Assembly: GCA_019429145.1 (NCBI GenBank)
Contig: JAHYJI010000001.1
Location: forward strand, 2,535-66,534
DNA from: Coriobacteriia bacterium
GTDB lineage: Bacteria > Actinomycetota > Coriobacteriia > Anaerosomatales > SLCP01
DNA length: 64,000 nucleotides
Reading direction: 5' to 3'
Made by a program: the position numbers and the translations under genes. Below are positions 1 to 64,000 of the stretch, piece by piece (the first letter of the stretch is position 1; each line of letters begins with the position of its first letter). The notes beneath the pieces were generated by a model. That model saw only the letters and a program-made list of their open reading frames with translations, had not been told where the DNA came from and ran no database searches.

Positions 1-1250
<1,250 letters not shown>

Positions 1251-1334
1251 GTGCTGATCTCCTTTCATGAACAGGCGCCCCTGACGGAGCGCTTGTTGTC
1301 TGCGTTGGTACCGCCACCCGACGGCACCTTACGG

Positions 1335-1363
1335 ATGCTAGAATCTAAGTCGTGCGTTGTCAA
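1335..1363 (-). promoter_or_regulatory. Candidate sigma70-type promoter of dnaK (TTGACA-17 nt-TAGCAT) overlapped by an imperfect HAIR-like inverted repeat
   Basis: The minus strand reads TTGACA (1363-1358), a 17 nt spacer, then TAGCAT (1340-1335), about 85 nt upstream of the dnaK ATG. The stretch CTTGACA-ACGCACG-ACTTAGA loosely resembles the HspR operator CTTGAGT-N7-ACTCAAG (about 9/14 matches). Confidence 0.35.
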
Positions 1364-1534
1364 GTTTTCTGCGAGCACAAAGAGTATACCCGTGAGTGCT
1401 CGGGGAGAAACCCGGACGCCCACATCCGAGCCGGAGTCCGCTCACACCTTTACACGGTGCCCGACGCTCGCTAAGGTACGGCAGAGCCGAGGGCTCTCAG
1501 GCCCCGAACGACCGCACCTGAGCAAGGAGGACCG

Positions 1535-1723
1535 ATGCCCCGACCTGTCATCGTGGAGGACGAGTGTTCCGCCTGCGGAATCTGTGTCGACGCGTGTCCG
1601 GAAGGCGTGCTCGAACTCGTCGGAGACGTGGCCGAGCCGGTCAATGACGAGGACTGCACCGCCTGTGCCGCGTGCATGGAGGAGTGTCCGATGGGCGCGA
1701 TCACCGAGATCGAAGACGCCTAG
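1535..1723 (+). CDS. Small 2x[4Fe-4S] ferredoxin (62 aa)
   Basis: Two CxxCxxCxxxCP motifs (CSACGICVDACP, CTACAACMEECP). AAGGAGG lies 5 nt upstream of the ATG. Confidence 0.85.
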   Translation: MPRPVIVEDECSACGICVDACPEGVLELVGDVAEPVNDEDCTACAACMEECPMGAITEIEDA

Positions 1724-1744
1724 CACTCGGCGCGCTCCTGGCGT

Positions 1745-2311
1745 CTACAGCGCCGGCGGCCTGACCTGGATCGCCTGCATCTGTCGCCACACGCGGCGCT
1801 TCAGGCGCGCATCGGCAAGCGAGGACTCGAGCCCTTCGAGCGCCACGAACGCGCGACCGTTGGCGTGGACCGCCGTACCGTAAGCCGGCTGTCCCAGGTC
1901 GAACACGGCAGCGACCTCGGTGGCCGCCATCGCGTCCAGCGCGACCACCACCGTGGGATCCACCGCCTCGATCTGCATCCTGAGCCGCTCTCGCAGCAGG
2001 CTCGCATCGATGCCTGCTTCCGGGCGCGCCACAGTCGCGAACACCGAGGCCGGGTCGAACCCGAGCGCTTCGAGCGCCTTGCGCGCGGCAGCGCCGTCCG
2101 GGCCCGAGAGCGCTGACCCGCCCGAGACCTCTGCCGGTCCCGGCTCACCCTTCACCAGCACGACCTCGGCGAAGACGTCACCGCTCCAGGGCACGCCGTC
2201 CGAGCCCGGCGCCAGACGGTCGGCAGCGGCAAGCTCGGCGTGCGCCTTGGCGGAGTACGTCTGCTCCAGCTTCGACGCTTCGTTCTCGGGGGCTTGAGGC
2301 TGCCCGGTCAT
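1745..2311 (-). CDS. Divergent uracil-DNA glycosylase superfamily (family-4-like) protein
   Basis: It has a GEPGPAE motif followed by G..SGPDG.....ALEALGF, and later VVALD..AA, which matches the UDG family 4 layout (GEAPG..E, G.PF.G.aG..L). The C-terminal HPS motif is absent. The start at 2311 gives an ATGA overlap with the upstream epimerase stop. Confidence 0.5.
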   Translation of the reverse strand: MTGQPQAPENEASKLEQTYSAKAHAELAAADRLAPGSDGVPWSGDVFAEVVLVKGEPGPAEVSGGSALSGPDGAAARKALEALGFDPASVFATVARPEAGIDASLLRERLRMQIEAVDPTVVVALDAMAATEVAAVFDLGQPAYGTAVHANGRAFVALEGLESSLADARLKRRVWRQMQAIQVRPPAL

Positions 2312-3243
2312 GAACGCGCAAACCACCGGAAGGTCGGGCCGAGGCCCGCGTCGAGCGGGACCACCGAGTGCCAGCCGAACGTCTCGTAGGCCTTCCCGGG
2401 GTCCAGCGAGCTGCGCATGACATCCCCCGCGCGCTCCGTCCCACTCTCGTAGGGCGCGTAGAAGCCCGCGACCTGACGCATCGCGTTGGCAAGCCCGTTG
2501 ATGCTCACCTCGTCGCCCGTCGAGATGTTGTACGCGGAGCCGCTCGGCACGCCGTCGGCGAGTCTGCCGTCGAACTCGAGTGCCGATATGATCGCGGCGA
2601 CCACGTCGGCGACGTAGATGAAGTCACGCGTCTGCTCCCCGGATCCGTGAATGACGGGCACCCTGTCTGCTGCCAGTTCTGAACAGAAGACCGCTACCAC
2701 GCCACCCTCGCCGTGGGAGTCCTGACGGGGCCCGTACACGTTGGAGAAGCGAAACGAGGCGAAGTCCACTCCCCTGGCGCTCAGCTGCTCGGCGAGCGCA
2801 GTCTCGGCGGCGAGCTTCGACGATCCATAAGGGTTGACGGGAACCGTCGGCGAACCCTCTTTCAGTGGAATCTCGGCCGGCTCCCCGTAGACGGCTGCCG
2901 AGGAGGCCGAGATGACTCGTCGCGCTCCGGCCGCCGCTGCCGCGGCTGCGACACGGCTCGTCCCGTCGACGTTGACCGCCCAGTCCCGTACCGGATCGAC
3001 GATCGAGCGCGGCACGCTCGACTGCGCGGCAAGGTGCACCACCGCGTCGGGCGCGAACTCGGCCAAGGCAGCAGGCAGCAGCTCGTCGAGGATGTCCATC
3101 GTGCGGTTCCACGCCGCCGGATGAAGGTTCTCCGCGTGACCGGTAGACAGGTCGTCGATCACCCCTACCTCGTGAGAGCCGAGGAGGGCGTGGACGAGAT
3201 TGGAGCCGATGAAGCCCGCTCCGCCGGTGACAAGTACGCGCAT
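2308..3243 (-). CDS. NAD-dependent epimerase/dehydratase (GalE-like SDR)
   Basis: N-terminal VTGGAGFIGS Rossmann motif and a catalytic YGSSK (YxxxK) motif. The protein is 311 aa. Confidence 0.85.
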   Translation of the reverse strand: MRVLVTGGAGFIGSNLVHALLGSHEVGVIDDLSTGHAENLHPAAWNRTMDILDELLPAALAEFAPDAVVHLAAQSSVPRSIVDPVRDWAVNVDGTSRVAAAAAAAGARRVISASSAAVYGEPAEIPLKEGSPTVPVNPYGSSKLAAETALAEQLSARGVDFASFRFSNVYGPRQDSHGEGGVVAVFCSELAADRVPVIHGSGEQTRDFIYVADVVAAIISALEFDGRLADGVPSGSAYNISTGDEVSINGLANAMRQVAGFYAPYESGTERAGDVMRSSLDPGKAYETFGWHSVVPLDAGLGPTFRWFARS

Positions 3244-3254
3244 ACGTAGACCTC

Positions 3255-3974
3255 CTACGGTGTTGGAGTCCCGGGGGTGTCCTCGAGACGCTGCATCTCA
3301 CTCAGTTCTGCACGGACGATGAGGCGATAGGCGGCACTGTAGGGCGGGTGACACGCCGAGAGCGTGAGACTCGGCACGTCGGTCGTGCGCATCACCTCGA
3401 CCTGGTCAGGCGTGACGGTGAACTTCTCGGTGACCTCGTAGGTGTAGCGGCGGTACGGCGAGAGGAAGTGGATGATGTCACCGGGCTCAAGGTCATCGAG
3501 GCGGCGGAAGGGCGCTCCGTACGTGGTCCGGTGCCCCGCGATGCCGACGTTGCCCGTCTCTCCCGGAAGATCGGTGTAGGTAATCCACCCGGGGCCCTTC
3601 TTCAGCTCATCACGTCCGGTGCCGAGGATCACGACTGCATCGAGGTCCATGCCCTCGATCACGAGCCTGCCGAAGATGTCGCCCTTCCCAAGGCCGGCCC
3701 AGTAGGCGACATCTTCTTCTCTCCACGTCTCCCAGCCGGTGAGCTCCGGGTCGGGCTCGTCGAGCAGCCGATCGGGAGAAGGGGCTCCCATCGAGCCGAG
3801 ATCGGCGATCTGGGCTCGAAGCGCACCCTGCTCGCGTCCCGTCACGAAGTCGGTCACGAAGTAGTAGCTCACGAGGCCCAGCGCGACCCCGATGAAGATG
3901 TTTCCGAGCGCGTGCAGCGCGACCCGCGATGCGGGCCGCCGCTCGATTGCGGCGGTCTCAGCCGTGGATGTCAC
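3255..3974 (-). CDS. Sortase (membrane-anchored, class E-like)
   Basis: N-terminal TM helix, a GHRTTYGAPF (His) motif, an LTLSACHP catalytic Cys motif (a TLxTC variant), and a conserved RLIVRA Arg. Confidence 0.8.
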   Translation of the reverse strand: MTSTAETAAIERRPASRVALHALGNIFIGVALGLVSYYFVTDFVTGREQGALRAQIADLGSMGAPSPDRLLDEPDPELTGWETWREEDVAYWAGLGKGDIFGRLVIEGMDLDAVVILGTGRDELKKGPGWITYTDLPGETGNVGIAGHRTTYGAPFRRLDDLEPGDIIHFLSPYRRYTYEVTEKFTVTPDQVEVMRTTDVPSLTLSACHPPYSAAYRLIVRAELSEMQRLEDTPGTPTP

Positions 3975-4055
3975 GAGTCGCCCGCCTTCCGGTTGCAGTC
4001 AGCTGCCAGGCCGCAACGAGTGTGACGGCCGTTACAGAACACTCTAAGGCTAAGC

Positions 4056-4090
4056 ACGTTTCTTGCCGATATATCCGGTGTAAGAAACGT
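4056..4090. promoter_or_regulatory. Perfect 9-bp inverted repeat ACGTTTCTT-N17-AAGAAACGT in the AT-richer sortase/HExxH-protein divergent intergenic region
   Basis: Read directly: acgtttctt (4056-4064) and aagaaacgt (4082-4090). The spacer gccgatatatccggtgt is itself partly palindromic. Confidence 0.3.
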
Positions 4091-4312
4091 TGAAAGCCGC
4101 ACATCTCCGCAGACTCCCCGCTCAAGGCACAGCACGCCGAAAGACGTGCTTCGCAAAGTCACGGGTCTACCGGAGGGCACGCTCGCCCTCCCACGACAGC
4201 CGGACCGCCGGGTACGAGATCTGGTCGAACCTGCTATCGGCCCGATCCCACCCATGCCACTCGGGAGGGACGGGCCGATGTGCGCACCAGGCTCGCAAGG
4301 GGTGTTCGGCAG

Positions 4313-5020
4313 ATGAACGCACGGATCAAGAGGACCACCAGCGCGATGCGGTTCGCCGCGTTGCTGCTCACCGTAGCTCTTCTTGTGGGAGCTGCTCCCG
4401 CGACGGCCTCGACCGCCGAGATACGCTCGCTCGAGGTCAGCGCCAGGTTCGCATCGTCGCTCGAACCGGAAGCCACACCCGTTACCCCAGCACAGAAGAC
4501 CGGCGCCGACGTTGCCGTGTCCGAGTCCCGCGCCGGGTATACCACGCCGCTCGCAAAGGCCAAGGCACCGCTGCCCAAGCCCGTCGTCAAGCCGGCACCG
4601 GCTCCCGCGCGCAGGTCTGCGGGCAGCACTACTGCAAAGGCCAGCAGCGCACCGAAGGCAAGCAGCGCGCCCGCAAGCTCGAGCGCCCCCAAACCTGCTT
4701 CGAACGCCTCCGCACCCGCTCCCAAGCCGGCTGCGTCCAGCGGGAACACGCTCGCACAAGCGCGCTCGATCCTGGCCTCCCGTATCGCGATGTACCCGAT
4801 CCTCAGGGGTGCGACGGTGGAAATCGGCGATACCAAAGGCAATGCCTCGGCGATCTGCTACTACAAGTCAGGCCGGATCGTCATCAACGCCAACCACAAA
4901 GCGAGTCTCGAGCGAATCATCAACCACGAGATCTGGCACATCATCGACTGGCGCGACAACGGCAAGATCAACTGGGGCGAGAGCGTGCCCCCGAGCAACG
5001 CCGCGGACTTCCGCGGGTAG
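4313..5020 (+). CDS. Secreted protein with Ala/Ser/Pro-rich linker and C-terminal HExxH (putative zinc metallopeptidase-like) domain
   Basis: Signal-peptide-like N-terminus (MNARIKRTTSAMRFAALLLTVALLVGAAPATA), low-complexity KASSAP repeats, and HEIWH near the C-terminus. The start was chosen at the ATG at 4313; the ORF opens at a GTG at 4280. Confidence 0.55.
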   Translation: MNARIKRTTSAMRFAALLLTVALLVGAAPATASTAEIRSLEVSARFASSLEPEATPVTPAQKTGADVAVSESRAGYTTPLAKAKAPLPKPVVKPAPAPARRSAGSTTAKASSAPKASSAPASSSAPKPASNASAPAPKPAASSGNTLAQARSILASRIAMYPILRGATVEIGDTKGNASAICYYKSGRIVINANHKASLERIINHEIWHIIDWRDNGKINWGESVPPSNAADFRG

Positions 5021-5059
5021 GGACAACGTTTGCGGTGAGGCCGGAGCTCGCCGTGTACG

Positions 5060-5137
5060 TGACAGAGCCCCGGCGGGGATAACCCCGCCGGGGCCCCTCA
5101 TCGTCTACACCCGTACGGCGGTAGCCGGAGTACGGGT
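5060..5137 (-). terminator. Repeat A copy 1: two tandem GC-rich hairpins between the convergent HExxH-protein and adhesin genes (U-tract-less terminator module)
   Basis: Hairpin 1 is gccccggcgggg/ataa/ccccgccggggc (5067-5094). Hairpin 2 is acccgtac/ggcggtagccgga/gtacgggt (5109-5137) and overlaps the adhesin stop codon (tta at 5137-5139). It is homologous to 8669-8748. Confidence 0.5.
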
Positions 5138-8100
5138 TAGGCGGCTTTGCGAGAGCGCCTGCGCAGTGCGGTGCCAGTGGCGGCCGCCGCGCCAGCCAGC
5201 GCGAGGAGACCGAGCAGGTCCGCGCCGGTGAAGGGCAGGAATGGCTCCTCCTCGACGGTTACTCTCCACGTGCTGCGATCGTTGTCGGGATTCTGGTCAT
5301 CGGGATGAGTTACCACGACGACGTTGTCGAGGTAGGTGGTCCCATCAGGCATGTTCTCGGAGACGAGCATCTTGTAGGTGATCGTCCGGGAGGCGCCAGC
5401 CGCAAGCGGCTCGGCGAAGGTCCAGGTGATCTGACCGTTGGAGACAACACCGCCGGCAGCATCGACCACGGCAAGGTAGCGCTGATCGAACGTGTCGTCG
5501 ACCACGTAGTCGGAGGCCGCGGCGCTACCGTAGTTGGTGATGACGATCGTGTAGGTGATGGCATCTCCGGGGTCGGCCTTCGTGCGGTCTGCCGACTTCT
5601 TCACCCCGAGATCCGGGAAGCCCAGGAACTCGTCGATGTCCACGAACGCCTCGTCCGTGTCCGTAACCGGCTCGCCCTCAGGGGGAGTTCCGGTCGCTAC
5701 CACGACGTTCGTGGTCGGCTCCGTGATGGCAACCGTCCTCGTGAAGGTCTGCGACTCGCCGGGAGCGAGCTCGTCGATCGTCGCGATGATACCAAGGTGG
5801 TCATCGTCGATGAGAACGGAGGTCAGAGGCACGTTGCCGGTGTTCGTGACGACGAAGGTGTAGGTCACTTCGTCGCCCGCGAGCACGAGCGAGGAGCTCA
5901 CTGACTTCTCGATGTCGATGGCAGGGCTCGAGCCGAAGTAGCTGGAGTCGTCATCGTCATCGACCACATCTTCGCCCTCCGGCGGGTTGCCGACCGCGGT
6001 TCCGACGTTCTCGTACTCGCCCTCTACTGCGATGCCCTCATGCTCGAGCGTCTCACTCTCGCCCGGCGCCAGGACGTCGATAGTGCCGATCAGGCCTTCG
6101 ATGTCGTCGGTGACCTCGATGTCGGTGATTGTCACGTTACCGGTGTTGGTCACCTGGTAGGTCCAGGTGATCGGTGCACCGACAGGGATGTACTCGCCGT
6201 CGGCCCCGTTCGTGAGCTTGACGATCTCGAGTGCCGGGTTCTGCGGCAGCATGACCGTCTCGTCGTCCTCATCGGTCACCGGTGCTTCGTCAGGGCCGTA
6301 GCCGGTGACGAGCGCCTCGTTGTAGAACTCCCCGGCGTCGATGTCTGCCTGTGTGAGGTAGTACACGCCGGTAAAGGTCGTGGCGTCGGTGCCGCCGACG
6401 GCCAGCGAGAACAGCGGGTCACCCGAGACGATGACATCGCCGACCAGGTCGGTGACGCTGACGTTGTAAAGCGTCACGTTGCCGGTGTTGGCCACGGTGA
6501 ACGTGTAGTTGACCGGCTCGCCCACATCGGCGAAGCCGTCAGCGTTGCTGTCGACCCACGTGCCGGACTTGACGATCGAGATCTCCGCGTTCCACGCCAG
6601 CTCGACGGTCTCGTCATCGGTGGCCGGGGCGGACTCATCAGAGTCGGCCGTGGCCACGTTGTAGACAAAGCCGTCGTCGATGTCGTCCTGGTCGACCGCA
6701 TAGGTCGCGGTGTAGGTCCAGGACTCACCGACCTGCAGCAGGCCGTCGCTGTTGCTGTCACCCGAGACGTAGGTGATGGCGCTCAGTCCGGGCAGCGGGT
6801 CGGTGACGCTGATGTTGGAAAGCGTCATGTTGCCTTCGTTGGTCACGACGAACGTGTAGGTGATGAGCTCGCCGGGCTGCGGATAGCCGTCAGCACCGGC
6901 ATCGAACACGCCGGTCTTGACGATCTTGATGACCGGGTTTTGCTCCATGTTGCCGAAGTTGTAGCCGTCGTACTGGAATCCAGGTGCGACGGTGACGGCG
7001 TGATACCCGGTCGCCGGATACGTCTGTGTGTAGCCCGTCTGCTGAATCTCGTAGACGCGAAGTGCGGTCGGACTCTGATTCGGCAGGTAGAAGTAGAGGC
7101 TGTAGGAGCCGTCCTCAAGGGTTGTCGTCTTCTCATCGATGCCCTCGTCGAAGACGCCGTTACCATTGATGTCGACCCAGATCTCCCAGCCTTCGAGGCC
7201 GACCTCATCGCCATCCATGACGCCGTTACCATTCAGGTCTCCCCACTTCATGCCGGTGATAGCGGATCCATACAGGATTCCCTGTGACATGAGTTGGTTG
7301 TCTTCTGACGCTGCGCCGCTCCACTGGTTGCTGCCGACAAGCATCTGATGATAGGGGGCGCCACTTATCCCTCCGGCGCCCATGTCTGGCCCCCACCCGA
7401 TTCCGCTGACGGGAATTGGGTCGAGGCCAACAGCGATATGCCCAGCGTACAGAATCATCACTCTGTCTGCTGCGCCCTCCCACGTGACGGTGAACTTGAC
7501 TGTGCTGTCGCCACTGGTTGAGCCGTAAAGGGCGGGATCGATGCTTACCACAACATTCGAGATGGGAGCGTTTCCGTAGACGTCAATCGTCCGATCGCCG
7601 TATCCGAGCGCCGTCTCGTAGGCCAGCTCCCGCTCAGCAGCAAACGGGCTCTCGGGGACTACGGCCGTAGCGTGGTACGGAAAGTCTGCGGAGGAGTAGT
7701 CCATCCACTTCCAGGAATCGCTCCACACTTGTCCACCGTACGCCTGGGCCGCGTCAATCGCCTGACTCCAACTGGTGATGAAGTCGTACGCGTACTTGCC
7801 GCCCTTGGTGAACTGGTACTCGAAGGTGACATAGCTCTGGGGAATCGAGGTCTCGGCGCCGGTGAGTACCAGTCGCTGCGGAACAGACATGCCTTCAACG
7901 TAGTCTGAGTTCTGATTGTTGAGGGCGCTTCCAATCCACTTCGGGGTCGTGTTCTCGAGTTGCCTGAAATCCCTCTTCGCCTTGCCAGATGTCGCGGCAA
8001 CCTCGACCTCCGCGGGGGCCACGAGCATCGCGCTCATGTCGTCGCCTGCGGGAGCCTTGCTCTTCTTTGCCCCGGGAACTTGGATCTCATCCGCCGGCGC

Positions 8101-8373
8101 AGCCTCTTCGTCCTCGGCTGCAGCCTCTACTTCTTCGGGAGCAGAATCACCCTCTAGTGACGCATCAGCCGGGGCAACAGCTCCCGACGATTCCTCGCTC
8201 TCCTCCGGTACCATCATGCTCTCGATGGCTTCCGGATTACCCTCCTCGGCAAATGACGCGGGTACCGCACCTGCGATACCCGTGAACATCACGACGACAA
8301 CCAGCGTGAGGTACGTCGTGAAAAGCCGGGAGAGCAGTGGCCTACGCCGTAGCGTTCGTGCCATGTCGCTCAT
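5137..8373 (-). CDS. Large cell-wall-anchored surface protein/adhesin: signal peptide, acidic linker, unknown beta-rich domain, SdrD-B/Cna-B-like Ca-binding domain, five DUF11-type repeats, LPFTG sorting signal
   Basis: The C-terminus is LPFTGADLLGLLALAGAAAATGTALRRRSRKAA (LPXTG, hydrophobic stretch, basic tail). It has five copies of the ..TYTFVVTNTGNV.L..V.V.D.. motif (DUF11 / conserved repeat domain). GDLNGNGVMDGDE and DINGNGVFDEG are SdrD-B-like. The start is ATG 8373 or, with better GAGGGG spacing, ATG 8364; the ORF opens at GTG 8466. Confidence 0.85.
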   Translation of the reverse strand: MSDMARTLRRRPLLSRLFTTYLTLVVVVMFTGIAGAVPASFAEEGNPEAIESMMVPEESEESSGAVAPADASLEGDSAPEEVEAAAEDEEAAPADEIQVPGAKKSKAPAGDDMSAMLVAPAEVEVAATSGKAKRDFRQLENTTPKWIGSALNNQNSDYVEGMSVPQRLVLTGAETSIPQSYVTFEYQFTKGGKYAYDFITSWSQAIDAAQAYGGQVWSDSWKWMDYSSADFPYHATAVVPESPFAAERELAYETALGYGDRTIDVYGNAPISNVVVSIDPALYGSTSGDSTVKFTVTWEGAADRVMILYAGHIAVGLDPIPVSGIGWGPDMGAGGISGAPYHQMLVGSNQWSGAASEDNQLMSQGILYGSAITGMKWGDLNGNGVMDGDEVGLEGWEIWVDINGNGVFDEGIDEKTTTLEDGSYSLYFYLPNQSPTALRVYEIQQTGYTQTYPATGYHAVTVAPGFQYDGYNFGNMEQNPVIKIVKTGVFDAGADGYPQPGELITYTFVVTNEGNMTLSNISVTDPLPGLSAITYVSGDSNSDGLLQVGESWTYTATYAVDQDDIDDGFVYNVATADSDESAPATDDETVELAWNAEISIVKSGTWVDSNADGFADVGEPVNYTFTVANTGNVTLYNVSVTDLVGDVIVSGDPLFSLAVGGTDATTFTGVYYLTQADIDAGEFYNEALVTGYGPDEAPVTDEDDETVMLPQNPALEIVKLTNGADGEYIPVGAPITWTYQVTNTGNVTITDIEVTDDIEGLIGTIDVLAPGESETLEHEGIAVEGEYENVGTAVGNPPEGEDVVDDDDDSSYFGSSPAIDIEKSVSSSLVLAGDEVTYTFVVTNTGNVPLTSVLIDDDHLGIIATIDELAPGESQTFTRTVAITEPTTNVVVATGTPPEGEPVTDTDEAFVDIDEFLGFPDLGVKKSADRTKADPGDAITYTIVITNYGSAAASDYVVDDTFDQRYLAVVDAAGGVVSNGQITWTFAEPLAAGASRTITYKMLVSENMPDGTTYLDNVVVVTHPDDQNPDNDRSTWRVTVEEEPFLPFTGADLLGLLALAGAAAATGTALRRRSRKAA

Positions 8374-8420
8374 CCCCTCATCTTCCGGACGCCCCCAAAC
8401 CCTCGTGGGACCGGTCGATG

Positions 8421-8460
8421 AGAGAAAACAAAGACCGGCTCGTCTGTGACGGGCCGGTCT
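8421..8460 (-). terminator. Intrinsic terminator-like hairpin plus U-tract inside the adhesin 5' leader
   Basis: The minus strand reads AGACCGGC-CCGTCACAGACGA-GCCGGTCT followed by TTGTTTTCTC. It ends about 50 nt upstream of the adhesin start codon. Confidence 0.5.
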
Positions 8461-8528
8461 CACCACTGACTCCCCGCCGACGCATCGGTGACCGAACGCG
8501 TGTCGACGGATCTATGCCTCCCGAAAGG
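8451..8528 (-). repeat. Repeat B copy 1: conserved structured leader element (unassigned family)
   Basis: About 70% identical in blocks to 9068-9145 (gggccggtctcacca, tccccgccg, ggtgaccga, gatgcctccc). It has an internal 8-bp stem (minus strand CCGTCGAC/GTCGGCGG) with loop UCGGUCACC. The stem has a G-U pair on the minus strand and a C-A mismatch on the plus strand. Confidence 0.55.
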
Positions 8529-8595
8529 CGCCCGACGCATAGTCGGGCCCACGTATGAGTTTGTTAATGGACGTCATGTCCGGCTACCTAGAGTG

Positions 8596-8601
8596 ACTAT
8601 A
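8596..8601 (-). promoter_or_regulatory. Candidate -10 hexamer TATAGT for the adhesin leader transcript
   Basis: The minus strand reads gggTATAGTcac. The equivalent position in the second repeat unit reads gggTATATTctc (9176-9181). I recognised no clear -35. Confidence 0.3.
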
Positions 8602-8635
8602 CCCACTCCAGGGGGCTCCTCGGGCATGAAACCAG

Positions 8636-8652
8636 TCATCCATAGGTATGAG
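8636..8652. promoter_or_regulatory. Conserved dyad box TCATCC-ATAG-GTATGA, copy 1
   Basis: This 17-nt box recurs at 9215-9231 with one mismatch. Both copies sit 33-34 nt upstream (minus-strand sense) of the TATAGT/TATATT hexamers. Confidence 0.35.
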
Positions 8653-8668
8653 CGAGGTAGGAATGATA

Positions 8669-8748
8669 TGACAGAGCCCCGACGGGGAGAACCCCGCCGG
8701 GGCCCCTCATCGCACCAAGTCTGCAGGGCGGTAGCCGGAGTGCAGACT
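8669..8748 (-). repeat. Repeat A copy 2: same two-hairpin module as 5060-5137, with stem 2 entirely replaced by a different complementary pair
   Basis: 8669-8712 differs from 5060-5103 at 2 of 44 nt. The loop ggcggtagccggag is identical in both copies. The stem arms are agtctgca/tgcagact here and acccgtac/gtacgggt in copy 1. Confidence 0.55.
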
Positions 8749-8974
8749 GGGCGATCCTGTTGGCCGGCCGGATCGTCCGATGGCGCCACCTGAGTCCAGC
8801 TTCGGCCGTAGCGCTATAACACCACTCGCACGTCGCCGCCGCAATACCACATCTGCCCCCACGCGGATCGCGGTGCCGGCGCGCAGCCGCATCGACCAAA
8901 CTGCCCGTGTGAATGGAGCGTGGTTCTGCGAACGATGCAGCCGGAAGAAAGGCCAGTTCAGCGAGCATGCCGAA

Positions 8975-9040
8975 AGGCACAGACTTTGGTCAGCCCCCCT
9001 ACCGCACACCAAGTCAGGCAAGCCGGCGTCGAATCGGCCT
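8975..9040 (-). repeat. Degenerate third A-like fragment
   Basis: cccccctaccgcacaccaagtcaggcaagccgg resembles cccctcatcgcaccaagtctgcagggcggtagccgg of copy 2. Here accaagtc pairs with the upstream gactttggt instead. Confidence 0.3.
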
Positions 9041-9067
9041 TCTACCGCAACAGCCGGCTTGTCCCCC

Positions 9068-9145
9068 GAGGGCCGGTCTCACCATTGGCTCCCCGCCGGG
9101 ATCCTGGTGACCGATGTGATCCGGCGGATCGATGCCTCCCCTAAG
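9068..9145 (-). repeat. Repeat B copy 2 (degenerate terminator arm, no U-tract)
   Basis: It aligns with 8451-8528. The internal stem is kept with different bases (CCGCCGG/CCGGCGG). The distal hairpin is weakened and is followed by GTTGCGG rather than a T-run. Confidence 0.5.
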
Positions 9146-9175
9146 CAACCGCAGAGTCGCGGCGTCTTCCACGAG

Positions 9176-9231
9176 AATATACCCGCGATGCGGACAGCGG
9201 CGCACCAATCCTCATCATCCATCGGTATGAG
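9176..9231 (-). promoter_or_regulatory. Second copy of the dyad box (9215-9231, TCATCC-ATCG-GTATGA) plus -10-like TATATT (9176-9181)
   Basis: Read directly. The box-to-hexamer spacing is the same as in copy 1. Confidence 0.3.
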
Positions 9232-9239
9232 AGTGTCCC

Positions 9240-9264
9240 GCCGCCCGATACACCGGTCGGCGGC
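9240..9264 (-). terminator. Possible lon terminator hairpin (no U-tract)
   Basis: An 8-bp stem with one bulge (gccg(c)ccga / tcggcggc) begins 7 nt after the lon stop codon. Confidence 0.3.
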
Positions 9265-9270
9265 CTTTGC

Positions 9271-11634
9271 TCAGGTCTTACGCTTCTTCATGGTCGGGCG
9301 ACACGACTTGACCAGAGCGTTCATGAGGACCTCGTCCATGGTGGCGACCGGGATGATCTTGAGCTCCTCGCGCACGTGCCCGGGCATGAGTTCCAGGTCG
9401 CGCACGTTCTCCTTCGGGATGAGGACCGTCCTGAGTCCCGCGCGGTGAGCGGCGAGCAGCTTCTCCTTCAGGCCGCCGATGGGCAGAACCCGGCCCCTCA
9501 GGGTGATCTCGCCGGTCATCGCGATGTCGCGGCGCACCGGGCAGCCAGTGAGCACCGAGGCAAGGGCAGTGGCCATCGTGATTCCCGCCGAGGGCCCGTC
9601 CTTGGGAATGGCGGCTGCAGGCACGTGGATGTGCATGTCGAACTTGTCGGCGAAGTCCGGTTCGATCTCGAGCTCGGTAGTGCGGGTCCGGATGTACGAC
9701 ACCGCCGCTTGCGCCGACTCCTTCATCACGTCGCCGAGGTGACCGGTGAGCGTGAGACCGCCCTTGCCCGGCATCTTGGTGGCCTCGATGGTGATGACGT
9801 CGCCGCCCACCTCGGTCCACACGAGGCCGGTTGCGGCTCCTATCTCATCCTTCTCCTCTGCAAGTCCGAACGAGAACTTGGGCGGCCCTAGATACTTGTG
9901 TAGCGTGCGGCCGGTGACCCTCGTCTTGCTCTTCTTCCCTTCGACGACCTTGCGGGCGACCTGCCTGCAGACCATCGCGATCGTGCGCTCGAGGTTGCGG
10001 ACCCCCGCTTCGCGCGTGTACCGGCGGACCATCTCGCTGAGCGCGGAGCCATCGAACTCGAGCTTGCCCCTGGTCAGCCCGTGTTCCTTCAGCTGCTTGG
10101 GGATGAGGTACTGCTCGGCGATGTGGACCTTCTCCTCCTCGGTGTACCCGGGGAAGTGGATGACCTCCATCCGGTCCCGCAGCGCCGGAGGTATCGGGTC
10201 GAGCAGGTTCGCCGTCGTGATGAACATCACGTTCGACAGGTCGAAGGGCGCCTCCAGGTAGTGGTCCTGGAAGGCGAAGTTCTGCTCGGGATCGAGCACC
10301 TCGAGCAGCGCCGACGTCGGATCGCCCCGGAAGTCCATGCCGACCTTGTCGATCTCGTCCATCATGAAGACCGGGTTGTTGGTGCCCACCTGGCTGATCG
10401 ACTGGATGATGCGTCCCGGCAGCGCGCCCACATACGTGCGCCGGTGACCGCGGATCTCGGCCTCATCGCGAACTCCGCCGAGCGACATGCGGATGAATTC
10501 GCGCCCCAGAGAACGCGCGATCGATTTGCCGATCGACGTCTTACCGACACCGGGCGGCCCGACGAAGCACAGGATCGGACCGCGCATCCGGTCGGTGAGC
10601 TTGTGGACCGCGAGGTACTCGAGCACCCGCTCCTTGACCTTCTCGAGTCCGTAGTGGTCCTCGTCAAGGATCTGCTGGGCCTCCACGAGGTCCAGCTTCT
10701 CCTCGGACTCGGCGTTCCACGGCAGGCCGATCAGCCAGTCCAGATAGGTACGGATCACGCTCGTTTCCGCCGCCGCTGGTGGCATCTTCTCGAGGCGCCC
10801 GAGTTCCTTGAGGGCCTTCTCCTCGACCCGCTCGGGCATCGCCGCCTCGGCGATCTTCTCCTTGTACTCGTCGACCTCGGCCTGGACCTCGTCGAGGTGA
10901 CCGAGTTCCTGCTGGATGGCCTTGAGCTGCTCGCGCAGGAAGTACTCCCGCTGCGTCTTGGTCATCTGATCCTTCACGCGACTCTGAATCTTGGAACCCA
11001 GTTCGAGCAGCTCGATCTCCTTGCGCAGGAAGGTGCTCGCGCGCTCGAGGCGTGCGAACGGCTCGAGCGCCTCGAGGATCTCCTGCTTCTCCTCGACCTT
11101 CAGATTGAGGTGGAAGGCGATGAAGTCGGCGAGGCGCCCGGGCTCCTCGATCGCAGCGGCCGCCATCTGCACTTCCTGCGGGATGGGCTTGCCGAGCTCC
11201 GATGCCCGGCCGAAGTCGTGGACGAGTGCGCGCATGAGCGCCTCGGTCTCCATGTCGACCTCTTCGGACTCCTCGATCGGCTCGATGCGTACGAGGTAAT
11301 ACGGGTCGGTCTGCACGAACTCGACGATGCGTATCCGCTGCTGGCCCTCGACGAGTGCCTTGGCGGTGCCGTCGGGCAACTTGAGCTCCTGCATGATGGA
11401 GGCCACGCACCCGATCTCGTAGATGTCGTCCGGCCCCGGGTCCTGGGTCTCTGCATGCTTCTGCGTGACGAGCGCCACCAGATGCCCCTCGCGCATCGAC
11501 TCCTCGAGTGCATTGATCGAGCGCTCGCGACCCACGAACAGCGGCACGACCAGGTTCGGGAAGAGTATGAGGTCCCTGAGTGGAATCAGGGGCAGCACAT
11601 CGGGTATGGCACGAACGTCGCTTTGCTGAGACAT
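9271..11634 (-). CDS. lon: ATP-dependent Lon protease (LonA)
   Basis: 787 aa with an N-terminal LON substrate-binding domain, Walker [10 protein letters not shown], and the catalytic serine motif PKDGPSAGI. Confidence 0.97.
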
Positions 11635-11757
11635 CGCGGCGTGGTTCCTTTCGTCGTCTCCGTGCGATAATCATTCTGCCCTAATCTTCTGCACCATACA
11701 CGACACACCTACCCTCTCATCGCAGGTAGGTGCCGATACCGAACCGTTGGAGCGCAC

Positions 11758-13815
11758 GTGACGCCCACCGAACACCGGCCGGAGTGGCCCATCGGCCGCA
11801 GGGCCGTGACCATCATCCTGTCCGCCTGCCTCGTCGCCGGCATCGCGTTGCCATACCCGGGAGCATCGGCTGCACCCACGGCAGAACTGGCACCCCTCAG
11901 CATGCAACCGGACGGCGTCACCGTGGACACCGGACCGCTCTCGGTTCCGGCGGATGGCTCGTTCCGGATCGGCGTGGACGTCGATGTCCCCGAGCCGACC
12001 TCCTACCTCGAGGTCCGCTTGCAGATCCACCGGCCCACGGGACGCCTGCTGTTCCAGCGGACCGAGATCCGGAGCGATGTCGAGACCGGCACGGTGGATG
12101 TCGAGTTCGGCCGCGAGCTGGCCGACCTGGGGCTGCGGCCCGACGCGTACCCCTACGAGATCAGGGTGCGCATGCAGGCCGACGAAGTCGTAGAAAGGGT
12201 CGCGACCGGGTTCCTTCTGGTGCACGAGCCCGATCCCGGGGTCACCCCGGTCGCCCTTGCGGTCCGCATCTCCTCGACCCCGCGGTTCGACCCGCAGGGC
12301 CATCTCGTGACCGATCCCGCGCGCTCCACCGCCGCACTCGAACAAGCCGAGGCGTTGGCGCGAGCGGTACTCGACGACCCTTCGCTGCGTCTCACTCTGG
12401 CGATCGCACCCGTCACCCTCGACGAGTGGTCCCGGATCTCCCAGGGCTTCCTGCTCGCCGAGACCGAGGAGGGCCTCGTCGAGGTAGCCGCGGACGAACC
12501 CGGTCCGGCCAGGTACGCCGCTGCACTCGATACACTGCGCGAGGCGCTGGCGACCGGTCGTCTCGAACTCCTCGACGTGCCCTACGCCGACCCCGACATC
12601 GCCGCGCTCGCGGCCACCGACCGCCTCGGGGACCTTGCCGCGCACTACTCGCTGGGGCTCTCCACGTACCTTGCAGCGCTGGAGACCTCGCCTTCGGCAG
12701 GCACCGCGGTGTCACACGATCAGATTCCCGCTGCAGCGCTGGACGTGCTTGGAGAGCGTGGCATCCAGTTCGCGCTGATCGCTCCCCGGGACGATCAGAC
12801 GACAGGCGCGACCACCGAGCTGGCCTCCGAGCGGACCGCCGGGGGCCTGTACCGCATCGAGGGCTCGAGAGTGCGCGCGCTCGTGCTCCACCCCGAAGTC
12901 TGCGAGGCGCTCGAACAAGGGGCCGCCTCCGCGGGCACGCTGCTCGCGTTCCGCCACGCGATCTCCGAGAACGCAGCAATGCCCATCGTCACCCTCACCG
13001 ACCTCGGCCCGGGGCGCTCCGGCTCGATCGAATCGGTCATCGAGCTTGCGGGACTCCTCAACGGGGCCGAGTGGGCACGAGTGACAACCGCGTCGGATGC
13101 CGTCGGCATCCCGGGGCGACAGACGTACGCTCCCCCGGAGACCATCGAGATGACTCCGACCCCCCCGGCCGGATACTGGGGCGAGGTCGCCGAGGCACGG
13201 CGCTATGCGTCCGCGCTCGAGTACGCAGCCGGACCGAGCGACCCTGACGCGCGCCTGGCCGTGGAGGCTTCGCTCGTTGCCCAGAGTTCGAGATGGGCAG
13301 GCGCGGACGGGCGCTGGAGCATGGCCGACCGCGGGCGCGCATTCGCCTCCACGGCGCAGCGCCTTTCCAGCGGCGTACTCGATCAGGTCATCCTCACCGC
13401 AAAGGACGTTACCCTTGCCGGTCCGAAGGGCGACGTGCCCATCAGCATCGAGAACGGGTCCGCCAAGGACCTGACGGTAGAACTGAGGATGCACGCAGAC
13501 GACATGCAGATCGCCGGCGATGGACAACAGATCATCGTCCTGCGGCCGCAGGAGAACTTCCACACGGTCGCCGTCGACTTGCGCTCCGCGCTTGCCGACA
13601 GACTCGTTACCGAAGTGTGGGCCGGTGAGGTGATGCTGGCCTCGAGCAGCAGCGTGGTGCGCGCCTCGTATCTCGACCGCCTTGCGGTGGTCGGTGGTGT
13701 CATCGTCATTCTCCTCGGCCTGCTTCTCTTTATCAGAAGACGCGTTCGTGCGGCCGATGCTGATAAGATGCCCAAGGAAGCTCATGAGGGGCCCGAAGAG
13801 GGAACGACGCCGTGA
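11758..13815 (+). CDS. Large secreted protein with C-terminal TM anchor (possibly the actinobacterial Rv3909/DUF6049-like family)
   Basis: GTG start. It has an N-terminal signal/TM (AVTIILSACLVAGIALPYPGASA) and a C-terminal TM plus basic tail (VVGGVIVILLGLLLFIRRR). The family guess rests on size, topology and the position upstream of trxB-trxA, recalled from mycobacterial synteny. Confidence 0.55.
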   Translation: MTPTEHRPEWPIGRRAVTIILSACLVAGIALPYPGASAAPTAELAPLSMQPDGVTVDTGPLSVPADGSFRIGVDVDVPEPTSYLEVRLQIHRPTGRLLFQRTEIRSDVETGTVDVEFGRELADLGLRPDAYPYEIRVRMQADEVVERVATGFLLVHEPDPGVTPVALAVRISSTPRFDPQGHLVTDPARSTAALEQAEALARAVLDDPSLRLTLAIAPVTLDEWSRISQGFLLAETEEGLVEVAADEPGPARYAAALDTLREALATGRLELLDVPYADPDIAALAATDRLGDLAAHYSLGLSTYLAALETSPSAGTAVSHDQIPAAALDVLGERGIQFALIAPRDDQTTGATTELASERTAGGLYRIEGSRVRALVLHPEVCEALEQGAASAGTLLAFRHAISENAAMPIVTLTDLGPGRSGSIESVIELAGLLNGAEWARVTTASDAVGIPGRQTYAPPETIEMTPTPPAGYWGEVAEARRYASALEYAAGPSDPDARLAVEASLVAQSSRWAGADGRWSMADRGRAFASTAQRLSSGVLDQVILTAKDVTLAGPKGDVPISIENGSAKDLTVELRMHADDMQIAGDGQQIIVLRPQENFHTVAVDLRSALADRLVTEVWAGEVMLASSSSVVRASYLDRLAVVGGVIVILLGLLLFIRRRVRAADADKMPKEAHEGPEEGTTP

Positions 13816-14171
13816 AGAAGATCCTCATCATCGCACTTGTAGTGGCGCTCGCCGTGACCTTCGTCCACGATCTGGGTGCGTACGTGAGCACACGGCGAGC
13901 GGTCGTCGAAGCTGCGCGCGATGCCGCTGACGTGGCTGCGGGACTCGCTTCGAGTGGACGCGACGCAGCTGCACGCGCCGCCGCGGACAAGGCGCTCGAG
14001 CGCGATGTCACCGTCTACCTGTACAACCAAGATGAGACGCGAGTCGAGGTGTGGGCGAAGAAGGAGCTCGAGGGTACGTGGGTCTACCAGCCCGTTACGG
14101 GGCTCATCGAGGGCAGACCCGCCGATCAGCCGCCCGTGCTCGAGTACTACGCATCGACACCGATCCGGTAA
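13812..14171 (+). CDS. Small membrane-anchored hypothetical protein (119 aa)
   Basis: The GTG start overlaps the previous stop (GTGA). N-terminal TM (KKILIIALVVALAVTFV). GC3 is high. Confidence 0.5.
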   Translation: MKKILIIALVVALAVTFVHDLGAYVSTRRAVVEAARDAADVAAGLASSGRDAAARAAADKALERDVTVYLYNQDETRVEVWAKKELEGTWVYQPVTGLIEGRPADQPPVLEYYASTPIR

Positions 14172-14193
14172 GAGACTGGAGATCCGCCCGCTG

Positions 14194-15312
14194 ATGAAGA
14201 TCATCGTGATCGATACAAACGTGCTCCTTGCGGATCCGCAGTCTCTGCTGGCGTTCCCGGATTCGGAGGTTGTGATTCCGGAGACCGTCCTCGGCGAGTT
14301 GGACAAGCTCAAGACCTCGCGCGTCGATCCGGACCTCCGGTTCAGAGGACGTGAGGTCTCCCGGATCCTCTTCGAGCTGTCCGAGCAGGGCAGTCTCATC
14401 GGCGGCGTCGACCTGCCGGATGGTGGGCGGCTGCGCGTCGTCCCGCTCGACTCCGACGTGCCCACGCCCGAGGGACTCACCACACGCAACGCTGACGATC
14501 GCATCCTCGCCGTGGCGTTTCAGCTGTGCCACTCGGGTGGCTGCACCGACGGTCTGACCATGGTGACCAACGACCTCAACATGCTGCTCAAGGCGCAAAC
14601 CTACGGTCTGGAGGTCGAGCGCTACGCCGACGGGCCCGACGGGGGCTTCGCGAAGCGCTACATCATCAGGCCCTTCCAGCGCTACCGGGTGCCCCTGGGG
14701 ATCCTCGGGACCTCGCTTGCCGTTTTCGCAGCGATCATCGTTCTCGTGATCTGGGGCCCGGGGGCCCGCGACTCGGCTCCGTCGGCGGTGCCGGTTGAGT
14801 TCCGAGACCAGCTCCCGGCCGCGCAGCAACGGATCCTCGACTACCTCACCATCCTCGAGAGGGACGAGGCCAACCTCGATACCCGCCTCTCGCTCGCAAA
14901 CCTCTACTACGAACTGCGTCTGAGCACCGGGGACATCCGATACTCATCGCTCGCGGTAAGGCATTATGAGCGATACCTGGAGCTTCGGCCCGAGTCATCG
15001 GACGTGCGCGCCGACCTCGCCGCCTCGTACTTCTACGGGGGCCAGACCGATCGCGCGATCCAGGAGGCAGCGCGCATCCTCGAACAGGATGCCGAACACG
15101 TGCAGGCGACGTTCAATCTCGGCGTCTTCTACTGGCGTGGCAGGCAGGACTTCGCGGCCGCGGCCACGCAGTTCGCCAGGGTGATCGAACTGACGGCGAA
15201 CGGGGACGAGCAGGCGCAGTCCGTCAACCGCGAGGCGACCGCTGCGCTCGAACAGGTGCGCCAGGAGGCTGCGGACGCCGGTCAGCCACTTCCCGAAGGA
15301 GGGACCTTCTAG
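14194..15312 (+). CDS. PIN-domain nuclease fused to a TM helix and a TPR-repeat domain
   Basis: The N-terminus MKIIVIDTNVLL...VIPETVLGELD...NADDRILAVA...VTNDLNMLLKA carries the four acidic PIN positions. There is a TM at LGILGTSLAVFAAIIVLVIW, and the C-terminal ~190 aa has TPR-like A..Y/F periodicity. Confidence 0.7.
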   Translation: MKIIVIDTNVLLADPQSLLAFPDSEVVIPETVLGELDKLKTSRVDPDLRFRGREVSRILFELSEQGSLIGGVDLPDGGRLRVVPLDSDVPTPEGLTTRNADDRILAVAFQLCHSGGCTDGLTMVTNDLNMLLKAQTYGLEVERYADGPDGGFAKRYIIRPFQRYRVPLGILGTSLAVFAAIIVLVIWGPGARDSAPSAVPVEFRDQLPAAQQRILDYLTILERDEANLDTRLSLANLYYELRLSTGDIRYSSLAVRHYERYLELRPESSDVRADLAASYFYGGQTDRAIQEAARILEQDAEHVQATFNLGVFYWRGRQDFAAAATQFARVIELTANGDEQAQSVNREATAALEQVRQEAADAGQPLPEGGTF

Positions 15313-15313
15313 C

Positions 15314-16252
15314 ATGCGGACCGTCGACATCGCGATAGTCGGTGCGGGGCCGGCAGGCCTGACCGCCGCGCTCTACGCATCCCGCGCCAGGGCGAGCACC
15401 GTGGTCTTCGAGCGCGGAATCCCCGGCGGCCAGATCGTCACCACCGACTGGATCGAGAACTATCCCGGCTTCCCGAAGGGGCTCTCCGGTCAGGAGCTCG
15501 GTGACCTGATGCTCGCGCAGGCCGAGGAGTTCGGCGCCGAGGTCAAGCCGTTCACGAACATCACATCGATCCGGCCCGAAGACCTCGACTTCGTCGTAAC
15601 GACCGAGGACGGCGAGGAGTACCTGGCGCGCGCGGTCATCATCGCGACGGGCGCGATCCCGAAGAAGCTCGGCGTTCCGGGTGAGGCCGAGTACACGGGC
15701 CGCGGCGTTTCGTGGTGCGCCACATGCGATGGAGCGCTCTACAAAGACAAGACGGTGTGCGTTGTCGGCGGTGGAGACGCAGCTGTCGAGGAAGCGCTCT
15801 TCCTCACCAAGTTCGCAGCCAGGGTCCACATCATCCACCGCCGCGACGAGCTGCGCGCGACCAAGTGCATCCAGGAGCGGTGCTTCGAGAACGAGAAGAT
15901 CGAGATGCAGTGGAGCCGGGTTGTCTCGGCGATCGAAGGCGACGGCTCGAAGGTGACCGGCGCGCTGCTCCACTCCACGTCGGGGGCGGACGATCTGCTG
16001 CTGCCCGTCGACGGTGTCTTCATCTTCGTAGGCGTCGATCCGGTCAACGAGGTGGGTTCCGACCTTGTCGACCTGAACGAGAACGGGTACATCAAGATAG
16101 ACCACGACGGTCGCACGTCGTGGCCGGGGCTCTACGCGGCCGGTGATGTCACCGACTCAGACCTCAAACAGGTCATCACCGCGGCCGCCAAGGGCGCCTC
16201 GGCAGCGTTCGAGGCACTGCGCTTCATCGATGAGAAGGTCTGCGCCGTCTAG
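15314..16252 (+). CDS. trxB: Thioredoxin-disulfide reductase
   Basis: GAGPAG FAD motif, redox-active CATCDG, and GGGDAA NADPH motif. Confidence 0.95.
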   Translation: MRTVDIAIVGAGPAGLTAALYASRARASTVVFERGIPGGQIVTTDWIENYPGFPKGLSGQELGDLMLAQAEEFGAEVKPFTNITSIRPEDLDFVVTTEDGEEYLARAVIIATGAIPKKLGVPGEAEYTGRGVSWCATCDGALYKDKTVCVVGGGDAAVEEALFLTKFAARVHIIHRRDELRATKCIQERCFENEKIEMQWSRVVSAIEGDGSKVTGALLHSTSGADDLLLPVDGVFIFVGVDPVNEVGSDLVDLNENGYIKIDHDGRTSWPGLYAAGDVTDSDLKQVITAAAKGASAAFEALRFIDEKVCAV

Positions 16253-16276
16253 GCGCACCACGGAAGGAGACAAAGG

Positions 16277-16606
16277 ATGAGCGATGCGTTGATCCAGGTC
16301 ACTGATGCCGGATTCGAGAACGACGTTGTCAAGTCGGACAAGCCGGTCGTGCTCGACTTCTGGGCGCCGTGGTGCGGTCCGTGCCGCATGATGGAACCCG
16401 TCTTGAAGGAGCTTGCCGAGGAGTACGGCGACAAGATCGTGGTCGGCAAGCTCAACGTCGACGAGAACCCTGCGACCGCGCAGAAGTACGAGATCCTCTC
16501 GATCCCCACGCTGTTGATCTTCAGCGGGGGCGAGGTGGCCAAGAAGCTGGTCGGCGCGATGCCCAAGAAGCGTCTCGTCGAAGAGCTCGCCCCCTGGGTC
16601 GGTTAG
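16277..16606 (+). CDS. trxA: Thioredoxin
   Basis: 109 aa with the WAPWCGPCR active site. Confidence 0.95.
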   Translation: MSDALIQVTDAGFENDVVKSDKPVVLDFWAPWCGPCRMMEPVLKELAEEYGDKIVVGKLNVDENPATAQKYEILSIPTLLIFSGGEVAKKLVGAMPKKRLVEELAPWVG

Positions 16607-16614
16607 CCTGCCTG

Positions 16615-16665
16615 AACCCCGACCGGCTGCCACGCATCATCGGCGGCCGGTCGGGGTTCTTCCCC
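16615..16665 (+). terminator. trxA terminator
   Basis: A 13-bp stem aaccccgaccggc / gccggtcggggtt (16615-16627 / 16646-16658), followed by cttcccctc. Confidence 0.6.
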
Positions 16666-16732
16666 TCATATACCGAAGGCGAGGTAGATCCCTATCTGTG
16701 AGACCGGCGTCCATACCGGACAACTCAAACTG

Positions 16733-16939
16733 ATGATCGCGCAGGTCGACGACTCGCTCGCGATGGCTCAGCAGTGGCTGGAGCAGATCCATCACCTGGC
16801 GGACCACGCCGAGGAGCCCGATGGTAGCGCCCTGGTCGCACAGGCGACCGTCCTGCTCGGCGAGGCACGCGCGAAGCTGCAGTCATCGACCGAGCTCATC
16901 GGGAACGGGCCCGGCAAGGCCAGCGTCGAGCGCGTCTAG
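16733..16939 (+). CDS. Small acidic helical hypothetical protein (68 aa)
   Basis: It is the only ORF in this gap and has high GC3. There is no clear SD and I recognised no family. Confidence 0.3.
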   Translation: MIAQVDDSLAMAQQWLEQIHHLADHAEEPDGSALVAQATVLLGEARAKLQSSTELIGNGPGKASVERV

Positions 16940-17703
16940 CCCTGCCGGAGGTCCTGCACGGAACACACCGGGCACCCCTGCATGCCGAGAGGTCGTTCCA
17001 GCCCGCTCCTCTCGAGCAGCGCGGCATCGGCAAACACCTCGGCCGTCGGGCCGTCAGCCGTGATCGTCCCGCCGCTCATCACGATCGTGCGCTCGCACAG
17101 AGCCACGGCCATGTCCAGGTCGTGTGTAGCGATGATCTTCGTGTGCTCGAAGGTGGCGAGCAGTTCGATGAGCCGCCGCCTGGCGCGCGGATCGAGCTCC
17201 GAGGAGGGCTCGTCCATCACGAGCGCGCTCGGGCACATCGCAAGGACGGTGGCTATCGCCACTGCCCGCTTCTCGCCGCCGGAGAGCCGGTGAGGCGGCC
17301 GCTCCTTCAGGTGCGTCGCACCCACGCGTGCGAGCGCGTCATCAACCCGGGCCGTGACTTCCTCGGGTGGTAGCCCCAGATTCATCGGACCGAACCCGAC
17401 GTCCTCGGCCACGCTCGGCATGAAGAGCTGGTCGTCCGGGTCCTGGAAGACCATCCCGACCGACCTGCGGATGTCGTGCAGCGTCGTCTTGGTGACCGGC
17501 ACGTCGCCGATCCGCACGCTCCCCCCGGAGGGGACGAGGAACCCCATCAGGTGCATGAGCAAGGTCGACTTGCCGGCCCCGTTAGCGCCCACCAGTGCGA
17601 TCGACTCACCGTGTCCCACGAAAAACGACACTCCCGAGAGCGCAGCGGTGCCGTCCGGATAGCGGAAGGACACGTCCCTGACTTCAATAGTGTGGTGACT
17701 CAC
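16936..17703 (-). CDS. cbiO: ECF-type Ni/Co transporter ATPase component (CbiO/NikO)
   Basis: Walker A GANGAGKST, ABC signature LSGGEKR, and Walker B LVMDEP. The GTG start overlaps the cbiQ stop (GTGA). Confidence 0.85.
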   Translation of the reverse strand: MSHHTIEVRDVSFRYPDGTAALSGVSFFVGHGESIALVGANGAGKSTLLMHLMGFLVPSGGSVRIGDVPVTKTTLHDIRRSVGMVFQDPDDQLFMPSVAEDVGFGPMNLGLPPEEVTARVDDALARVGATHLKERPPHRLSGGEKRAVAIATVLAMCPSALVMDEPSSELDPRARRRLIELLATFEHTKIIATHDLDMAVALCERTIVMSGGTITADGPTAEVFADAALLERSGLERPLGMQGCPVCSVQDLRQG

Positions 17704-18512
17704 CTCATCGCCCCCATCACGAGCGCACCGAGCGTCACCGGCACGTTCACCAGCCGAAACACGACGAACGCAGCGGACCATCCGAGCACGAATACCGCAT
17801 CCCGGATCCCGAAGTGCAGAGAGGTCGCAAGCCGCACCTCCCCGTCGAAGGCGCGTGCAAGCATCGCCTGGTAGATGCGTTGGGCGCGCGCGTAGGTTCG
17901 AAGCAGCAGCTGGCCGAGGATCTGAACGTAGACGCCGAGCCCCATGCCCCGCCTACCGAACGATCTGAGAGCGCGCGCTCTGGCCATGCGCATCGTCTCT
18001 CCGCCGAGCACGAAGATGTAGCGGTAGAGCAGCAGGAGCTGGGTCACCAGGACGTCGGGCAGGCCCATCCGTCGCAGACCAAGACAGACACCGGAGAAGC
18101 TCGTCGTGGCAATGAGCACGAGAGCGGCGATCGTCGTGAGGAAGAAGCGTGCGAGTATGGAGGCGTACGAGACCCATCCACCGGAGATGCCGAGCCCGCC
18201 GATCTGGATGATGACCTCCCGGTCGAGAAGCGGGTTGAAGATGCCCACGAACACGGCGAACGGAGCAACGGCCAGCAGCTTGCGGAGGAGGAAGCCTGCA
18301 GGCAGGTCGGCCACTGCGATCAGCGCGACCGGGAAGATGACGAACGGGATCATCGGCACGAGGTCGTAGGAACCGAACGAAACGACGCACACCAGGAACA
18401 CCAGTGTCGTGAAGACCTTCGCGCGGGGGTCGAGCCGGTGCACGGGGGTGTCGTTGTAGGACAGGCGATCGAGTCGGCCTAGATCGTAGAGGCCCTCCTC
18501 CAACACCGACAT
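17700..18512 (-). CDS. cbiQ: ECF transporter transmembrane (T) component CbiQ/NikQ
   Basis: Polytopic membrane protein with a CbiQ-like conserved ARALRSFG.. segment. The start is ATG 18512, with GAGGGAG 12 nt upstream. Confidence 0.8.
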   Translation of the reverse strand: MSVLEEGLYDLGRLDRLSYNDTPVHRLDPRAKVFTTLVFLVCVVSFGSYDLVPMIPFVIFPVALIAVADLPAGFLLRKLLAVAPFAVFVGIFNPLLDREVIIQIGGLGISGGWVSYASILARFFLTTIAALVLIATTSFSGVCLGLRRMGLPDVLVTQLLLLYRYIFVLGGETMRMARARALRSFGRRGMGLGVYVQILGQLLLRTYARAQRIYQAMLARAFDGEVRLATSLHFGIRDAVFVLGWSAAFVVFRLVNVPVTLGALVMGAMR

Positions 18513-18528
18513 CGGGTCATCAGCTCCC

Positions 18529-18948
18529 TCAGACGAGGTCCTGGCCGGTGGTGGTCGCCACGAACTTGCCGTGCTTGACACCTTTCGTGCCGATCAGCTC
18601 GGATGCGATCCGGCCGATCGCGTGTGGCGCACCCCGCAGGACAAGGACTTCGAGGCAGTGGTCGTGGTCGAGGTGCACGTGAAGGGTCGAGACGATCTCG
18701 TGATGGTGGGTGTGCTGCTGCGCCGTGAGGCGCTCCGCAAGATCGGACGCGTGGTGGTCGTAGACGAGCGTGACGGTGCCGACCGCCTCCCCCTCGCCCG
18801 ACATCCACTGCTCCTCGACCAGTGACGCGCGCATGAGGTCGCGGACCGCCTCGGAGCGGTTGACGTAGCCCTTCTCGGCAATGAGCGTGTCGAAGCGGTC
18901 GAGCAAGCGGTCGTCGGCAGAGACGCCGAACCGGACGACTCCGGACAC
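18529..18948 (-). CDS. nikR: Nickel-responsive transcriptional regulator NikR
   Basis: N-terminal ribbon-helix-helix ([31 protein letters not shown]) and a C-terminal His-rich metal site ([23 protein letters not shown]). GTG start with GGGAGGTG upstream. Confidence 0.85.
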
Positions 18949-19176
18949 GATGCACCTCCCTCGTATCGACACCGTGCCACCGGCGGCGCTGGTTCGTGCC
19001 ACGCCGCGCATGACCCCGGAGCACTTCGTGTGAATGGCCCCGGAGGTGTTGACTCCGGTGTTCCCGGTGCCTACCTTCGAAGACACATAGTAGCACGCCT
19101 CCTCGAATGGTGGCACGCGCAGAGTGCGGAGCCTGCATTCGTCCGAGGCCGATCCGCAAGCCGGGAGGGCCCTGTC

Positions 19177-20208
19177 ATGCACATGTCCGACGCGCTCATG
19201 ACCCCGATGGTGGGCGGCGCCATGTGGGGCGCGACCGCAGTGGCCACCGCATACTGCGCCAAGAAGGTCCGCGAGGACCTCGACGAGAGCAAGATCCCGC
19301 TGATGGGTGTGGCGGGCGCATTCGTCTTCGCAGCTCAGATGCTCAACTTTTCGATACCCGGCACCGGCTCGAGCGGGCACATCGGTGGCGGACTACTGCT
19401 GGCCGCCCTCCTCGGTCCCTACGCGGCCTTTCTCGTCATCGCATCCGTGCTAGGGGTACAGGCGCTCTTCTTCGCCGACGGGGGGCTCCTCGCACTTGGC
19501 GCAAACGTCTTCAACCTCGGTTTCTTCCCGGCGTTCATCGCGTTCCCCCTCGCCTACCGCAGGATCGTGGGCAATGACCCGACGAGGTCCCGGATCGTGA
19601 CCGGCAGCATCGCCGCTGCCACGATCGGTCTGCTGCTGGGCGCTGTGGGCGTGATCCTGCAGACAACGACCTCAGGCATCGCGGAACTCCCGTTCGCTGC
19701 GTTCGCTGCTCTGATGCTGCCGATCCACCTGGCGATCGGAGTGGTCGAGGGACTCGTCACCGCCGGCGTACTCCTCTTCGTCTACCAGGCGCAGCCAGAG
19801 ATCCTCGCACGCTCCACAGGCGGCCGAGAGCTTTCAGGGCCGAAGATGAAGCCCGTGGTGATCGGGCTGCTTGTCGCAGCGCTCGTCTCGGGCGGCGCGG
19901 TGGCCTGGTTCGCATCCGCCGATCCCGACGGCCTGGAGTGGGCGATAGGAGGCGTCGCGGGCACCGATGAGATCGAGGGGCCGACCGCGGGGACGCACGA
20001 GCGCGCGGGTGCGCTGCAGAAGCGCCTGAGCTTCCTGCCTGCCTACGGCTTCCGCGAGGGAGATACACGGGCTGCCGCGGGTGGCGGTGGCGGCTCCGGG
20101 CCGCCCGTCGAGCTCGGGACCACCGTCGCAGGAATCGTCGGGGCTCTCATCACGCTGGGAGCCGTCGCGCTGGTCGGGGTCGTCCTCCGGCGTCGCTCCG
20201 CATCGTAG
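19177..20208 (+). CDS. cbiM: CbiM/NikM substrate-capture component fused to a C-terminal PDGLE domain
   Basis: The N-terminus is MHMSD.. (the Met1-His2 metal-ligand motif of CbiM/NikM), followed by multiple TMs. The C-terminal extension contains SADPDGLEW and a final TM. GGGAGGG SD. Confidence 0.85.
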
Positions 20209-20264
20209 GCAGCCGGCGCCTCGTAGAGCAGCAGCGGCTCGGGCAGGACTCGACCGGGCTGCGC

Positions 20265-20273
20265 TGCTACAAT
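20265..20273 (+). promoter_or_regulatory. Extended -10-like element TGCTACAAT
   Basis: Read directly, about 60 nt upstream of the ATG at 20337. There is no convincing -35. Confidence 0.3.
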
Positions 20274-20336
20274 GCCGGTGTGACGAAGCACCAGCATAAC
20301 AAGGGCAAGCCCCCGGTATCCCGTGACACTGACACG

Positions 20337-20945
20337 ATGGACGCGGCTCCGACGTACTTCGAGTGCCCGCGGTGCGGCTTCCTCTCCGCGGACCTGTCGT
20401 TCGGCGCCGGCGAGACACCGTGCCCCTACTGCGGAGCAGCGGGTGACTCGCGCCGGGTCTTCCCGACGGAGCGCCTGCGCCGCCTCGATTCCCGGATTCG
20501 CCGTTACCGCAGCGAGGGCGAGTCCGAGATCGTCGTCATACTCGTAGCCGCCTTTCTCGAAGCGATCCTCGAGGACATCATCGACCGCATCCTCGCGGCG
20601 CGCGGCGCGGACCTTAGCGTGCGCGAGGTCGTGCTCGACGGGCAGCGGGCGATCGGTGGCCGCATCGGCCGGCTCTTCCCGCACCTCACCGGCGAGCAGT
20701 TCGAGGAAGCCGCCGCCGAACTCGGTTACGAGCGTTTCCCTGCGCGTTGGCGCGAGGTGCGTACAGCGCGCAACGCCTTCATCCACGACTCGCCGTTCAA
20801 CGGGCCCCAGGAGACGATCGACGCCGAGATGGCGAAGCAGTCGATGGACCTCCTCGACCAGGCGTACCAGCTCTTCGTGCTGATCAACAACCGCTTTGTC
20901 GCCAGCACCCATGAACCGCGGTGCGCCCCCGCTGACGGCCTGTGA
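20337..20945 (+). CDS. Zinc-ribbon protein with helical C-terminal domain carrying a HEPN-like RNxxxH motif
   Basis: CPRC-x16-CPYC lies at residues 10-32. A helical domain follows, with RTARNAFIHD (R145-H150, nt 20769-20786). I recognised no other family signature. Confidence 0.5.
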   Translation: MDAAPTYFECPRCGFLSADLSFGAGETPCPYCGAAGDSRRVFPTERLRRLDSRIRRYRSEGESEIVVILVAAFLEAILEDIIDRILAARGADLSVREVVLDGQRAIGGRIGRLFPHLTGEQFEEAAAELGYERFPARWREVRTARNAFIHDSPFNGPQETIDAEMAKQSMDLLDQAYQLFVLINNRFVASTHEPRCAPADGL

Positions 20946-20955
20946 GCCCCGCGCG

Positions 20956-23310
20956 GTGAAGGCTCTCTCCCTGCACATCACCGGTATCGTCCAGGGCGTC
21001 GGCTTCAGGCCCTTCGTCTACAACCTCGCGCGCTCCTCCGGGCTGGAGGGCTGGGTGCTCAACTCCTCCGAGGGTGTGTTCTGTCTCGTGCAGGGCGACG
21101 CGCCGGTGGTGGACGGCTTCCCCGAAGCGGTGCGCTCCGGCGCCCCTCCCATGTCGCTCATCGAGGCGATAGTCGCCGAGGAGGTGGAGCCCGAGGCGCT
21201 TACCGGCTTCTCGATACGGGAGTCTGCCGAGGTGGATGGGGCCATGACCCTCGTCTCGCCCGACATCGCCACGTGCGCCGCGTGCACAGACGAGCTCTTC
21301 GACCCGACCGACCGCCGTCACGGCTACCCCTTCATCAACTGCACCAACTGCGGTCCCCGCTTCACCATCATCGACGACGTGCCCTACGACCGTCCCTCGA
21401 CGGCGATGCGCGAGTTCGAGATGTGCCCGCAGTGTGCGGCCGAGTACGCAGACCCCTCCGACCGGCGCTTCCACGCACAACCAGACGCGTGCTTCGTGTG
21501 CGGCCCCCGGCTCTACCTCGAACTCGCCCCCGACACGTCCGCGCCCGAGGGGCTGCCCGAAGACGCGGGGTACGACGACGAGCGCGTCGCGCGTCACCAC
21601 CGTGACGAAACGCTCGAACGAGCCCGAAGTGAGGCGATCCTTGACGCCACCGCGTCGCTCCTGCTCGACGGGCACATCGTCGCGCTCAAGGGCCTCGGCG
21701 GCTTCCACCTCGCATGCGACGCCACGAACGAGGAGGCCGTCGCCATGCTGCGCAAGCGCAAACAGCGATGGGGCAAGCCCCTGGCGATCATGGTCTCCAC
21801 GCTCGAGGACGCCGAGGCGCTCTGCGAGCTCACGCCTGCCGAGCGTGCGCTGCTCTCGGGAACCGCCCGACCCATCGTCCTCGCGCGCAGACGCGGCTCC
21901 GCCGGGCTCGCGTCCCCGGTCGCCGGTGACCTGCCCGACCTCGGCATCATGCTGCCCTACACACCGCTGCACCACCTGTTGCTGGCCTCCGTGGGACGCC
22001 CGCTCGTGATGACCTCGGGCAACCTCTCCGACGAGCCCATCGCGACCGGCAACGCAGAAGCGCTCGAACGGCTCTCCCCCGTCGCCGACGCCTTCCTCGT
22101 TCACGACCGCGACATCCGCTCGCGCTACGACGACTCGGTCGTGCGAGAGATAGCCGGGTTCACACAACCGGTACGTCGTGCGCGAGGCTATGCCCCGCAC
22201 CCGATCGCGCTTCCCTTCGAGACCGACGTCGACATCCTCGCAGTCGGCCCGGAGCAGAAGAACACCTTCGCCCTGCTGACCAAGGGCTACGCGTTTGTCT
22301 CGCAGCACATCGGCGATATGGAGAACGCGCTCACGCTCGAGCACTTCCACGCGACGCGCGAACTCTACGAGCGGCTCTTCCGGGTACACCCGACTCTGAT
22401 CGCTCACGATCTGCACCCGGAGTATCTCTCCACCAAGTTCGCGCTTGCGCTCGACCTGCCGAGGGTCGGCGTCCAGCACCATCACGCCCACATCGCCGGC
22501 GTAGCAGCCGAGCACGGTGTGCACGACCCGGTCGTGGGCATCGCGTTCGACGGCACCGGCTACGGCGATGACGGCCACATCTGGGGCGGCGAAGTGCTGC
22601 TGTCGACCTGGGAGAGGTACGAGCGCGTCGCGCACCTCCGCGAGGTGCCGCTGCCCGGCGGAGCGGCCGCCATCCGCCGGCCCGCACGCATGGCGGTCGG
22701 TACGCTGCTCGGCATCGATCCTGCACTGCTCCATCACCCCGGGGCCCGCCCGCTGCTCTCCCGGCTCGCCGACGGCGAGGAGCGGCTCTTGCGCCAGATG
22801 GTCGAGCGCGGAGTCAACTGCCCGCCCACCTCCTCGATGGGCCGGCTCTTCGATGCGGTCTCCGCACTCGCGGGGGTGCGCGACGATGCGATCTACGAGG
22901 GGCAGGCCGCCATCGAACTCGAGGCGGCGATCGACCCTGAGGCCGCCGGGGCGTACGCGTTCGACATCACCGCGGGTGGGCCTTCAATCATCGACCAGCA
23001 GCCGGTGATCGAGGCGGTTCTCGCTGACGTAGCAGCCGGAGTGAGCGCGTCGGTTATCGCTGCACGCTTCCATCGGGCGGTCGTGGGCTGTATAGTCACT
23101 ATGGGGAGGATGACTGCTGCGAGCGCCGGCACACGCCACGTGGTGCTTTCAGGAGGTGTCTTCCTCAATCGTTTCGTGCTCGAAGGTGCATGGCAGGGAA
23201 TACTCGGTACAGGGCTTGAACCCCTGACGCACGTACGCCTGCCCGTGAGCGACGGTTCGGTGTCCTTCGGACAGGGAATCGTTGCATGGTCGCGAAGGCA
23301 CGAGGTGTGA
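20956..23310 (+). CDS. hypF: [NiFe]-hydrogenase maturation carbamoyltransferase HypF
   Basis: Acylphosphatase domain (GIVQGVGFRPFVY), two CxxC-x18-CxxC zinc fingers (CAACTDEL..NCTNCGPR; CPQCAAEY..CFVCGPR), a YrdC-like domain and a Kae1-like domain. GTG start at 20956. Confidence 0.95.
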   Translation: MKALSLHITGIVQGVGFRPFVYNLARSSGLEGWVLNSSEGVFCLVQGDAPVVDGFPEAVRSGAPPMSLIEAIVAEEVEPEALTGFSIRESAEVDGAMTLVSPDIATCAACTDELFDPTDRRHGYPFINCTNCGPRFTIIDDVPYDRPSTAMREFEMCPQCAAEYADPSDRRFHAQPDACFVCGPRLYLELAPDTSAPEGLPEDAGYDDERVARHHRDETLERARSEAILDATASLLLDGHIVALKGLGGFHLACDATNEEAVAMLRKRKQRWGKPLAIMVSTLEDAEALCELTPAERALLSGTARPIVLARRRGSAGLASPVAGDLPDLGIMLPYTPLHHLLLASVGRPLVMTSGNLSDEPIATGNAEALERLSPVADAFLVHDRDIRSRYDDSVVREIAGFTQPVRRARGYAPHPIALPFETDVDILAVGPEQKNTFALLTKGYAFVSQHIGDMENALTLEHFHATRELYERLFRVHPTLIAHDLHPEYLSTKFALALDLPRVGVQHHHAHIAGVAAEHGVHDPVVGIAFDGTGYGDDGHIWGGEVLLSTWERYERVAHLREVPLPGGAAAIRRPARMAVGTLLGIDPALLHHPGARPLLSRLADGEERLLRQMVERGVNCPPTSSMGRLFDAVSALAGVRDDAIYEGQAAIELEAAIDPEAAGAYAFDITAGGPSIIDQQPVIEAVLADVAAGVSASVIAARFHRAVVGCIVTMGRMTAASAGTRHVVLSGGVFLNRFVLEGAWQGILGTGLEPLTHVRLPVSDGSVSFGQGIVAWSRRHEV

Positions 23311-23365
23311 CGGCGGACGCGTTCCGTACGCGGTTCGTCGTTCGTCGCGAAGGAGGTACGCACGT

Positions 23366-23599
23366 ATGTGTCTCGCAATACCGGCTCGTGTGACCACGCT
23401 CGGCGAGAACAATATGGCCGAGGTCGACATCATGGGCGTCACCCGTCACGTGAGTCTCGACCTCGTTCCCGAGGCGAACGCAGGAGACCACGTACTCGTT
23501 CACGCCGGCTTCGCGATCCAAGTCGTTGACGAGGAGTTCGCCAAGGAAACGCTCGAGCTGCTCCTCCAGCTCGATATGTTCCAGCCCGACGAGGCGTAA
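23366..23599 (+). CDS. hypC: Hydrogenase maturation chaperone HypC
   Basis: The N-terminus is MCLAIPA (essential Cys2). 77 aa. AAGGAGG SD. Confidence 0.9.
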   Translation: MCLAIPARVTTLGENNMAEVDIMGVTRHVSLDLVPEANAGDHVLVHAGFAIQVVDEEFAKETLELLLQLDMFQPDEA

Positions 23600-23603
23600 G
23601 GGC

Positions 23604-24695
23604 ATGGACCTCTCGGGATTCCGCGACCCGGCAGTCGCCGGACGCCTGATCGAAGCCATTCACACGATTGCAACGCGCCCCATGACGTTCATGGAGGTCT
23701 GCGGCACGCATACCGTCGCTATCGCCAAGAACGGCCTGCGCGACGTGCTTCCCGGATCGATCCGCTTGCTCTCCGGCCCGGGCTGTCCGGTGTGCGTGAC
23801 GAGCAATGCCGACATCGATACCGCCATCGAATTCGCCCGCCAGCCCGGCGTCATCGTCACTACCTTCGGCGACATGATGAAGGTCCCGGGGTCCCGCTCC
23901 TCACTCTCCCGCGAGAAGGCCGACGGGCGCGACGTGCGGATCGTGTACTCCCCTCTCGACGCGCTCGCTCTTGCAGGGCGTGAGCCGGACAAGCAGGTCG
24001 TCTTCATCGGCGTCGGCTTCGAGACGACCGTGCCGCTCATCGCAGCCGCGATCAAACGCGCAGCCGGGTCCGGACTCGGCAACTTCTCGGTCTACTCGGC
24101 CCATAAGACGGTGCCGCTGGCACTCGAGGCTCTCGTCAACGATCCCGAGGTCGCGGTCGAGGGCCTCATCCTCCCGGGTCACGTGTCATCGATCATCGGC
24201 CTGGAGCCCTACCGTTTCCTCGCCGAGGAGTACTCGGTGCCGAGCGTCATCACCGGATTCGAACCCGTCGATGTCCTGCAGGGTGTCTGGATGCTGGCAA
24301 AGCAGCTCGCGGAGGGACGCGCCCAGATCGAGATCGCCTACACGCGCGGCGTGCCCGAGGGAGGCAACCCGACCGCCCTGGCGCTGATCGACGAGGTCTT
24401 CGAGCCGACCGACGCCGAGTGGCGCGGCATCGGGGTCATTCCGGGGACCGGGCTTGCCATCCGCGGGGCCTTCGAGGCGTACGACGCGCTCACGCGGGTC
24501 CCTGTCAACCCCGAGCCGCCACGGGAGATCCCGGGGTGCCAGTGCGGCGAGGTCCTGCGCGGCGTGACGCTGCCGTACGAGTGCCGCTTGTTCGCAAAGG
24601 CGTGTACGCCCGAGCACCCGGTGGGACCATGCATGGTCTCCTCGGAAGGCTCGTGCGCAGCCTACTACCGCTATACGGATCACGGTAAGTCGTAG
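23604..24695 (+). CDS. hypD: Hydrogenase maturation protein HypD
   Basis: Contains MEVCGTHT, GPGCPVCV and the C-terminal Fe-S Cys cluster (PGCQCGEVL...CxxxxxxPxGxCMVSSEGxC). Confidence 0.95.
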   Translation: MDLSGFRDPAVAGRLIEAIHTIATRPMTFMEVCGTHTVAIAKNGLRDVLPGSIRLLSGPGCPVCVTSNADIDTAIEFARQPGVIVTTFGDMMKVPGSRSSLSREKADGRDVRIVYSPLDALALAGREPDKQVVFIGVGFETTVPLIAAAIKRAAGSGLGNFSVYSAHKTVPLALEALVNDPEVAVEGLILPGHVSSIIGLEPYRFLAEEYSVPSVITGFEPVDVLQGVWMLAKQLAEGRAQIEIAYTRGVPEGGNPTALALIDEVFEPTDAEWRGIGVIPGTGLAIRGAFEAYDALTRVPVNPEPPREIPGCQCGEVLRGVTLPYECRLFAKACTPEHPVGPCMVSSEGSCAAYYRYTDHGKS

Positions 24696-24742
24696 AGACC
24701 GGGACGCCGGCCACAGGCGGCGTGGACCAGAACGGGAGAGCC

Positions 24743-25753
24743 ATGTCGCAGGACACGATCCTTCTCGCACACGGCAGTGGCGGCACGTTGATGCGCAGAC
24801 TGATCGACGAGGTATTCGTCACGGGCTTCGGTGATGCCGGCTCACCCGCGCTGGACGACGCCGCCTCCCTCGACGTCCCGGACGGCCGCATCGCGATGTC
24901 GACCGACACCTACGTCGTCTCCCCGCTCTTCTTCCCCGGTGGAGACATCGGGCGCATCGCAGTGTGCGGGACCGTCAACGATGTCGCCACCTCGGGCGCG
25001 CGGCCGCTCTACCTCTCGGTCGGCTTCATCCTCGAAGAGGGGTTGCCGATCGCCGATCTCAAGCGCGTGCTCGTCTCGATGCACGAGGCTGCTAACGAGG
25101 CTGGTGTGCGCATCGTGACCGGCGACACGAAGGTGGTCGAGCGCGGACACGGTGACGGAGTCTACATCAATACGGCAGGCGTGGGGGTGCTGGCGACCGG
25201 TGTCTCGCTATCGGGCGTCAACTGCCGTCCGGGAGACGTGGTGCTGCTCTCAGGCACGCTCGGCGATCACGGGATCACCGTCGTCTCGACCCGCGAGGGT
25301 CTCGAGTTCTCCACCGACCTGCGCTCCGATGCGGCGCCGCTCAATCACCTCGTGGCCGCCGTCCTCGAGGCCGCGCCGGACGTGCGCTGCTTCAGGGACC
25401 CCACGCGTGGAGGACTCGCCTCCACGCTGAACGAGATTGCCAGCGCATCCGGAGTCTCGATCACGGTCGACGAGACCTCCGTACCCGTGCGTGACCAGGT
25501 CCTCGGTGCCTGCGAGATGCTCGGCTACGACGTCTACCAGGTCGCAAACGAGGGCAAGATGGTCGCGGTCGTCCCGGCCGATCAGGCAGAGGCAGCGCTC
25601 GCTGCTATGCGTGGTGCGCCATACGGTGACGACGCCGCGATCATCGGCGAGGTCGGAGACTCACCAGCCGGCACCGTCTACGTCCGCACCGCCTTCGGCG
25701 CGACGCGCATCATGGACATGCTCGTGGGCGAGCAGCTGCCGAGGATCTGCTAG
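24743..25753 (+). CDS. hypE: Hydrogenase maturation protein HypE
   Basis: AIR-synthase-like fold and a C-terminal ...LPRIC motif (PRIC). Confidence 0.95.
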   Translation: MSQDTILLAHGSGGTLMRRLIDEVFVTGFGDAGSPALDDAASLDVPDGRIAMSTDTYVVSPLFFPGGDIGRIAVCGTVNDVATSGARPLYLSVGFILEEGLPIADLKRVLVSMHEAANEAGVRIVTGDTKVVERGHGDGVYINTAGVGVLATGVSLSGVNCRPGDVVLLSGTLGDHGITVVSTREGLEFSTDLRSDAAPLNHLVAAVLEAAPDVRCFRDPTRGGLASTLNEIASASGVSITVDETSVPVRDQVLGACEMLGYDVYQVANEGKMVAVVPADQAEAALAAMRGAPYGDDAAIIGEVGDSPAGTVYVRTAFGATRIMDMLVGEQLPRIC

Positions 25754-25781
25754 CGGCCCGGCCGCTTGGAACGGGCGAACT

Positions 25782-26744
25782 TTGACTCCTCTTCTGCGCC
25801 AGACCCAGGCCTCGGGATACGCCCGCATCTTCGCTGCTGCGACGGTCTGGGGTTCGATAGCGCTCCTGGTCCGAGCGACGGACGCGCATCCCGCGGTGAT
25901 CGTGTTCTGGCGCGTGCTTTTCGCCGCGATCGCCATCGGCATCTATCTTGCCGTCAAGAGACGCCTGCACGAGCTGCCGGCGCTTCCGCGACACATGAAG
26001 ATCCGCATCGCCGCGATGGGCGTGCTGCTCACCGTCAACTGGGTCTGCTTCCTCGGCGCGCTCACGCTCACCAAAGTCGCGGTGGCGGTACTCCTCGGAT
26101 ACCTGGGTCCGGTCTTCGTCGCCGTACTCAACCCGATCGTCTCCCGGCAGCCCTTCGACAGGCGCATCGTGCTCCCGCTCGTGCTCGCGCTGGCGGGCAC
26201 GGCGTTCATCGTCGGCCCCCAGGACTTCTCCTTAGACGACGGGCGTCACCTGCTCGGAGCCGGCCTCGCACTCGTCTCCTCGCTCACGTACGCGTTGCTT
26301 ATCGTCTTCGTGAAGCGTCTGCTCAAAGGCGTGCCGGCCAGCACCTACATGCTCGGCGAGTACCTGGTGGCCAGCGCGTTGCTCCTGCCCGCCGCCCTCC
26401 TGCTGCAGGGTCCGGTCGCAGGCAGCGAGTGGATCGCGCTCGCCACACTCGGAACCGTGCATACCGCGTTCACCGGCGCGCTCTTCCTCACCGGCCTGCG
26501 CCTCGTGCCCGCCGATCGTGCCGCGATCATCACGTATGCCGAGCCGGTGAGCGCCGTGGCGTTCGCTGCTCTCTTCCTCGGCGAGCGGGCCATGGTGACC
26601 ACCCTTCTCGGTGGGATCGCGGTGGTCTCTGCGGGAATCATGGTCGCGCGACTCGCTCCCGCGCAGACCGCGACGGTCGAAGGTCCCCCAGTGCCCGTCG
26701 CCGCCTCCGACGAGCCGCTCGACCCCGCCGACGTGCGCGGGTAG
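25782..26744 (+). CDS. EamA/DMT-family transporter
   Basis: About 10 predicted TM helices in two EamA-like halves. The start is uncertain; I chose the TTG at 25782. Confidence 0.7.
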   Translation: MTPLLRQTQASGYARIFAAATVWGSIALLVRATDAHPAVIVFWRVLFAAIAIGIYLAVKRRLHELPALPRHMKIRIAAMGVLLTVNWVCFLGALTLTKVAVAVLLGYLGPVFVAVLNPIVSRQPFDRRIVLPLVLALAGTAFIVGPQDFSLDDGRHLLGAGLALVSSLTYALLIVFVKRLLKGVPASTYMLGEYLVASALLLPAALLLQGPVAGSEWIALATLGTVHTAFTGALFLTGLRLVPADRAAIITYAEPVSAVAFAALFLGERAMVTTLLGGIAVVSAGIMVARLAPAQTATVEGPPVPVAASDEPLDPADVRG

Positions 26745-26801
26745 GCGGCTATACTCGAAGACGGCCCCGCACGACCTTCCCACGGGACCGAGGAGGCACC
26801 G

Positions 26802-28451
26802 ATGAATGCCATGGAGCGACTGCTCGAGGCCGATGCGATAGCACGCCTTGCGGACCGCGACCCGACGCTCTTCACTGACGACGTCGATCAGCGTCAGCCG
26901 ATTCTCAAGCGCCTTGGCTGGACCGACCTGGCCGAGAAGGCGGCCACGCGCCTCCCGCTCGCGACGAACCTCGCTGCCGAGATGGCGCGCGACGGGGTCA
27001 CCGACGTGGTCCTCCTCGGCATGGGCGGCTCTTCGCTGGCGCCACTCGTCATGAGCGAGGTCCTCGGCCCTGCCGAAGGCGCACCCCGGCTTCACGTCCT
27101 CGACACGACCTCCCCGTCCACGGTCAATGCGCTGATCTCCGCGCTCGATCCGCACACGACCGCATTCGTGTTGGCAAGCAAGTCCGGGACGACCGTCGAA
27201 CCGCTCTCGCTCTACACCATCTTCCGGGAGTGGATGGATGACGCCCTGGGAAGAGTCGCCGCAGGCAAGCGCTTCATCGTGGTCACCGATCCGGGGACTC
27301 CCCTGGAGGCCCGCCGTCAGAAGGACGTCATGCGCGTGGCGATCGCGGCACCGCCCAACGTCGGTGGGCGCTTCTCGGCCCTCTCGGTGTTCGGGCTGGT
27401 TCCCGCGGGGCTCGCCGGCCTCGACATCGCCGGACTCGTGCGCCACGCACAGGAGATGGAGCACGTGTGCCACGTGCCTGCTGCCGACAATCCCGGCGCC
27501 GAGCTGGCCGCCTGGATGGCAGACGCACTCGCCGCCGGGCGCGACAAGCTCACGCTGATGGCGTCAGCGGAGTACGGCTCGTTCGGGTTGTGGGTCGAGC
27601 AGCTGGTTGCCGAGTCAACCGGCAAGCAAGGGGCGGGGATCCTGCCGGTGCTCGAGGACGGAAACGTTCCTGTGGCCTCGTACGGGCCGGACCGGGCACT
27701 GGTCGTCATTCGGACACCGGACGATTCCCGGGCAGCATCGCACGCGCAGGGAGCCCGCGACTCAGGTGTCCCCGTCATGGAGTACTTGCTCGCGGAACCG
27801 TTAGCCATCGGTGGGGAGTTCGTGCGCTGGGAGTTCGCGGTCGCCCTCACGGGCTTCCTGATGGGAGTGAACCCGTTTGACGAGCCCGACGTCGCGGAGG
27901 CCAAGGCCGCCACGAACGGAGTCCTCGACGGCAGTGCGGAGGTGCCGGCGGCCGACAGAGATATCGAGGGCACGTGGGTGACAGCCGCGGGGTCGCTCGC
28001 CAAGTCGCCGGCGCCGGATGATATCGCCGGTGCCCTGGCGCTCCTCCGCAACGCGCTCGTGCCCGGCACCTACCTCGCCGTCCTCGCCTACCTCCCTGAT
28101 GACGGCCTTCTGGCCCCCATCCGGGATGCCGCAGCCGACGTCTCAGCGCGTGCAAAAGTGCCGGTCTGCGTCGAGGTGGGTCCGCGCTACCTGCACTCCA
28201 CCGGGCAGCTACACAAGGGTGGGCCGGAGACGGGGGTATTCCTCATCCTCACCGCCCGCAGCCGGGAGGACCGCGCCGTTCCGGGTGCGGATTTCTCGCT
28301 GGGCCAGCTCTACCGGGCGCAGGCCGAGGGCGACCTGATGACACTGGCAGCGCACGGACGACCGGTCGTACGGCTCGATCTCCCCGACGGGACGCCCGAT
28401 GCGGTCACCGCCGTTGCCCGCGCGATGCGCGCCACCGTTCGCACCGGGTAG
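26802..28451 (+). CDS. pgi: Glucose-6-phosphate isomerase (SIS-domain PGI family)
   Basis: 549 aa with VVLLGMGGSSLAP, SKSGTT.E, GGRFSALS and the conserved C-terminal GPRYLHSTGQLHKGG. Confidence 0.8.
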   Translation: MNAMERLLEADAIARLADRDPTLFTDDVDQRQPILKRLGWTDLAEKAATRLPLATNLAAEMARDGVTDVVLLGMGGSSLAPLVMSEVLGPAEGAPRLHVLDTTSPSTVNALISALDPHTTAFVLASKSGTTVEPLSLYTIFREWMDDALGRVAAGKRFIVVTDPGTPLEARRQKDVMRVAIAAPPNVGGRFSALSVFGLVPAGLAGLDIAGLVRHAQEMEHVCHVPAADNPGAELAAWMADALAAGRDKLTLMASAEYGSFGLWVEQLVAESTGKQGAGILPVLEDGNVPVASYGPDRALVVIRTPDDSRAASHAQGARDSGVPVMEYLLAEPLAIGGEFVRWEFAVALTGFLMGVNPFDEPDVAEAKAATNGVLDGSAEVPAADRDIEGTWVTAAGSLAKSPAPDDIAGALALLRNALVPGTYLAVLAYLPDDGLLAPIRDAAADVSARAKVPVCVEVGPRYLHSTGQLHKGGPETGVFLILTARSREDRAVPGADFSLGQLYRAQAEGDLMTLAAHGRPVVRLDLPDGTPDAVTAVARAMRATVRTG

Positions 28452-28457
28452 ACGCGT

Positions 28458-28493
28458 GAAGAAGGGCGTGTCTGGATCGACACGCCCTTCTTC
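28458..28493. terminator. Bidirectional terminator hairpin between the convergent pgi and symporter genes
   Basis: A perfect 15-bp stem gaagaagggcgtgtc / gacacgcccttcttc with a 6-nt loop. Confidence 0.55.
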
Positions 28494-28576
28494 CAGGTGC
28501 GGACCCGACCCCTGGGACGTAGGAGCCGGGTCCGCAAGTCCAAGAAGCCCCCGGGGGTGGAGCCTCTTGCCGTAGG

Positions 28577-30418
28577 TTACTTCCCGCCGCTCGAGAACAT
28601 GCTTCCGACCTTGTCGGTACCCATGTCACGCTCGTGGCGTTCGCTCGCGGTCCCGTGGATACGCATCCAGATCTCGTCCACGTTCTTGGGCAACTGTCCG
28701 TCGAGCTTGCTCACGATGATGATGGTGAGCAGAGCAGCCGGGAAGGTGAACAGCGTCGGGAAGGTAAGGCTGCCCATGAAGGCGAGGACACCCTCATCCG
28801 GCAACCGTCCGAGCTGCTTCAGGATGTTCATGATGATGAAGAAGAAAGACCCGCCGCCTCCGACGATCATGCCTGCGATAGCTCCGCGCTCCGTGGTCTG
28901 CTTCCACCAGATACCCGTGAGAAGCATGGGCACGAAAGCACCTGCACCGACCGCGAACGCCCACGTCACCATCATCGCGATGAGTGCCGGGTAGGCCTTG
29001 TCGAGACCGACGGCCGGGATGCCGAGGCCGATGCCCAGGGCGACGAATGCGAAGAAGAGCACCGAAGCCTTGCCCACGAACACCTTTCGGGCCTCGGAGC
29101 CGCCCGGGTTGATGTACTTCTCGTAGACGTCGTGGCCGATGGCCGAGGCAGAGGCGATCAGCAGTCCGCCGGTGGTGGAGAACATGGCAGCGAACGCACC
29201 GGCCGCGACCGCACCCATGAGCCACTCGCCCCCGAGGATCTGAGCGATCGTCGGCATGATGGCGTCGGACTTGAGCAGGAGGCCGTCTACGTACGCAGCG
29301 TTGGCGGGAGCGGTCCCCGCCCTCCACGCGTTGTCGATGATCTGACGTCCGGCCAGACCCGCGATCGGGGCGAGTATGTAGAACGTACCGATGAAGATCA
29401 GTACCCAGAAGGTGGAACGGCGAGCCGCCGCACCCGACGGGTTCGTGTAGTACCGGTTGAGGATGTGCGGCAGGCCCGCGGTGCCGAGCACGAGTGCGAG
29501 CACCATCGAGAACTGGTCGAAGCTGTTGTAGCGGTGTCCCGGCTCGTTGAAGAACATGTCGCGCAGCGTGTGAAGCTTGTTCTTCGCGGGCACGAGCACC
29601 CCGACGGTCGCAGCGGGATCACCGGCGTCGACAACCGCCTGGACCTCCTCGAACGCCTCGGGGCTCATCGCACCCTCGACCGACGCCAGCAGCGCACCGT
29701 CATCAGCGGTGAGATCCGCGACGGTATGCGTCTTCACGTCCCGGTGGTTCTCTGCGGTGACCTCTGCAAGCGTCGCAGGGTAGCTGAACTTGCCGGCGGT
29801 GAAGGCAAAGACAACGACCAGGAACATCGCCGTCCACAGCCACCAGAACTGGACGATCTGGTTGAGCGTGGTGCCCTTCATGCCGCCCACCATGACGTAG
29901 AACATGATGATGAGACCGACGATGACGACGCCCGTGTTATACGGCGAAAGTCCGAAGATGCCCGCGCCCACCAGGACCGTCCACGTGGTACCCGCTCCGT
30001 ACATCTGCGGGGCCATGTAGAAGAGGCTGGTCAGCAGTACCATGACCACGGTCACCAGGCGGATGCGGTCGGATCCGAAGCGCCCGTACGCGAAGTCGGC
30101 GACAGTGTACTCGCCGAAGCGCCTCAGCGCCGAGGCGATAAAGAGCACCACGACGATGAAGCCGCCGGCAAACCCGGCCGCGTACCACACGCCGTCGAGG
30201 CCCGATGCGTACACCGCCGCGGCGACACCCAGGAACGAGGCAGCCGAGAGGTAGTCACCGGAGATCGCAGAAGCATTGGCAATCGTGCCGACCTTGCGTC
30301 CGGCGAGATAGAAGTCGGCGGTAGTACGGGTGAAGCGGCGTACGAAGATCGCAAGCCCGACGGTGAAGATCGTCAGGCCGATGACCATCACGATGGCGAT
30401 GACGTTGAGGTTACCCAT
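28577..30418 (-). CDS. Sodium:solute symporter family protein (ActP-like cation/acetate symporter)
   Basis: About 13-14 TMs. The N-terminus has ..DFYLAGR.., and the gene is paired with a DUF485 gene as in actP-yjcH. The start is ATG 30418. Confidence 0.85.
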   Translation of the reverse strand: MGNLNVIAIVMVIGLTIFTVGLAIFVRRFTRTTADFYLAGRKVGTIANASAISGDYLSAASFLGVAAAVYASGLDGVWYAAGFAGGFIVVVLFIASALRRFGEYTVADFAYGRFGSDRIRLVTVVMVLLTSLFYMAPQMYGAGTTWTVLVGAGIFGLSPYNTGVVIVGLIIMFYVMVGGMKGTTLNQIVQFWWLWTAMFLVVVFAFTAGKFSYPATLAEVTAENHRDVKTHTVADLTADDGALLASVEGAMSPEAFEEVQAVVDAGDPAATVGVLVPAKNKLHTLRDMFFNEPGHRYNSFDQFSMVLALVLGTAGLPHILNRYYTNPSGAAARRSTFWVLIFIGTFYILAPIAGLAGRQIIDNAWRAGTAPANAAYVDGLLLKSDAIMPTIAQILGGEWLMGAVAAGAFAAMFSTTGGLLIASASAIGHDVYEKYINPGGSEARKVFVGKASVLFFAFVALGIGLGIPAVGLDKAYPALIAMMVTWAFAVGAGAFVPMLLTGIWWKQTTERGAIAGMIVGGGGSFFFIIMNILKQLGRLPDEGVLAFMGSLTFPTLFTFPAALLTIIIVSKLDGQLPKNVDEIWMRIHGTASERHERDMGTDKVGSMFSSGGK

Positions 30419-30797
30419 TCTCGCCACCTCCCACCGGGGCGACTGCCGTCTCGGCAGCGATCTCATCGGCCATGTGCGAGAGCGTTTCGTCGAGCTTGTC
30501 CGCCTTCTTGATATACGTGTAGCTCAACCCCCAGAGGAACAGGTAGTACAGCAGCGACACGACAAGGTAGTTGACCGTGAAGCCGCCCCACACCGGAGTC
30601 GCGTACCAGGACTCCCACCACACTGACATCGCCGGGATGGCCAACGTAACCACGAAGAACACAGCGCCGTACGCGAAGCTCAGCTTGCGCTGGGCCCGGA
30701 AGACCGCGTCGACGCTTTCGATCGTGTCGATGTGATCTCCGTGCTGCATCTGGATGCCCGATGCGGTTCTCACGGTCGTCTCAGCACTACTCGCCAT
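30411..30797 (-). CDS. DUF485 (YjcH-like) inner-membrane protein
   Basis: Two TMs. Its size and its 8-nt overlap with the downstream symporter are typical of yjcH-actP pairs. Confidence 0.7.
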   Translation of the reverse strand: MASSAETTVRTASGIQMQHGDHIDTIESVDAVFRAQRKLSFAYGAVFFVVTLAIPAMSVWWESWYATPVWGGFTVNYLVVSLLYYLFLWGLSYTYIKKADKLDETLSHMADEIAAETAVAPVGGGENG

Positions 30798-30871
30798 CTC
30801 CTACACCTCCTTCACTTCTGTCCGCCCCTGGGCGGTCCCGTTCACAACACGTGCGGCAGTGATGCCGCAAC

Positions 30872-31366
30872 CTAGTCTTGCTTGACGACGAACACCGGGA
30901 TCGGCGATCCCTTGACGACGGTCTCGGCAACCGAGCCGAGTGCTATGCGCTTCAAACCCGTGCGGCCCGTATCGCCGATGACGATCATGTCCGCTTCCCA
31001 CTCGATGGCAGACGCGACGATCCGCTTTGCCACACCGCCCTTGACGATCTCGACCTCGCACTCGACGCCGTTGCGCTCGCACATGGTCTTGGCGATGGCA
31101 AGACCCTTGATGGAGGGATGGACTCCCTCGAAGATATCCTCGTCCATGGCTTCTTCGGGGTACTCGAGCTGCTCGTACCCGGTGTCCACGTAGATCGCCT
31201 TGAGCGTGGCGCCGAACGTCTTGGCCATGACAACCGCGAACTCGGTGGCAGCCACCGACGGCTCCGAACCGTCAGTGGGAACCAGGATGCGGTCCACCTC
31301 GACACACACCTCCTGGATGTCGCCGAGTTTGACGTCCTCTGCTGCGCCCCTGATGCAGACCTTCAT
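30872..31366 (-). CDS. Universal stress protein (UspA family)
   Basis: Contains ILVPTDGSE... and the C-terminal G..GR.G..R...GSV motif (GDTGRTGLKRIALGSVAE). The ATG at 31366 is preceded by GGAGGAGG. Confidence 0.85.
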   Translation of the reverse strand: MKVCIRGAAEDVKLGDIQEVCVEVDRILVPTDGSEPSVAATEFAVVMAKTFGATLKAIYVDTGYEQLEYPEEAMDEDIFEGVHPSIKGLAIAKTMCERNGVECEVEIVKGGVAKRIVASAIEWEADMIVIGDTGRTGLKRIALGSVAETVVKGSPIPVFVVKQD

Positions 31367-31616
31367 GCGATTCACCTCCTCCTCGGGAACGACGAAGTCC
31401 CCGAATCCAAACGTCCCATGTTCACCGTAGACCTGGTTGCAGCCCGCGGCGATGAACGTGTGGCCGGTGGAGGGAGATGCTCGGTCAGTGGGCGTATTCA
31501 GGCGGTGTGCGGCGATGCGGGGTGTGGCGGCGCCGTCGAATACCGTCCACCGGCATCACGGCACCGCTCACCGGCGGGGTGTGCAGCCGGTGGCCGTGGT
31601 TGGCGGTGACGAAGGG

Positions 31617-32090
31617 TCAGAGGCGGTGGATGGCGGCGACAGGAGCCCGTCCCCCGTGGAGCTCAAGACGGGCGACGGTCGGCCGCCGGATTCCTCCCCG
31701 CGGCTCGGTGGCCGACCCGGGATTCACGTGCAAGACGTTGCCCGCTCGCTCCAGGGACGGCCGATGCGTGTGCCCGCACACCACGACCGCGGCTCCGGGC
31801 GGTGGGACCTGCCCGCTCGCATCGTGAACGATCCATACGAGCAGCGTGCCTGCACGGATCGATGCCGAGTCCGGCAGCTCGAGCGCCCACGCTCCGTGAT
31901 CGGTGTTCCCCCGCACGGCCACAACGGGGGCGAGGGCTTCGAGTTCGAGCAGGATGTCCGCACCGCCGATGTCACCGGCGTGCACGATGAGGTCGACGTC
32001 CTCGAAGAGCCGTCGAGCCGCGGGGTCAAGCGTGCCATGAGTATCGGAGATGACCCCTATGATCGCTGGAAGGCCGATGCGGGCGCTCAG
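31617..32090 (-). CDS. YfcE-like metallophosphoesterase; no canonical start codon
   Basis: Contains GVISDTHG, HAGDIG, GNTD and VCGHTH(R)P motifs. The conserved DxH motif lies upstream of the first ATG/GTG/TTG in frame, so the start is inferred as the CTG at 32090, overlapping the regulator stop (CTGA), or as ATC/ATA a few codons later. Confidence 0.6.
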   Translation of the reverse strand: MSARIGLPAIIGVISDTHGTLDPAARRLFEDVDLIVHAGDIGGADILLELEALAPVVAVRGNTDHGAWALELPDSASIRAGTLLVWIVHDASGQVPPPGAAVVVCGHTHRPSLERAGNVLHVNPGSATEPRGGIRRPTVARLELHGGRAPVAAIHRL

Positions 32091-32797
32091 AGTCCCAGCG
32101 CCTTCTTGAGAGCGGGCACCCGCCTTCGCGACACCGGCACCTGGGTGCCCTCGCGGTCCTTCAGCGTGAGCAGCAGCGTCCCCCCGTACATGGGGACAAC
32201 CTCTCTCACCTGGGCGAGGTTGACGAGATAGCGCCGGTGGACCCGGAAGAAGCCGCTCGGCTCGAGGCGCTGCTCGAGCTGGGCGAGTGAGATCGTGAGC
32301 AGGTAGCGCTCCGCGTCGGTGTGGAGGTAGGAGTAGTCGTCCTTGGCCATCACGTAGAAGATGTCCTCCACCTGGATGAGGAGCTTCTTGCCCGCCTTCT
32401 CTACCGGGATGCGCTCGATTCGTGCGCCCTCGTGATGCGGCGGCACCAGTCGCTCGATAGCGATGCGGAGACGGTCGAGCTCGACGGGCTTGACGAGGTA
32501 GTCGGTTGCGGCCACCTCGAATGCCTTGACGGCGTGTTCGCTGTGAGCGGTGACGAAGACCACCGACGGCGGGCGCTCGAGATCGGCCAGCGCCTCGGCG
32601 AGCTGGACACCGGACAGACCGGGCATGTCGATATCGAGGAAGATGACGTCGTAGGGTATGGCCCTGATGAGCTGGAAGGCCTCGGAGGCGTTGGATGCCT
32701 CTCCGACGACCTCGACCCCTCCTGCCTCATCGAGGAGGTATCGCAGCTCGGAACGTGCCGGCGCCTCGTCATCGACTACCAGAGCCTTCAGCGTCAT
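32087..32797 (-). CDS. LytTR-family response regulator
   Basis: Receiver domain (VVDDE..., D at FLDIDMPG) and a C-terminal LytTR DNA-binding domain (..FFRVHRRYLVNL..). Confidence 0.9.
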   Translation of the reverse strand: MTLKALVVDDEAPARSELRYLLDEAGGVEVVGEASNASEAFQLIRAIPYDVIFLDIDMPGLSGVQLAEALADLERPPSVVFVTAHSEHAVKAFEVAATDYLVKPVELDRLRIAIERLVPPHHEGARIERIPVEKAGKKLLIQVEDIFYVMAKDDYSYLHTDAERYLLTISLAQLEQRLEPSGFFRVHRRYLVNLAQVREVVPMYGGTLLLTLKDREGTQVPVSRRRVPALKKALGL

Positions 32798-34091
32798 CGG
32801 CGCCTCCCCTCACGACGTCGTCGGGAACGATCGTGATGCGGACACACGTCCCGTCACCCGGCTCGCTCGATACGCTCAGCCCGGACCCGGGTCCGTAGAA
32901 CCCTTGTAGTCTATCGTCCACGTTTTTCAGCGCGATTCCTAGACCTTTGCCGAATCCGGGTTCCAGCACCCTCGGCAGGTCCTCGGGCCGGATACCCACG
33001 CCGTCGTCGCCGATCTCGACCTCGATCCGCCCACCCCTGTCGTGCGCCCGGATGTCGATGTGGAGCACGCCCTCGGCTCTCATGCCGTGCTGCACGGCAT
33101 TCTCTACCACCGGCTGGACGGCGAACGCCGGAACGAGTACCTCCAGCGTGGACGGATCCACCTCCTCGGTAACCTCGATGCGGTCGCCGAAGCGTGCCAC
33201 CTCGAAGTGCAGGTAGGTGCGCACGTACTCCATCTCCGTGGCAAGCGGGATCAGCTCGTCGCTCGCCTCCAGCGTCCGGCGGTAGAACCACGCGAACTCG
33301 CGAAGCAACGTGCGCGCATGATCGGGATCGGTCCTGATCAGCATGGCGATCGTGTTGATGGTGTTGAAGAGGAAGTGGGGGTGGATCTGTGCCTGGAGTG
33401 CCTTGAGTTCCATGCGACACGCGAGCTCGGTCTGGCGGTCGAGCTCGGAGAGCTCGAGCTGGGTCGAGAGGAGGCGCGCCAGCCCCTCGGCCATGGTGAT
33501 CTGGGTCTCGTTGAGCAGGCGCGGTGTTGTGTAGTAAAACTTCAGCGTCCCGACGGCCTGGCCTCTGATCTCGAGCGGCACGACGATGGCGGCGCGCAGT
33601 AGGCAGGTGCGTTCGGGGCAGCCGATGTCGGCCTTGCTGTCGAGGATCCGGTGCTCGTTCATCTCGATCGCCTCGCGCGTAGCGCGGGTCAGGATCGGCC
33701 CTTCGACCGCATGGTGGTCCTCGCCCAGCCCCGCGAAACCGAGGATCGCGTCGGTGTCGGTGATCGCCACAGCAGCGGCCTCGGTCTTCTCGAGCGCAAG
33801 GCGGCACACCGCACCGGCGGTCTGGGGGTTCAGCCCCGTACGGAGGTAGCTGAGCGACTCGTTGGCGATCTGCAGCACCCGGTCGGAGTGCATCGCCTTG
33901 AGATGGTCGGGTCTGCTGATCCAGCGCGCAAGCACGCTGCCCATCGCGATGAGGGTGAGTCCTCCCAGGGAGGTAAGCAAGACCCACCGGGGCGGCGATG
34001 CGCTGATGAGGACCCAGGCCGCCACAACGGCGAGCACCGTCACGGCGAACATGAGCAGCGAGTCGAAGAGTATCGTCCGCCGCGGCGTCAT
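32769..34091 (-). CDS. LytS/YesM-type sensor histidine kinase with 2 TM and GAF domain
   Basis: Contains the His_kinase motif QIHPHFLFNTIN and HATPase N/G boxes (VENAVQHG, DDGVGI, GLGIAL). The ATG at 34091 was chosen from the ORF opening at 34475. Confidence 0.85.
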   Translation of the reverse strand: MTPRRTILFDSLLMFAVTVLAVVAAWVLISASPPRWVLLTSLGGLTLIAMGSVLARWISRPDHLKAMHSDRVLQIANESLSYLRTGLNPQTAGAVCRLALEKTEAAAVAITDTDAILGFAGLGEDHHAVEGPILTRATREAIEMNEHRILDSKADIGCPERTCLLRAAIVVPLEIRGQAVGTLKFYYTTPRLLNETQITMAEGLARLLSTQLELSELDRQTELACRMELKALQAQIHPHFLFNTINTIAMLIRTDPDHARTLLREFAWFYRRTLEASDELIPLATEMEYVRTYLHFEVARFGDRIEVTEEVDPSTLEVLVPAFAVQPVVENAVQHGMRAEGVLHIDIRAHDRGGRIEVEIGDDGVGIRPEDLPRVLEPGFGKGLGIALKNVDDRLQGFYGPGSGLSVSSEPGDGTCVRITIVPDDVVRGGADDAEGSGSR

Positions 34092-34102
34092 GACGCGTCC
34101 TC

Positions 34103-34957
34103 TCACTCTCTGCTCCGCCTCCCGCCTGATGCGACCGGCCGGACGAGGAAGACCAGCCGGCCGGCAAGCTCGGTCAGCCCGACCTTGCTGTAGAGCGCCC
34201 GCGACGCACTGTTCTCCTCCTGGGTGCAGAGGGTCACACTGTCCGCACCCGTTCTCATCAGGTACGAGACGGCCTCGCGCAGGAGGGCCTCCCCCGTTCC
34301 ACGGCCGCGTGCGGACGGCTTGACCGCCAGTCTTCCGAGCGTTGCGCTGCCTCGCACGACCGTCGCAAGAGTATATCCGATGAGGCCCTCCGGGCCCTCT
34401 GCAACCACCAACCGGTCCTGCGCAAGATAGCGTTCGAGATGCCCGGAATCGTAGCGCCAGAACTCGTCGAAGCACTCTGCATCGAGGCTCACGAGGGTGG
34501 GCAGGTCATCGGCGAGCGCCCGCCGCAGGCTGACCTCCCCGGAGGGGTCCGTCTCGTCATCGGCCCACGCGCGCCGATCGAGGCGCAAGACGATGACCCT
34601 CCCGTGCACCGAGAAACCCGCACGCTCGTACACGGGGACGAGCTCCTCGGCAACAAGCGGGCTGAGCAGGCGCCCGTAGCCCTGCCCGGCGGCAGCGGCG
34701 ATGACCTGGTCCGTCAGCGGGGCAACGCGCTCCCCCGAGCACCACAGGCCCCGCATCGCCAGCACGTCCAGGTGCGAACGCCACTCTTCGAGAAGCACGG
34801 CCTCGCCCCGGACGGTCACCTGGAGCCTCCACGGCGCCTCGGACCGAAACCGCTCGAATCCATCGTACGAGTCGAACAGGTGCGCAGCGTTCACCGCCGG
34901 CCAGATTCTCTGGGCCTCATCAGGGGATGCGGCGTGCAGCGTCGCCGGACTCACCAC
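34103..34957 (-). CDS. Two-lobed GNAT-family N-acetyltransferase
   Basis: The C-terminal lobe has the acetyl-CoA motif ARGRGTGEALL. The GTG start overlaps the upstream gene's end. Confidence 0.7.
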   Translation of the reverse strand: MVSPATLHAASPDEAQRIWPAVNAAHLFDSYDGFERFRSEAPWRLQVTVRGEAVLLEEWRSHLDVLAMRGLWCSGERVAPLTDQVIAAAAGQGYGRLLSPLVAEELVPVYERAGFSVHGRVIVLRLDRRAWADDETDPSGEVSLRRALADDLPTLVSLDAECFDEFWRYDSGHLERYLAQDRLVVAEGPEGLIGYTLATVVRGSATLGRLAVKPSARGRGTGEALLREAVSYLMRTGADSVTLCTQEENSASRALYSKVGLTELAGRLVFLVRPVASGGRRSRE

Positions 34958-35712
34958 ACGCCCGCCTCGGTCAGGCCCATCACCGTTCCCACCAGCATCA
35001 GGAAGACGGCGAATGTGGTGCGGATCGTACGGTCCCGGGCGGCAGCGGCCAGACGGGCACCGGCGATGGCACCGGGTATCACGCCCACGGTGAGCCCGAT
35101 GGCGAGGCCGGGATCCACGTGACCGAGCAGCCAGTGGGTGATCGAGCCGGGTACCGCGAACGCGGCGATGGCTACGAGACTCGTCCCGATAGCGCGCTTG
35201 ATCGGAAACCCGCCGACGCGGTAGAGCAGCGGCACGAGCAGAAACCCTCCCCCGAGGCCGAGAAAGCCCGAGTAGAGGCCCGTCACCAGACCCATCAACG
35301 CCGGCTTGCGGACCTGCACGCGAGTGCCGTCGTCAAACTCGGCCCGGGAAGGCCGACCCGGTCGCATCATGTCGATCGCCACCACGATGATCACGACAGA
35401 GGTGGCGATGAGAACGATCTGCCCACCCACAACGCGGCTGAGCAGGGCACCCGCGACTGCGGCCGGTGCACCCCAGGCACCCAGCAGCAGTCCGGACCTC
35501 ACGTCGGCCGTCCCGAGTCGAGCGTGCGTCCACGCGCCGGCGATGGCGGTGGGAATGATGACGGGAAGCGGCGTGCCGACCGCGACGAGTTCCGGGTACC
35601 CGAGGAGCAACCGGATCGCAGGCGTCGTGACCACACCCCCGCCCACACCGAACGCGCCGGAGAGAACTCCCGCGCCCAGCCCCACGCCAGCGGCCAGAAG
35701 CGCGGCGGTCAC
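34951..35712 (-). CDS. TauE/SafE (DUF81) family anion exporter
   Basis: About 8 TMs with repeated GxGGG motifs (GAFGVGGGVV; GFLGLGGGFLLVP). The GTG start overlaps the upstream stop (GTGA). Confidence 0.8.
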   Translation of the reverse strand: MTAALLAAGVGLGAGVLSGAFGVGGGVVTTPAIRLLLGYPELVAVGTPLPVIIPTAIAGAWTHARLGTADVRSGLLLGAWGAPAAVAGALLSRVVGGQIVLIATSVVIIVVAIDMMRPGRPSRAEFDDGTRVQVRKPALMGLVTGLYSGFLGLGGGFLLVPLLYRVGGFPIKRAIGTSLVAIAAFAVPGSITHWLLGHVDPGLAIGLTVGVIPGAIAGARLAAAARDRTIRTTFAVFLMLVGTVMGLTEAGVW

Positions 35713-36962
35713 AGCTCCCCGTCGCCCCGCACCATCGGGAAGCGACCGGTGATCGCGCCGCGGTCGACACGACGCTCTCCCGTGAAGAGCGGCTTGAGGG
35801 CGATGTCGTCCCAGATGCGGTCCATGAGGATGGGCCAGCGGCGCTGGAAGTCGAAGTAGTGCTGGCAGTGTTCGCGCGCGTACTCGGTGGCATCCCGCCG
35901 CGCAATGCGTGCGATGCGGAGGTAGCGTCCGCCCTCCTTGCGCGATACGCCGCGGAGCAGCGCGGTGAGCACGGTTCTCCAGGTGACCGCCGAGGAGATG
36001 AAGTGGCCCGGGTACGGCGCCATGGATTCCGGAGTCACCTGCCGCAGGTCGACCTGGGACTTGGCGAACTCGAGCTTGCGATGCTCGTAGATGAATCGGT
36101 ACACGTCCTGCCGGAACTGCAGCGCCTCGCCCGCAAGCCGCGGCGGACGGTGGATTACCGACCACTCGCCGTCCAGGAACACATCGCCGCCGTGCATCCG
36201 CGCATTGATCACGTAGTCGATGTCCTCACCGCGCACCACCCACGGATCGAACGACACGTTGCAGAACATGTCGCGGTGCAGTATCAGACAGCCGCCGAAG
36301 GCCACCGGGGTCGGCGTGATGCGCGGCGGGCGGTCGACGATCGAGAGAGCCGCATTGAACAGGTCGTCCCGGCGCCAGAAGACATCGCTGAAGTGCGGGC
36401 TTTCGTGGCGCTGATAGTTACCGTTCTCATCGGTGTAGTAGCCCGTCTTGGCGAGGATCATCTTGCCGCCGTCCCCGTAGCGCTCGCCGATGCCCTCGCT
36501 TGCCTTGCTGAGGAAGGCGGGGTCGTCGATCACCTGGTCGTCGTCGATGAAGAGCACGGTATCGCACCCGAGGACCGCCGCGGCGATCAGCCCGACGTTG
36601 CGTACCGCTCCGTACCCGACGAGACTGACGCCCGGCATGAGGTCTGCGAACTCGAGTTGCTCCAGACGGCGGTGCAACGAGCCGAGCTCGGCAGGGCCGA
36701 ACACGAACGAGTCGATGCCCGGGAAGTCCGCGAGGATCTGACGGACTCGATCCTCTGCCGCGTGCTCGATGGAGGGATCCGTGACCGCGACGGTCACCAC
36801 CACCCGCCCGAGCCCTTCCATGGCTTCGAGCGAGCGCAGGCACGCCGGGAGTGTGCCGTCGGTATCGACCGGCGTGGGATGGTCGTAGGTGGTCAGCAGA
36901 TTGTCCGGCACGCGGCCACGGCGGCGCGTCCAGAAGGTGGGGATAACCACGCAAGGTGTCAC
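35709..36962 (-). CDS. GT-A-fold (family-2-like) glycosyltransferase with ~200-aa uncharacterised C-terminal domain
   Basis: N-terminal VVIPTF.., YGAVRNVGL, and a DxD motif (FIDDDQ). Confidence 0.5.
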   Translation of the reverse strand: MTPCVVIPTFWTRRRGRVPDNLLTTYDHPTPVDTDGTLPACLRSLEAMEGLGRVVVTVAVTDPSIEHAAEDRVRQILADFPGIDSFVFGPAELGSLHRRLEQLEFADLMPGVSLVGYGAVRNVGLIAAAVLGCDTVLFIDDDQVIDDPAFLSKASEGIGERYGDGGKMILAKTGYYTDENGNYQRHESPHFSDVFWRRDDLFNAALSIVDRPPRITPTPVAFGGCLILHRDMFCNVSFDPWVVRGEDIDYVINARMHGGDVFLDGEWSVIHRPPRLAGEALQFRQDVYRFIYEHRKLEFAKSQVDLRQVTPESMAPYPGHFISSAVTWRTVLTALLRGVSRKEGGRYLRIARIARRDATEYAREHCQHYFDFQRRWPILMDRIWDDIALKPLFTGERRVDRGAITGRFPMVRGDGEL

Positions 36963-37009
36963 GAGCAGTCCGCTTTCGTCTCGCAGGTCGTGCGCGGCCG
37001 TGCCGCGCG

Positions 37010-37768
37010 CTACGATTCTACCGCTTCCGCCCGCGAGACGTGACCGGCCAGCTCGTCGCCGTTCTCCTCGACCGTCGGCGGATGCTCGCCGGAGCCCCCC
37101 TCGATTCCGTCGCGCTCCGCCTCTCGATGCGCGTCACAGCGTTCGAGCGCCTCGCGCAGCACGCCCGCCGGCCGCGACCCGATGAAGAGCTCGTTACAGA
37201 TGAGGGCGGCCGGGGTCGCGTCCAGGCCGAGGTGCATCGCCACGTGACGGAATTGGTGCAGACGCTCGTCGTAGGTGCCCTCGTCCCACGCCTCCTCGAG
37301 CTCCTCGCGCTCGATGCCCAACTCCCCGGCGATCTCGAGAAGCACGGCGGGAGAACCGATATCCCTGCCCTGCCCGAAGTAGGCTTCGAAGATGGCTGCA
37401 TGTGTGGCGCGGTGCAGCGCTGTGCCGAGGTCGCGTGCGAGCTCGGCGAGGACGAGTGCGCGGTGGGTGTTGGGCAATCGTGTCGGCGGGGCGAAGGGAA
37501 AGCCCTCCTTTTCCGCGGTGCGCTCGAGGTACTCGTCAACTCGCTCCGAGTGACCGGTGCCCCCCTCGGAGATCTCCAGACCTTCCTCCGACATCCCGGG
37601 CCGCAGTTCGTACGGCACGAGGAAGATGTCGAAGTCCAGGTCGAGCTCGGACTCGAGCGCGTCGAACCGGTGCTGGTCGACGTAGCAGAACGGACAGGCG
37701 TAGTCGAAGAAGACAAGTACCCTCGGACGCTCGAGAGGCGGGTTCTCGTGCGTGTGCTCGTCGCTCAT
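37010..37768 (-). CDS. DsbA/FrnE-like thiol:disulfide oxidoreductase
   Basis: Contains FFDYACPFCY (CPFC active site). It has the thioredoxin-fold length and no signal peptide. Confidence 0.75.
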   Translation of the reverse strand: MSDEHTHENPPLERPRVLVFFDYACPFCYVDQHRFDALESELDLDFDIFLVPYELRPGMSEEGLEISEGGTGHSERVDEYLERTAEKEGFPFAPPTRLPNTHRALVLAELARDLGTALHRATHAAIFEAYFGQGRDIGSPAVLLEIAGELGIEREELEEAWDEGTYDERLHQFRHVAMHLGLDATPAALICNELFIGSRPAGVLREALERCDAHREAERDGIEGGSGEHPPTVEENGDELAGHVSRAEAVES

Positions 37769-37785
37769 CTGCCACTCCCTGCTCG

Positions 37786-38799
37786 CTACTCGACGATTCC
37801 GAGGTCCCGGCCGCACGCTCGGCACGCGCCACCGCTCGTCGCGTGTTCAACTATGGTGTACCCGGTTCGCACGATCGCATGCGCTCCGCACGATGGGCAC
37901 ACCGTGTCCTCGCTCCCCGCCTCGGCCACGTTTCCGAGGTAGACGAAGTCGAGACCCTCCTCTGACCCGATACGTCGGGCTTCGCGCAGTGTGGGTATCG
38001 GCGTCGGGTCGAGGTGAGCGAAGTCGAGATAGGGGAAGAATCGGGTCACGTGCCACGGGGTCTGAGGTCCGAGAGCGCCCGCGATCCACGCGGCGATCGC
38101 CCGCAGCTCCTCTGCAGAATCGTTGATCGTCGGGACGACGTTCGTGACGACCTCGACGTGCATCCCCCACTGCTGCTTCGCCCGCACGGCTGCCTGGAAG
38201 ACCGGCTCGGGCGAGGGAACCTTGCACAGCGTACGGTACGCTCGCTCGCTGGCTCCCTTCACGTCCACGCGCCACACGTCGATGTGTTCGCCGAGGTAGT
38301 CCAGACCCTCTGTGGTGATGTAGCCGTTGGTCACCATGACGGTGAACAGGCCCGCGGCGTGACAGACCTTCCCACAGTCGCGGACGTACTCCGCCCATAT
38401 CACCGGCTCGTTGTAGGTGAAGGCGACTCCGGGGCAACCATGTTCGAGTGCCGAGGCGACCACGTCGTCCGGCTCGAGCCGCCCGGCACGGGGCGAGCCG
38501 TCCTCCGGACGTGCGCGGCTGATCTGCCAGTTCTGGCAGTGGCCGCACCTCATCGAACACCCGACGCTGCCAAGCGAGAGGACCGTGGCGCCCGGGCGAT
38601 AGTGGAAGACCGGCTTCTTCTCGATGGGGTCGACCGCAAGCGAGGACACGAGTCCGTACGTCAGCGCCTCAAGCGTTCCACGGGTGTTGCGGCGCACGCC
38701 GCACGCACCCGTGTGCCCCTCGGCGATGAGGCAGCGCCACGGACAGAGGTCGCACCGGACCCTGTCGCCCTCCGCGTGCCACACCTCTGCAGCGTGCAC
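37786..38799 (-). CDS. Radical SAM enzyme of the AmmeMemoRadiSam / PflA-like activase type
   Basis: Contains N-terminal CDLCPWRC...GAC, DPIEKKP, the radical SAM motif GCSMRCGHCQNW (CxxxCxxC), and a C-terminal CPSC...CRAC ribbon. Confidence 0.8.
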   Translation of the reverse strand: MHAAEVWHAEGDRVRCDLCPWRCLIAEGHTGACGVRRNTRGTLEALTYGLVSSLAVDPIEKKPVFHYRPGATVLSLGSVGCSMRCGHCQNWQISRARPEDGSPRAGRLEPDDVVASALEHGCPGVAFTYNEPVIWAEYVRDCGKVCHAAGLFTVMVTNGYITTEGLDYLGEHIDVWRVDVKGASERAYRTLCKVPSPEPVFQAAVRAKQQWGMHVEVVTNVVPTINDSAEELRAIAAWIAGALGPQTPWHVTRFFPYLDFAHLDPTPIPTLREARRIGSEEGLDFVYLGNVAEAGSEDTVCPSCGAHAIVRTGYTIVEHATSGGACRACGRDLGIVE

Positions 38800-38810
38800 G
38801 GTATCCCTCC

Positions 38811-40601
38811 TCAGTCCGGGGCGATCATGACCCTGTCGCGACCGAGCTCCTTGGAGCGGTAGAGCGCCCGGTCGGCCGCCTCGAGCAGCCGGTCCGCGTC
38901 GGAAGCCGACGGCCCCGCTGACGCCAGCCCTACAGAGATCGTGACCGACACCTCGCCCTCACGGTCAGGATCGACCACCGCGACGCGCTCGCCGGCGATG
39001 ACCCCGCGCAGCTTCTCGGCGACCGCATAGCCTGCGGTCTTACCGACGTTGGGCAGGATGAGTCCGAACTCGTCGCCACCGAACCGTGCGGGAATGTCCG
39101 TCTCGCGTACCGTCTCGCGTACCACGGTGCCGATCCTCTCCAGGACGGCGTCGCCTGTGGTGTGTCCGTACCCGTCGTTGACCGCTTTGAAGCCGTCCAG
39201 GTCGATCATGAGCAGCGTGAGGGGAGCGCCATAGCGCTGGTAGCGGGCAAACTCCGTGGCAAGCCGCTCCGAGAAGACCCTCCGGTTCCACAGCCCGGTG
39301 ACCGGGTCCAGCGTGGCCGACTCTTCGAGCGCCTCGTTGTTGCGCAGGAGGCGCTTGTGCTCGAGCGGGAAGCACATGTCCCAGCTCGAGTCTCCCGAGA
39401 GCACGGCGATCGCGTGGTCGATGCAGGCGTCGTAGCCACACGCCCCGCAGTCGAGGACCTGGGTGCGGTCGGCGAACTCGCCCTCTGCGAGGCACGCGTC
39501 GATCTGCTCGTCGGAGTAGGCGCGCGTGGGGACGGGCGATGCGCTGAATGCGCGGTCCAGACCCAGCGCGGGCAGGTGCGCGAGCACGGAGCGGGTGTCC
39601 ACCCCGGCAGGTGCGGCAGCCGGGGACCCCACGGTCTCGGTGAATAGTCTGCGTTTCGCGTAGACGGACAGCTCCGAACCGGTCGCAGGACCATCGACGC
39701 AGCCGTCGCAGTAGAGCATGTCGACGATCAGCGGCCCGGTCTCACCGCGATCGATCGCACCAAGTAGCTCGCCGATGCGCTCCGGTCCCCGGACCGTCAC
39801 GACATCCCTCGCGGTCATGTCGCGTGCGGCAAGCGTCGTACGGGGAAAGCCGTCTGTCAGCGAGATCTGCTTGTCGAGGCGCGGCCTCGGGACGCGGGAG
39901 GCCGCCGGAAACTCCGCAGGCATGCGGGCATCGGGCCATGCGATCAGCCGCTTCAGCTCGTCGAAACCGATGGCGACGTCGACCGCGCCTGCGAACGCAG
40001 GATCGTCGATCTCGTCCTTGCGCGCGTAGCACGGCGAGACGTAGACCACAGCCGTGTCGGCCGGGTAGAGCTCTTTGACGAGGAGCGCCTGGGCGATGTA
40101 GGGAGGGACGACGGGCGCGAGCGAATCGACGAGGGAGGGATGGTAGCGGGTCACCCATGCCGTGGCCACCGGACACGTCGAACGCAGAACGACCCAGCCG
40201 CGGGCGGCGGCGTGCAGCTGCTCGTAGACGGCCGCGACCATCTCCTCGCCGAGCAGCGTCGTCTCGGTCCCGTGAAAACCCGCGGCGTCCAGCGCCCACT
40301 CCAACTCGTCGAAGGACATCGGGTGCATCGCCGCGAGAAACTCCGTGGCCAGCACGGCGACCACCGGGCGGCCGGAGTCCAGCAGCTCGGCGACCCGCGG
40401 GAGGTCGTCGCGCACGGTGTGGCCCCCGCTACCGCACGCAGTGACGCAGTCGCCGCACTTCACGCACCGTTGGGGGATGACCTCCGAGCGCCGGTTGACG
40501 ACCCGTATCGCCTGCACCGGACAGACACGCACGCACCCCCAGCATTCACGACAAGAGTCGGGCGGGTTGCCGATGAGGAACTCGGTGGCGATCTCGCTCA
40601 T
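38811..40601 (-). CDS. Ferredoxin / [FeFe]-hydrogenase H-domain-like (HydS-like sensory) / Cx2Cx4Cx16C Fe-S domain / GGDEF diguanylate cyclase fusion (596 aa)
   Basis: From the ATG at 40601: CRECWGCVRVCP and CVKCGDCVTAC; STCPVATAW (C143); SPCYARKDE (C191); DMLYCDGCVDG (C298/C301); CGACGYDAC-x16-C (C385-C410); and RETD-x5-GGDEF (508-512). The ATGA overlap with the upstream QueT-like gene supports this start. Confidence 0.8.
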   Translation of the reverse strand: MSEIATEFLIGNPPDSCRECWGCVRVCPVQAIRVVNRRSEVIPQRCVKCGDCVTACGSGGHTVRDDLPRVAELLDSGRPVVAVLATEFLAAMHPMSFDELEWALDAAGFHGTETTLLGEEMVAAVYEQLHAAARGWVVLRSTCPVATAWVTRYHPSLVDSLAPVVPPYIAQALLVKELYPADTAVVYVSPCYARKDEIDDPAFAGAVDVAIGFDELKRLIAWPDARMPAEFPAASRVPRPRLDKQISLTDGFPRTTLAARDMTARDVVTVRGPERIGELLGAIDRGETGPLIVDMLYCDGCVDGPATGSELSVYAKRRLFTETVGSPAAAPAGVDTRSVLAHLPALGLDRAFSASPVPTRAYSDEQIDACLAEGEFADRTQVLDCGACGYDACIDHAIAVLSGDSSWDMCFPLEHKRLLRNNEALEESATLDPVTGLWNRRVFSERLATEFARYQRYGAPLTLLMIDLDGFKAVNDGYGHTTGDAVLERIGTVVRETVRETDIPARFGGDEFGLILPNVGKTAGYAVAEKLRGVIAGERVAVVDPDREGEVSVTISVGLASAGPSASDADRLLEAADRALYRSKELGRDRVMIAPD

Positions 40602-41185
40602 CGCTCGGCCGACCCGCCGAGAAGACCGGCCACCGGTGTGCGCCGCAGGAAGAGGGCGAGCGGCACTCCCAGACCGTAGATGACAACCGCCTGACTTGCG
40701 AAGATCACAACCACCCCGATGAGATACGCGGCGAGCCAGCCCGTGGCGGGGTCGAGACCGAAGAGCGATTCCTGGCCCAAACCCAGGGCAGCGAGAAGGA
40801 CCGGCAGGTAGGCAGGAACGATGAACGCGTTGGCTACGACGGGCCCGGCGAGCGCAACGAGTAGTCGGCCCCGGAAGTGCCACGTCCACCACGCGCCGAT
40901 CAGAGTCGCCAGCGAGCCGAACACGACGTCGAGTAGCCCGACGGGGCCGAGCTGGGCGACCAGTGACGCGTTCGCGATGCCGGTACCCAGTGCGAGCCCG
41001 GGAATCGCAGCCGGAGTGAACAACGCCAGCACAGTCAAGGCCTCACTGATGCGCAGTTGGACAGGCCCCCATCCGAGTTGCGCCGGCATCTGAAGCACCG
41101 CGAGCGTGACGGCTGCGTGGACGGCGGCGATCACGCCGGCCTGCGCGACGGAGCGCGTCCCTCTCGGTGCGGACCTTCCTGACAC
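40598..41185 (-). CDS. QueT-like (queuosine-precursor ECF S-component family) membrane protein
   Basis: About 5-6 TMs. The motif QLRISEALTVLALF and the later LLDVVFGSLATLIGA match my recollection of the QueT family. GTG start 3 nt after the kinase stop. Confidence 0.6.
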   Translation of the reverse strand: MSGRSAPRGTRSVAQAGVIAAVHAAVTLAVLQMPAQLGWGPVQLRISEALTVLALFTPAAIPGLALGTGIANASLVAQLGPVGLLDVVFGSLATLIGAWWTWHFRGRLLVALAGPVVANAFIVPAYLPVLLAALGLGQESLFGLDPATGWLAAYLIGVVVIFASQAVVIYGLGVPLALFLRRTPVAGLLGGSAER

Positions 41186-41188
41186 GCC

Positions 41189-42667
41189 CTAACCCCTCGG
41201 TATACGGACCGTGAAGACCGATCCTTCATCGACCGTGCTGCGAACCTCGATCGAACCGTGCAGCACATCGACAGTCGTCTTGGCGATCGCCAGGCCCAGA
41301 CCGAAGCCGCCCGTCGCCTCGTTGCGGGAGGCATCCGACCGGTAGAAACGTTCGAAAACGTTGTCGAGGTCCTCGGGCGGTATCCCGACGCCCGTGTCGG
41401 AGATCTCGAAGACGACCGACTCCTGTTCGCGCCGGGTGGACAGCTCGACCCGTCCTCCATCGGGCGTGTACTTGCAGGCGTTGTCGAGCAGTACCGACAG
41501 CACGTCCTCCACACGATCGGGGTCGCTCGTCACGAAGAGCTGGCCCTCTTCCGGTCCCACGACATCCAGGCCTTTCTCGTGATGGTGTGTCGCAGCCGCA
41601 GCGAGGGCCTCACGCGCCACGGCGTTCGCGTCGAAGTGCACGGACTTGACGTGCGCGACCTGATCGCTCCGAACGAGTGAGAGAAGGTTGCCACAGAGCC
41701 GCGCCATGCGCCGGGACTCGCGGTCGATCGCCGCGATGGCCTCCGCGCGCACTTCGGGGTCCTCAGCGCCCCAGGCGCGCAGGATGCTCGTGTATCCGCG
41801 AATCCCCGCCACGGGCGTGGCCAGCTCGTGCGATGCGTCCGCGACGAAGCGCGACTGCGCCTCCGCCCTCTGACGCAGCCGGTCGATAAGCCGGTTGATC
41901 GATCGCGCCAGTTCACCGATCTCGTGGTCACCGCCCACCGGAAGACGGACGTCGAGCCTCCCCGCGTCCACCGAGTCGGCCGCAGAACGCAGGTCGTCGA
42001 CGAGCCTGAGGACCCAGTTCATGCTCGTCTGCATCATCATCGTCATGGCGAGCATCGCGAAGACCGCCAGTGCGAGCATCGGCGGCCGGATCGAGTCGAT
42101 GACCGCCTCCTCGCGGAAGGGGTAGTACGAGACCTCCAGCAGCCCCTGTCCTCCTCCGGGCAGCACGATCGGGGCGTGTGCCACGTGGATGCTGAGCACT
42201 GCGGGCCCCACCAGGCCGGAGAAGAACGAACCGCGCGGAAACTCGGATGCCGTCTGCTCGCCCAGGCGGAGCGTCTCGCGCCGCTTGTCATCGAGTCCGG
42301 ACACGACGGCGACGTCCGAGCTCTGCCATAGCGACCGGAACTCCGCATCCAGGACCGCGATCTGGGGCTCCGCGGGAGCACGCTCCCCGAAGATGGTGCC
42401 CGCCTGGGAAAGGAACTCCGCCATCGCCACGCGCTCGTCCTCGGCAGACAGCGACTCCCCCTGCCCGAGGTCGCGCTCGAGCTCTCTGACCTGCATGTCG
42501 AGCACGCGCGCGTTGATCGACGCAACCCGCACCGGGCGGTCGCGCGCCACGGCAGCCATGCTGTCCGTCACGATCATGTACGACGTCAGAGAGATGCCGC
42601 CGACGGTCAGCACGGAAAAAAGCACCGAGATGGCAAGGAGCCGTGACCTGAGGGATGAACGTCTCAT
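41189..42667 (-). CDS. Sensor histidine kinase (2 TM, periplasmic domain, HAMP, HisKA, HATPase)
   Basis: H-box FVADASHELATP, N box LLDNACKYT, and G boxes DTGVGI / GGFGLGLAI. Confidence 0.9.
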   Translation of the reverse strand: MRRSSLRSRLLAISVLFSVLTVGGISLTSYMIVTDSMAAVARDRPVRVASINARVLDMQVRELERDLGQGESLSAEDERVAMAEFLSQAGTIFGERAPAEPQIAVLDAEFRSLWQSSDVAVVSGLDDKRRETLRLGEQTASEFPRGSFFSGLVGPAVLSIHVAHAPIVLPGGGQGLLEVSYYPFREEAVIDSIRPPMLALAVFAMLAMTMMMQTSMNWVLRLVDDLRSAADSVDAGRLDVRLPVGGDHEIGELARSINRLIDRLRQRAEAQSRFVADASHELATPVAGIRGYTSILRAWGAEDPEVRAEAIAAIDRESRRMARLCGNLLSLVRSDQVAHVKSVHFDANAVAREALAAAATHHHEKGLDVVGPEEGQLFVTSDPDRVEDVLSVLLDNACKYTPDGGRVELSTRREQESVVFEISDTGVGIPPEDLDNVFERFYRSDASRNEATGGFGLGLAIAKTTVDVLHGSIEVRSTVDEGSVFTVRIPRG

Positions 42668-43351
42668 CTAGTTGAGCGCGAAGAAGTAGCCGACCCCGCG
42701 GATGGTCTGGATGACGGTGTTCTCACGATCCCCGATCTTGTTGCGCAGGTGGCACACGAACACTTCGATAACGTTGCTGTCGGTCGAGCGTTCGCCCCCC
42801 CAGACGGCCGCGAGGATCTTGTCCCTCGGGATCACGGTACCGGCGTTTGCGACCAGGTATGCGAGCAGGTCGAACTCCTTGGCTGTCAGGTCGAGCGGAT
42901 CGCCCTCGAGGGTCGCCCGTCGTGCCTGCAGATCAATCTCGACGCCCGATGCACGCAGCGGATGGCCGACGCGCTCGTGGGCCGTCCGTTTGAGGAGTGC
43001 CGCCACCCGCGAGAGCAGTTCCGGAATCTCGAATGGCTTGCGCAGATAGTCATCGGTGCCTGCCTCGAATCCCGAAACCACGTCCTGGGTCTCCGAACGA
43101 GCCGTGAGCATCAGGATCGGGACGCGGTTTCCCGAAGCGCGCACCCTGCGCGCCACCTCGAGGCCGTCCACGCCGGGGAGCATCAGGTCCAAGACGATGA
43201 GATCGGGCGTGCCACTCTCGATCATCTCGAGCGCGGCCGCTCCATCGGTGGCCTTATCGACCTGGTAGCCCGCGTGAGTGAGCTCGAGTTCGACAAAGCG
43301 CGCTATCGTCCTGTCGTCCTCGACGATCAGGATCTTCTCGTCAGCCATCAC
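42668..43351 (-). CDS. OmpR/PhoB-family response regulator
   Basis: Receiver domain (ILIVEDD, DLIVLDLMLPG) and a winged-helix domain (..LT.KEFDLL..L..N.G.V..R..I). Confidence 0.92.
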   Translation of the reverse strand: MMADEKILIVEDDRTIARFVELELTHAGYQVDKATDGAAALEMIESGTPDLIVLDLMLPGVDGLEVARRVRASGNRVPILMLTARSETQDVVSGFEAGTDDYLRKPFEIPELLSRVAALLKRTAHERVGHPLRASGVEIDLQARRATLEGDPLDLTAKEFDLLAYLVANAGTVIPRDKILAAVWGGERSTDSNVIEVFVCHLRNKIGDRENTVIQTIRGVGYFFALN

Positions 43352-43399
43352 GCCTCCCGTAAGACATCGATCCCATTTTCCCGATGATACGCTGTCTGC

Positions 43400-44434
43400 T
43401 CACCGCATGCCGCTCCCGACGAGCGATTCGGCGATCTGGACGGTGTTAAGTGCCGCACCTTTGCGCAGCTGGTCCGCCACTACCCACATCGCGAGGCCGT
43501 TGGGCACGGTGGGATCGACCCGCAGGCGACCGACGTAGGTGTCGTCGCTGCCCTCCAGGAGCGCCGGCATCGGGTAGAGAGACTCTGAAGGATCGTCGAG
43601 CACTGTGATGCCGGGAGCCTCCTGCAGCGCACGACGCGCCTCGGCAAGCGTCACCGGCTGCTCGAACTCGATATGGACCGCCTCCGAGTGGCAGCGCAGC
43701 ACGGGAACGCGCACGCACGTGGCGATGACCGCGAGATCCGGTGCGTGCATGATCTTCTTGGTCTCCGCGACCATCTTCCACTCCTCTTTGGTGGAACCGT
43801 CGTCGAGGAAGACGTCGATCTGAGGGATGCAGTTGAACGCGATGCGATGCGCGAAGTGCTCGGGCTCGATGTCTCCGCCCGAGAGGAACGCGCCGGTCTG
43901 ATCGTAGAGCTCGTCCATCGCCGCAGCTCCTGCACCTGAGGCCGCCTGGTACGTCGCCACCACGACGCGGCTGATCGGGGACAGGTCGTGCAGCGGCTTC
44001 AGTGCGACAACCATTTGAATCGTCGAGCAGTTGGGGTTCGCGATCACCCCGTTGTGGCCGTGCACATCTGAGGCGTTGACCTCGGGGACCACCAACGGCA
44101 CGTCATCATCCATGCGAAACGCCGAGGAATTGTCGATCATGACGCAGCCGGCCCCGACCACCGCATCCCGGAAGCGCTTGGAGACCGAGGCGCCCGCACT
44201 GAAGAGCGCGATGTCGACACCGTCGAAGGAGCGGTCGGTCATCTCCTCCACGACGAGCTCGCTATCGTTGAACGGGAGCCGCACCCCCTCGCTGCGCTTC
44301 GATGCCAGCGCGATGACCCGCTCCGCGGGAAACTCCCGCTGCGCAAGCACGTTGAGCATCTCGCGGCCCACAGCGCCGGTCGCGCCGGCTACCGCAACGA
44401 CGGGGCGCTCGGGCATCTGCCGGTCCCAGCTCAT
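43400..44434 (-). CDS. asd: Aspartate-semialdehyde dehydrogenase
   Basis: Contains GATGAVG, the NPNCSTI active-site Cys, and QA.SGAG. Confidence 0.95.
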   Translation of the reverse strand: MSWDRQMPERPVVAVAGATGAVGREMLNVLAQREFPAERVIALASKRSEGVRLPFNDSELVVEEMTDRSFDGVDIALFSAGASVSKRFRDAVVGAGCVMIDNSSAFRMDDDVPLVVPEVNASDVHGHNGVIANPNCSTIQMVVALKPLHDLSPISRVVVATYQAASGAGAAAMDELYDQTGAFLSGGDIEPEHFAHRIAFNCIPQIDVFLDDGSTKEEWKMVAETKKIMHAPDLAVIATCVRVPVLRCHSEAVHIEFEQPVTLAEARRALQEAPGITVLDDPSESLYPMPALLEGSDDTYVGRLRVDPTVPNGLAMWVVADQLRKGAALNTVQIAESLVGSGMR

Positions 44435-44435
44435 C

Positions 44436-45695
44436 TCAGTTCACCTCACCGCACGCCGGGGACGACTCGGCGCTTATCTCGTCGCTGTCGAGACCGAAGC
44501 TCGTGTGCAGGGCGCGGACCGCGCGCTCGACCTCACTCGCCGAGATCACGCAGGAGATGCGGATCGACGACGTCGAGATCATGTCGAGGTTCACCCCCGC
44601 GCCGGCCAACGCCTTGAACATCTGTGCCGCTACGCCGGGATGCGTCTTCATCCCGGCACCCACCAGCGAGACCTTGGCGACCGACTCATCCACGGTCCAG
44701 GTGCGTGCTCCGAGTTCGGCCACCACCGCATCGGTGGCGCGCCGCGCACGCACGAGGTCCTCCTTGGGGGTGGTGAACGAGATGTCGGTCGTTCCCGACT
44801 CCGAGACGTTCTGGATGATCATGTCGACATTGACGTTGGCGTCGGCGAGCATGCCGAAGACGACCGCTGCCACACCTGGCCGGTCGGGAACGTCACGGAT
44901 CGTCACCTTGGCCTCCGAGGTGTCGTGTGTGACACCGGAGATGATGGCCTGTTCCATGGTCTCGTCACCCTCTCTGACGATGGTGCCGGGGCTGTCGTTG
45001 AAACTGGAGCGGCAGTGGAGCGTCACACCGTGGTTCCGTGCGAACTCGACAGCGCGCAGCTGCAGTACGCGCGCGCCGGTGGCCGCCATTTCGAGCATCT
45101 CCTCGTAGGAGATCTCATCGAGTTTGCGCGCCGCGGGGACCACCCGTGGGTCGGCGGTGTAGACACCATCGACATCCGAGTAGATCTCGCACACGTCGGC
45201 GCCGACCCCTGCAGCGATCGCGACCGCAGTCGTGTCCGAGCCGCCCCGGCCGAGAGTCGTGATGCTTCCGTCCACCGTCATGCCCTGGAAGCCGGCGACG
45301 ATGACGATCCGGCCCTGCTCGAGGGCTTCTCGGACGCGCTCGGCCCGGACCTCCCGGATCTTGGCCTTGGTGTGCCCCGCATCGGTGACGATCCCGACTT
45401 GCGATCCGGTAAACGAGATCGCCCGGTGGCCGAGCGAGTGGATGGCCATCGCGAGGAGCGCGATGGTGACCTGCTCGCCGGTCGCAAGCAGCATGTCCAT
45501 CTCGCGTTCGGGCGGCTCGGGACAGACCTCGCCGGCCTTAGCCACCAGCTCGTCGGTGACATCCCCCATCGCAGAGACCACCGCGACGACACGGTCACCG
45601 CACTGCTGGCGCGCGATGAGATGCCGGGCGACGTACATGATCCGCTCGGTCGAGCCGACCGAGGTTCCGCCGAACTTAGTCACGACCAGGGCCAT
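44436..45695 (-). CDS. lysC: Aspartate kinase (with probable in-frame internal beta-subunit start at 44957)
   Basis: N-terminus MALVVTKFGGTSV, plus GRGGSDTTA and two C-terminal ACT domains. The internal ATG (M247, MEQAIISGVTHD) is preceded by GAGAGGGTG. Confidence 0.95.
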   Translation of the reverse strand: MALVVTKFGGTSVGSTERIMYVARHLIARQQCGDRVVAVVSAMGDVTDELVAKAGEVCPEPPEREMDMLLATGEQVTIALLAMAIHSLGHRAISFTGSQVGIVTDAGHTKAKIREVRAERVREALEQGRIVIVAGFQGMTVDGSITTLGRGGSDTTAVAIAAGVGADVCEIYSDVDGVYTADPRVVPAARKLDEISYEEMLEMAATGARVLQLRAVEFARNHGVTLHCRSSFNDSPGTIVREGDETMEQAIISGVTHDTSEAKVTIRDVPDRPGVAAVVFGMLADANVNVDMIIQNVSESGTTDISFTTPKEDLVRARRATDAVVAELGARTWTVDESVAKVSLVGAGMKTHPGVAAQMFKALAGAGVNLDMISTSSIRISCVISASEVERAVRALHTSFGLDSDEISAESSPACGEVN

Positions 45696-45781
45696 CGAAT
45701 GTCTCCGTATCGGGACGAGGGGCCCTCAAGCCCCCCAGGGTTGCCGAACAGTGTACCAGGGACGCAAGCCATACACCTGTG

Positions 45782-47278
45782 TCAGTGAACGTATCCCCCC
45801 ACGTCGGACACAGTACCGGGAGCCGACGTCAACGCGGGGCCGAGCGTGTCGCCACTTCCATCGCTGTCCAACGCCGCGATGAAGGCGGTCACGACCTGCG
45901 GGTCGAACTGCGAACCTGCGCATGCCTTGAGTTCTGCCCGGCCGGCTTCAGCGGTCCTTCCGGCGCGATACGGGCGGTCGGCGATCATCGCCTCGTACGC
46001 ATCGGCGACCGCGAGAATGCGGGCAAGCAGAGGAATCCCGGCGGCCCTGAGGCCCGAAGGATACCCGGAGCCGTCCCAGCGTTCGTGATGGTGACGAACG
46101 ACCGGTGTGATGGGCCAGGGGAACGCCACCGGATCGAGGATGTTCGCGCCGATGAGTGGATGGTGTCGCATCCTCGACATCTCCTCACCGGTCAACGCGC
46201 CGGGCTTGAGCAGTATTTCCTCGGGGATCCCGATCTTGCCGATGTCGTGGAGGTAGGCAGCCATCTCGAGCGCCATGTGCTGATCGTGCGACAACTCCAT
46301 CTCCGTCGCGGTCAGCGTGGCGAAGTGAGCGACCCGGTCCGAGTGACCGCGCGTGTAGGGATCCTTCGCGTCCACAGCGGCGGCCAGCGAGCGAACGGTG
46401 GCAAGGTAGGAGTCGTGCAGGTCGCCGAAGGCCTCGATCGTGCCGATCGCAGTGGTCACGTGGTTGGCGATGGTCGCGAGCACCCGCACGTCGTCGCTGG
46501 CGAATCGCACGCCCTCGTCGCGGGTTCCGACCGTGACCGCGCCGATGGGTCCGTCGATGGACACGAGCGGCACGCACATCGCCGAGGTGACCCCGCTGAT
46601 CGTGTCGGCGTGCGCGCCCTCGTCATCGCGTGAGGGGTTCATGATGAGCGGCCTCGACTCACGCACGACCCAGCCCGCCATCGACGAACTCACCTGGACT
46701 TCACTCACGTCCGCAGTTTGCAGGCCGCGATGGGCACGGATCTCGAGCGCACCGGACTCGCCGCGAATCACCACAGAGCCGGTGTCCACGCCACAGACGC
46801 GCAAGGCCGAATCGAGCGCTGAATCCAGCAACCGGTCCAGTTCGAGGGTAGAACCGAGCAGTCGGCTCGATTCGTGAAGGGCAGAGAGGTCGAGGACCTT
46901 CCTGGCGAGACTCTCCTCGCGCTCGGCCAGCGCGAGCGCCATCCCGTTGAAACCCACCGCCAGCTCGCCGATCTCACGTTCGGCAGGGACCGCGACACGT
47001 ACCGAGTAGTCACCCTCCGCCACGCGACGCGCGCCCTCGGCCAGAGTGTGCAGGCGCGATGTCACGCGCCTGGCAACGAGTACGGCGATCACGGTGAAGA
47101 CGCTCGCCGAGAGCACGGTCCAGATGCCGAGCGCCAGCGCCACATCGAGACCTCCGGCGGTTCCGCCACGCGAAATCGCCAGCGCCAGGAGCAGCCCGGC
47201 CAGGCCCAGCAGGATCGCGGCCCCCACGAGCGGGGCGGCGATCCGCGTTGAGAGGGTGTTCGCGCGACGGCTGCTCAC
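45782..47278 (-). CDS. Membrane HAMP-GAF-HD-GYP protein (c-di-GMP phosphodiesterase type)
   Basis: 2 TM, HAMP, GAF, then HDIGKIGIP and HHERWDGSGYP (HD-GYP). Confidence 0.85.
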   Translation of the reverse strand: MSSRRANTLSTRIAAPLVGAAILLGLAGLLLALAISRGGTAGGLDVALALGIWTVLSASVFTVIAVLVARRVTSRLHTLAEGARRVAEGDYSVRVAVPAEREIGELAVGFNGMALALAEREESLARKVLDLSALHESSRLLGSTLELDRLLDSALDSALRVCGVDTGSVVIRGESGALEIRAHRGLQTADVSEVQVSSSMAGWVVRESRPLIMNPSRDDEGAHADTISGVTSAMCVPLVSIDGPIGAVTVGTRDEGVRFASDDVRVLATIANHVTTAIGTIEAFGDLHDSYLATVRSLAAAVDAKDPYTRGHSDRVAHFATLTATEMELSHDQHMALEMAAYLHDIGKIGIPEEILLKPGALTGEEMSRMRHHPLIGANILDPVAFPWPITPVVRHHHERWDGSGYPSGLRAAGIPLLARILAVADAYEAMIADRPYRAGRTAEAGRAELKACAGSQFDPQVVTAFIAALDSDGSGDTLGPALTSAPGTVSDVGGYVH

Positions 47279-47380
47279 GCCGGGTATCCCACAGGGGAAC
47301 GCGCCCCTTCGGTTCGACCCATCGCGCCCGTCACCGCGTGCCCCTCTCTCGCGCGTTCCGACCAGACCATTCTAGCATCG

Positions 47381-47414
47381 AGAGAGCCCCGGGCGACTCC
47401 GCCCGGGGCTCTCT
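47381..47414 (-). terminator. Terminator hairpin after the oxidoreductase operon
   Basis: A 15-bp stem agagagccccgggcg / cgcccggggctctct with loop actc, 25 nt past the beta-subunit stop. There is no U-tract. Confidence 0.45.
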
Positions 47415-47439
47415 GAAGGTGCGTGGCGAGTGCTCGCCG

Positions 47440-48387
47440 TTACAGCTCACCGCAGCGCTTGAGCAGGTACTCCCAGTAAGCATCGATGTCCGCCTGCACC
47501 TCGGAAAGCAGTTCCTCGTTGCCGGGCTGCAACAGATGGCGGAAACGACCCTGCGGCTTGAGAAACTCCTCGATGGGCTTGCGGCCCGCCTTGATCAGCG
47601 CTTTGCTCGGAGAGGAGAGCTTCCACTCGCCCTCCTCGACTTCGAAGAGCGGCCAGTAGGCGGTCTGTACGCCGAGCTTGGCGTGCTCGACCGACTTGTT
47701 GTACGCGCTGCGCCAGCCGCGCGGGCAGGTGGCAAGGACGTTCAGGAAGGCGGGGCCGTCGACCGCAAACGCCTTCTCGGCCTTGGAGGTGAGGTCCTTC
47801 CAGTGGCTGATCGAACCCTGCGCCACGTAGGGCACGCCATGAGCCGCGATGATCGACGTGAGGTCCTTGCGACGCTGCTGCTTGCCCTGCTGCGCCTTGC
47901 CGACCTCGGAGGTAGTCGCCCAGGCGCCCTTCGGCGTCGCAGACGAGCGCTGGATGCCGGTGTTCATGTACGCGCCGTTGTCGTAGCACACGTACACCAT
48001 GTCGTGTCCGCGCTCCATGGCACCGGACAGCGACTGCAGACCGATGTCGTACGTGCCGCCATCGCCGCCGAACGCCACGAACTTGACCTTCTTGTCGGCC
48101 GGGATCTTGCCGGCACGCTTCAGGCCCTTGAACGCCGCCTCCACGCCGGAGATCGTAGCCGCCGAGTTCTCGAAGGCGTTGTGGATGAACGGGACCTTCC
48201 ACGACGAGTAGGGGTAGATGGTCGTCGAGACCTCGAGGCACCCGGTCGCGCATCCTGCGATGGCCGGATCGGTGCCGGCTCCGAGCAGGATCTGCCGGAC
48301 GGCGATCGATGCGCCGCAGCCGGCGCAGAGCCGGTGGCCGCCCTCGAGGCGGTCCTCCCGGTGAGACAGTTCGCGCAGTGTGGCCAT
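47440..48387 (-). CDS. 2-oxoacid (pyruvate-type):ferredoxin oxidoreductase beta subunit (TPP-binding)
   Basis: Contains CAGCG, GGDGGTYDIG (TPP motif) and YDN.AYMNTG. Substrate specificity (POR or VOR) cannot be determined from the sequence. Confidence 0.9.
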   Translation of the reverse strand: MATLRELSHREDRLEGGHRLCAGCGASIAVRQILLGAGTDPAIAGCATGCLEVSTTIYPYSSWKVPFIHNAFENSAATISGVEAAFKGLKRAGKIPADKKVKFVAFGGDGGTYDIGLQSLSGAMERGHDMVYVCYDNGAYMNTGIQRSSATPKGAWATTSEVGKAQQGKQQRRKDLTSIIAAHGVPYVAQGSISHWKDLTSKAEKAFAVDGPAFLNVLATCPRGWRSAYNKSVEHAKLGVQTAYWPLFEVEEGEWKLSSPSKALIKAGRKPIEEFLKPQGRFRHLLQPGNEELLSEVQADIDAYWEYLLKRCGEL

Positions 48388-48399
48388 GTCCGCTCCCTC

Positions 48400-49587
48400 C
48401 TACCGCGCGCCAAGGTACACGGGGCCGTGCAGGGCCGGTGTACCGGTGGCGATGTCGGACAGGTCAGTGAATACGCTGCGGATGAGCTCGAGTTTCACGT
48501 CGCTCCCACCGAGGCCGTAGACGTAGTTGACTACGGCCGGCCGGTGCTCGGCGTCGTAGAGCGCGCTGCGGGTCTCGAGGTAGAGCGGGCCGCCCTCGGC
48601 GCCGAACGACTCGGCACGATCGAGCACGGCCACCGCCTTGACGCCCGCAAGCGCTGCCGCGAGTTCGGCGTAGGGGAAGGGCCTGAAACAGCGGACCTTC
48701 ACGAGTCCGGCCTTCACTCCCTCGGCACGCAGCTGCTTGGCGACGTGGCGCACGTTGCCCGCGGTCGAGCCGATGACGACGACCGCGACCTCCGCGTCGT
48801 CCATCATGTCGGTCTCGATCAGGCCGAAGGGGCGGCCGGAAAGTTCGGAGAAGGCCGCACCCACGCGCTCGACGACCGCCTTGGAGCGGTCGATCGCCTC
48901 GCGCTGCGAACGCTTGAACTCGAAGTACGGCCCGCCGAGACCGGCGAAGCTGCCGTGGCTGACCGGGTTGTCCAGATCGAGGAGCGCGTTGACGGGCTTG
49001 TACTCACCCACGAACGCCGAGACCGACTCGTCGTCCATGAGCTGAACGCGGTCGATGGAGTGCGTGGTGATGAAGCCGTCGAGGCACGTCATGACCGGCA
49101 GGAGCACCTCGGGGTCCTCCGCGATCGGGATGGACATGATCGTGTTGTCGTAGGCCTCCTGGGCGGTCTCGGCGAAGAGCATCACCCAGCCGGTGTCGCG
49201 CGCGCCCATCACGTCGGAGTGGTCGCAGTGGATGTTGATGGGCGCCGAGAGCGCACGGTTGGCGTTGGCCATGACAATGGGAAGCCGCATACCACTCGCG
49301 ATGTGGAGCTCCTCCCACATGAGCGCGAGACCCTGGCTCGAGGTGGCAGTCATCACACGGGCGCCGGCTGCCGACGCGCCGACGCACGCACTCATCGCCG
49401 AGTGCTCGGACTCTACGGGGACGTACTCAGCGTGGACCCTGCCCTGCGCCACGAACTTGGCGAACTCCTCGACGATGGTCGTCTGGGGAGTGATCGGGTA
49501 CGCGGGCACCACGTCCGGCGCGCACTGGCGAAACGCCTCCGCGACCACGCTGTTACCGGTAGTTGCTACCGTCTTCTGCTCGGGCAT
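48400..49587 (-). CDS. 2-oxoacid:ferredoxin oxidoreductase alpha subunit
   Basis: Contains YPITPQT..., ESEHSA and SSQGL.LM.E motifs. Confidence 0.9.
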   Translation of the reverse strand: MPEQKTVATTGNSVVAEAFRQCAPDVVPAYPITPQTTIVEEFAKFVAQGRVHAEYVPVESEHSAMSACVGASAAGARVMTATSSQGLALMWEELHIASGMRLPIVMANANRALSAPINIHCDHSDVMGARDTGWVMLFAETAQEAYDNTIMSIPIAEDPEVLLPVMTCLDGFITTHSIDRVQLMDDESVSAFVGEYKPVNALLDLDNPVSHGSFAGLGGPYFEFKRSQREAIDRSKAVVERVGAAFSELSGRPFGLIETDMMDDAEVAVVVIGSTAGNVRHVAKQLRAEGVKAGLVKVRCFRPFPYAELAAALAGVKAVAVLDRAESFGAEGGPLYLETRSALYDAEHRPAVVNYVYGLGGSDVKLELIRSVFTDLSDIATGTPALHGPVYLGAR

Positions 49588-49588
49588 C

Positions 49589-49924
49589 CTACTTCACCCC
49601 CGGGAGTTCGCAGCCCTCGGGAACCATGGTGATGGCTTCCACCGGGCACTCGTTCGCACAGATGCCGCAGCCCTTGCAGTGATCGAGATTGAAGGTCTCG
49701 GGATCGGCGGCGAGCTTCTCGTCGGCGACCCTGATCGCGCTGTCCGGGCAGAAGATCCAGCAGATCAGGCACTCCGTGCACGTCTCGGCATTGCGAACCG
49801 GACGCATGCTGCGCCAGCCGCCGGTGACGTAGTCACGGGAGTTGCCCGCGTCCGGGATCACCGCGCCGAGGGGGAACTGAGAGGACTTCCAGGAGTCCAT
49901 ATCGGAGATGTCCCACTTGCTCAT
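49589..49924 (-). CDS. 2-oxoacid:ferredoxin oxidoreductase delta subunit (2x[4Fe-4S])
   Basis: Contains CTECLICWIFCP and CKGCGICANECP. Confidence 0.85.
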   Translation of the reverse strand: MSKWDISDMDSWKSSQFPLGAVIPDAGNSRDYVTGGWRSMRPVRNAETCTECLICWIFCPDSAIRVADEKLAADPETFNLDHCKGCGICANECPVEAITMVPEGCELPGVK

Positions 49925-50496
49925 GCGGTGGTCACCTCCTCGTAAGCTCTGTCGACCGAGGCCAGGTTCGCGTCGATGATGTCCTGGCCGAACTTCTTAC
50001 CAAAGGTCTTGGCGAGCAGCGACTTGACCGAGTCGATCTCGACGGCGCCGGTGACCTTGGCCAGCGCGCCCACCATCGGCGTGTTGGGGATGTCGCGCTT
50101 GATGGTGTCCAGCGCGATGCCCGAGGCATCGACGCACGCGACCGTGATGCTGTCAGCAAGACCGAGCGCGCGCTTGATGGCATCCGGAGGCGTGCAGGTG
50201 TTGATGATGATGGTGCCGTCGGCCACAAGGCCCTCGGCCACGTCGACGACGTCCAGCAGCGTATCGTCGAGCAGGATGACCACGTTCGGGTTCTCGATGT
50301 TGCAGTGGATATCGATGGGCTCCGGGCTGATGCGGGTGAACGCCTTGATGGGCGCACCCATGCGCTCGGGCCCGTACTCGGGCATGGCCTGCATGTACTG
50401 GTCCGCCGCTAGCGCCGTCTCGGCAACCAGCTTGGCTGCGGTGACCGCGCCCTGGCCCGCACGGGCGTGCCAGCGTATCTCTGTCAGCTGCTGCAC
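49921..50496 (-). CDS. 2-oxoacid:ferredoxin oxidoreductase gamma subunit
   Basis: Contains EIRWHARAGQG (family motif EIR.hGRGGQG). The GTG start at 50496 is preceded by AAAGGGGAG. Confidence 0.85.
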   Translation of the reverse strand: MQQLTEIRWHARAGQGAVTAAKLVAETALAADQYMQAMPEYGPERMGAPIKAFTRISPEPIDIHCNIENPNVVILLDDTLLDVVDVAEGLVADGTIIINTCTPPDAIKRALGLADSITVACVDASGIALDTIKRDIPNTPMVGALAKVTGAVEIDSVKSLLAKTFGKKFGQDIIDANLASVDRAYEEVTTA

Positions 50497-50662
50497 TCGT
50501 CTCCCCTTTCTCACCGTACCGGCACGCGGTGTGTCTCACCGTGTGCGAAACGGACAGGTCCCACAAGGATATGGGTACCCCGACGGTGGACGGGCCCAAC
50601 GGGACGGTCAGCGGCTTCAGCGAATCGGTGAACGGCGGACAAAAACTGGTAATTGCTGCGCG

Positions 50663-51259
50663 CTACAGCTCTCGGCGGGCTTCCAGCGCACGGCCGAGGG
50701 TGACTTCGTCCGCGTACTCGAGGTCTCCGCCCACCGGCAGGCCGGATGCGATGCGGGTGACCTTCAGACCGAGCGGCTTGAGCATGCGCGCCAGGTAGAG
50801 CGCGGTGGTCTCGCCCTCAACCGTGGTGTTCGTGGCCACTACGACCTCGGTCACACTACCCCCGGACACTCTGTCGAGCAACTCGCGCACGCGCAGCTGT
50901 TCGGGCCCGATGCCGTCCATGGGCGAGATGACCCCACCAAGCACGTGGTACAGACCGCGGAACTCGCCGGTGCGCTCGATGGCCACCACGTCGCGGGGCT
51001 CCTCGACAACACACAGGAGTGTGGTGTCGCGCTCGGGGTCCGCGCAGACCTCGCACAGCTCCGCCTCGGCAAAGTCGAAACACCGCGGGCAGAAGTGGAT
51101 GGCGCTCTTCACCTCGAGAAGCGAGGCCGCCAGGCGTCCTGCGACCTCCTCGTCGGAGCGCAGTATGTAGTAGGCGATGCGCTGAGCCGACTTCGGGCCG
51201 ATGCCCGGAAGACGCTCAAGCTCTTCGAGGAGACGTGCGATCGGCGGTGCGTACAGCAC
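50663..51259 (-). CDS. recR: Recombination protein RecR
   Basis: LPGIGPKSAQR helix-hairpin-helix, CxxC-x..-CxxC zinc finger, and a Toprim domain. Confidence 0.95.
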   Translation of the reverse strand: MLYAPPIARLLEELERLPGIGPKSAQRIAYYILRSDEEVAGRLAASLLEVKSAIHFCPRCFDFAEAELCEVCADPERDTTLLCVVEEPRDVVAIERTGEFRGLYHVLGGVISPMDGIGPEQLRVRELLDRVSGGSVTEVVVATNTTVEGETTALYLARMLKPLGLKVTRIASGLPVGGDLEYADEVTLGRALEARREL

Positions 51260-51268
51260 GGCGAACCG

Positions 51269-51583
51269 CTACATCAGGCCGGGGATGTTCATGCCCCCGG
51301 TGACCGCGGCCATCTTGCTCGAGGCAAGCTCCTGGGCCTGACGGATCGCTTCGTTGACCGCGGCCGCCACCAGGTCCTCGAGCATGGCGACGTCATCCGC
51401 GTCGACGGTCGCGGGGTCGATCACGATGCGGTCGAGCTTCATGTCGCCGGTCATCACGGCCTTCACCGCGCCGCCGCCGACAGAGGCCTCGACGCTCGAC
51501 TCGGCGAGCTCCTCCTGCACGCGGGCCATGTCGGCCTGCATCTTCTGCGCCTGCTTCATCATGCTTGCCATGTTGGGCTTCAC
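51269..51583 (-). CDS. ybaB: Nucleoid-associated protein YbaB/EbfC
   Basis: 104 aa containing ..MMKQAQKMQ..M...QEEL. Canonical position between dnaX and recR. Confidence 0.92.
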   Translation of the reverse strand: MKPNMASMMKQAQKMQADMARVQEELAESSVEASVGGGAVKAVMTGDMKLDRIVIDPATVDADDVAMLEDLVAAAVNEAIRQAQELASSKMAAVTGGMNIPGLM

Positions 51584-51586
51584 GCT

Positions 51587-53377
51587 TCAGTCCTTTCCGT
51601 CTGGGTCGTTCGGGTGTTCCCCGATCACCTGCGCACCGAGCTGGTCGATGAGCATCCGTTCGATATCGTCTGTTTCCGGGGTCGGAGCCTCTGTCTCGAA
51701 CGGCTCCACATGCTCTGACGACGCTGTCGGCGCGGGCTCGTCCCCGCCGTCGACACGCGGGGTATCGACCAGCGCGGGCGACTCCCCGGTCGGCTCCTGA
51801 GCGGGAGCGCGGACGGGGCCGCGACCGAGCTGGAACCGGAAGGGCGGGGCTCCGCCGAGCACGGTCGCGAGACTGCGCCGCAGGAGCTGGGTGTTCTCGC
51901 CATCCGACGCCTGCCTCATCTTGAACGCAGCATCGGCCGGGAACTCGACGACGAGCGTCTCCCCGTCACCGTCCACGTCGACCTCGGTGCCGTCGAAGAT
52001 CGCCGCGCGGGGAGGCTTGAGCTTGCGCACCTCGGCGATCACGCCCGGCCAGGCGCGCTTTGCCCGTGCCCGGTCAAGGCCGCCCGTCATCGCGGTCGGC
52101 TCGACAACGGGTGGTGCGGGCGCCGGCTCCGGAGCCGCGACCGGCCCGGGGGCCGGGACGGGAACGGAGGGCTCGGGCTTGTGCTCGGGTGTCTGAATAA
52201 CGGCCGCCGGTGGGGACAGAGGTGTTAGCGACACCCCGGTCTCCAGCGCGGCGATGCGTTCGGCCAGCGCCTCGAGTGTGACCTCGCCTTGGGGTCGCGC
52301 GAGACGGGTGAGCGCGACTTCGAGAGCGAGACGCGGGTCGGGCGACCAGCGCAACTCACCCACCAGCTCGCCGAGCACGTCGAGCACCCGGGAGAGGCGG
52401 TCCGGACCGAAGGTGACTGCCTGACCTGTGAGGCGGGCGGCATCAGCGCTGGTCATGTCGATGATGCCCGTAGCGTCCCCGACCGCCGAGACCACGTAGA
52501 GGTTGCGGACGTGCCCGACGAACTCGCGGACGAACTCGGGGATATCCACGCCGGACGCGGAGATACGGGCAACGAACCGGAAGGCCGCGGCCACGTCGCG
52601 AGCCGCCACGAGGTCGGCGAGTTCGAAGAGCAGAGCGCTGTCCACCTCGCCGAGCAGGTCCTCGACGTCGTCGAGCGCGATGTCCCCGCCGGTGAAGGCC
52701 GCGAGCTGTTCCAGCGTCGAGATAGCATCGCGCATGCCGCCGCCGGCGTGTTTGGCCACGAGGGTCAGCGTACCCTCTGCCACGGTCATGCTCTCGCAGC
52801 CCGCGATGTGGGCGAGACGCTCGACGATGTCCTCCATGCCGATGCGGTGGAAGTCGAACCGTTGGCAGCGGGAGTGGATCGTCTCGGGCACCTTGTGGGG
52901 GTGGGTCGTGCACAGGATGAAGACCGTGTGCGACGGGGGCTCCTCGATACTCTTGAGCAGCGCATTGAACGCATGCGTCGAGAGCATGTGGACCTCGTCG
53001 ATGATGTAGACCTTCCAGCGGCCGCGGGTGGGCGCGTACGCGAGCCGCCCGATGATCTCTTCGCGGACGATGTCGACCTGGGTGCGCGACGCAGCGTCCA
53101 GCTCGTAGACGTCGGGGTGACGACCCTCCGTGACGTCGACGCACTGCTCGCACGTACCGTCGGGCTCGGGCGTGGGACCCTTCTCGCACTGGAGCGCCTT
53201 GGCGAGGATGCGCGCCGTGGTGGTCTTGCCGGTGCCCCGAGGGCCGGTGAAGAGGTAGGCGTGTGCGACGGTACCCTCGGCGACGGCGTTGCGCAGCGTG
53301 CGCGTGACGTGCGACTGGCCGACGACATCCTCGAAGCTCTGCGGCCGGTACTTACGGTAGAGGGACTGGTGGGCCAT
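51587..53377 (-). CDS. dnaX: DNA polymerase III subunit gamma/tau
   Basis: Contains LYRKYRPQ.F..VVGQ, GPRGTGKTT, and a zinc module (C..C..C). The C-terminal region is Pro/Ala-rich. Confidence 0.95.
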   Translation of the reverse strand: MAHQSLYRKYRPQSFEDVVGQSHVTRTLRNAVAEGTVAHAYLFTGPRGTGKTTTARILAKALQCEKGPTPEPDGTCEQCVDVTEGRHPDVYELDAASRTQVDIVREEIIGRLAYAPTRGRWKVYIIDEVHMLSTHAFNALLKSIEEPPSHTVFILCTTHPHKVPETIHSRCQRFDFHRIGMEDIVERLAHIAGCESMTVAEGTLTLVAKHAGGGMRDAISTLEQLAAFTGGDIALDDVEDLLGEVDSALLFELADLVAARDVAAAFRFVARISASGVDIPEFVREFVGHVRNLYVVSAVGDATGIIDMTSADAARLTGQAVTFGPDRLSRVLDVLGELVGELRWSPDPRLALEVALTRLARPQGEVTLEALAERIAALETGVSLTPLSPPAAVIQTPEHKPEPSVPVPAPGPVAAPEPAPAPPVVEPTAMTGGLDRARAKRAWPGVIAEVRKLKPPRAAIFDGTEVDVDGDGETLVVEFPADAAFKMRQASDGENTQLLRRSLATVLGGAPPFRFQLGRGPVRAPAQEPTGESPALVDTPRVDGGDEPAPTASSEHVEPFETEAPTPETDDIERMLIDQLGAQVIGEHPNDPDGKD

Positions 53378-53447
53378 CTGGGACCTTTCGCGCGCCGGAT
53401 TCCTGCCTTGAGTATAGCCGCCCCGACGACACCGCTGCAGACACGCG

Positions 53448-53560
53448 CAACGCCCCCGAGCGGGACCCGGACGCTCGGCAGAGGACGCTTATGGCTGCTT
53501 CCTTCCGGATCTGACCAGGTTCACGCCGTACCGCCGTCCGGACCCCGCTCGGGGGCGTCA
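53448..53560 (-). ncRNA. ffs: Signal recognition particle RNA (small/4.5S type)
   Basis: The minus strand contains CCUGGUCAGAUCCGGAAGGAAGCAGCCAUAAG, the conserved SRP domain IV motif. The ends pair extensively (GCCCCCGAGCGGGGUCCGGACG with CGUCCGGGUCCCGCUCGGGGGC). Its position upstream of dnaX-ybaB-recR is classic. End coordinates are accurate to about 5 nt. Confidence 0.8.
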
Positions 53561-53665
53561 GGTGCGGAGCACACAGTATACGTTCTGCCGGCCACTTCAA
53601 CCAAACGCGCTCGTCAAGTCGCATCCTGGGAACATTCACAAGTACCAGGAAGGGAGGCCTACACC

Positions 53666-54829
53666 ATGGATGAACGCAACCGTGAAACGCTCAACGCACT
53701 TGCCCGCCATGATAGCTGGCCCGCAGTCTCTGTCTACCTGCCGGTCCACCGCGCGGGCACCGACACCCAGCAGAATCCGATCAGGCTGAAGAACCTGCTC
53801 GCCCAGGCGGGCGATGCTCTCGTCTCGGGAGGGATGCGCTCCCCGGACGCCGAGGAGTTCCTGCGCGAGGCGTGGTCCCTGCAGCGCGACCCCGCCTTCT
53901 GGCGGGAGGGCTTCGACGGCCTTGCACTCTTCATCGGCGAGGAATCGTTCGAGGTGATCCGCACCTCCCGGCCGCTGCCGGAACGCTTGCGTATGGGAAC
54001 ACGCTTTCTGCTCAGGCCGCTCATGTCCGCACTCGCACCCGACATCACCTTCTACGTGCTCGCGCTCAGCAAGAAGCACGTACGACTCCTCGAGGGCACC
54101 CCCGAGGAGGTGCGGGAGGTCGATCCTCAGGGGATCCCCCAGGGACTCGCGGACGCGCTGAAGTACGACGACTACCAAAGGCAGGTACAGTTCCACTCCG
54201 GGACCTCCTCAGGAGCGACCGCCAACGGCCGGCGCTCGGCCATGTTCCACGGGCACGGTGGCACCGGGGAGACGGAGAAGGACGACCTGCTCCGCTACTT
54301 CCGACTCGTCGACGAGGGGCTCAGGGAGCTCGTTCCTGCTGACGTGCCTCTCGTGCTCGCGGGAGTCGACTACCTGCTGCCGATCTACCGTGAGGCGAGC
54401 ACTCACGCACGTCTGATGTCCGAGAGCATCACGGGCAACCCCGACGAGGAGCCGGCACGCGAAATCCACGCCGAGGCCCTCGCACTGCTCGAGCCATACC
54501 TGAACGCCGACCTGCGCAGGGCGGTGGAGGCGTACGTCGAGGGTCGTGGCGGCACCACTGTTACCGCAGACCTTCGGCTCATAGTGCCTGCTGCGCTCGA
54601 AGGGCGTGTCGACACGCTCATCGTGACCGATCAGGACACGGCATGGGGCTCCTACGACAGCGCTGCCGACAACATGGTTCTGCGCTCGGAACCCCATAAC
54701 GGCGACATCGACCTGCTCGACCACGCCGCAGCGGCGACGCTGCTGCACGGCGGTACCGTACACGTGCTACCCGCAGAGGAGGTGCGCCGGGCCACCGGCG
54801 CCGACGCCGCGGCGGTGTTCCGTTACTAG
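53666..54829 (+). CDS. Hypothetical protein resembling bacterial eRF1-like (baeRF) release-factor-family proteins
   Basis: 387 aa. The N-terminal ..SVYLPVHR.G....QNPIRLKNLL.. and central ITFYVLALSKKHVRLL pattern matches my recollection of baeRF families. The ATG at 53666 is preceded by GGAAGGGAGG. The upstream 1.4 kb of the listed ORF is antisense to dnaX and was discarded. Confidence 0.5.
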   Translation: MDERNRETLNALARHDSWPAVSVYLPVHRAGTDTQQNPIRLKNLLAQAGDALVSGGMRSPDAEEFLREAWSLQRDPAFWREGFDGLALFIGEESFEVIRTSRPLPERLRMGTRFLLRPLMSALAPDITFYVLALSKKHVRLLEGTPEEVREVDPQGIPQGLADALKYDDYQRQVQFHSGTSSGATANGRRSAMFHGHGGTGETEKDDLLRYFRLVDEGLRELVPADVPLVLAGVDYLLPIYREASTHARLMSESITGNPDEEPAREIHAEALALLEPYLNADLRRAVEAYVEGRGGTTVTADLRLIVPAALEGRVDTLIVTDQDTAWGSYDSAADNMVLRSEPHNGDIDLLDHAAAATLLHGGTVHVLPAEEVRRATGADAAAVFRY

Positions 54830-54889
54830 AAGCCCGTTTCGGAGATATCCCCCGCATAACAGCAGTCCCTTCGGAGAGGCGGTACCACT

Positions 54890-55294
54890 GTGACGAAGAT
54901 CGTGCAGCTCTACCTGCTCACCACCGTCGTCTTTTTCGCCATCGACTTCGTGTGGCTGTCGACCGTCGCCCAGAGCTTCTACCAGAACCAGATCGGACCG
55001 CTGCTCAAGAGCCCGTTCAACCTGCCCGTTGCGGCCGGCTTCTACCTCTTCTACATCGTGGGCATACTCGTCTTCGCCGTCATCCCGGGCATGGACAAGG
55101 GCGGCCTTGTCGACGTGGTGTGGCGCGGTGCGTTGTTCGGCGCTCTCGCGTACGGCACCTACGACCTGACCAACCTCGCCACGCTGGAGGGCTACACGTG
55201 GCAGGTGGCCGCGGTCGACATGGTGTGGGGCACCGTGCTCACGGGCACCGTCTCGGCCGCAGGCTACTACATCGCCCGCTGGTTGAACGTCTGA
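54890..55294 (+). CDS. Small 4-TM membrane protein (DUF2177-like)
   Basis: 134 aa with four hydrophobic segments. Contains FFAIDFVWL... and YGTYDLTN. Confidence 0.55.
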   Translation: MTKIVQLYLLTTVVFFAIDFVWLSTVAQSFYQNQIGPLLKSPFNLPVAAGFYLFYIVGILVFAVIPGMDKGGLVDVVWRGALFGALAYGTYDLTNLATLEGYTWQVAAVDMVWGTVLTGTVSAAGYYIARWLNV

Positions 55295-55301
55295 GTCCGC
55301 G

Positions 55302-58046
55302 TCACTTCCGCACGCTGTTCTTGCGGGCACCGCGCTCTCGCCTGCGCATGACTGCCTTGAAGATCTCGTCGACAAACATCACCGACGAGGCGACCGCTAG
55401 CGCGACGCCCCACTCGGCCAGGCCGATCGCAGTGGTTCCGAAGACCTGCTGCGCGGGGCCCCAGTAGAGCACGACCACCTGCAACACGACAGCCAACGAG
55501 ATACCTGCGATGAGCAGCTTGTTGCCGAGCGGGTTCATGCGGAAGATCGACGTGCTCATCGAGCGCGTCGACACGGCGCGCCACCACTCGTAGGCCACAA
55601 GCGTCATGAACGCCATGGTCTGCCCCATCAACAGCCCCTGCGTGCTCTCGTAGTGGTTGAAGACCGACAGCGTGCCGATAGCGATGACCGGTGACAGCGT
55701 CAGCACCCGCAGCATCATCATGCGGGTCAGGATGCCCTCGCGTGGAGGCCGTGGCCGCTGCTTGAGAACATCCCCGTGCTTGGGCTCCAGCCCGAGGGGC
55801 AGCACGGACACACCGTCCGTCACCAGGTTGACCCAGAGGATCATGATCGCCGTGAACGGGAGCGGCAGGCCGAGTACCAGAGCAGCGGTGATGGCCATGA
55901 TCTCGCCGAGGTTGGTCGTGATCAGGAACATGACGACCCGCCGCAGGTTACCGAAGATGACCCTGCCCTGCTCGACAGCGGCGACGATGGTGGCGAAGTC
56001 GTCGTCGGTGAGCACCATGTCCGATGCTTCCTTGGCGACCTCGGTGCCGGTGATGCCCATCGCTACGCCGATGTCGGCCTGCTTGAGCGCGGGAGCGTCG
56101 TTGACCCCGTCACCCGTCATCGCTACGACCTCGTCGTGCGCCTTGAGTGCGCGAACGATCCTCAGCTTGTGAGCGGGCGTGACCCGGGCGAACACCGCGA
56201 TGTCCCTCACGCGCCGGGCGAGTTCCTCGTCGTCCATCTCTTCGAGGTCCTGGCCGGTCACGACCTCCTCGTCCTCCTCGAGAATCCCGGCCTTGCGCGC
56301 GATGGCGGCCGCCGTTGCCGCGTGGTCGCCCGTGATCATCTTTACGTCCATACCGGCCTCGTGCGCCGCTTCGATGGCGGCGACTGCGTCCGGCCGGGGC
56401 GGATCGAGCAACCCCCACAGACCGAGGAAGACGAGTCCCGCCTCGGCGTGCGAGCGCTCCGCCTCGTCCTCGTCGACCGCAGGGCGGTAGGCGCCGGCGA
56501 TGACGCGCAGCGCCTCATCGGCGAATGCCGCGGCCGCCTCCTCGATCTCGGCTCTCAGCTCATCGTCGAGCGGGCGCTCCTCGCCGTCGAGGAGCACGGT
56601 ATCGCTGAACTCGAGGATGCGCTCGAAGGCACCCTTCACGTGCAGCGTCGCGGCTCCGTCGGCCTTGTCCAGCGTCGCCATGTACTTGAACTTGCTCGAG
56701 AACGGGATCTCGTCGATCCGGTGATGTTCGCTGTCCAGTCCGCACTTCACGAGGCCTCGCTTGTGCGATGCCACAAGCAGCGCGCCTTCGGTCGGGTTAC
56801 CCTCGATCCGCCAGCGGCCGTCCTCCTGTTCGAGCGTGGCGTTGTTCGCGATGCATCCGATGGAGAGCAGCCTTTCGAGCTCCGCCGCACCGGGGGATCC
56901 CTCGTCGAGGGGCTCTCCTTCCTCGGTGGTGAACTCACCTTCAGGGGCGTACCCTTCACCGGTGACCCGGAGCCGCTGACCGCCGGCCCACACACGCGTG
57001 ACAGTCATCTCGTTGCGGGTGATCGTCCCGGTCTTGTCGGAGCAGATGACCGTGGTCGAGCCGAGCGTCTCGACCGCCGGCAGCCGTCGCACGATCGCCC
57101 CGCGTTCCGCCATCCTCTGGACGCCGAGTGCCAGTACGACGCTGATGACGGCTGGCAGCCCCTCCGGGATCGCGGAGACGGCGGCGGCAACCGAGAACAA
57201 CAGCATCTCGTAGAGCTCTTCGCCCCGGCCGATGCCGATCGAGAAGATGAGCCCTGCGAGAAGCACGGCAGCCACGCCGACGTACAGGCCGAGGCTCGAG
57301 AGCCGGCGCTGCAGCGGCGTCTCCATCTGGTCGACGGTCTGAACGTCGCCGGCGATGGCGCCGATCGACGTCTCCATACCGGTGGCCACGACCACCGCGC
57401 GGCCGCGACCGTCGGTCACGTTCGTTGACGACCAGACCATGTTGCGCCGGTCGGCAAGCGGGGTCGACTCCTCGAACTCGTCGGTGTCCTTGCCGACGGT
57501 GTCCGACTCACCCGTCAGGGCCGATTCGTCGACCCGCAGTTCGGTGACATCAAGCACGCGCGCGTCCGCGGCGACGAGGTCTCCTGCCTCCAGCAGGAGG
57601 ATGTCGCCCGGAACGACGTCCTGGGCAGGGATGACCTCGGCGTCGCCATCTCTGAGCACCCGCGCCCGCGGTGCCGCCATCCGCCTCAGTGCATCCAGCG
57701 TCTTCTCAGCACGCCACTCCTGAGAAACGCCGATCAGCGTGTTGAAGATGATCACTGCGGCGATCACGCCCGAATCGACGTAGTGCTCGGCAAGCGCGGA
57801 GATGACGGCCGCAGCGATCAGCAGGTAGATGAGCGGGCTCTTAAGCTGCTTGAGCACGAGGGCGGCGAGCGAGACCCCGCCCTCGGCCGAGAGCGTGTTG
57901 GGGCCGTACTCGTCGAGTCGCCCTGCCGGCTGATCGCCAGCAAGCCCGTCGACAGATGACCCGAGGTCCTCGAGGACCTGCTCGGCGGTCAGGGCGTGCC
58001 ACTTCTCTGTTGTCTCCGGGGTCGTGCTGGGCATCGTTGGGCGCAC
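55302..58046 (-). CDS. P-type cation-transporting ATPase (type II, Ca2+-ATPase-like)
   Basis: Contains TGES, the phosphorylation site [14 protein letters not shown] and GDGVNDAP, and has 10 TMs. The start is 58046 or 58034. Confidence 0.9.
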
Positions 58047-58220
58047 CCGACCAGGGTCGGCGGCGCGTCACCTCCTGCGTCAGTTCGGCGACAGGGTCCG
58101 GCGGCGTCGCCGACACTCCAACAGCGGCCTGCGGCGAATCCGTATAGCAGGTACATACCCACCCCCCGTGATACCAACGGGGAATCAAGAGAGCAGACAG
58201 ACTTCAGCGGAAGGAATCCG

Positions 58221-59000
58221 ATGGTTCCAGCACACGGCAACACCCCGGCGACAGTACGTCCTCGCCGGTTGAGGAAGCTCCTCATCGCAGCGTGCGCCCT
58301 GCTCCTGCTCGTAGCGGCCGCGTTCCTCGTCTGGGCACTCACCCCGTACCGCGCTAACGAGATGGCACTCGAGGCGATGAAGAGCGACGACAGGGTCACC
58401 GTCAGCGAGGGCCGTGAGGGTATCGTGTTCATGCCCTCGGCGACACCGGCTGCCGGGCTCGTGCTCTATCCGGGCGGACGAGTCGAAGCGAAGGCATATG
58501 CTCCGCTTGCACGGATGATCGCCGAGAAGGGCTACCTCGTCGTCGTCCAACCAATGCCGCTGAACCTGGCGGTCTTCGGCATCGGGCGGGCCCAGCGAGC
58601 GCTCGACGCATTCCCCTCCATCGATGTGTGGGCCGTCGGAGGGCACTCACTCGGCGGCTCGATGGCTGTCGAGTTCGCGGCGCGGGAGCCTGACCGGGTC
58701 GACGGACTCGTATTCCTGGCCTCCTACCCGGCCTCATCGGCCGACCTGACCGACTCCGGCCTCGACGTCATCTCGGTGTGGGGCACCAACGACGGACTCG
58801 TCACGCGGGACGATGTGGAAGAGTCGCGGTTCCGTCTGCCTCCGTCGGCGGAGATGATCGTGATCGACGGGGGGAATCACGCGGGGTTCGGCGCGTACGG
58901 AAAGCAGTCCGGCGACGGCGGGTCAACGCTCGCCGACGGCGCTCAGGCATCGACCACCGCGGCGGGGGTTGCCGGATTACTGGAACGTATCTCCGAGTAG
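58221..59000 (+). CDS. Membrane-anchored alpha/beta hydrolase
   Basis: N-terminal TM, a GHSLGG nucleophile elbow, and late D/H (GTNDG.., GGNHAGF). Confidence 0.7.
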   Translation: MVPAHGNTPATVRPRRLRKLLIAACALLLLVAAAFLVWALTPYRANEMALEAMKSDDRVTVSEGREGIVFMPSATPAAGLVLYPGGRVEAKAYAPLARMIAEKGYLVVVQPMPLNLAVFGIGRAQRALDAFPSIDVWAVGGHSLGGSMAVEFAAREPDRVDGLVFLASYPASSADLTDSGLDVISVWGTNDGLVTRDDVEESRFRLPPSAEMIVIDGGNHAGFGAYGKQSGDGGSTLADGAQASTTAAGVAGLLERISE

Positions 59001-59156
59001 GGATGCACACCCGAAAGCGCCCCACATGACCCGTTGTTCCGCTGTTCAAGCATGGTATGCGGGTTGCCGATACTCTCTCCAGGGAAGAATCGGGTTCCCG
59101 CGCGAACGCTGCGCGGAGTCTCCGCGCATGGATACGATTGCGAGAGGGGGGATCGC

Positions 59157-61643
59157 ATGGCACTGGATCACAGGCTCACCGAGCTAGTGGACCGCGCGCA
59201 TGGCGATTCACCCGATCCTGTCGTGTGCATCCTGCCGGATCTCACCATTGGCTACGCGAATGCCGCAGCCGAGTCGTACGCGGGCGTTCAACCGGGTGCG
59301 CTCGTGGGCACTCGCTGTCACGAGGTGCTCATCGGATCGCCGGGACCGTGCTCGGGCTGCATGGCGCGCGAGGTCTTCAAGGACGGGAAGCCGCGCGAGC
59401 GGACACGTCACATCACCGGGGCTAAACAGGCCGAGCGGTGGGTGCTCGAGAGCTGGCAGCCACTCCTCGGCAGCGATGGCTCGGTCGCGTGTGTCCTGGA
59501 GACCAGCCGGGACCAGACCGCCACGCGCGTTGCCGAGCGGGCAGCGATCGCGTCGGTGGAGCTGCGTGCCGAGCGTGATCGCATGCAGCACTTTCTCGAC
59601 GCCACGGCAGCGGTGATCATGACGCTCGATCCGGAAGGGGTCGTCACGAGGATCAACCGCACCGGCGTGGAGGTGCTCGGGCGCGAGGCCTCCGAGGTCA
59701 TCGGGCGCGACTGGCTCACAGAATTCGTCCCGCTCGAGCAGCGCGACGAGTGCCGCGAGCGCTTCAGGAGGATCATGAGCGGTGACTACGCCTCGGCGGA
59801 GGACCCGTGCGAGCACGACGTCACGCGACCCGACGGGAGCGTTCGGCGCGTGGAATGGCACAACGCCGTTACCCAGGATGAGGCCGGCATCGTGACCGGC
59901 ATGCTGTGCTCCGGGATCGACGTGACACGCCGGATGGCAGCCGAGGAGGAGCTCAGGTTCCGCTCGGACGTGCTCGACAAGGCCAACGATGCCGTCGTCG
60001 TCCACGATCCCCAGGGCAAACCGGTCTACGCGAACAAACGAGTGTGTGCGATGTGCGGCTACACTCGCGAGGAGTTTCTCGGGCTCGAGCCGTTCGGCTG
60101 GCTGGATCCGGAGCACCGGGAGGTCCACGAGACGGTCCGCGAGGCCCTCGCACGTACCGGCGCTGCCATCTTCGAGACGCTCTACCTCGCCCGCGACGGT
60201 ACGCGCATCCCGGTGGAGGCCCATGCGACCGCCACCGAGGTCGGCGGGCGCAACGTGATCGTGACCGCGGGCCGCGACATCAGCGACCGTAAGCGTGCCG
60301 AGCAGGCGATGAGCCGGCTGGCCTTCTACGACCCGCTCACGGGGCTCGCCAACCGCGCACTCTTCCTGGATCGGCTCCGTCACGCCTCGGCAGCGAGCAA
60401 GCGCACCGGCGAACGGCTCGCAGTCGCCTTCGTCGATCTCGATCACTTCAAGACGATCAACGACAGTCTCGGACACGCGACCGGCGACGCTGCGCTCATG
60501 GAGATCGCCCGCCGCATCAAGTCGAGACTGCGCGACGCCGACACCGTTGCCCGGCTCGGTGGCGACGAGTTCACCGTGCTCATGTCCGGCATTGAGAGCG
60601 CCGACGATGCCGAGCACGTTGCGGCCAAGCTTCTGGAGTGCTTCCGGGAGCCCGTGACCGTGTCGGGCAGAGAGATCTTCGTGACCGCCAGCATCGGGGT
60701 TGCGCTGAGCTCTACCGAGGACCAGGAGGACGTCGGCGCTCTGCTCGGCCGGGCCGACACCGCCATGTACCGGGCGAAGCATGGCGGCAGGGACACCTAC
60801 TGCCTGCACGACGCGGCGCTCACCGAATCGAGCCGCGAGATGTTCGGGCTGAAGAACGACCTTCATGGCGCTGCCGAGCGCAACGAGCTCGATCTGCGCT
60901 TCCTGCCGATCGTCCGCGTGTCCGACGGAGTCCTCAGCGGTGTCGAAGCGCTCATCCGCTGGAACCATCCCGAGATGGGCCAGATCGCACCCTCGACGTT
61001 CCTCCCGCTTGCCGAGGAGTCGGAACTCATCGTCGAGATCGGATCGTGGGCGATCCGCCGCGCGTGCGAGCAGTTCGGCGAGTGGCGCGGCAAAGGCCTG
61101 CTCTCCGACGCGCGCCTCACCGTCAACCTGGCGGCTCGACAGTTCGCGGACCCGACGCTGGCCAAGCGGATCGGCATCCTGCTCGACGAGAACGGGTTCG
61201 AGCCCGGGGCGTTGGAGCTCGAGATCACCGAGGGCACCTTCCGCGGCGGCGAGAGCATGCACACCATCTGGAACGAACTGCGCGACCTGGGCGTGCGCAT
61301 CTCCATCGATGACTTCGGGCGCGGCTACTCCTCCCTCGACCAGCTGCTGCGATTCGAGGTCGACGCCATCAAGATCGACCGCGAGTTCGTCCGCGGACTC
61401 GGGCGCAACGCGCGCTCGACTGCGGTGTGCAGAGCCGTCATCTCAATCGCCCGGCAGCTCGGGATCACCGTGGTCGCCGAGGGGGTCGAGACGCGCGTGC
61501 AGCACGCGTGCCTGCGTGCCGAGCACTGTGACGAGATGCAGGGCTATCTGATCAGCCCCGCGCTGCCCGCCGCGCAGCTCGAACCGCTCCTGCACGAGGA
61601 GACGCTCATGCACTGGCGGGAGTCGCCCGCAACGACGAAGTAG
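59157..61643 (+). CDS. PAS(x3)-GGDEF-EAL signalling protein
   Basis: Three PAS-like segments. GGDEF is intact with an RDAD-x5 I-site. The EAL domain has EALIRW, DDFGRGYSSL and EGVE. Confidence 0.9.
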   Translation: MALDHRLTELVDRAHGDSPDPVVCILPDLTIGYANAAAESYAGVQPGALVGTRCHEVLIGSPGPCSGCMAREVFKDGKPRERTRHITGAKQAERWVLESWQPLLGSDGSVACVLETSRDQTATRVAERAAIASVELRAERDRMQHFLDATAAVIMTLDPEGVVTRINRTGVEVLGREASEVIGRDWLTEFVPLEQRDECRERFRRIMSGDYASAEDPCEHDVTRPDGSVRRVEWHNAVTQDEAGIVTGMLCSGIDVTRRMAAEEELRFRSDVLDKANDAVVVHDPQGKPVYANKRVCAMCGYTREEFLGLEPFGWLDPEHREVHETVREALARTGAAIFETLYLARDGTRIPVEAHATATEVGGRNVIVTAGRDISDRKRAEQAMSRLAFYDPLTGLANRALFLDRLRHASAASKRTGERLAVAFVDLDHFKTINDSLGHATGDAALMEIARRIKSRLRDADTVARLGGDEFTVLMSGIESADDAEHVAAKLLECFREPVTVSGREIFVTASIGVALSSTEDQEDVGALLGRADTAMYRAKHGGRDTYCLHDAALTESSREMFGLKNDLHGAAERNELDLRFLPIVRVSDGVLSGVEALIRWNHPEMGQIAPSTFLPLAEESELIVEIGSWAIRRACEQFGEWRGKGLLSDARLTVNLAARQFADPTLAKRIGILLDENGFEPGALELEITEGTFRGGESMHTIWNELRDLGVRISIDDFGRGYSSLDQLLRFEVDAIKIDREFVRGLGRNARSTAVCRAVISIARQLGITVVAEGVETRVQHACLRAEHCDEMQGYLISPALPAAQLEPLLHEETLMHWRESPATTK

Positions 61644-61684
61644 CGTCCTCGCGCCACGGAGAGGGCCCGAGCGTACCGGGTGCG

Positions 61685-62791
<1,107 letters not shown>

Positions 62792-62795
62792 CTCT

Positions 62796-63674
62796 CTACC
62801 CTTTCACCGCACCGGCCAGGATGCCCTCGACGAAGTAGCGCTGGAGCGCGAAGAAGATCGCGAGCGGCAGAAGCATCGAAACGAACGCAGCCGCCGTGAG
62901 CAGATGCCACTCGCTGCCGAACGAGCTCACGAGGTTGGAGACGGTGACCGTCATGGGCGCTACGCTTCGCGAGCCGCCCAGATACACGAGAGCGACGAGG
63001 AGGTCGTTCCACACCCAGAGGAACTGGAAGATGCCGAGGGCGGCCAGCGACGGCACCGAGAGCGGCATCACGATACGGAAGAACACACGCCGGTGCGAGG
63101 CACCTTCGAGGAACGCGGACTCGAGCAGGTCCTTTGGCAGCGCGATGAAGAAGTTGCGGAGCAGGAAGACCGCGAACGGCAGGCCGTAGGCGGTATGCGC
63201 CAGCCAGACCGCCGGGAAGGTACCCGTGAGCCCCGAGGAGGCGAACATCTGCAGCACCGGGATCAGCGTGAGTTGGATCGGCACGACGATAAGCCCGACT
63301 ACGATCAGGAAGATGGTGTCCCCTCCGGGCAGGTCCATCCAGGAGAACGCGTAGGCGGCGAAGGCCGCCACGATCACGACAAAGACCGTGACCGGGACCG
63401 AGATGATGAGGCTGTTGATGAAGGACTGCCCCATCCCCTGCGCGGAGACCACCTGCTCGTAGTTGGTCAGGGTGAACTCGAACGGGGTCGTGAACGAGGT
63501 CCACCAGCCGGTGGTGGCGATGACGTCCCTCGGACGGAGCGAGCTCACGAACAGGCCGACCGAGGGAAGCATCCACAGCAGGCAGATGACGATGATCGCG
63601 ACGTGGAGCGGGCCCCGTGACACGTGTCGCATGAGGCGCTCCTGCCGGGAAAGCGATACGGCTTCTCTGGCCAT
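62796..63674 (-). CDS. Sugar ABC transporter permease (MalG-like)
   Basis: 6 TMs with an EAA-loop (ESAFLEGASHRRVFFRIVMP). Confidence 0.85.
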   Translation of the reverse strand: MAREAVSLSRQERLMRHVSRGPLHVAIIVICLLWMLPSVGLFVSSLRPRDVIATTGWWTSFTTPFEFTLTNYEQVVSAQGMGQSFINSLIISVPVTVFVVIVAAFAAYAFSWMDLPGGDTIFLIVVGLIVVPIQLTLIPVLQMFASSGLTGTFPAVWLAHTAYGLPFAVFLLRNFFIALPKDLLESAFLEGASHRRVFFRIVMPLSVPSLAALGIFQFLWVWNDLLVALVYLGGSRSVAPMTVTVSNLVSSFGSEWHLLTAAAFVSMLLPLAIFFALQRYFVEGILAGAVKG

Positions 63675-63677
63675 GGC

Positions 63678-64000
63678 CTACTGCTCCCGCCTGAACCGTC
63701 GGATGTTGAGAGCCATGAGCGGGATGATGGCCAGCAGCAGCACGACCGCCACCGCGCTCGCCCGACCGAAGTTCCCGAAGGTGAACATCTCCTTGAACAT
63801 GCGGTTCGCGAGAACATCGGTCTGGTAGTTTCCGAACGTCATAACGTAGACGAGGTCGAAGACCTTGAGCGAGTTGATGGTCAGCGTCACCGCAACTACC
63901 AGCATCACCGAGCGCAGCATCGGCAGGATGACGCGCCAGAAGATCTGCACCTCGTTGGCGCCATCGACGCGGGCGGCCTCGAGCACCTCGGCCGGTATGC
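63678..64000 (-). CDS. Sugar ABC transporter permease (MalF-like), C-terminal part; 5' end beyond the right window edge
   Basis: EAA-loop EAARVDGANEVQIFWRVILP. The frame stays open to base 64000. Confidence 0.8.
   Translation of the reverse strand, partial: IPAEVLEAARVDGANEVQIFWRVILPMLRSVMLVVAVTLTINSLKVFDLVYVMTFGNYQTDVLANRMFKEMFTFGNFGRASAVAVVLLLAIIPLMALNIRRFRREQ

Follow-up and report, generated by a model that had tools for sequence, protein, structure and literature searches.

Among the closest described counterparts of the locus analyzed here is that of C. difficile, where class II c-di-GMP riboswitches act as ON switches for two sortase substrates, CD2831 and CD3246, and the protease that releases these same two proteins, ZmpI, is under a class I OFF switch (PMC6366702). 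The class II elements concerned, Cdi-2-3 (CD2831) and Cdi-2-1 (CD3246), turn their sortase-anchored adhesins on through avoidance of a terminator. An adhesin gene is also the target of Bc2 from Bacillus thuringiensis, a c-di-GMP-I riboswitch located upstream of the collagen adhesion gene cap, which functions as an ON switch by read-through (PMC4933901; summarised in PMC6366702). In Paraclostridium, c-di-GMP-II riboswitches occur in tandem, as both doublets and triplets, before surface-anchor genes (COG4932) (PMC9481103).

The locus described here lies in a 64,000-nt stretch of DNA (the window) from an Anaerosomatales-type member of the Coriobacteriia, in which the ~900-nt gap between a Lon protease gene and an adhesin gene carries two copies of one leader element, a distal copy A and a proximal copy B. 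According to its translation, Pfam and NCBIfam (TIGR01451), the adhesin (5137..8373, minus strand) is a 1078-aa LPXTG (LPFTG) surface protein with five DUF7507 and two DUF11 domains. Adhesin, protease, and sortase follow the same logic here as in C. difficile, where a class I riboswitch likewise adjoins and acts on the gene for a secreted zinc metalloprotease (zmpI), and copy B is predicted to use the same terminator avoidance. The aptamers differ, however, being of the canonical class II in C. difficile and of the GAG variant, with a predicted ligand, in the window. Bc2 resembles the proposed copy B in its read-through into an adhesin gene, but has a class I aptamer and belongs to a different phylum. 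As in the Paraclostridium tandems, two aptamers of the same class stand on one strand ahead of the gene for a surface-anchored protein, but those of the window are 619 nt apart, have promoter-like motifs of their own, and are separated by a terminator module. The best explanation we can offer, which we consider probable, is that copy B acts as an ON switch on the adhesin gene by blocking a terminator, with c-di-GMP or a close relative as the ligand, and that copy A is an orphan.

Both copies match RF03169, the c-di-GMP-II-GAG riboswitch aptamer of Rfam, over the full model (1-86) and on the minus strand, copy B at 8530-8443 (58.7 bits, E = 1.4e-10) and copy A at 9148-9062 (67 bits, E = 1.1e-12), both exceeding the gathering score of 40 bits. 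Within clan CL00127, RF03169 is top-scoring for both (weaker same-clan matches were set aside), and it is the best clan match for all 27 aptamers examined with Rfam, that is, the two of the window and 25 from related loci; canonical c-di-GMP-II (RF01786) is best for none of the 27. The GAG model scores above both the canonical and the GCG models for the examined aptamers. Copy B reaches 71.7 bits in a covariance model of our own. The two copies are far beyond chance, since one Rfam model fits both and a degenerate pattern for the 22-base core matches twice in the window, compared to 0.00 matches expected. They share with the family the P2 and P3 helices, an apparent P1, the pseudoknot between loop and 3′ tail, and the core GGGAGGC...CGGyCRCC...GAGCCAnUGGYGAGACCG; apart from P1, we see no structural difference, and Actinomycetota are among the lineages in which our scan found the family. 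On sequence grounds, the leader element is thus a recognizable member of a catalogued riboswitch family and no new RNA class. The novel aspects relative to RF03169 are the Anaerosomatales-type host, a clean platform with a terminator, a second copy that is apparently orphaned, and the conserved association with a zincin gene controlled by c-di-GMP-I. We take RF03169 to be a variant with altered binding-site nucleotides, named for G, A, and G in place of the canonical identities; for these three nucleotides in our aptamers, the higher score on the GAG model is indirect evidence. Weinberg et al., in PNAS in 2017, are said to have described it among variant classes, and reportedly left the ligand of the GAG variant open. 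In our literature searches for a verified ligand of the GAG or GCG variants, we found bioinformatic mentions only. A sequence-only reading of the locus had taken the leader for a riboswitch, suspected a connection to c-di-GMP, and proposed a comparison with Rfam. That comparison supports the riboswitch and makes the suspicion sound as to aptamer class, the ligand itself being predicted; where the reading went wrong was in placing the element outside every riboswitch it remembered, c-di-GMP-II included.

The secondary structure could be defined in detail on the minus strand. In aptamer B (8443..8530), P1 pairs 8523-8520 with 8453-8450, P2 pairs 8518-8516 with 8470-8468, P3 pairs 8509-8502 with 8481-8474, and a pseudoknot joins loop 8494-8487 to 8464-8455; in aptamer A (9062..9148), the P3 strands are 9127-9121 and 9099-9093 and those of the pseudoknot 9113-9106 and 9083-9074. 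P3 of copy B, CCGUCGAC/GUCGGCGG, forms eight of eight pairs, one of them G.U; its loop contains CGGUCACC, and GGGGAGUCAGUGGUGAGACCGGCCC follows 3′ of the stem. The P3 of copy A (CCGCCGG/CCGGCGG) forms seven of eight pairs and differs from B by U.G to C-G and A-U to G-C changes. In a MAFFT alignment of 55 homologous aptamers from other genomes, each from a different one, P3 is ~8 bp long, as expected for the family, with double (compensatory) changes in all eight pairs and 93% of the cells paired. P2, three base pairs of GGC with GCC flanked by conserved A and GA, reads GGC/GCC in A, GGC/GUC (one G.U) in B, and GGU/GCC in copy B of the related locus L118, and is 98.8% paired across the family, where its positions are partly set by the search pattern. 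The pseudoknot typical of class II, CGGUCACC with GGUGAGACCG, is present in both copies and 99% paired across the family; columns 50-79 form AU in 41 aptamers and GC in 14, with no exceptions. The covariation score is 0.36, compared to 0.15 for shuffled alignments (reached by 0 of 500) and ~0.10 when the partners are slid. Both the conservation of the P3 loop, which lies outside the search pattern, and the pseudoknot, which the nested Rfam model is unable to score, are independent evidence. P1 is less regular: copy A forms 9 of the 11 model pairs and copy B forms 4 (CGGG/CCCG), six outer pairs of B being flagged as non-canonical by Rfam, and the family supports the inner 4–5. The 8-bp stem of copy B with its conserved loop and the compensatory changes in the second copy had been recognized by the earlier reading, which also called for the covariation analysis in relatives; the pseudoknot had escaped it.

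Immediately downstream, leader B carries a predicted intrinsic terminator (8421..8460, minus strand), a GC-rich stem-loop followed by a U-tract. Its arms AGACCGGCCCGUC (8460-8448) and GACGAGCCGGUCU (8444-8432) form 12 pairs and one C.A mismatch around a 3-nt loop, and the interrupted U-tract UUGUUUUCUCU (8431-8421) has 8 U in 11 nt. In RNAfold, the hairpin has an energy of -20.6 to -21.3 kcal/mol; it also forms in the minimum free energy (MFE) fold of the whole leader (z = -2.7). The terminator is conserved in the related loci L118, L046, L105, L089, and L031, with a compensatory change of the distal stem from CGUC/GACG to CGUG/CACG, and a hairpin with the 5′ arm GAGACCGGCCC recurs in roughly two dozen examples from Thermoleophilia, Actinomycetes, and Coriobacteriia. 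The 5′ arm of the terminator is the same RNA that provides the 3′ strands of the pseudoknot and of P1, and ligand binding would therefore lead to read-through into the LPXTG adhesin gene. Copy B (8530-8443) would thus be the working control element of this gene, a transcriptional ON switch. Without ligand, GAGACCGGCCCGUC would pair downstream to form the -21 kcal/mol terminator with its U-tract, and transcription would stop ~50 nt short of the start codon; once ligand is bound, the aptamer would retain GAGACCGGCCCGUC as the partner of the P3 loop (the pseudoknot's 3′ strand) and as the 3′ strand of P1, the terminator would be blocked, and the adhesin mRNA would be completed. The energies are -20.6 kcal/mol for the terminator hairpin versus about -2 for P1 and P2 together and -8.4 for the pseudoknot duplex. 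Copy B has the features of a cis-regulatory element (sense orientation, 5′ UTR, terminator overlapping the aptamer), whereas copy A has no coding ORF behind it and a decayed terminator.

The U-tract of terminator B ends about 48 nt from the adhesin ATG at 8373; another ATG in the same frame, at 8364, is better spaced from a GAGGGG Shine-Dalgarno sequence. One more hairpin, CUCAUCGACCGG...CCGGAAGAUGAG, reaches into the Shine-Dalgarno region, so that control may not be purely transcriptional. Upstream of the leader, a -10-like element GGGTATAGTC (8595..8604, minus strand) marks the putative promoter B; its hexamer TATAGT (8601-8596) is part of GGGTA(T/A)A(G/T)T, which is invariant in leaders A and B of the window and in L118, L046, L105, and L089. 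A consensus scan found no -35 element for this promoter. About 35 nt further upstream lies CTCATACCTATGGATGA (8636..8652, minus strand), a candidate transcription factor site repeated at 9231-9215, and each of the six leaders aligned keeps CTCATAC..nnGGrTGA. A leader motif, GGUAGCCGGAC (8578..8588, minus strand), lies where the adhesin mRNA is predicted to begin; it is conserved in L118, L046, L105, and L089 and is complementary to the loop of the 3′-UTR-type hairpins. Directly 5′ of aptamer B, the MFE fold contains a leader hairpin P0 (GCCCGAC...GUCGGGC; 8530..8549, minus strand), which has a compensatory change in L105 (GCCUGAC/GUCAGGC) and is also kept in L089. The sequence-only reading had listed the TATAGT hexamer, the terminator with its roughly 50-nt distance to the ATG, and mutually exclusive folds of aptamer and terminator; the first two are present, and the overlap of aptamer and terminator behind the third is conserved in relatives. 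Simple consensus scans of 8200-9400 returned neither a sigma-70 promoter nor a terminator, which we judge to be a limit of the scans rather than evidence of absence, since some actinobacterial promoters have no -35 element and the C.A mismatch, 4 bp from the loop, most likely hid the hairpin from the terminator scan. Points against our best explanation are the P1 of copy B, with just 4 bp, the interruption of the U-tract, and the mismatch in the terminator stem.

Copy A has a different setting. Its aptamer outscores that of B and is conserved in L118, so that A may still act. Each copy has a promoter-like unit upstream, which for A (9175..9231, minus strand) comprises CTCATACCGATGGATGA (9231-9215) and GGGTATATTC (9184-9175). 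At 9042..9080 (minus strand), copy A has a decayed homologue of terminator B that is 80% identical to the B segment, with a hairpin of -10.7 kcal/mol and without a U-tract, compared to -19 to -24 kcal/mol in seven intact relatives. The position expected for a gene is occupied by a non-coding spacer (8752..9041, minus strand). A gene or gene remnant in this place was considered and rejected: GC3 is 0.58-0.65 in the spacer ORFs versus 0.79-0.88 in real genes, any reading frame would be thrown out of register by single-base indels relative to L118, which is 95% identical, and no similarity was found to the adhesin or to the small LPXTG protein that holds this position in L046. The unit is closed, just before promoter B, by a copy of the adhesin 3′-UTR module (8661..8751, minus strand), consisting of a hairpin with the conserved loop CUCCGGCUACC (8751-8715) and a strong terminator hairpin (8712-8669), with a fold energy of -54 kcal/mol and 95% identity over 44 nt to 5103-5060. 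The original at the end of the adhesin gene (5060..5136, minus strand; loop at 5130-5120, followed by a terminator) is shared with the convergent HExxH gene. The hairpin stem of the module covaries in L118, L046, and L105. In an Rfam E-value search of 7800-9800, the spacer and the 3′-UTR module gave matches at chance level only (best ctRNA_pGA1, 19.7 bits, E = 0.68). The equivalent of copy A in L046 precedes the small LPXTG protein gene (238 aa), which is situated between the two copies; many related loci have 2–3 copies on the same strand, and the copies found in other lineages are each followed by an ORF of their own. Judged by these relatives, the window copies would derive from two adjacent gene cassettes and not from one tandem leader. 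Copy A (9148-9062) looks like an orphan, probably the remnant of a neighboring riboswitch-plus-gene cassette that still codes for a small LPXTG protein in one relative; the aptamer, promoter motifs, and 3′ terminator module would have survived, and the expression-platform terminator and the gene would have decayed. The upstream copy is more than the second repeat of the earlier reading: it forms a unit by itself, having promoter-like motifs, a decayed terminator, and no gene behind it.

The gene convergent with the adhesin gene (4313..5020, plus strand) encodes, according to its translation, a secreted HExxH protein composed of a signal peptide, a linker rich in Ala, Pro, and Ser, and a HEIWH domain of ~90 aa. 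Upstream of it lies a canonical c-di-GMP-I aptamer (4116..4212, plus strand; Rfam RF01051, 47.2 bits, gathering score 35), which is also found before the HExxH gene in L046 and L121. The class I element of C. difficile is an OFF switch, whereas no clear terminator was found behind the one in the window. Comparison of the HExxH protein with Pfam, NCBIfam, and PDB sequences gave no match, and about 30 homologues were identified. An AlphaFold2 model (pLDDT 85), matched best by selecase and jannalysin in Foldseek, indicates a minimal zincin-like fold of the mini-zincin or minigluzincin type. The domain has no sequence relation to ZmpI/PPEP-1 (M34), and cleavage of the adhesin by it is putative. 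The locus further includes a sortase gene (3255..3974, minus strand; Pfam PF04203, E = 2e-31), and the window encodes GGDEF, GGDEF-EAL, and HD-GYP-type proteins, the wealth of c-di-GMP enzymes on which the earlier reading had in part built its suspicion. The layout, with Lon followed by the GAG aptamer and the adhesin gene, the convergent HExxH gene with its c-di-GMP-I aptamer, and the sortase gene, is kept in three further genomes (L118, L046, and L121). The module appears confined to closer relatives, since a distant HExxH homologue, P0018 (L122), has neither an adhesin nor a riboswitch in its context.

Surveyed across at least three phyla, the element always faces the downstream gene at a fixed short distance. 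By a crude heuristic, signal-peptide-like N-termini occur in 79% of the genes directly behind aptamers versus 15% of control ORFs; at least 16 downstream genes have LPXTG-like C-termini, and SdrD_B, SpaA, and collagen domains are found among the downstream genes. SRPBCC, SnoaL, and methyltransferase genes lie behind this aptamer in Chloroflexota, a set of genes that is not typical of c-di-GMP control. Family membership and gene context both point to c-di-GMP, or a close relative of it, as the most likely ligand. The same RNA and ON mechanism could also serve a GAG variant that senses, instead of c-di-GMP, a different cyclic dinucleotide, for instance, or a linear breakdown product, which we consider rather unlikely. 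Such a ligand would suit the separation of RF03169 from canonical c-di-GMP-II in Rfam, with both copies best on the variant model, the lack of published validation of c-di-GMP for the variant in our searches, and the part of the regulon that is atypical for c-di-GMP, which also includes ECF sigma factors; moreover, a second, different sensor would add information next to a gene that already has a canonical class I aptamer. Against it stand the c-di-GMP turnover enzymes of the window, a regulon consisting mostly of secreted and LPXTG surface proteins, the classic output of c-di-GMP, and a layout that copies the C. difficile circuit, where the two aptamer classes, I and II, coexist for this one ligand (PMC6366702). 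If the other ligand were nevertheless true, the adhesin and the HExxH protein would answer two different signals. A module with two messengers, in which the variant class II turns adhesins on in response to a ligand other than c-di-GMP, class I controls the zincin, and copy A could gate a non-coding RNA, is possible but rather unlikely.

The remaining alternatives concern the relation between the two copies. A and B could work as a tandem riboswitch within a single long transcript that starts at promoter A, giving a steeper (pseudo-cooperative) response, as their common strand and 619-nt distance, the multiple same-strand copies at related loci, the weak U-tail of the terminator between them, and the documented c-di-GMP-II doublets and triplets before surface-anchor genes (PMC9481103) would allow. 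We regard this as improbable, as a conserved upstream motif and a -10 element precede each copy separately, a 3′-UTR-plus-terminator module of -54 kcal/mol intervenes, and the expression platform of A is decayed; in addition, L046 has a complete 238-aa LPXTG gene between its copies, each copy stands before an ORF of its own in other lineages, and a single copy directly before the adhesin gene suffices in L121. Equally doubtful is a role of copy A in gating a ~500-nt non-coding RNA (about 9170-8665), the loop CUCCGGCUACC of which would pair with the 5′ end GGUAGCCGGA of the adhesin leader for control in trans. In its favor, L118, L046, L105, and the window all show perfect complementarity of loop and leader over 10–12 nt, with an invariant loop on a covarying hairpin stem; aptamer A is intact, with a better score than B; and the spacer is ~98% identical to L118 over its first 170 nt. 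However, the same hairpin is the 3′ UTR of the upstream gene of L046 and of the adhesin gene itself, which makes an RNA from copy A unnecessary; inverted repeats of 10 nt commonly arise by chance within 1 kb of GC-rich sequence (11 are counted here); the leader motif of L089 has a C to U change, with no matching loop hairpin within the 8 kb of L089 examined; and, at the DNA level, the pair of motifs could serve as inverted binding sites for a protein on either side of promoter B. Finally, the two copies in one intergenic region and the several copies at many other loci might suggest a dispersed REP/MITE element or a protein-dependent attenuator rather than a ligand sensor. This reading is highly improbable and effectively refuted by the Rfam match, by the covariation through P3 and the pseudoknot, and by the constant orientation towards genes at a fixed short distance in at least three phyla; the repeat also fits a structured aptamer model with strand-specific G.U pairs and has neither terminal repeats nor target duplications.

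The preferred reading, with copy B as the ON switch, places an adhesin under a riboswitch in a locus that is unusually clean, short, and testable, with a strong terminator platform, a defined target, and, a few kb away, a canonical c-di-GMP-I element that would control a functionally linked gene. For the family, about four-fifths of the genes behind the variant encode secreted or anchored proteins, which narrows the plausible ligands, and the orphaned copy A would document the decay of riboswitch cassettes. For the organism and its closer relatives, the conserved module suggests, by analogy, that a reciprocal circuit of the C. difficile type may have arisen in an unrelated phylum with another aptamer variant and another protease fold; such a circuit would make the anchor protein and repress the protease that releases it.

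The leader of the LPXTG adhesin gene (5137..8373, minus strand) belongs to a known, catalogued riboswitch family, and the class itself is not new. Scanning 7800-9800 against all 4227 Rfam models gave two minus-strand matches covering the whole of RF03169, the c-di-GMP-II-GAG riboswitch aptamer (gathering score 40): a distal copy A at 9148-9062 (67.0 bits, E = 1.1e-12) and a proximal copy B at 8530-8443 (58.7 bits, E = 1.4e-10). No other family among these models rose above chance in the intergenic region, and a scan of the whole window returned the same two matches together with a canonical c-di-GMP-I aptamer and an SRP RNA (bacterial small SRP RNA, 53455-53550, minus strand, 64.1 bits). RF03169 was also the best clan member in every sampled relative. 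An earlier sequence-only reading, which had suggested an Rfam check, could match the element to no riboswitch consensus; both copies do strongly match one that Rfam lists, a variant form of the class II c-di-GMP aptamer. The proposal of a riboswitch leader in that reading is supported by these matches and by a terminator overlapping the aptamer. Weinberg et al., writing in PNAS in 2017, reportedly defined the variant through altered binding-site nucleotides and left its ligand open, and in the later literature we found only bioinformatic mentions of it.

Reading 9400-8200 on the minus strand located all of the features previously described. A -10-like hexamer, TATAGT (8601-8596), is followed in copy B by an 8-bp stem, CCGUCGAC/GUCGGCGG (8509-8502/8481-8474), whose loop contains CGGUCACC, then by the block GGGGAGUCAGUGGUGAGACCGGCCC and by the terminator hairpin AGACCGGCCCGUC-ACA-GACGAGCCGGUCU (8460-8432), whose stem holds one C.A mismatch, four pairs away from the loop, and which runs into UUGUUUUCUCU; the adhesin ATG lies ~48 nt past this tract. 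Simple consensus scans reported no promoter, -35 hexamer or terminator in the leader region. The second copy, at ~9148-9062, carries both of the stem changes noted earlier, and a repeat finder placed the two copies 618-619 nt apart, start to start. Past the terminator and still ahead of the start codon, an extra hairpin, CUCAUCGACCGG...CCGGAAGAUGAG (8420-8374, minus strand), overlaps the GAGGGG Shine-Dalgarno region, and the adhesin has two in-frame ATGs, at 8373 and 8364, both kept in relatives.

A degenerate pattern describing the aptamer core matched twice in the window (0.00 expected) and in at least 120 loci, taking one genome per species; most of those listed are MAGs, from Chloroflexota (Limnocylindria), Thermoleophilia, Acidimicrobiia, other Actinomycetota and Coriobacteriia. 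Because the pattern did not include the P3 loop, the conservation and covariation seen there count as independent evidence. Pairs were counted on a MAFFT alignment, hence one fitted to no structure, of 55 diverse aptamers among the matches listed. All eight P3 pairs show both-sided changes, with 93% of cells paired. Pairing reaches 99% in the pseudoknot that joins the P3 loop (CGGyCRCC) to the 3' tail (GGYGAGACCG), where one pair is A-U in 41 of the sequences and G-C in the other 14, with zero exceptions. For P1, support extends to the inner 4-5 pairs only. The overall covariation score was 0.36, as against 0.15 in shuffled alignments (0/500 reached 0.36) and ~0.10 with slid partners. In related genomes the element is conserved and covaries in both P3 and the pseudoknot. 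Searching with a covariance model derived from the alignment yielded 160 copies in 120 loci among the matches listed and the window, frequently with two or three copies on one strand per locus. In Chloroflexota and Acidimicrobiia MAGs, two or three GAG aptamers follow one another on the same strand at intervals of 0.6-1.5 kb (L011, 2460-3923; L084, 2463-5079; L045, 177-2628; L064 and others), with a small secreted protein behind each, forming arrays of riboswitch-gene cassettes.

The 5' arm of the copy B terminator (8460-8448) is made of aptamer strands, namely the 3' strand of the pseudoknot (G 8459, CCG 8457-8455) and that of P1 (8453-8450), so the two folds are mutually exclusive, as the sequence-only reading had proposed. 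The terminator hairpin alone has a folding energy of -20.6 kcal/mol, compared with only about -2 kcal/mol for P1 plus P2 and about -8.4 kcal/mol for the pseudoknot duplex, and both P3 and the terminator are present in the minimum-free-energy structure of the full leader. These energies favor the terminator and suggest that transcription would terminate by default, without ligand; a ligand locking the pseudoknot and P1 would be expected to allow read-through, making copy B a predicted ON switch. The terminator is kept in the closest relatives (L118, L046, L105, L089, L031; -19 to -24 kcal/mol), with a compensatory change in the distal terminator stem (CGUC/GACG to CGUG/CACG). Among the matches listed, about two dozen from Thermoleophilia, Actinomycetes and Coriobacteriia have a hairpin with the 5' arm GAGACCGGCCC and a U-rich tail; Chloroflexota have a Shine-Dalgarno sequence ~15 nt after the aptamer, and Acidimicrobiia a hairpin, CCUGUCCC...GGGAUAGG, predicted to sequester the ribosome-binding region.

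The repeat finder also revealed a 17-nt motif, CTCATACCnATGGATGA, which together with a -10-like GGGTATAkTC is duplicated, one set before each aptamer copy. The motif (8652-8636 and 9231-9215, minus strand) lies ~35 nt upstream of each GGGTATAkT, recurs partially at 8564-8553 on the same strand, and is conserved in L118, L046, L105 and L089. It is probably a site for a transcription factor, in which case the adhesin would be under protein control too. The adhesin leader opens with GGUAGCCGGAG (8588-8578), the exact complement of a conserved hairpin loop, CUCCGGCUACC, that occurs in two 3' UTRs, one belonging to the upstream unit (8740-8730) and one to the adhesin gene itself (5130-5120; all minus strand). 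The stem carrying this loop covaries, and the motif and loops recur in relatives (L046, 1146-1156, 976-986 and 4667-4677; L105, 4480-4490 and 4314-4324). The complementarity could reflect an RNA-RNA contact of mRNA ends or inverted DNA sites flanking the promoter.

Surface-anchor genes preceded by tandem class II riboswitches have been documented (PMC9481103). In the window, copy A is best interpreted as an orphan, the front end left over from a lost small-LPXTG cassette, rather than as the opening half of a tandem leader, a reading suggested by two relatives. In L046, the upstream aptamer has an intact terminator and precedes a 238-aa acidic protein (154-870, plus strand) with an LPFTG sorting signal, two sorting-signal-like motifs (SLPFTE and SLPFTG) and no Pfam or NCBIfam match; the same 3'-UTR module, promoter motifs, a second aptamer and the large adhesin follow. 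In L121, a single aptamer lies directly before the adhesin. The copy A terminator homologue has decayed (-10.7 kcal/mol, without a U-tract), and the copy A unit closes with a duplicate of the adhesin's own 3'-UTR hairpin and terminator (8712-8669 versus 5103-5060, 95%). L118, a MAG whose label places it in the Coriobacteriia order Anaerosomatales, is 95% identical to the window over 8067-14408 and has both aptamer copies. The 290 nt downstream of copy A have a GC3 of about 0.6, versus 0.79-0.88 in real genes, and single-base indels relative to L118 that would shift the frame of any ORF, which together rule out a coding gene there. The 238-aa protein would be the counterpart of the lost gene; no leftover similarity to it was found in the window, so the loss is a step that we infer. 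Within the spacer, which is otherwise 95-98% identical to L118, a patch of ~100 nt (8870-8770, minus strand) has only ~70% identity and indels.

Across the family, ORFs called directly downstream of the aptamers had signal-peptide-like N-termini in 95/120 cases among the matches listed, versus 84/559 control ORFs from the same loci (Fisher p about 1e-42, with a crude heuristic for the signal peptide), and at least 16 had LPXTG-like C-terminal signals. Their Pfam matches are heterogeneous, including SdrD_B, SpaA, collagen, subtilase and beta-helix, but also SRPBCC, SnoaL, methyltransferases and ECF sigma factors. In the window, the target protein is 1078 aa long, carries an LPFTG signal and contains DUF7507 and DUF11 repeats.

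The canonical c-di-GMP-I aptamer (4116-4212, plus strand; Rfam, 47.2 bits), after which no clear terminator was seen, precedes a gene (4313-5020, plus strand) that is convergent with the adhesin gene and encodes a secreted HExxH protein with a signal peptide, a low-complexity linker and a ~90-aa C-terminal domain. The domain's motif, HE(I/V)WHIIDWRDNG (HEIWH in the window), is invariant among homologues, of which there are only ~30 among 5.8 billion proteins; this tiny, uncharacterised family has no relatives in Pfam, NCBIfam or PDB sequences. Its AlphaFold2 model (pLDDT 85) had its best Foldseek matches in two minimal zinc peptidases, selecase and jannalysin, and other zincins came next; the scores were weak (E = 0.02-0.1, TM about 0.55) but the matches agreed with one another, and a minigluzincin-like fold is predicted. 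A sortase gene lies beyond. The order of Lon protease gene, GAG aptamer and adhesin, convergent HExxH gene with its c-di-GMP-I aptamer, and sortase is retained in L118, L046 and L121, the convergent arrangement itself being seen in L046 and L121. The earlier remark that the window is rich in c-di-GMP enzymes holds, with three turnover proteins encoded: a 743-aa GGDEF protein (38814-41042, minus strand) with 4Fe-4S and iron-only-hydrogenase large-subunit-like domains before its C-terminal diguanylate cyclase, possibly a redox- or H2-sensing cyclase; a HAMP-GAF-HD_5 (HD-GYP-type) protein (45785-47371, minus strand); and a triple-PAS GGDEF-EAL protein (59001-61640, plus strand).

In C. difficile, class II riboswitches turn on two sortase substrates, CD2831 and CD3246, and a class I riboswitch turns off ZmpI, the zinc protease that releases them (PMC6366702). 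The window has the same layout of adhesin and putative protease behind class II and class I riboswitches, but differs in aptamer variant, phylum and protease fold. This parallel is the main, circumstantial argument that the GAG ligand may be c-di-GMP or something used alike, and c-di-GMP is a plausible signal for the leader. The locus thus offers a compact test case for a riboswitch family whose ligand appears unvalidated.

What the first reader, a model, noticed from the sequence alone, without database searches (positions are those of the whole stretch)
8669..8748. Paired hairpin modules (5060-5137 and 8669-8748) with near-identical flanks and loop but completely exchanged, still complementary stems
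Seen: the first 44 nt (tgacagagccccgRcggggaKaaccccgccggggcccctcatcg) differ at only 2 positions between the copies. The 14-nt loop ggcggtagccggag is identical. The arms of the second hairpin are unrelated in sequence (acccgtac/gtacgggt against agtctgca/tgcagact), yet each pair is perfectly complementary over 8 bp. Neutral drift would not leave the flanks and loop intact while replacing all 16 stem positions in a compensatory way. The single mismatch in hairpin 1 of copy 2 is A-C on the plus strand and U-G on the minus strand, which suggests the minus-strand RNA is the folded species. Copy 1 abuts the adhesin stop codon and copy 2 lies upstream of the adhesin leader, so the two copies flank the adhesin gene as direct repeats. 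Inference: this is a loop-specific protein- or RNA-recognition hairpin, a terminator module under structural selection, or a recombination footprint.
Basis: seen in the sequence. Interest (0 to 1): 0.6.

Follow-up and report, generated by a model that had tools for sequence, protein, structure and literature searches.

The report
3' hairpin complementary to mRNA start
A conserved two-hairpin RNA module ends the c-di-GMP-riboswitch-controlled surface-protein genes of Anaerosomatales bacteria, and the loop of its first hairpin is exactly complementary to the first ~11 bases predicted for those genes' leader RNA, which suggests (untested) that the 3' module pairs with the 5' end of the message.

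Summary
The two modules are real. In adhesin-sense orientation they lie at 8751->8665 and 5141->5056. The stems are not "completely exchanged". In register, 4 of 8 pairs differ, all by transitions on both sides, and orthologues supply the intermediates. In 18 distinct copies from about 15 Anaerosomatales assemblies, 9 of 10 pairs of hairpin 1 show changes on both sides. G-U pairs exist only on the adhesin-sense strand.

Each ancestral unit reads: promoter-like GGGTATAGT, 6 variable nt, box AGGTAGCCGGA(G/C), c-di-GMP-II-GAG riboswitch, LPXTG-protein gene, then the module. The 10-mer GGTAGCCGGA (8588->8579) is the exact complement of the loop UCCGGCUACC. It occurs nowhere else in the 64 kb and is invariant in all close relatives. 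In a diverged relative (L023) box and loop each carry one transition that keeps pairing through G-U.

Best reading (confidence ~0.5): the loop pairs with the predicted 5' end of the riboswitch mRNA. Pairing would be in cis for the 3' copy and in trans or on read-through for the upstream copy, which is the 3' end of a decayed upstream unit. Hairpin 2 is a GC clamp without a U-tract.

Closest analogues are s-SodF and the hbs and icaR 5'/3'-UTR pairings. The transcription start, the 3' ends and the pairing itself are all untested. The module is not in Rfam.

The parts
5056..5141 (-). Hairpin 1 occupies 5109-5137 and hairpin 2 occupies 5061-5103.
   Evidence: The covariance model R1 scores it at 99 bits. 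Its first base overlaps the TAA stop at 5137-5139.
5117..5130 (-). Apical loop of hairpin 1, 3' copy. On the RNA it reads CUCCGGCUACCGCC, and UCCGGCUACC is complementary to the leader box.
   Evidence: The box:loop duplex is -21.2 kcal/mol over 10 bp, and 0 of 5000 loop shuffles reach that value.
8665..8751 (-). It is the 3' end of the decayed upstream riboswitch unit. Hairpin 1 occupies 8718-8748 and hairpin 2 occupies 8670-8712, the latter with one G-U pair that exists only on this strand.
   Evidence: R1 scores it at 107 bits. Orthologous copies are present in L002-L006 and L013-L015.
8727..8740 (-). Apical loop of hairpin 1, upstream copy (CUCCGGCUACCGCC).
   Evidence: The loop is invariant in all 9 upstream copies, although 4 of them were selected by this very sequence.
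8578..8589 (-). Leader box AGGUAGCCGGAC. It is the predicted first 12 nt of the riboswitch-adhesin mRNA and the exact complement of the hairpin-1 loop.
   Evidence: It is the only sense-strand occurrence of GGTAGCCGGA in the 64 kb. It is invariant in every close orthologue while the 6 nt before it vary freely. L023 carries the variant AGGTAGCTGGAG.
8596..8604 (-). GGGTATAGT, a -10-like promoter element 6 nt upstream of the box. This is inferred, not mapped.
   Evidence: It is conserved upstream of every c-di-GMP-II riboswitch in these loci, at constant spacing to the box. The generic sigma-70 scan, which requires both hexamers, found nothing.
8636..8652 (-). Conserved upstream element CTCATACCTATGGATGA, about 50 nt before the -10-like element. 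It is shared with the upstream riboswitch unit (9213-9231).
8443..8530 (-). c-di-GMP-II-GAG riboswitch aptamer of the adhesin unit. Its terminator hairpin and U-tract lie at 8421-8460.
   Evidence: Rfam RF03169 scores 58.7 bits against a gathering score of 40. The terminator is visible in the fold.
5137..8373 (-). LPXTG (LPFTG) surface protein gene with DUF7507/DUF11 ('CLIPPER') repeats. The likely start is the ATG at 8373 (MSDMARTL...), because the longest ORF start at 8466 lies inside the aptamer.
9062..9148 (-). c-di-GMP-II-GAG riboswitch aptamer of the upstream unit. Its promoter-like GGGTATATT lies at 9176-9184. This leader has no box, and no recognisable gene lies between it and the upstream module.
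   Evidence: Rfam scores it at 67 bits. The leaders are compared. No homology to the small LPXTG gene that fills this position in L002 and L018 was found. The interval shows indel-rich conservation.
5034..5052 (+). Third hairpin, GGUGAG-gccggag-CUCGCC, between the stop codon (5018-5020) of the convergent + strand gene and the module. Its loop GCCGGAG equals the 3' part of the box. It has a U-G pair on the + strand only.
   Evidence: Sequence. It is conserved next to all 3' copies.

Best explanation
The module is the structured 3' end of c-di-GMP-II-riboswitch-controlled, sortase-anchored surface-protein transcription units in Anaerosomatales (Coriobacteriia).

Shown:
- The module is a two-hairpin RNA of the adhesin-sense strand.
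- Hairpin 1 is a covarying 8-10 bp stem that presents a conserved 14-nt loop.
- Hairpin 2 is a nearly invariant stem of up to 19 bp, mostly G-C, with no U-tract after it.
- The ancestral unit is: promoter-like GGGTATAGT, 6 variable nt, box AGGUAGCCGGA(G/C), about 50 nt of leader, riboswitch with its own U-tract terminator, LPXTG gene, module.
- The loop UCCGGCUACC is the exact complement of the box.

Inferred mechanism:
- The box is the extreme 5' end of the mRNA.
- Once RNA polymerase has passed the riboswitch terminator and finished the gene, the 3' loop pairs with the 5' terminus in a 10-11 bp loop-to-end pairing of about -20 kcal/mol.
- Only full-length messages would then have their 5' end sequestered. 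I favour protection from 5'-end-dependent RNases, with hairpin 2 blocking 3' exonucleases. Triggering decay instead, as s-SodF does, is equally compatible with the sequence.

The flagged copy at 8669-8748 is the 3' module of a second, upstream unit. That unit has an intact small LPXTG gene in L026 and L018. In the window its gene and its own box are gone, but the riboswitch and the loop are kept. This loop can therefore only act on the neighbouring adhesin leader box 130 nt downstream, either in trans as a riboswitch-controlled 3'-end RNA or on read-through transcripts. It may also insulate the adhesin promoter from upstream transcription.
For: 1. Structure. In 18 distinct copies, 9 of 10 hairpin-1 pairs show changes on both sides, 95.9% of hairpin-1 cells are paired, and sliding the partner by 1 column drops pairing across the structure to about 50% (hand-made alignment). 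Hairpin 2 has 3 compensatory pairs in the diverged L020 and L023 copies.

2. Strand. Two invariant G-U pairs, plus G-C to G-U in 5 copies and U-G pairs in hairpin 1, are valid only on the adhesin-sense strand.

3. Partner. GGTAGCCGGA occurs three times in the 64 kb: the two loops on the + strand and the box on the - strand.
- The box is invariant in window, L002-L006, L013-L015 and L026, while the 6 nt between it and the -10-like element are unalignable.
- The duplex energy is -19.5 to -23.2 kcal/mol, and 0 of 5000 loop shuffles reach -21.2.
- The box is the best site for the loop along the whole mRNA in 4 of 7 units.

4. Co-occurrence within single units.
- L026 has two complete tandem units, each with box and loop.
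- L018 and L023 have no upstream module, so box and loop can only be in the same mRNA.
- L003 has a mini-unit of promoter-like element, box, about 130 nt, then module, with no riboswitch or gene.
- L021 has a riboswitch and an adhesin but neither box nor hairpin 1.

5. Deep divergence. In L023 (L020 carries the same loop core) the stem, linker, hairpin 2 and the 3' part of the loop have all changed. The 11-nt core has one transition (CUCUGGCUACC) and the L023 box has one (GGUAGCUGGAG). Both leave G-U wobbles, -23.2 kcal/mol. L022's loop variant CUUCGG is also G-U compatible.

6. Age of the duplication. Upstream and 3' copies carry lineage-specific signatures across species (UUCU loop with a G-U pair, against UUAU loop with all Watson-Crick pairs). 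The duplication is therefore old, and the loop has been held constant independently in both lineages.

7. Precedents. s-SodF is a 3'-UTR RNA complementary to sodN mRNA from its 5' end (PMC3919588). The hbs mRNA has a 14-bp 5'/3'-UTR interaction that modulates RNase Y cleavage (PMC5737220).
Against: - No transcription start, 3' end or RNA-RNA contact has been measured. The start at the box rests only on a conserved -10-like hexamer at constant spacing.
- There is no true double compensatory change between box and loop, only two wobble-preserving transitions in one lineage. Roughly 17-50% of single changes would preserve pairing, so this is weak evidence.
- The L003 adhesin unit keeps the box but has lost the loop hairpin at its own 3' end.
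- The upstream units of window, L004, L006, L013 and L014 keep the loop but have no box in their own leader. Cis pairing therefore cannot be the whole story.
- The 3' part of the loop (GCC) is conserved in the close clade without any partner in the box. The loop can also form a small internal 3-bp helix, and the C-to-U change in L023 fits that helix as well.
- In GC-rich mRNAs other sites give similar duplex energies, and the box is not the top site in 3 of 7 units.
- Four of the nine upstream copies were found with a pattern that required the exact loop, which inflates the apparent invariance. L006, L013, L014 and L015 were found independently of it.
Confidence: 0.5

Rival explanations
1. The module is only a 3'-end element: a terminator or exonuclease block, bidirectional at the convergent gene pair, and an insulator upstream of the adhesin promoter. 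On this view the conserved loop binds a protein or has no partner, and the complementary box is a relic of an inverted micro-duplication or has an unrelated role, such as the initially transcribed sequence.
For: - Every copy sits at the end of a transcription unit.
- Hairpin 2 is extremely stable and nearly invariant.
- In 3' copies, which face a convergent gene, hairpin 2 is fully Watson-Crick on both strands. In upstream copies, with no convergent gene, it tolerates a G-U pair.
- L003's 3' copy keeps hairpin 2 but has replaced hairpin 1.
- L019 and L021 have only a plain hairpin at this place.
Against: - No U-tract follows hairpin 2 on either strand, although the same organisms use a U-tract terminator in the riboswitch.
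- A pure terminator or stabiliser does not explain an invariant 11-nt loop core kept through complete turnover of its stem.
- It does not explain the exact complementarity to an equally conserved box (chance roughly 1e-5 or below for a 10-mer, my estimate).
- It does not explain the co-presence and co-absence of box and loop across lineages.
Confidence: 0.22
2. The element works at the DNA level. Box and loop would be 10-11 bp inverted repeats for a site-specific recombinase. Inversion would either flip the promoter-containing 130 bp (upstream loop to box) or flip the riboswitch-gene segment (box to 3' loop), giving phase variation of the adhesin.
For: - Inverted repeats flank a promoter-like segment upstream of a surface adhesin, which is the classic inverton layout.
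- The locus is structurally variable between relatives.
Against: - All of the roughly 15 independent assemblies show one orientation.
- No recombinase gene is called in any of the loci.
- In L023 the two repeats differ at two adjacent central positions at the DNA level (CTCTGGCTACC against CTCCAGCTACC), while staying paired as RNA.
- Stem covariation and strand-specific G-U pairs around one repeat have no role in such a switch.
Confidence: 0.06
3. The two modules are direct repeats whose main significance is recombinational. They are the joints of a tandemly duplicated riboswitch-gene-module cassette and serve as substrates for gain and loss of adhesin units. Sequence conservation would come from their role as unit ends rather than from any loop-specific function.
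For: - The island between the convergent gene and lon holds a variable number of units: 0 in L028, 1 in L018, L021 and L023, 2 in L026 and L027, and one unit plus an upstream remnant in the window clade and L003 (only a module behind lon in L005).
- L018's single module has an upstream-type left flank and a 3'-type right flank.
Against: - The upstream and 3' copies have diverged with lineage-specific signatures shared across species, so there has been no recent homogenisation by recombination.
- Recombination does not explain compensatory stem evolution, loop invariance or the box.
- This reading is compatible with, rather than an alternative to, an RNA function.
Confidence: 0.12
4. Box and loop are operator sites for a DNA-binding regulator, one overlapping the transcription start and one distal. 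Alternatively, hairpin 1 is an RNA-binding-protein site unrelated to the box.
For: - A conserved 11-mer lies exactly at the predicted start site, a typical repressor position.
- A further conserved element, CTCATACC..GGATGA, lies upstream of all these promoters, which suggests protein-mediated co-regulation.
Against: - The distance and order of the two 'operators' vary from 130 bp upstream to 1-6 kb downstream.
- One site is embedded in a covarying RNA stem.
- The L023 variants differ from each other as DNA.
Confidence: 0.08

Closest known systems
[quoted passage not shown]
   Same: - Both are actinobacterial.
- Both lie immediately downstream of a coding region.
- Both are about 90 nt and hairpin-rich.
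- Both carry a conserved stretch complementary to another message starting at its very 5' end.
- The module gives a weak sub-threshold Rfam hit to this family.
   Different: - It is not a sequence or structure member: 29.7 bits against a gathering score of 46.
- The complementarity here is 10-11 nt in a hairpin loop, against 19 nt reaching the ribosome-binding site.
- The target box is far upstream of the ribosome-binding site, ahead of a riboswitch.
- Box and loop usually belong to the same mRNA.
- Processing and effect are untested here.
5'/3'-UTR base pairing within one bacterial mRNA. For B. subtilis hbs, a 14-bp interaction modulates RNase Y cleavage (PMC5737220). For S. aureus icaR, the 3' UTR pairs with the Shine-Dalgarno region (own knowledge, Ruiz de los Mozos 2013; that paper was not read here).
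   Same: There is long-range complementarity between the leader and the 3' UTR of the same message, of similar length (10-14 bp). The presumed consequence is control of RNase access.
   Different: - Here the 5' partner is the predicted extreme 5' terminus and the 3' partner is an apical loop.
- The pairing sits in a riboswitch-controlled mRNA, so only read-through transcripts would carry both partners.
- It is conserved across an order-level clade and duplicated in tandem units.
- It does not overlap the ribosome-binding site, unlike icaR.
Intrinsic (Rho-independent) terminators, including the U-tract-less hairpin terminators proposed for high-GC actinobacteria (own knowledge)
   Same: A GC-rich hairpin lies directly after genes, and a bidirectional position between convergent genes applies to the 3' copy.
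   Different: There is no U-tract. A preceding second hairpin has a sequence-conserved loop. The riboswitch terminator in the same locus is canonical.
REP/BIME-type or MITE-type intergenic palindromic repeats (own knowledge)
   Same: These are repeated, structured, GC-rich intergenic palindromes that could stabilise upstream mRNA.
   Different: The module is not dispersed. There are two copies in 64 kb, both at one locus. The strict-pattern scan found one matching stretch per representative genome, always at this locus.

Membership tests
Intrinsic terminator | A stable GC-rich hairpin at the end of a transcription unit | tested here: met
   Hairpin 2 has 15-19 bp. The modules fold at about -60 kcal/mol with z about -5. 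The position after stop codons is shown.
Intrinsic terminator | A U-rich tract immediately 3' of the hairpin | tested here: not met
   The scan of 4000-9400 reports no terminator-like site at either module. The tails read CUCUGUCAUAUCAUUCC and CUCUGUCACGUACACGG.
Intrinsic terminator | RNA 3' ends at the site | not testable with these tools
   This needs Term-seq or 3'-RACE.
sodF sRNA (RF02790) | Score at or above the Rfam gathering threshold | tested here: not met
   29.7 bits against 46 for 5062-5140(-), E = 0.006 in a 301-nt search. The upstream copy gave no hit.
3'-UTR-derived regulatory RNA (functional class) | Location in a 3' UTR with conserved complementarity to the 5' region of a target mRNA | tested here: met
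3'-UTR-derived regulatory RNA (functional class) | A stable processed or terminated small RNA species, and a target effect | not testable with these tools
   This needs northern blots or RNA-seq, plus genetics.
Intramolecular 5'/3'-UTR pairing (hbs and icaR type) | Complementary segments in the leader and 3' UTR of the same transcription unit | tested here: met
   Met in window, L013, L014, L015, L018, L023 and both L026 units. Exception: the L003 adhesin unit.
Intramolecular 5'/3'-UTR pairing (hbs and icaR type) | Co-variation of the two segments | tested here: inconclusive
   Only L023 varies on both sides that could be read together. Two single transitions both preserve pairing as G-U, and there is no Watson-Crick to Watson-Crick double change.
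Invertible DNA switch | Inverted repeats flanking a promoter or gene segment | tested here: met
   A 10-11 bp inverted repeat links the loop and the box.
Invertible DNA switch | A nearby recombinase, and both orientations present in sequence data | tested here: not met
   No recombinase appears among the called genes of any locus, and all assemblies share one orientation. Read-level data were not available.
Dispersed REP/MITE repeat | Many copies scattered over the genome | tested here: not met
   There are two copies in 64 kb, both at this locus. The genome-collection scan gave one stretch per genome. That scan used a strict pattern, so diverged copies elsewhere are not excluded.
c-di-GMP-II riboswitch (RF03169 variant model) | The module is part of the aptamer or expression platform | tested here: not met
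   The aptamers are separate elements at 8443-8530 and 9062-9148, both above the gathering score. The module lies 135 nt upstream of one aptamer and 3.3 kb downstream of it.

The most novel reading that the evidence does not exclude
In these bacteria a second-messenger riboswitch is wired to an mRNA end-to-end lock. Only transcripts that escape the c-di-GMP-II riboswitch terminator acquire the 3' hairpin, whose loop captures the message's own 5' terminus. Riboswitch read-through would thereby be converted into a large difference in mRNA lifetime. The orphan upstream unit (riboswitch, no gene, module) would have become a c-di-GMP-controlled trans-acting RNA that supplies the same loop to the adhesin leader, forming a feed-forward loop built entirely of RNA.
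Probability: 0.3. Interest if true: 0.78.

Novelty: new variant of a known kind. Interest (0 to 1): 0.58.

Why it matters
If the pairing is real, it adds a well-conserved, covariation-supported case to the very short list of bacterial 5'/3'-end mRNA interactions. As far as I know it would be the first attached to a riboswitch. It would show how an attenuating riboswitch can be coupled to message stability.

It also gives an uncultured-lineage example of a 3'-end module being reused in cis and, after gene decay, possibly in trans.

Practically, it defines a new structured RNA motif that is absent from Rfam, with a simple prediction: compensatory box and loop mutants. It also explains a conspicuous feature of a c-di-GMP-regulated adhesin island whose unit number varies between relatives.

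Tried and rejected
- **tRNA/tmRNA origin of the loop.** ARAGORN found nothing.
- **Known RNA family.** Rfam at gathering thresholds hits only the three riboswitches and SRP RNA. The permissive scan gives only sub-threshold hits: ctRNA_pGA1 at 19.7 bits and sodF sRNA at 29.7 bits.
- **Exact look-up of the window's Lon protein** to name the source. It is not on record. The closest relative by DNA is L004, Anaerosomatales MAG C14-13, about 94% identical over 2.2 kb.
- **Metagenome scan with the conserved arm of hairpin 2.** It gave one true new locus (L006) and six chance hits.
- **Coding remnant between the upstream riboswitch and the upstream module.** tblastn with the small LPXTG proteins of L002 and L018 found nothing. 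The ORFs there run through the module and have no Pfam hits. The alignment is indel-rich.
- **A leader uORF starting right after the box.** It is present in the window but is not conserved in L026 or L003 (sequence inspection). Rejected.
- **Integron attC or IS200/IS605 ends.** GTTAGGC at copy 1 is merely the stop codon plus context and is absent from copy 2. No integrase or transposase gene is present in any locus. Rejected.
- **Box:loop-like pairing in the distant L021 unit.** Only an interrupted duplex was found.
- **Duplex-energy ranking along the whole mRNA.** It is only partly discriminating in this GC-rich sequence: the box is top in 4 of 7 units.
- **The last contig look-up (P0049)** brought a lineage with no adhesin unit at all, so it gave no further covariation data.
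Full report
**1. The observation**

- Windows 5060-5103 and 8669-8712 are a 44-nt direct repeat with two differences (family D11; sequences).
- The 14-mer GGCGGTAGCCGGAG occurs exactly twice in the 64 kb.
- The 23-mer AACCCCGCCGGGGCCCCTCATCG also occurs exactly twice, and none of 100 shuffles gave two matches.
- Each copy folds into two hairpins with z about -5.
- The copy at 8669 folds better as minus-strand RNA (-60.5 against -51.8 kcal/mol), because its single odd position is G-U there and A-C on the plus strand.

The claim that all 16 stem positions are replaced does not hold.

- In register with orthologues, the consensus stem is AGCCCGCA/UGCGGGCU.
- The window's upstream copy changed two pairs and the 3' copy changed two other pairs, all by transitions on both sides.
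- The closest relative, L004, has one of the upstream copy's two changes.
- L016 and L017 show an A.C mismatch intermediate where the window has A-U and L001 has G-C.

**2. Context in the window**

The functional strand is the minus strand. In 5'-to-3' order on that strand the locus reads as follows:

| Element | Window coordinates |
|---|---|
| lon | 11634->9271 |
| Promoter-like CTCATACCGATGGATGATG ... GGGTATATT | 9231->9176 |
| c-di-GMP-II-GAG riboswitch aptamer (67 bits) | 9148->9062 |
| Sequence without a credible ORF, about 310 nt | 9061->8752 |
| Promoter-like CTCATACCTATGGATGA ... GGGTATAGT | 8652->8596 |
| Box AGGTAGCCGGAC | 8589->8578 |
| Second c-di-GMP-II-GAG aptamer (58.7 bits) | 8530->8443 |
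| Its terminator hairpin with U-tract | 8460->8421 |
| LPFTG surface protein, 1078-1109 aa, DUF7507/DUF11 repeats | 8373->5137 |

A + strand gene converges on copy 1. It encodes a secreted protein, runs 4280-5020, and sits behind a c-di-GMP-I riboswitch at 4116-4212. A sortase gene lies at 3255-3974(-).

**3. Relatives**

- A strict pattern scan of one genome per species found five loci, all Coriobacteriia or Anaerosomatales MAGs.
- A metagenome scan added one locus.
- Homologues of the convergent protein led to 15 more syntenic loci.
- A covariance model built from nine copies then located 21 modules, 18 of them distinct.
- Upstream copies are present in window, L002/L026, L003-L006 and L013-L015.
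- 3' copies are present in window, L001, L002/L026, L013-L018, L020, L022, L023 and L027.
- L003's 3' copy keeps hairpin 2 but has a different small hairpin in place of hairpin 1.
- The distant L019 and L021 have only a plain hairpin.
- L028 has no unit at all; there the convergent gene abuts lon.
- The module is not dispersed. It occurs only at this locus in the window and once per matching genome in the scan.

**4. It is an RNA structure of the adhesin-sense strand**

- On the 18 distinct copies, 9 of 10 pairs of hairpin 1 show changes on both sides, and 95.9% of its cells are paired.
- Across the whole structure 95.1% of cells are paired, and sliding the 3' partners by one column drops this to about 50%.
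- No shuffle reaches the observed number of covarying pairs. That alignment is model-fitted. The independent MAFFT alignment gives 7 of 10 pairs.
- Hairpin 2 is nearly invariant in the close clade, but L020 and L023 carry compensatory C-G to U-A and G-C to A-U changes.
- Two invariant G-U pairs at its base, the G-C to G-U change in five copies, and U-G pairs in hairpin 1 are acceptable only on the adhesin-sense strand.
- Upstream and 3' copies carry different signatures that are shared across species: UUCU loop with a G-U pair, against UUAU loop with all Watson-Crick pairs. The duplication is therefore old, and the identical loop has been maintained independently in both lineages.

**5. The partner of the loop**

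- The 10-mer GGTAGCCGGA occurs three times in the window: on the + strand in the two loops, and once on the minus strand at 8588->8579. The third occurrence is therefore the exact complement of the loop UCCGGCUACC in the same RNA sense.
- It lies 6 nt downstream of the conserved GGGTATAGT.
- In an alignment of five orthologous regions it is an invariant island whose upstream neighbours are unalignable. It is present in every close locus.
- The constant 6-7 nt spacing to a -10-like hexamer recurs in about ten leaders. From this I infer that the box is the first 11-12 nt of the transcript. This is not shown.
- Duplex energies are -19.5 to -23.2 kcal/mol, and 0 of 5000 shuffled loops reach the observed value.

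**6. Box and loop travel together**

- L026 is the extended L002 contig. It has two complete tandem units: box, riboswitch, small LPXTG gene, module; then box, riboswitch, adhesin, module.
- L018 has only the small-gene unit, with box and loop and no upstream module.
- L023 has only the adhesin unit, with box and loop and no upstream module.
- L003 has, upstream, a mini-unit: promoter-like element, box AGGTAGCCGGTG, about 130 nt, then the module, with no riboswitch and no gene.
- L021 has a riboswitch and an adhesin but neither box nor hairpin 1.
- Exceptions are the L003 adhesin unit (box present, loop lost) and the upstream units of the window clade (loop present, box apparently deleted from an otherwise alignable leader).
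- In L023 everything around has diverged: the stem is GCUUACG/CGUAGGC, and the linker, hairpin 2 and loop tail all differ. The core is CUCUGGCUACC and the box is GGUAGCUGGAG.
- Those two transitions fall in adjacent pairs and leave two G-U wobbles. The RNA duplex survives at -23.2 kcal/mol, whereas as DNA inverted repeats the two sites would now differ at two central positions.
- This is consistent with RNA pairing but weak, since a sizeable fraction of transitions would be wobble-neutral.

**7. Mechanism proposed**

Shown: the anatomy, the strand, the structural selection, the complementarity and the co-occurrence.

Inferred:
- The 3' loop pairs with the 5' terminus of the riboswitch mRNA.
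- Because the riboswitch has its own canonical terminator, only read-through transcripts would carry both partners.
- The pairing could therefore mark full-length messages. It would most simply shield the 5' end from 5'-end-dependent RNases, while the long GC hairpin 2 blocks 3' exonucleases. The opposite sign, triggered decay as with s-SodF, cannot be excluded.

The flagged copy at 8669-8748 is the end of an upstream unit that has lost its gene and its own box. Its loop, invariant in nine species, can only meet the adhesin leader box 130 nt downstream. That would happen either in trans or on read-through transcripts. It may also insulate the adhesin promoter from upstream transcription.

Hairpin 2 lacks a U-tract on both strands, so calling it a terminator is unproven.

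**8. Rivals**

- A plain 3'-end element with an unexplained loop.
- A DNA inversion switch. All assemblies show one orientation, no recombinase gene is present, L023's repeats mismatch as DNA, and stem covariation is left unexplained.
- Direct repeats as cassette joints. This is supported by the variable unit number and by L018's hybrid flanks, but it does not explain the loop or the box, and it is compatible with the RNA model.
- Operator sites for a DNA-binding regulator.

**9. Comparison with known systems**

- Rfam 15 has no family for the module. The best sub-threshold hit is sodF sRNA.
- s-SodF is also the best functional analogue: an RNA of about 90 nt from a 3' UTR, complementary to sodN mRNA from its 5' end (PMC3919588).
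- The hbs 14-bp 5'/3'-UTR interaction (PMC5737220) and the icaR case (own knowledge) are the closest cis precedents.
- The module fails the U-tract criterion of intrinsic terminators and the dispersal criterion of REP or MITE elements.
- I rate it a new variant of a known kind. It is a new, order-restricted structured RNA motif. Its inferred logic, a loop-to-5'-terminus pairing coupled to a riboswitch and reused by a gene-less upstream unit, has not, to my knowledge, been described.

**10. Limits**

- All evidence is comparative.
- No transcript ends or interactions are known.
- Box and loop variation is nearly absent in the sampled clade.
- Part of the sample was ascertained with the loop sequence itself.
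- The collection scans and contig look-ups were exhausted before more diverged lineages with complete units could be added.

Noticed in passing
window 9062-9148(-), 8443-8530(-), 4116-4212(+): Three c-di-GMP riboswitches lie within 5 kb: two of the c-di-GMP-II-GAG variant model and one of class I. They control an LPXTG adhesin, a gene-less upstream unit and a convergent secreted protein that has no Pfam hit and an HExxH motif in its C-terminal part. A sortase gene is adjacent. The whole island looks like a c-di-GMP-controlled surface-display locus.
   Followed up: partly
window 9213-9231 and 9176-9184(-); 8636-8652 and 8596-8604(-): Both c-di-GMP-II units share an unusual upstream architecture: CTCATACC-N-ATGGATGA, then about 25-30 variable nt that often form a hairpin with covarying arms, then GCGGGTATA(G/T)T. 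It is conserved in all relatives, including L023 and L026. It could be an activator site plus a -10 element, or an RNA element. This is not resolved.
   Followed up: partly
window 8752-9061(-): The upstream riboswitch is followed by about 310 nt with no credible ORF and no similarity to the small LPXTG gene that occupies this place in L002/L026 and L018. The last ~110 nt before the module are well conserved in window, L004, L006, L013 and L014, while the middle is indel-rich. This could be a riboswitch-controlled non-coding RNA.
   Followed up: partly
window 5034-5052(+): A third small hairpin lies between the convergent gene's stop codon and the module. Its 7-nt loop GCCGGAG (CUCCGGC on the other strand) repeats part of the box/loop motif. 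The stem varies between species with some compensatory changes and has a U-G pair only on the + strand in the window. Its significance is unknown.
   Followed up: no
L018 10676-11751; L028 10573-10581; L019 10775-11503: The interval between the convergent gene and lon is a variable island. It holds two units in L026 and L027, one unit in L018, L021 and L023, a second sortase gene instead in L019, and nothing in L028. L018's single module has an upstream-type left flank and a 3'-type right flank, as expected if the adhesin unit was lost (or gained) by recombination between the two direct-repeat modules.
   Followed up: partly
window 5802-6873(-) inside the adhesin gene: Four diverged ~76-nt direct repeats lie 303-351 nt apart (family D1). 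They correspond to the tandem DUF7507/DUF11 domains. Adhesin length varies widely between relatives, from 660 to 1692 aa. L013 and L015 show a fragmented adhesin that may be frameshifted or an assembly artefact.
   Followed up: no
window 8530-8578(-): Between the box and the aptamer lies a conserved hairpin, GGGCCCGAC-uaugc-GUCGGGC, with compensatory changes in L003 (GGGCCUGAC/GUCAGGC). It is not part of the Rfam aptamer model, and its role is unknown.
   Followed up: no
window 53455-53550(-): Bacterial small SRP RNA, 64 bits. This is an ordinary housekeeping gene.
   Followed up: no
window 591-1883(+): This long ORF hits only PF10712 (NAD-GH). From my own knowledge, that model commonly matches antisense ORFs of dnaK. 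Relatives have dnaK, grpE and dnaJ on the opposite strand here, so this ORF is probably not a gene.
   Followed up: no
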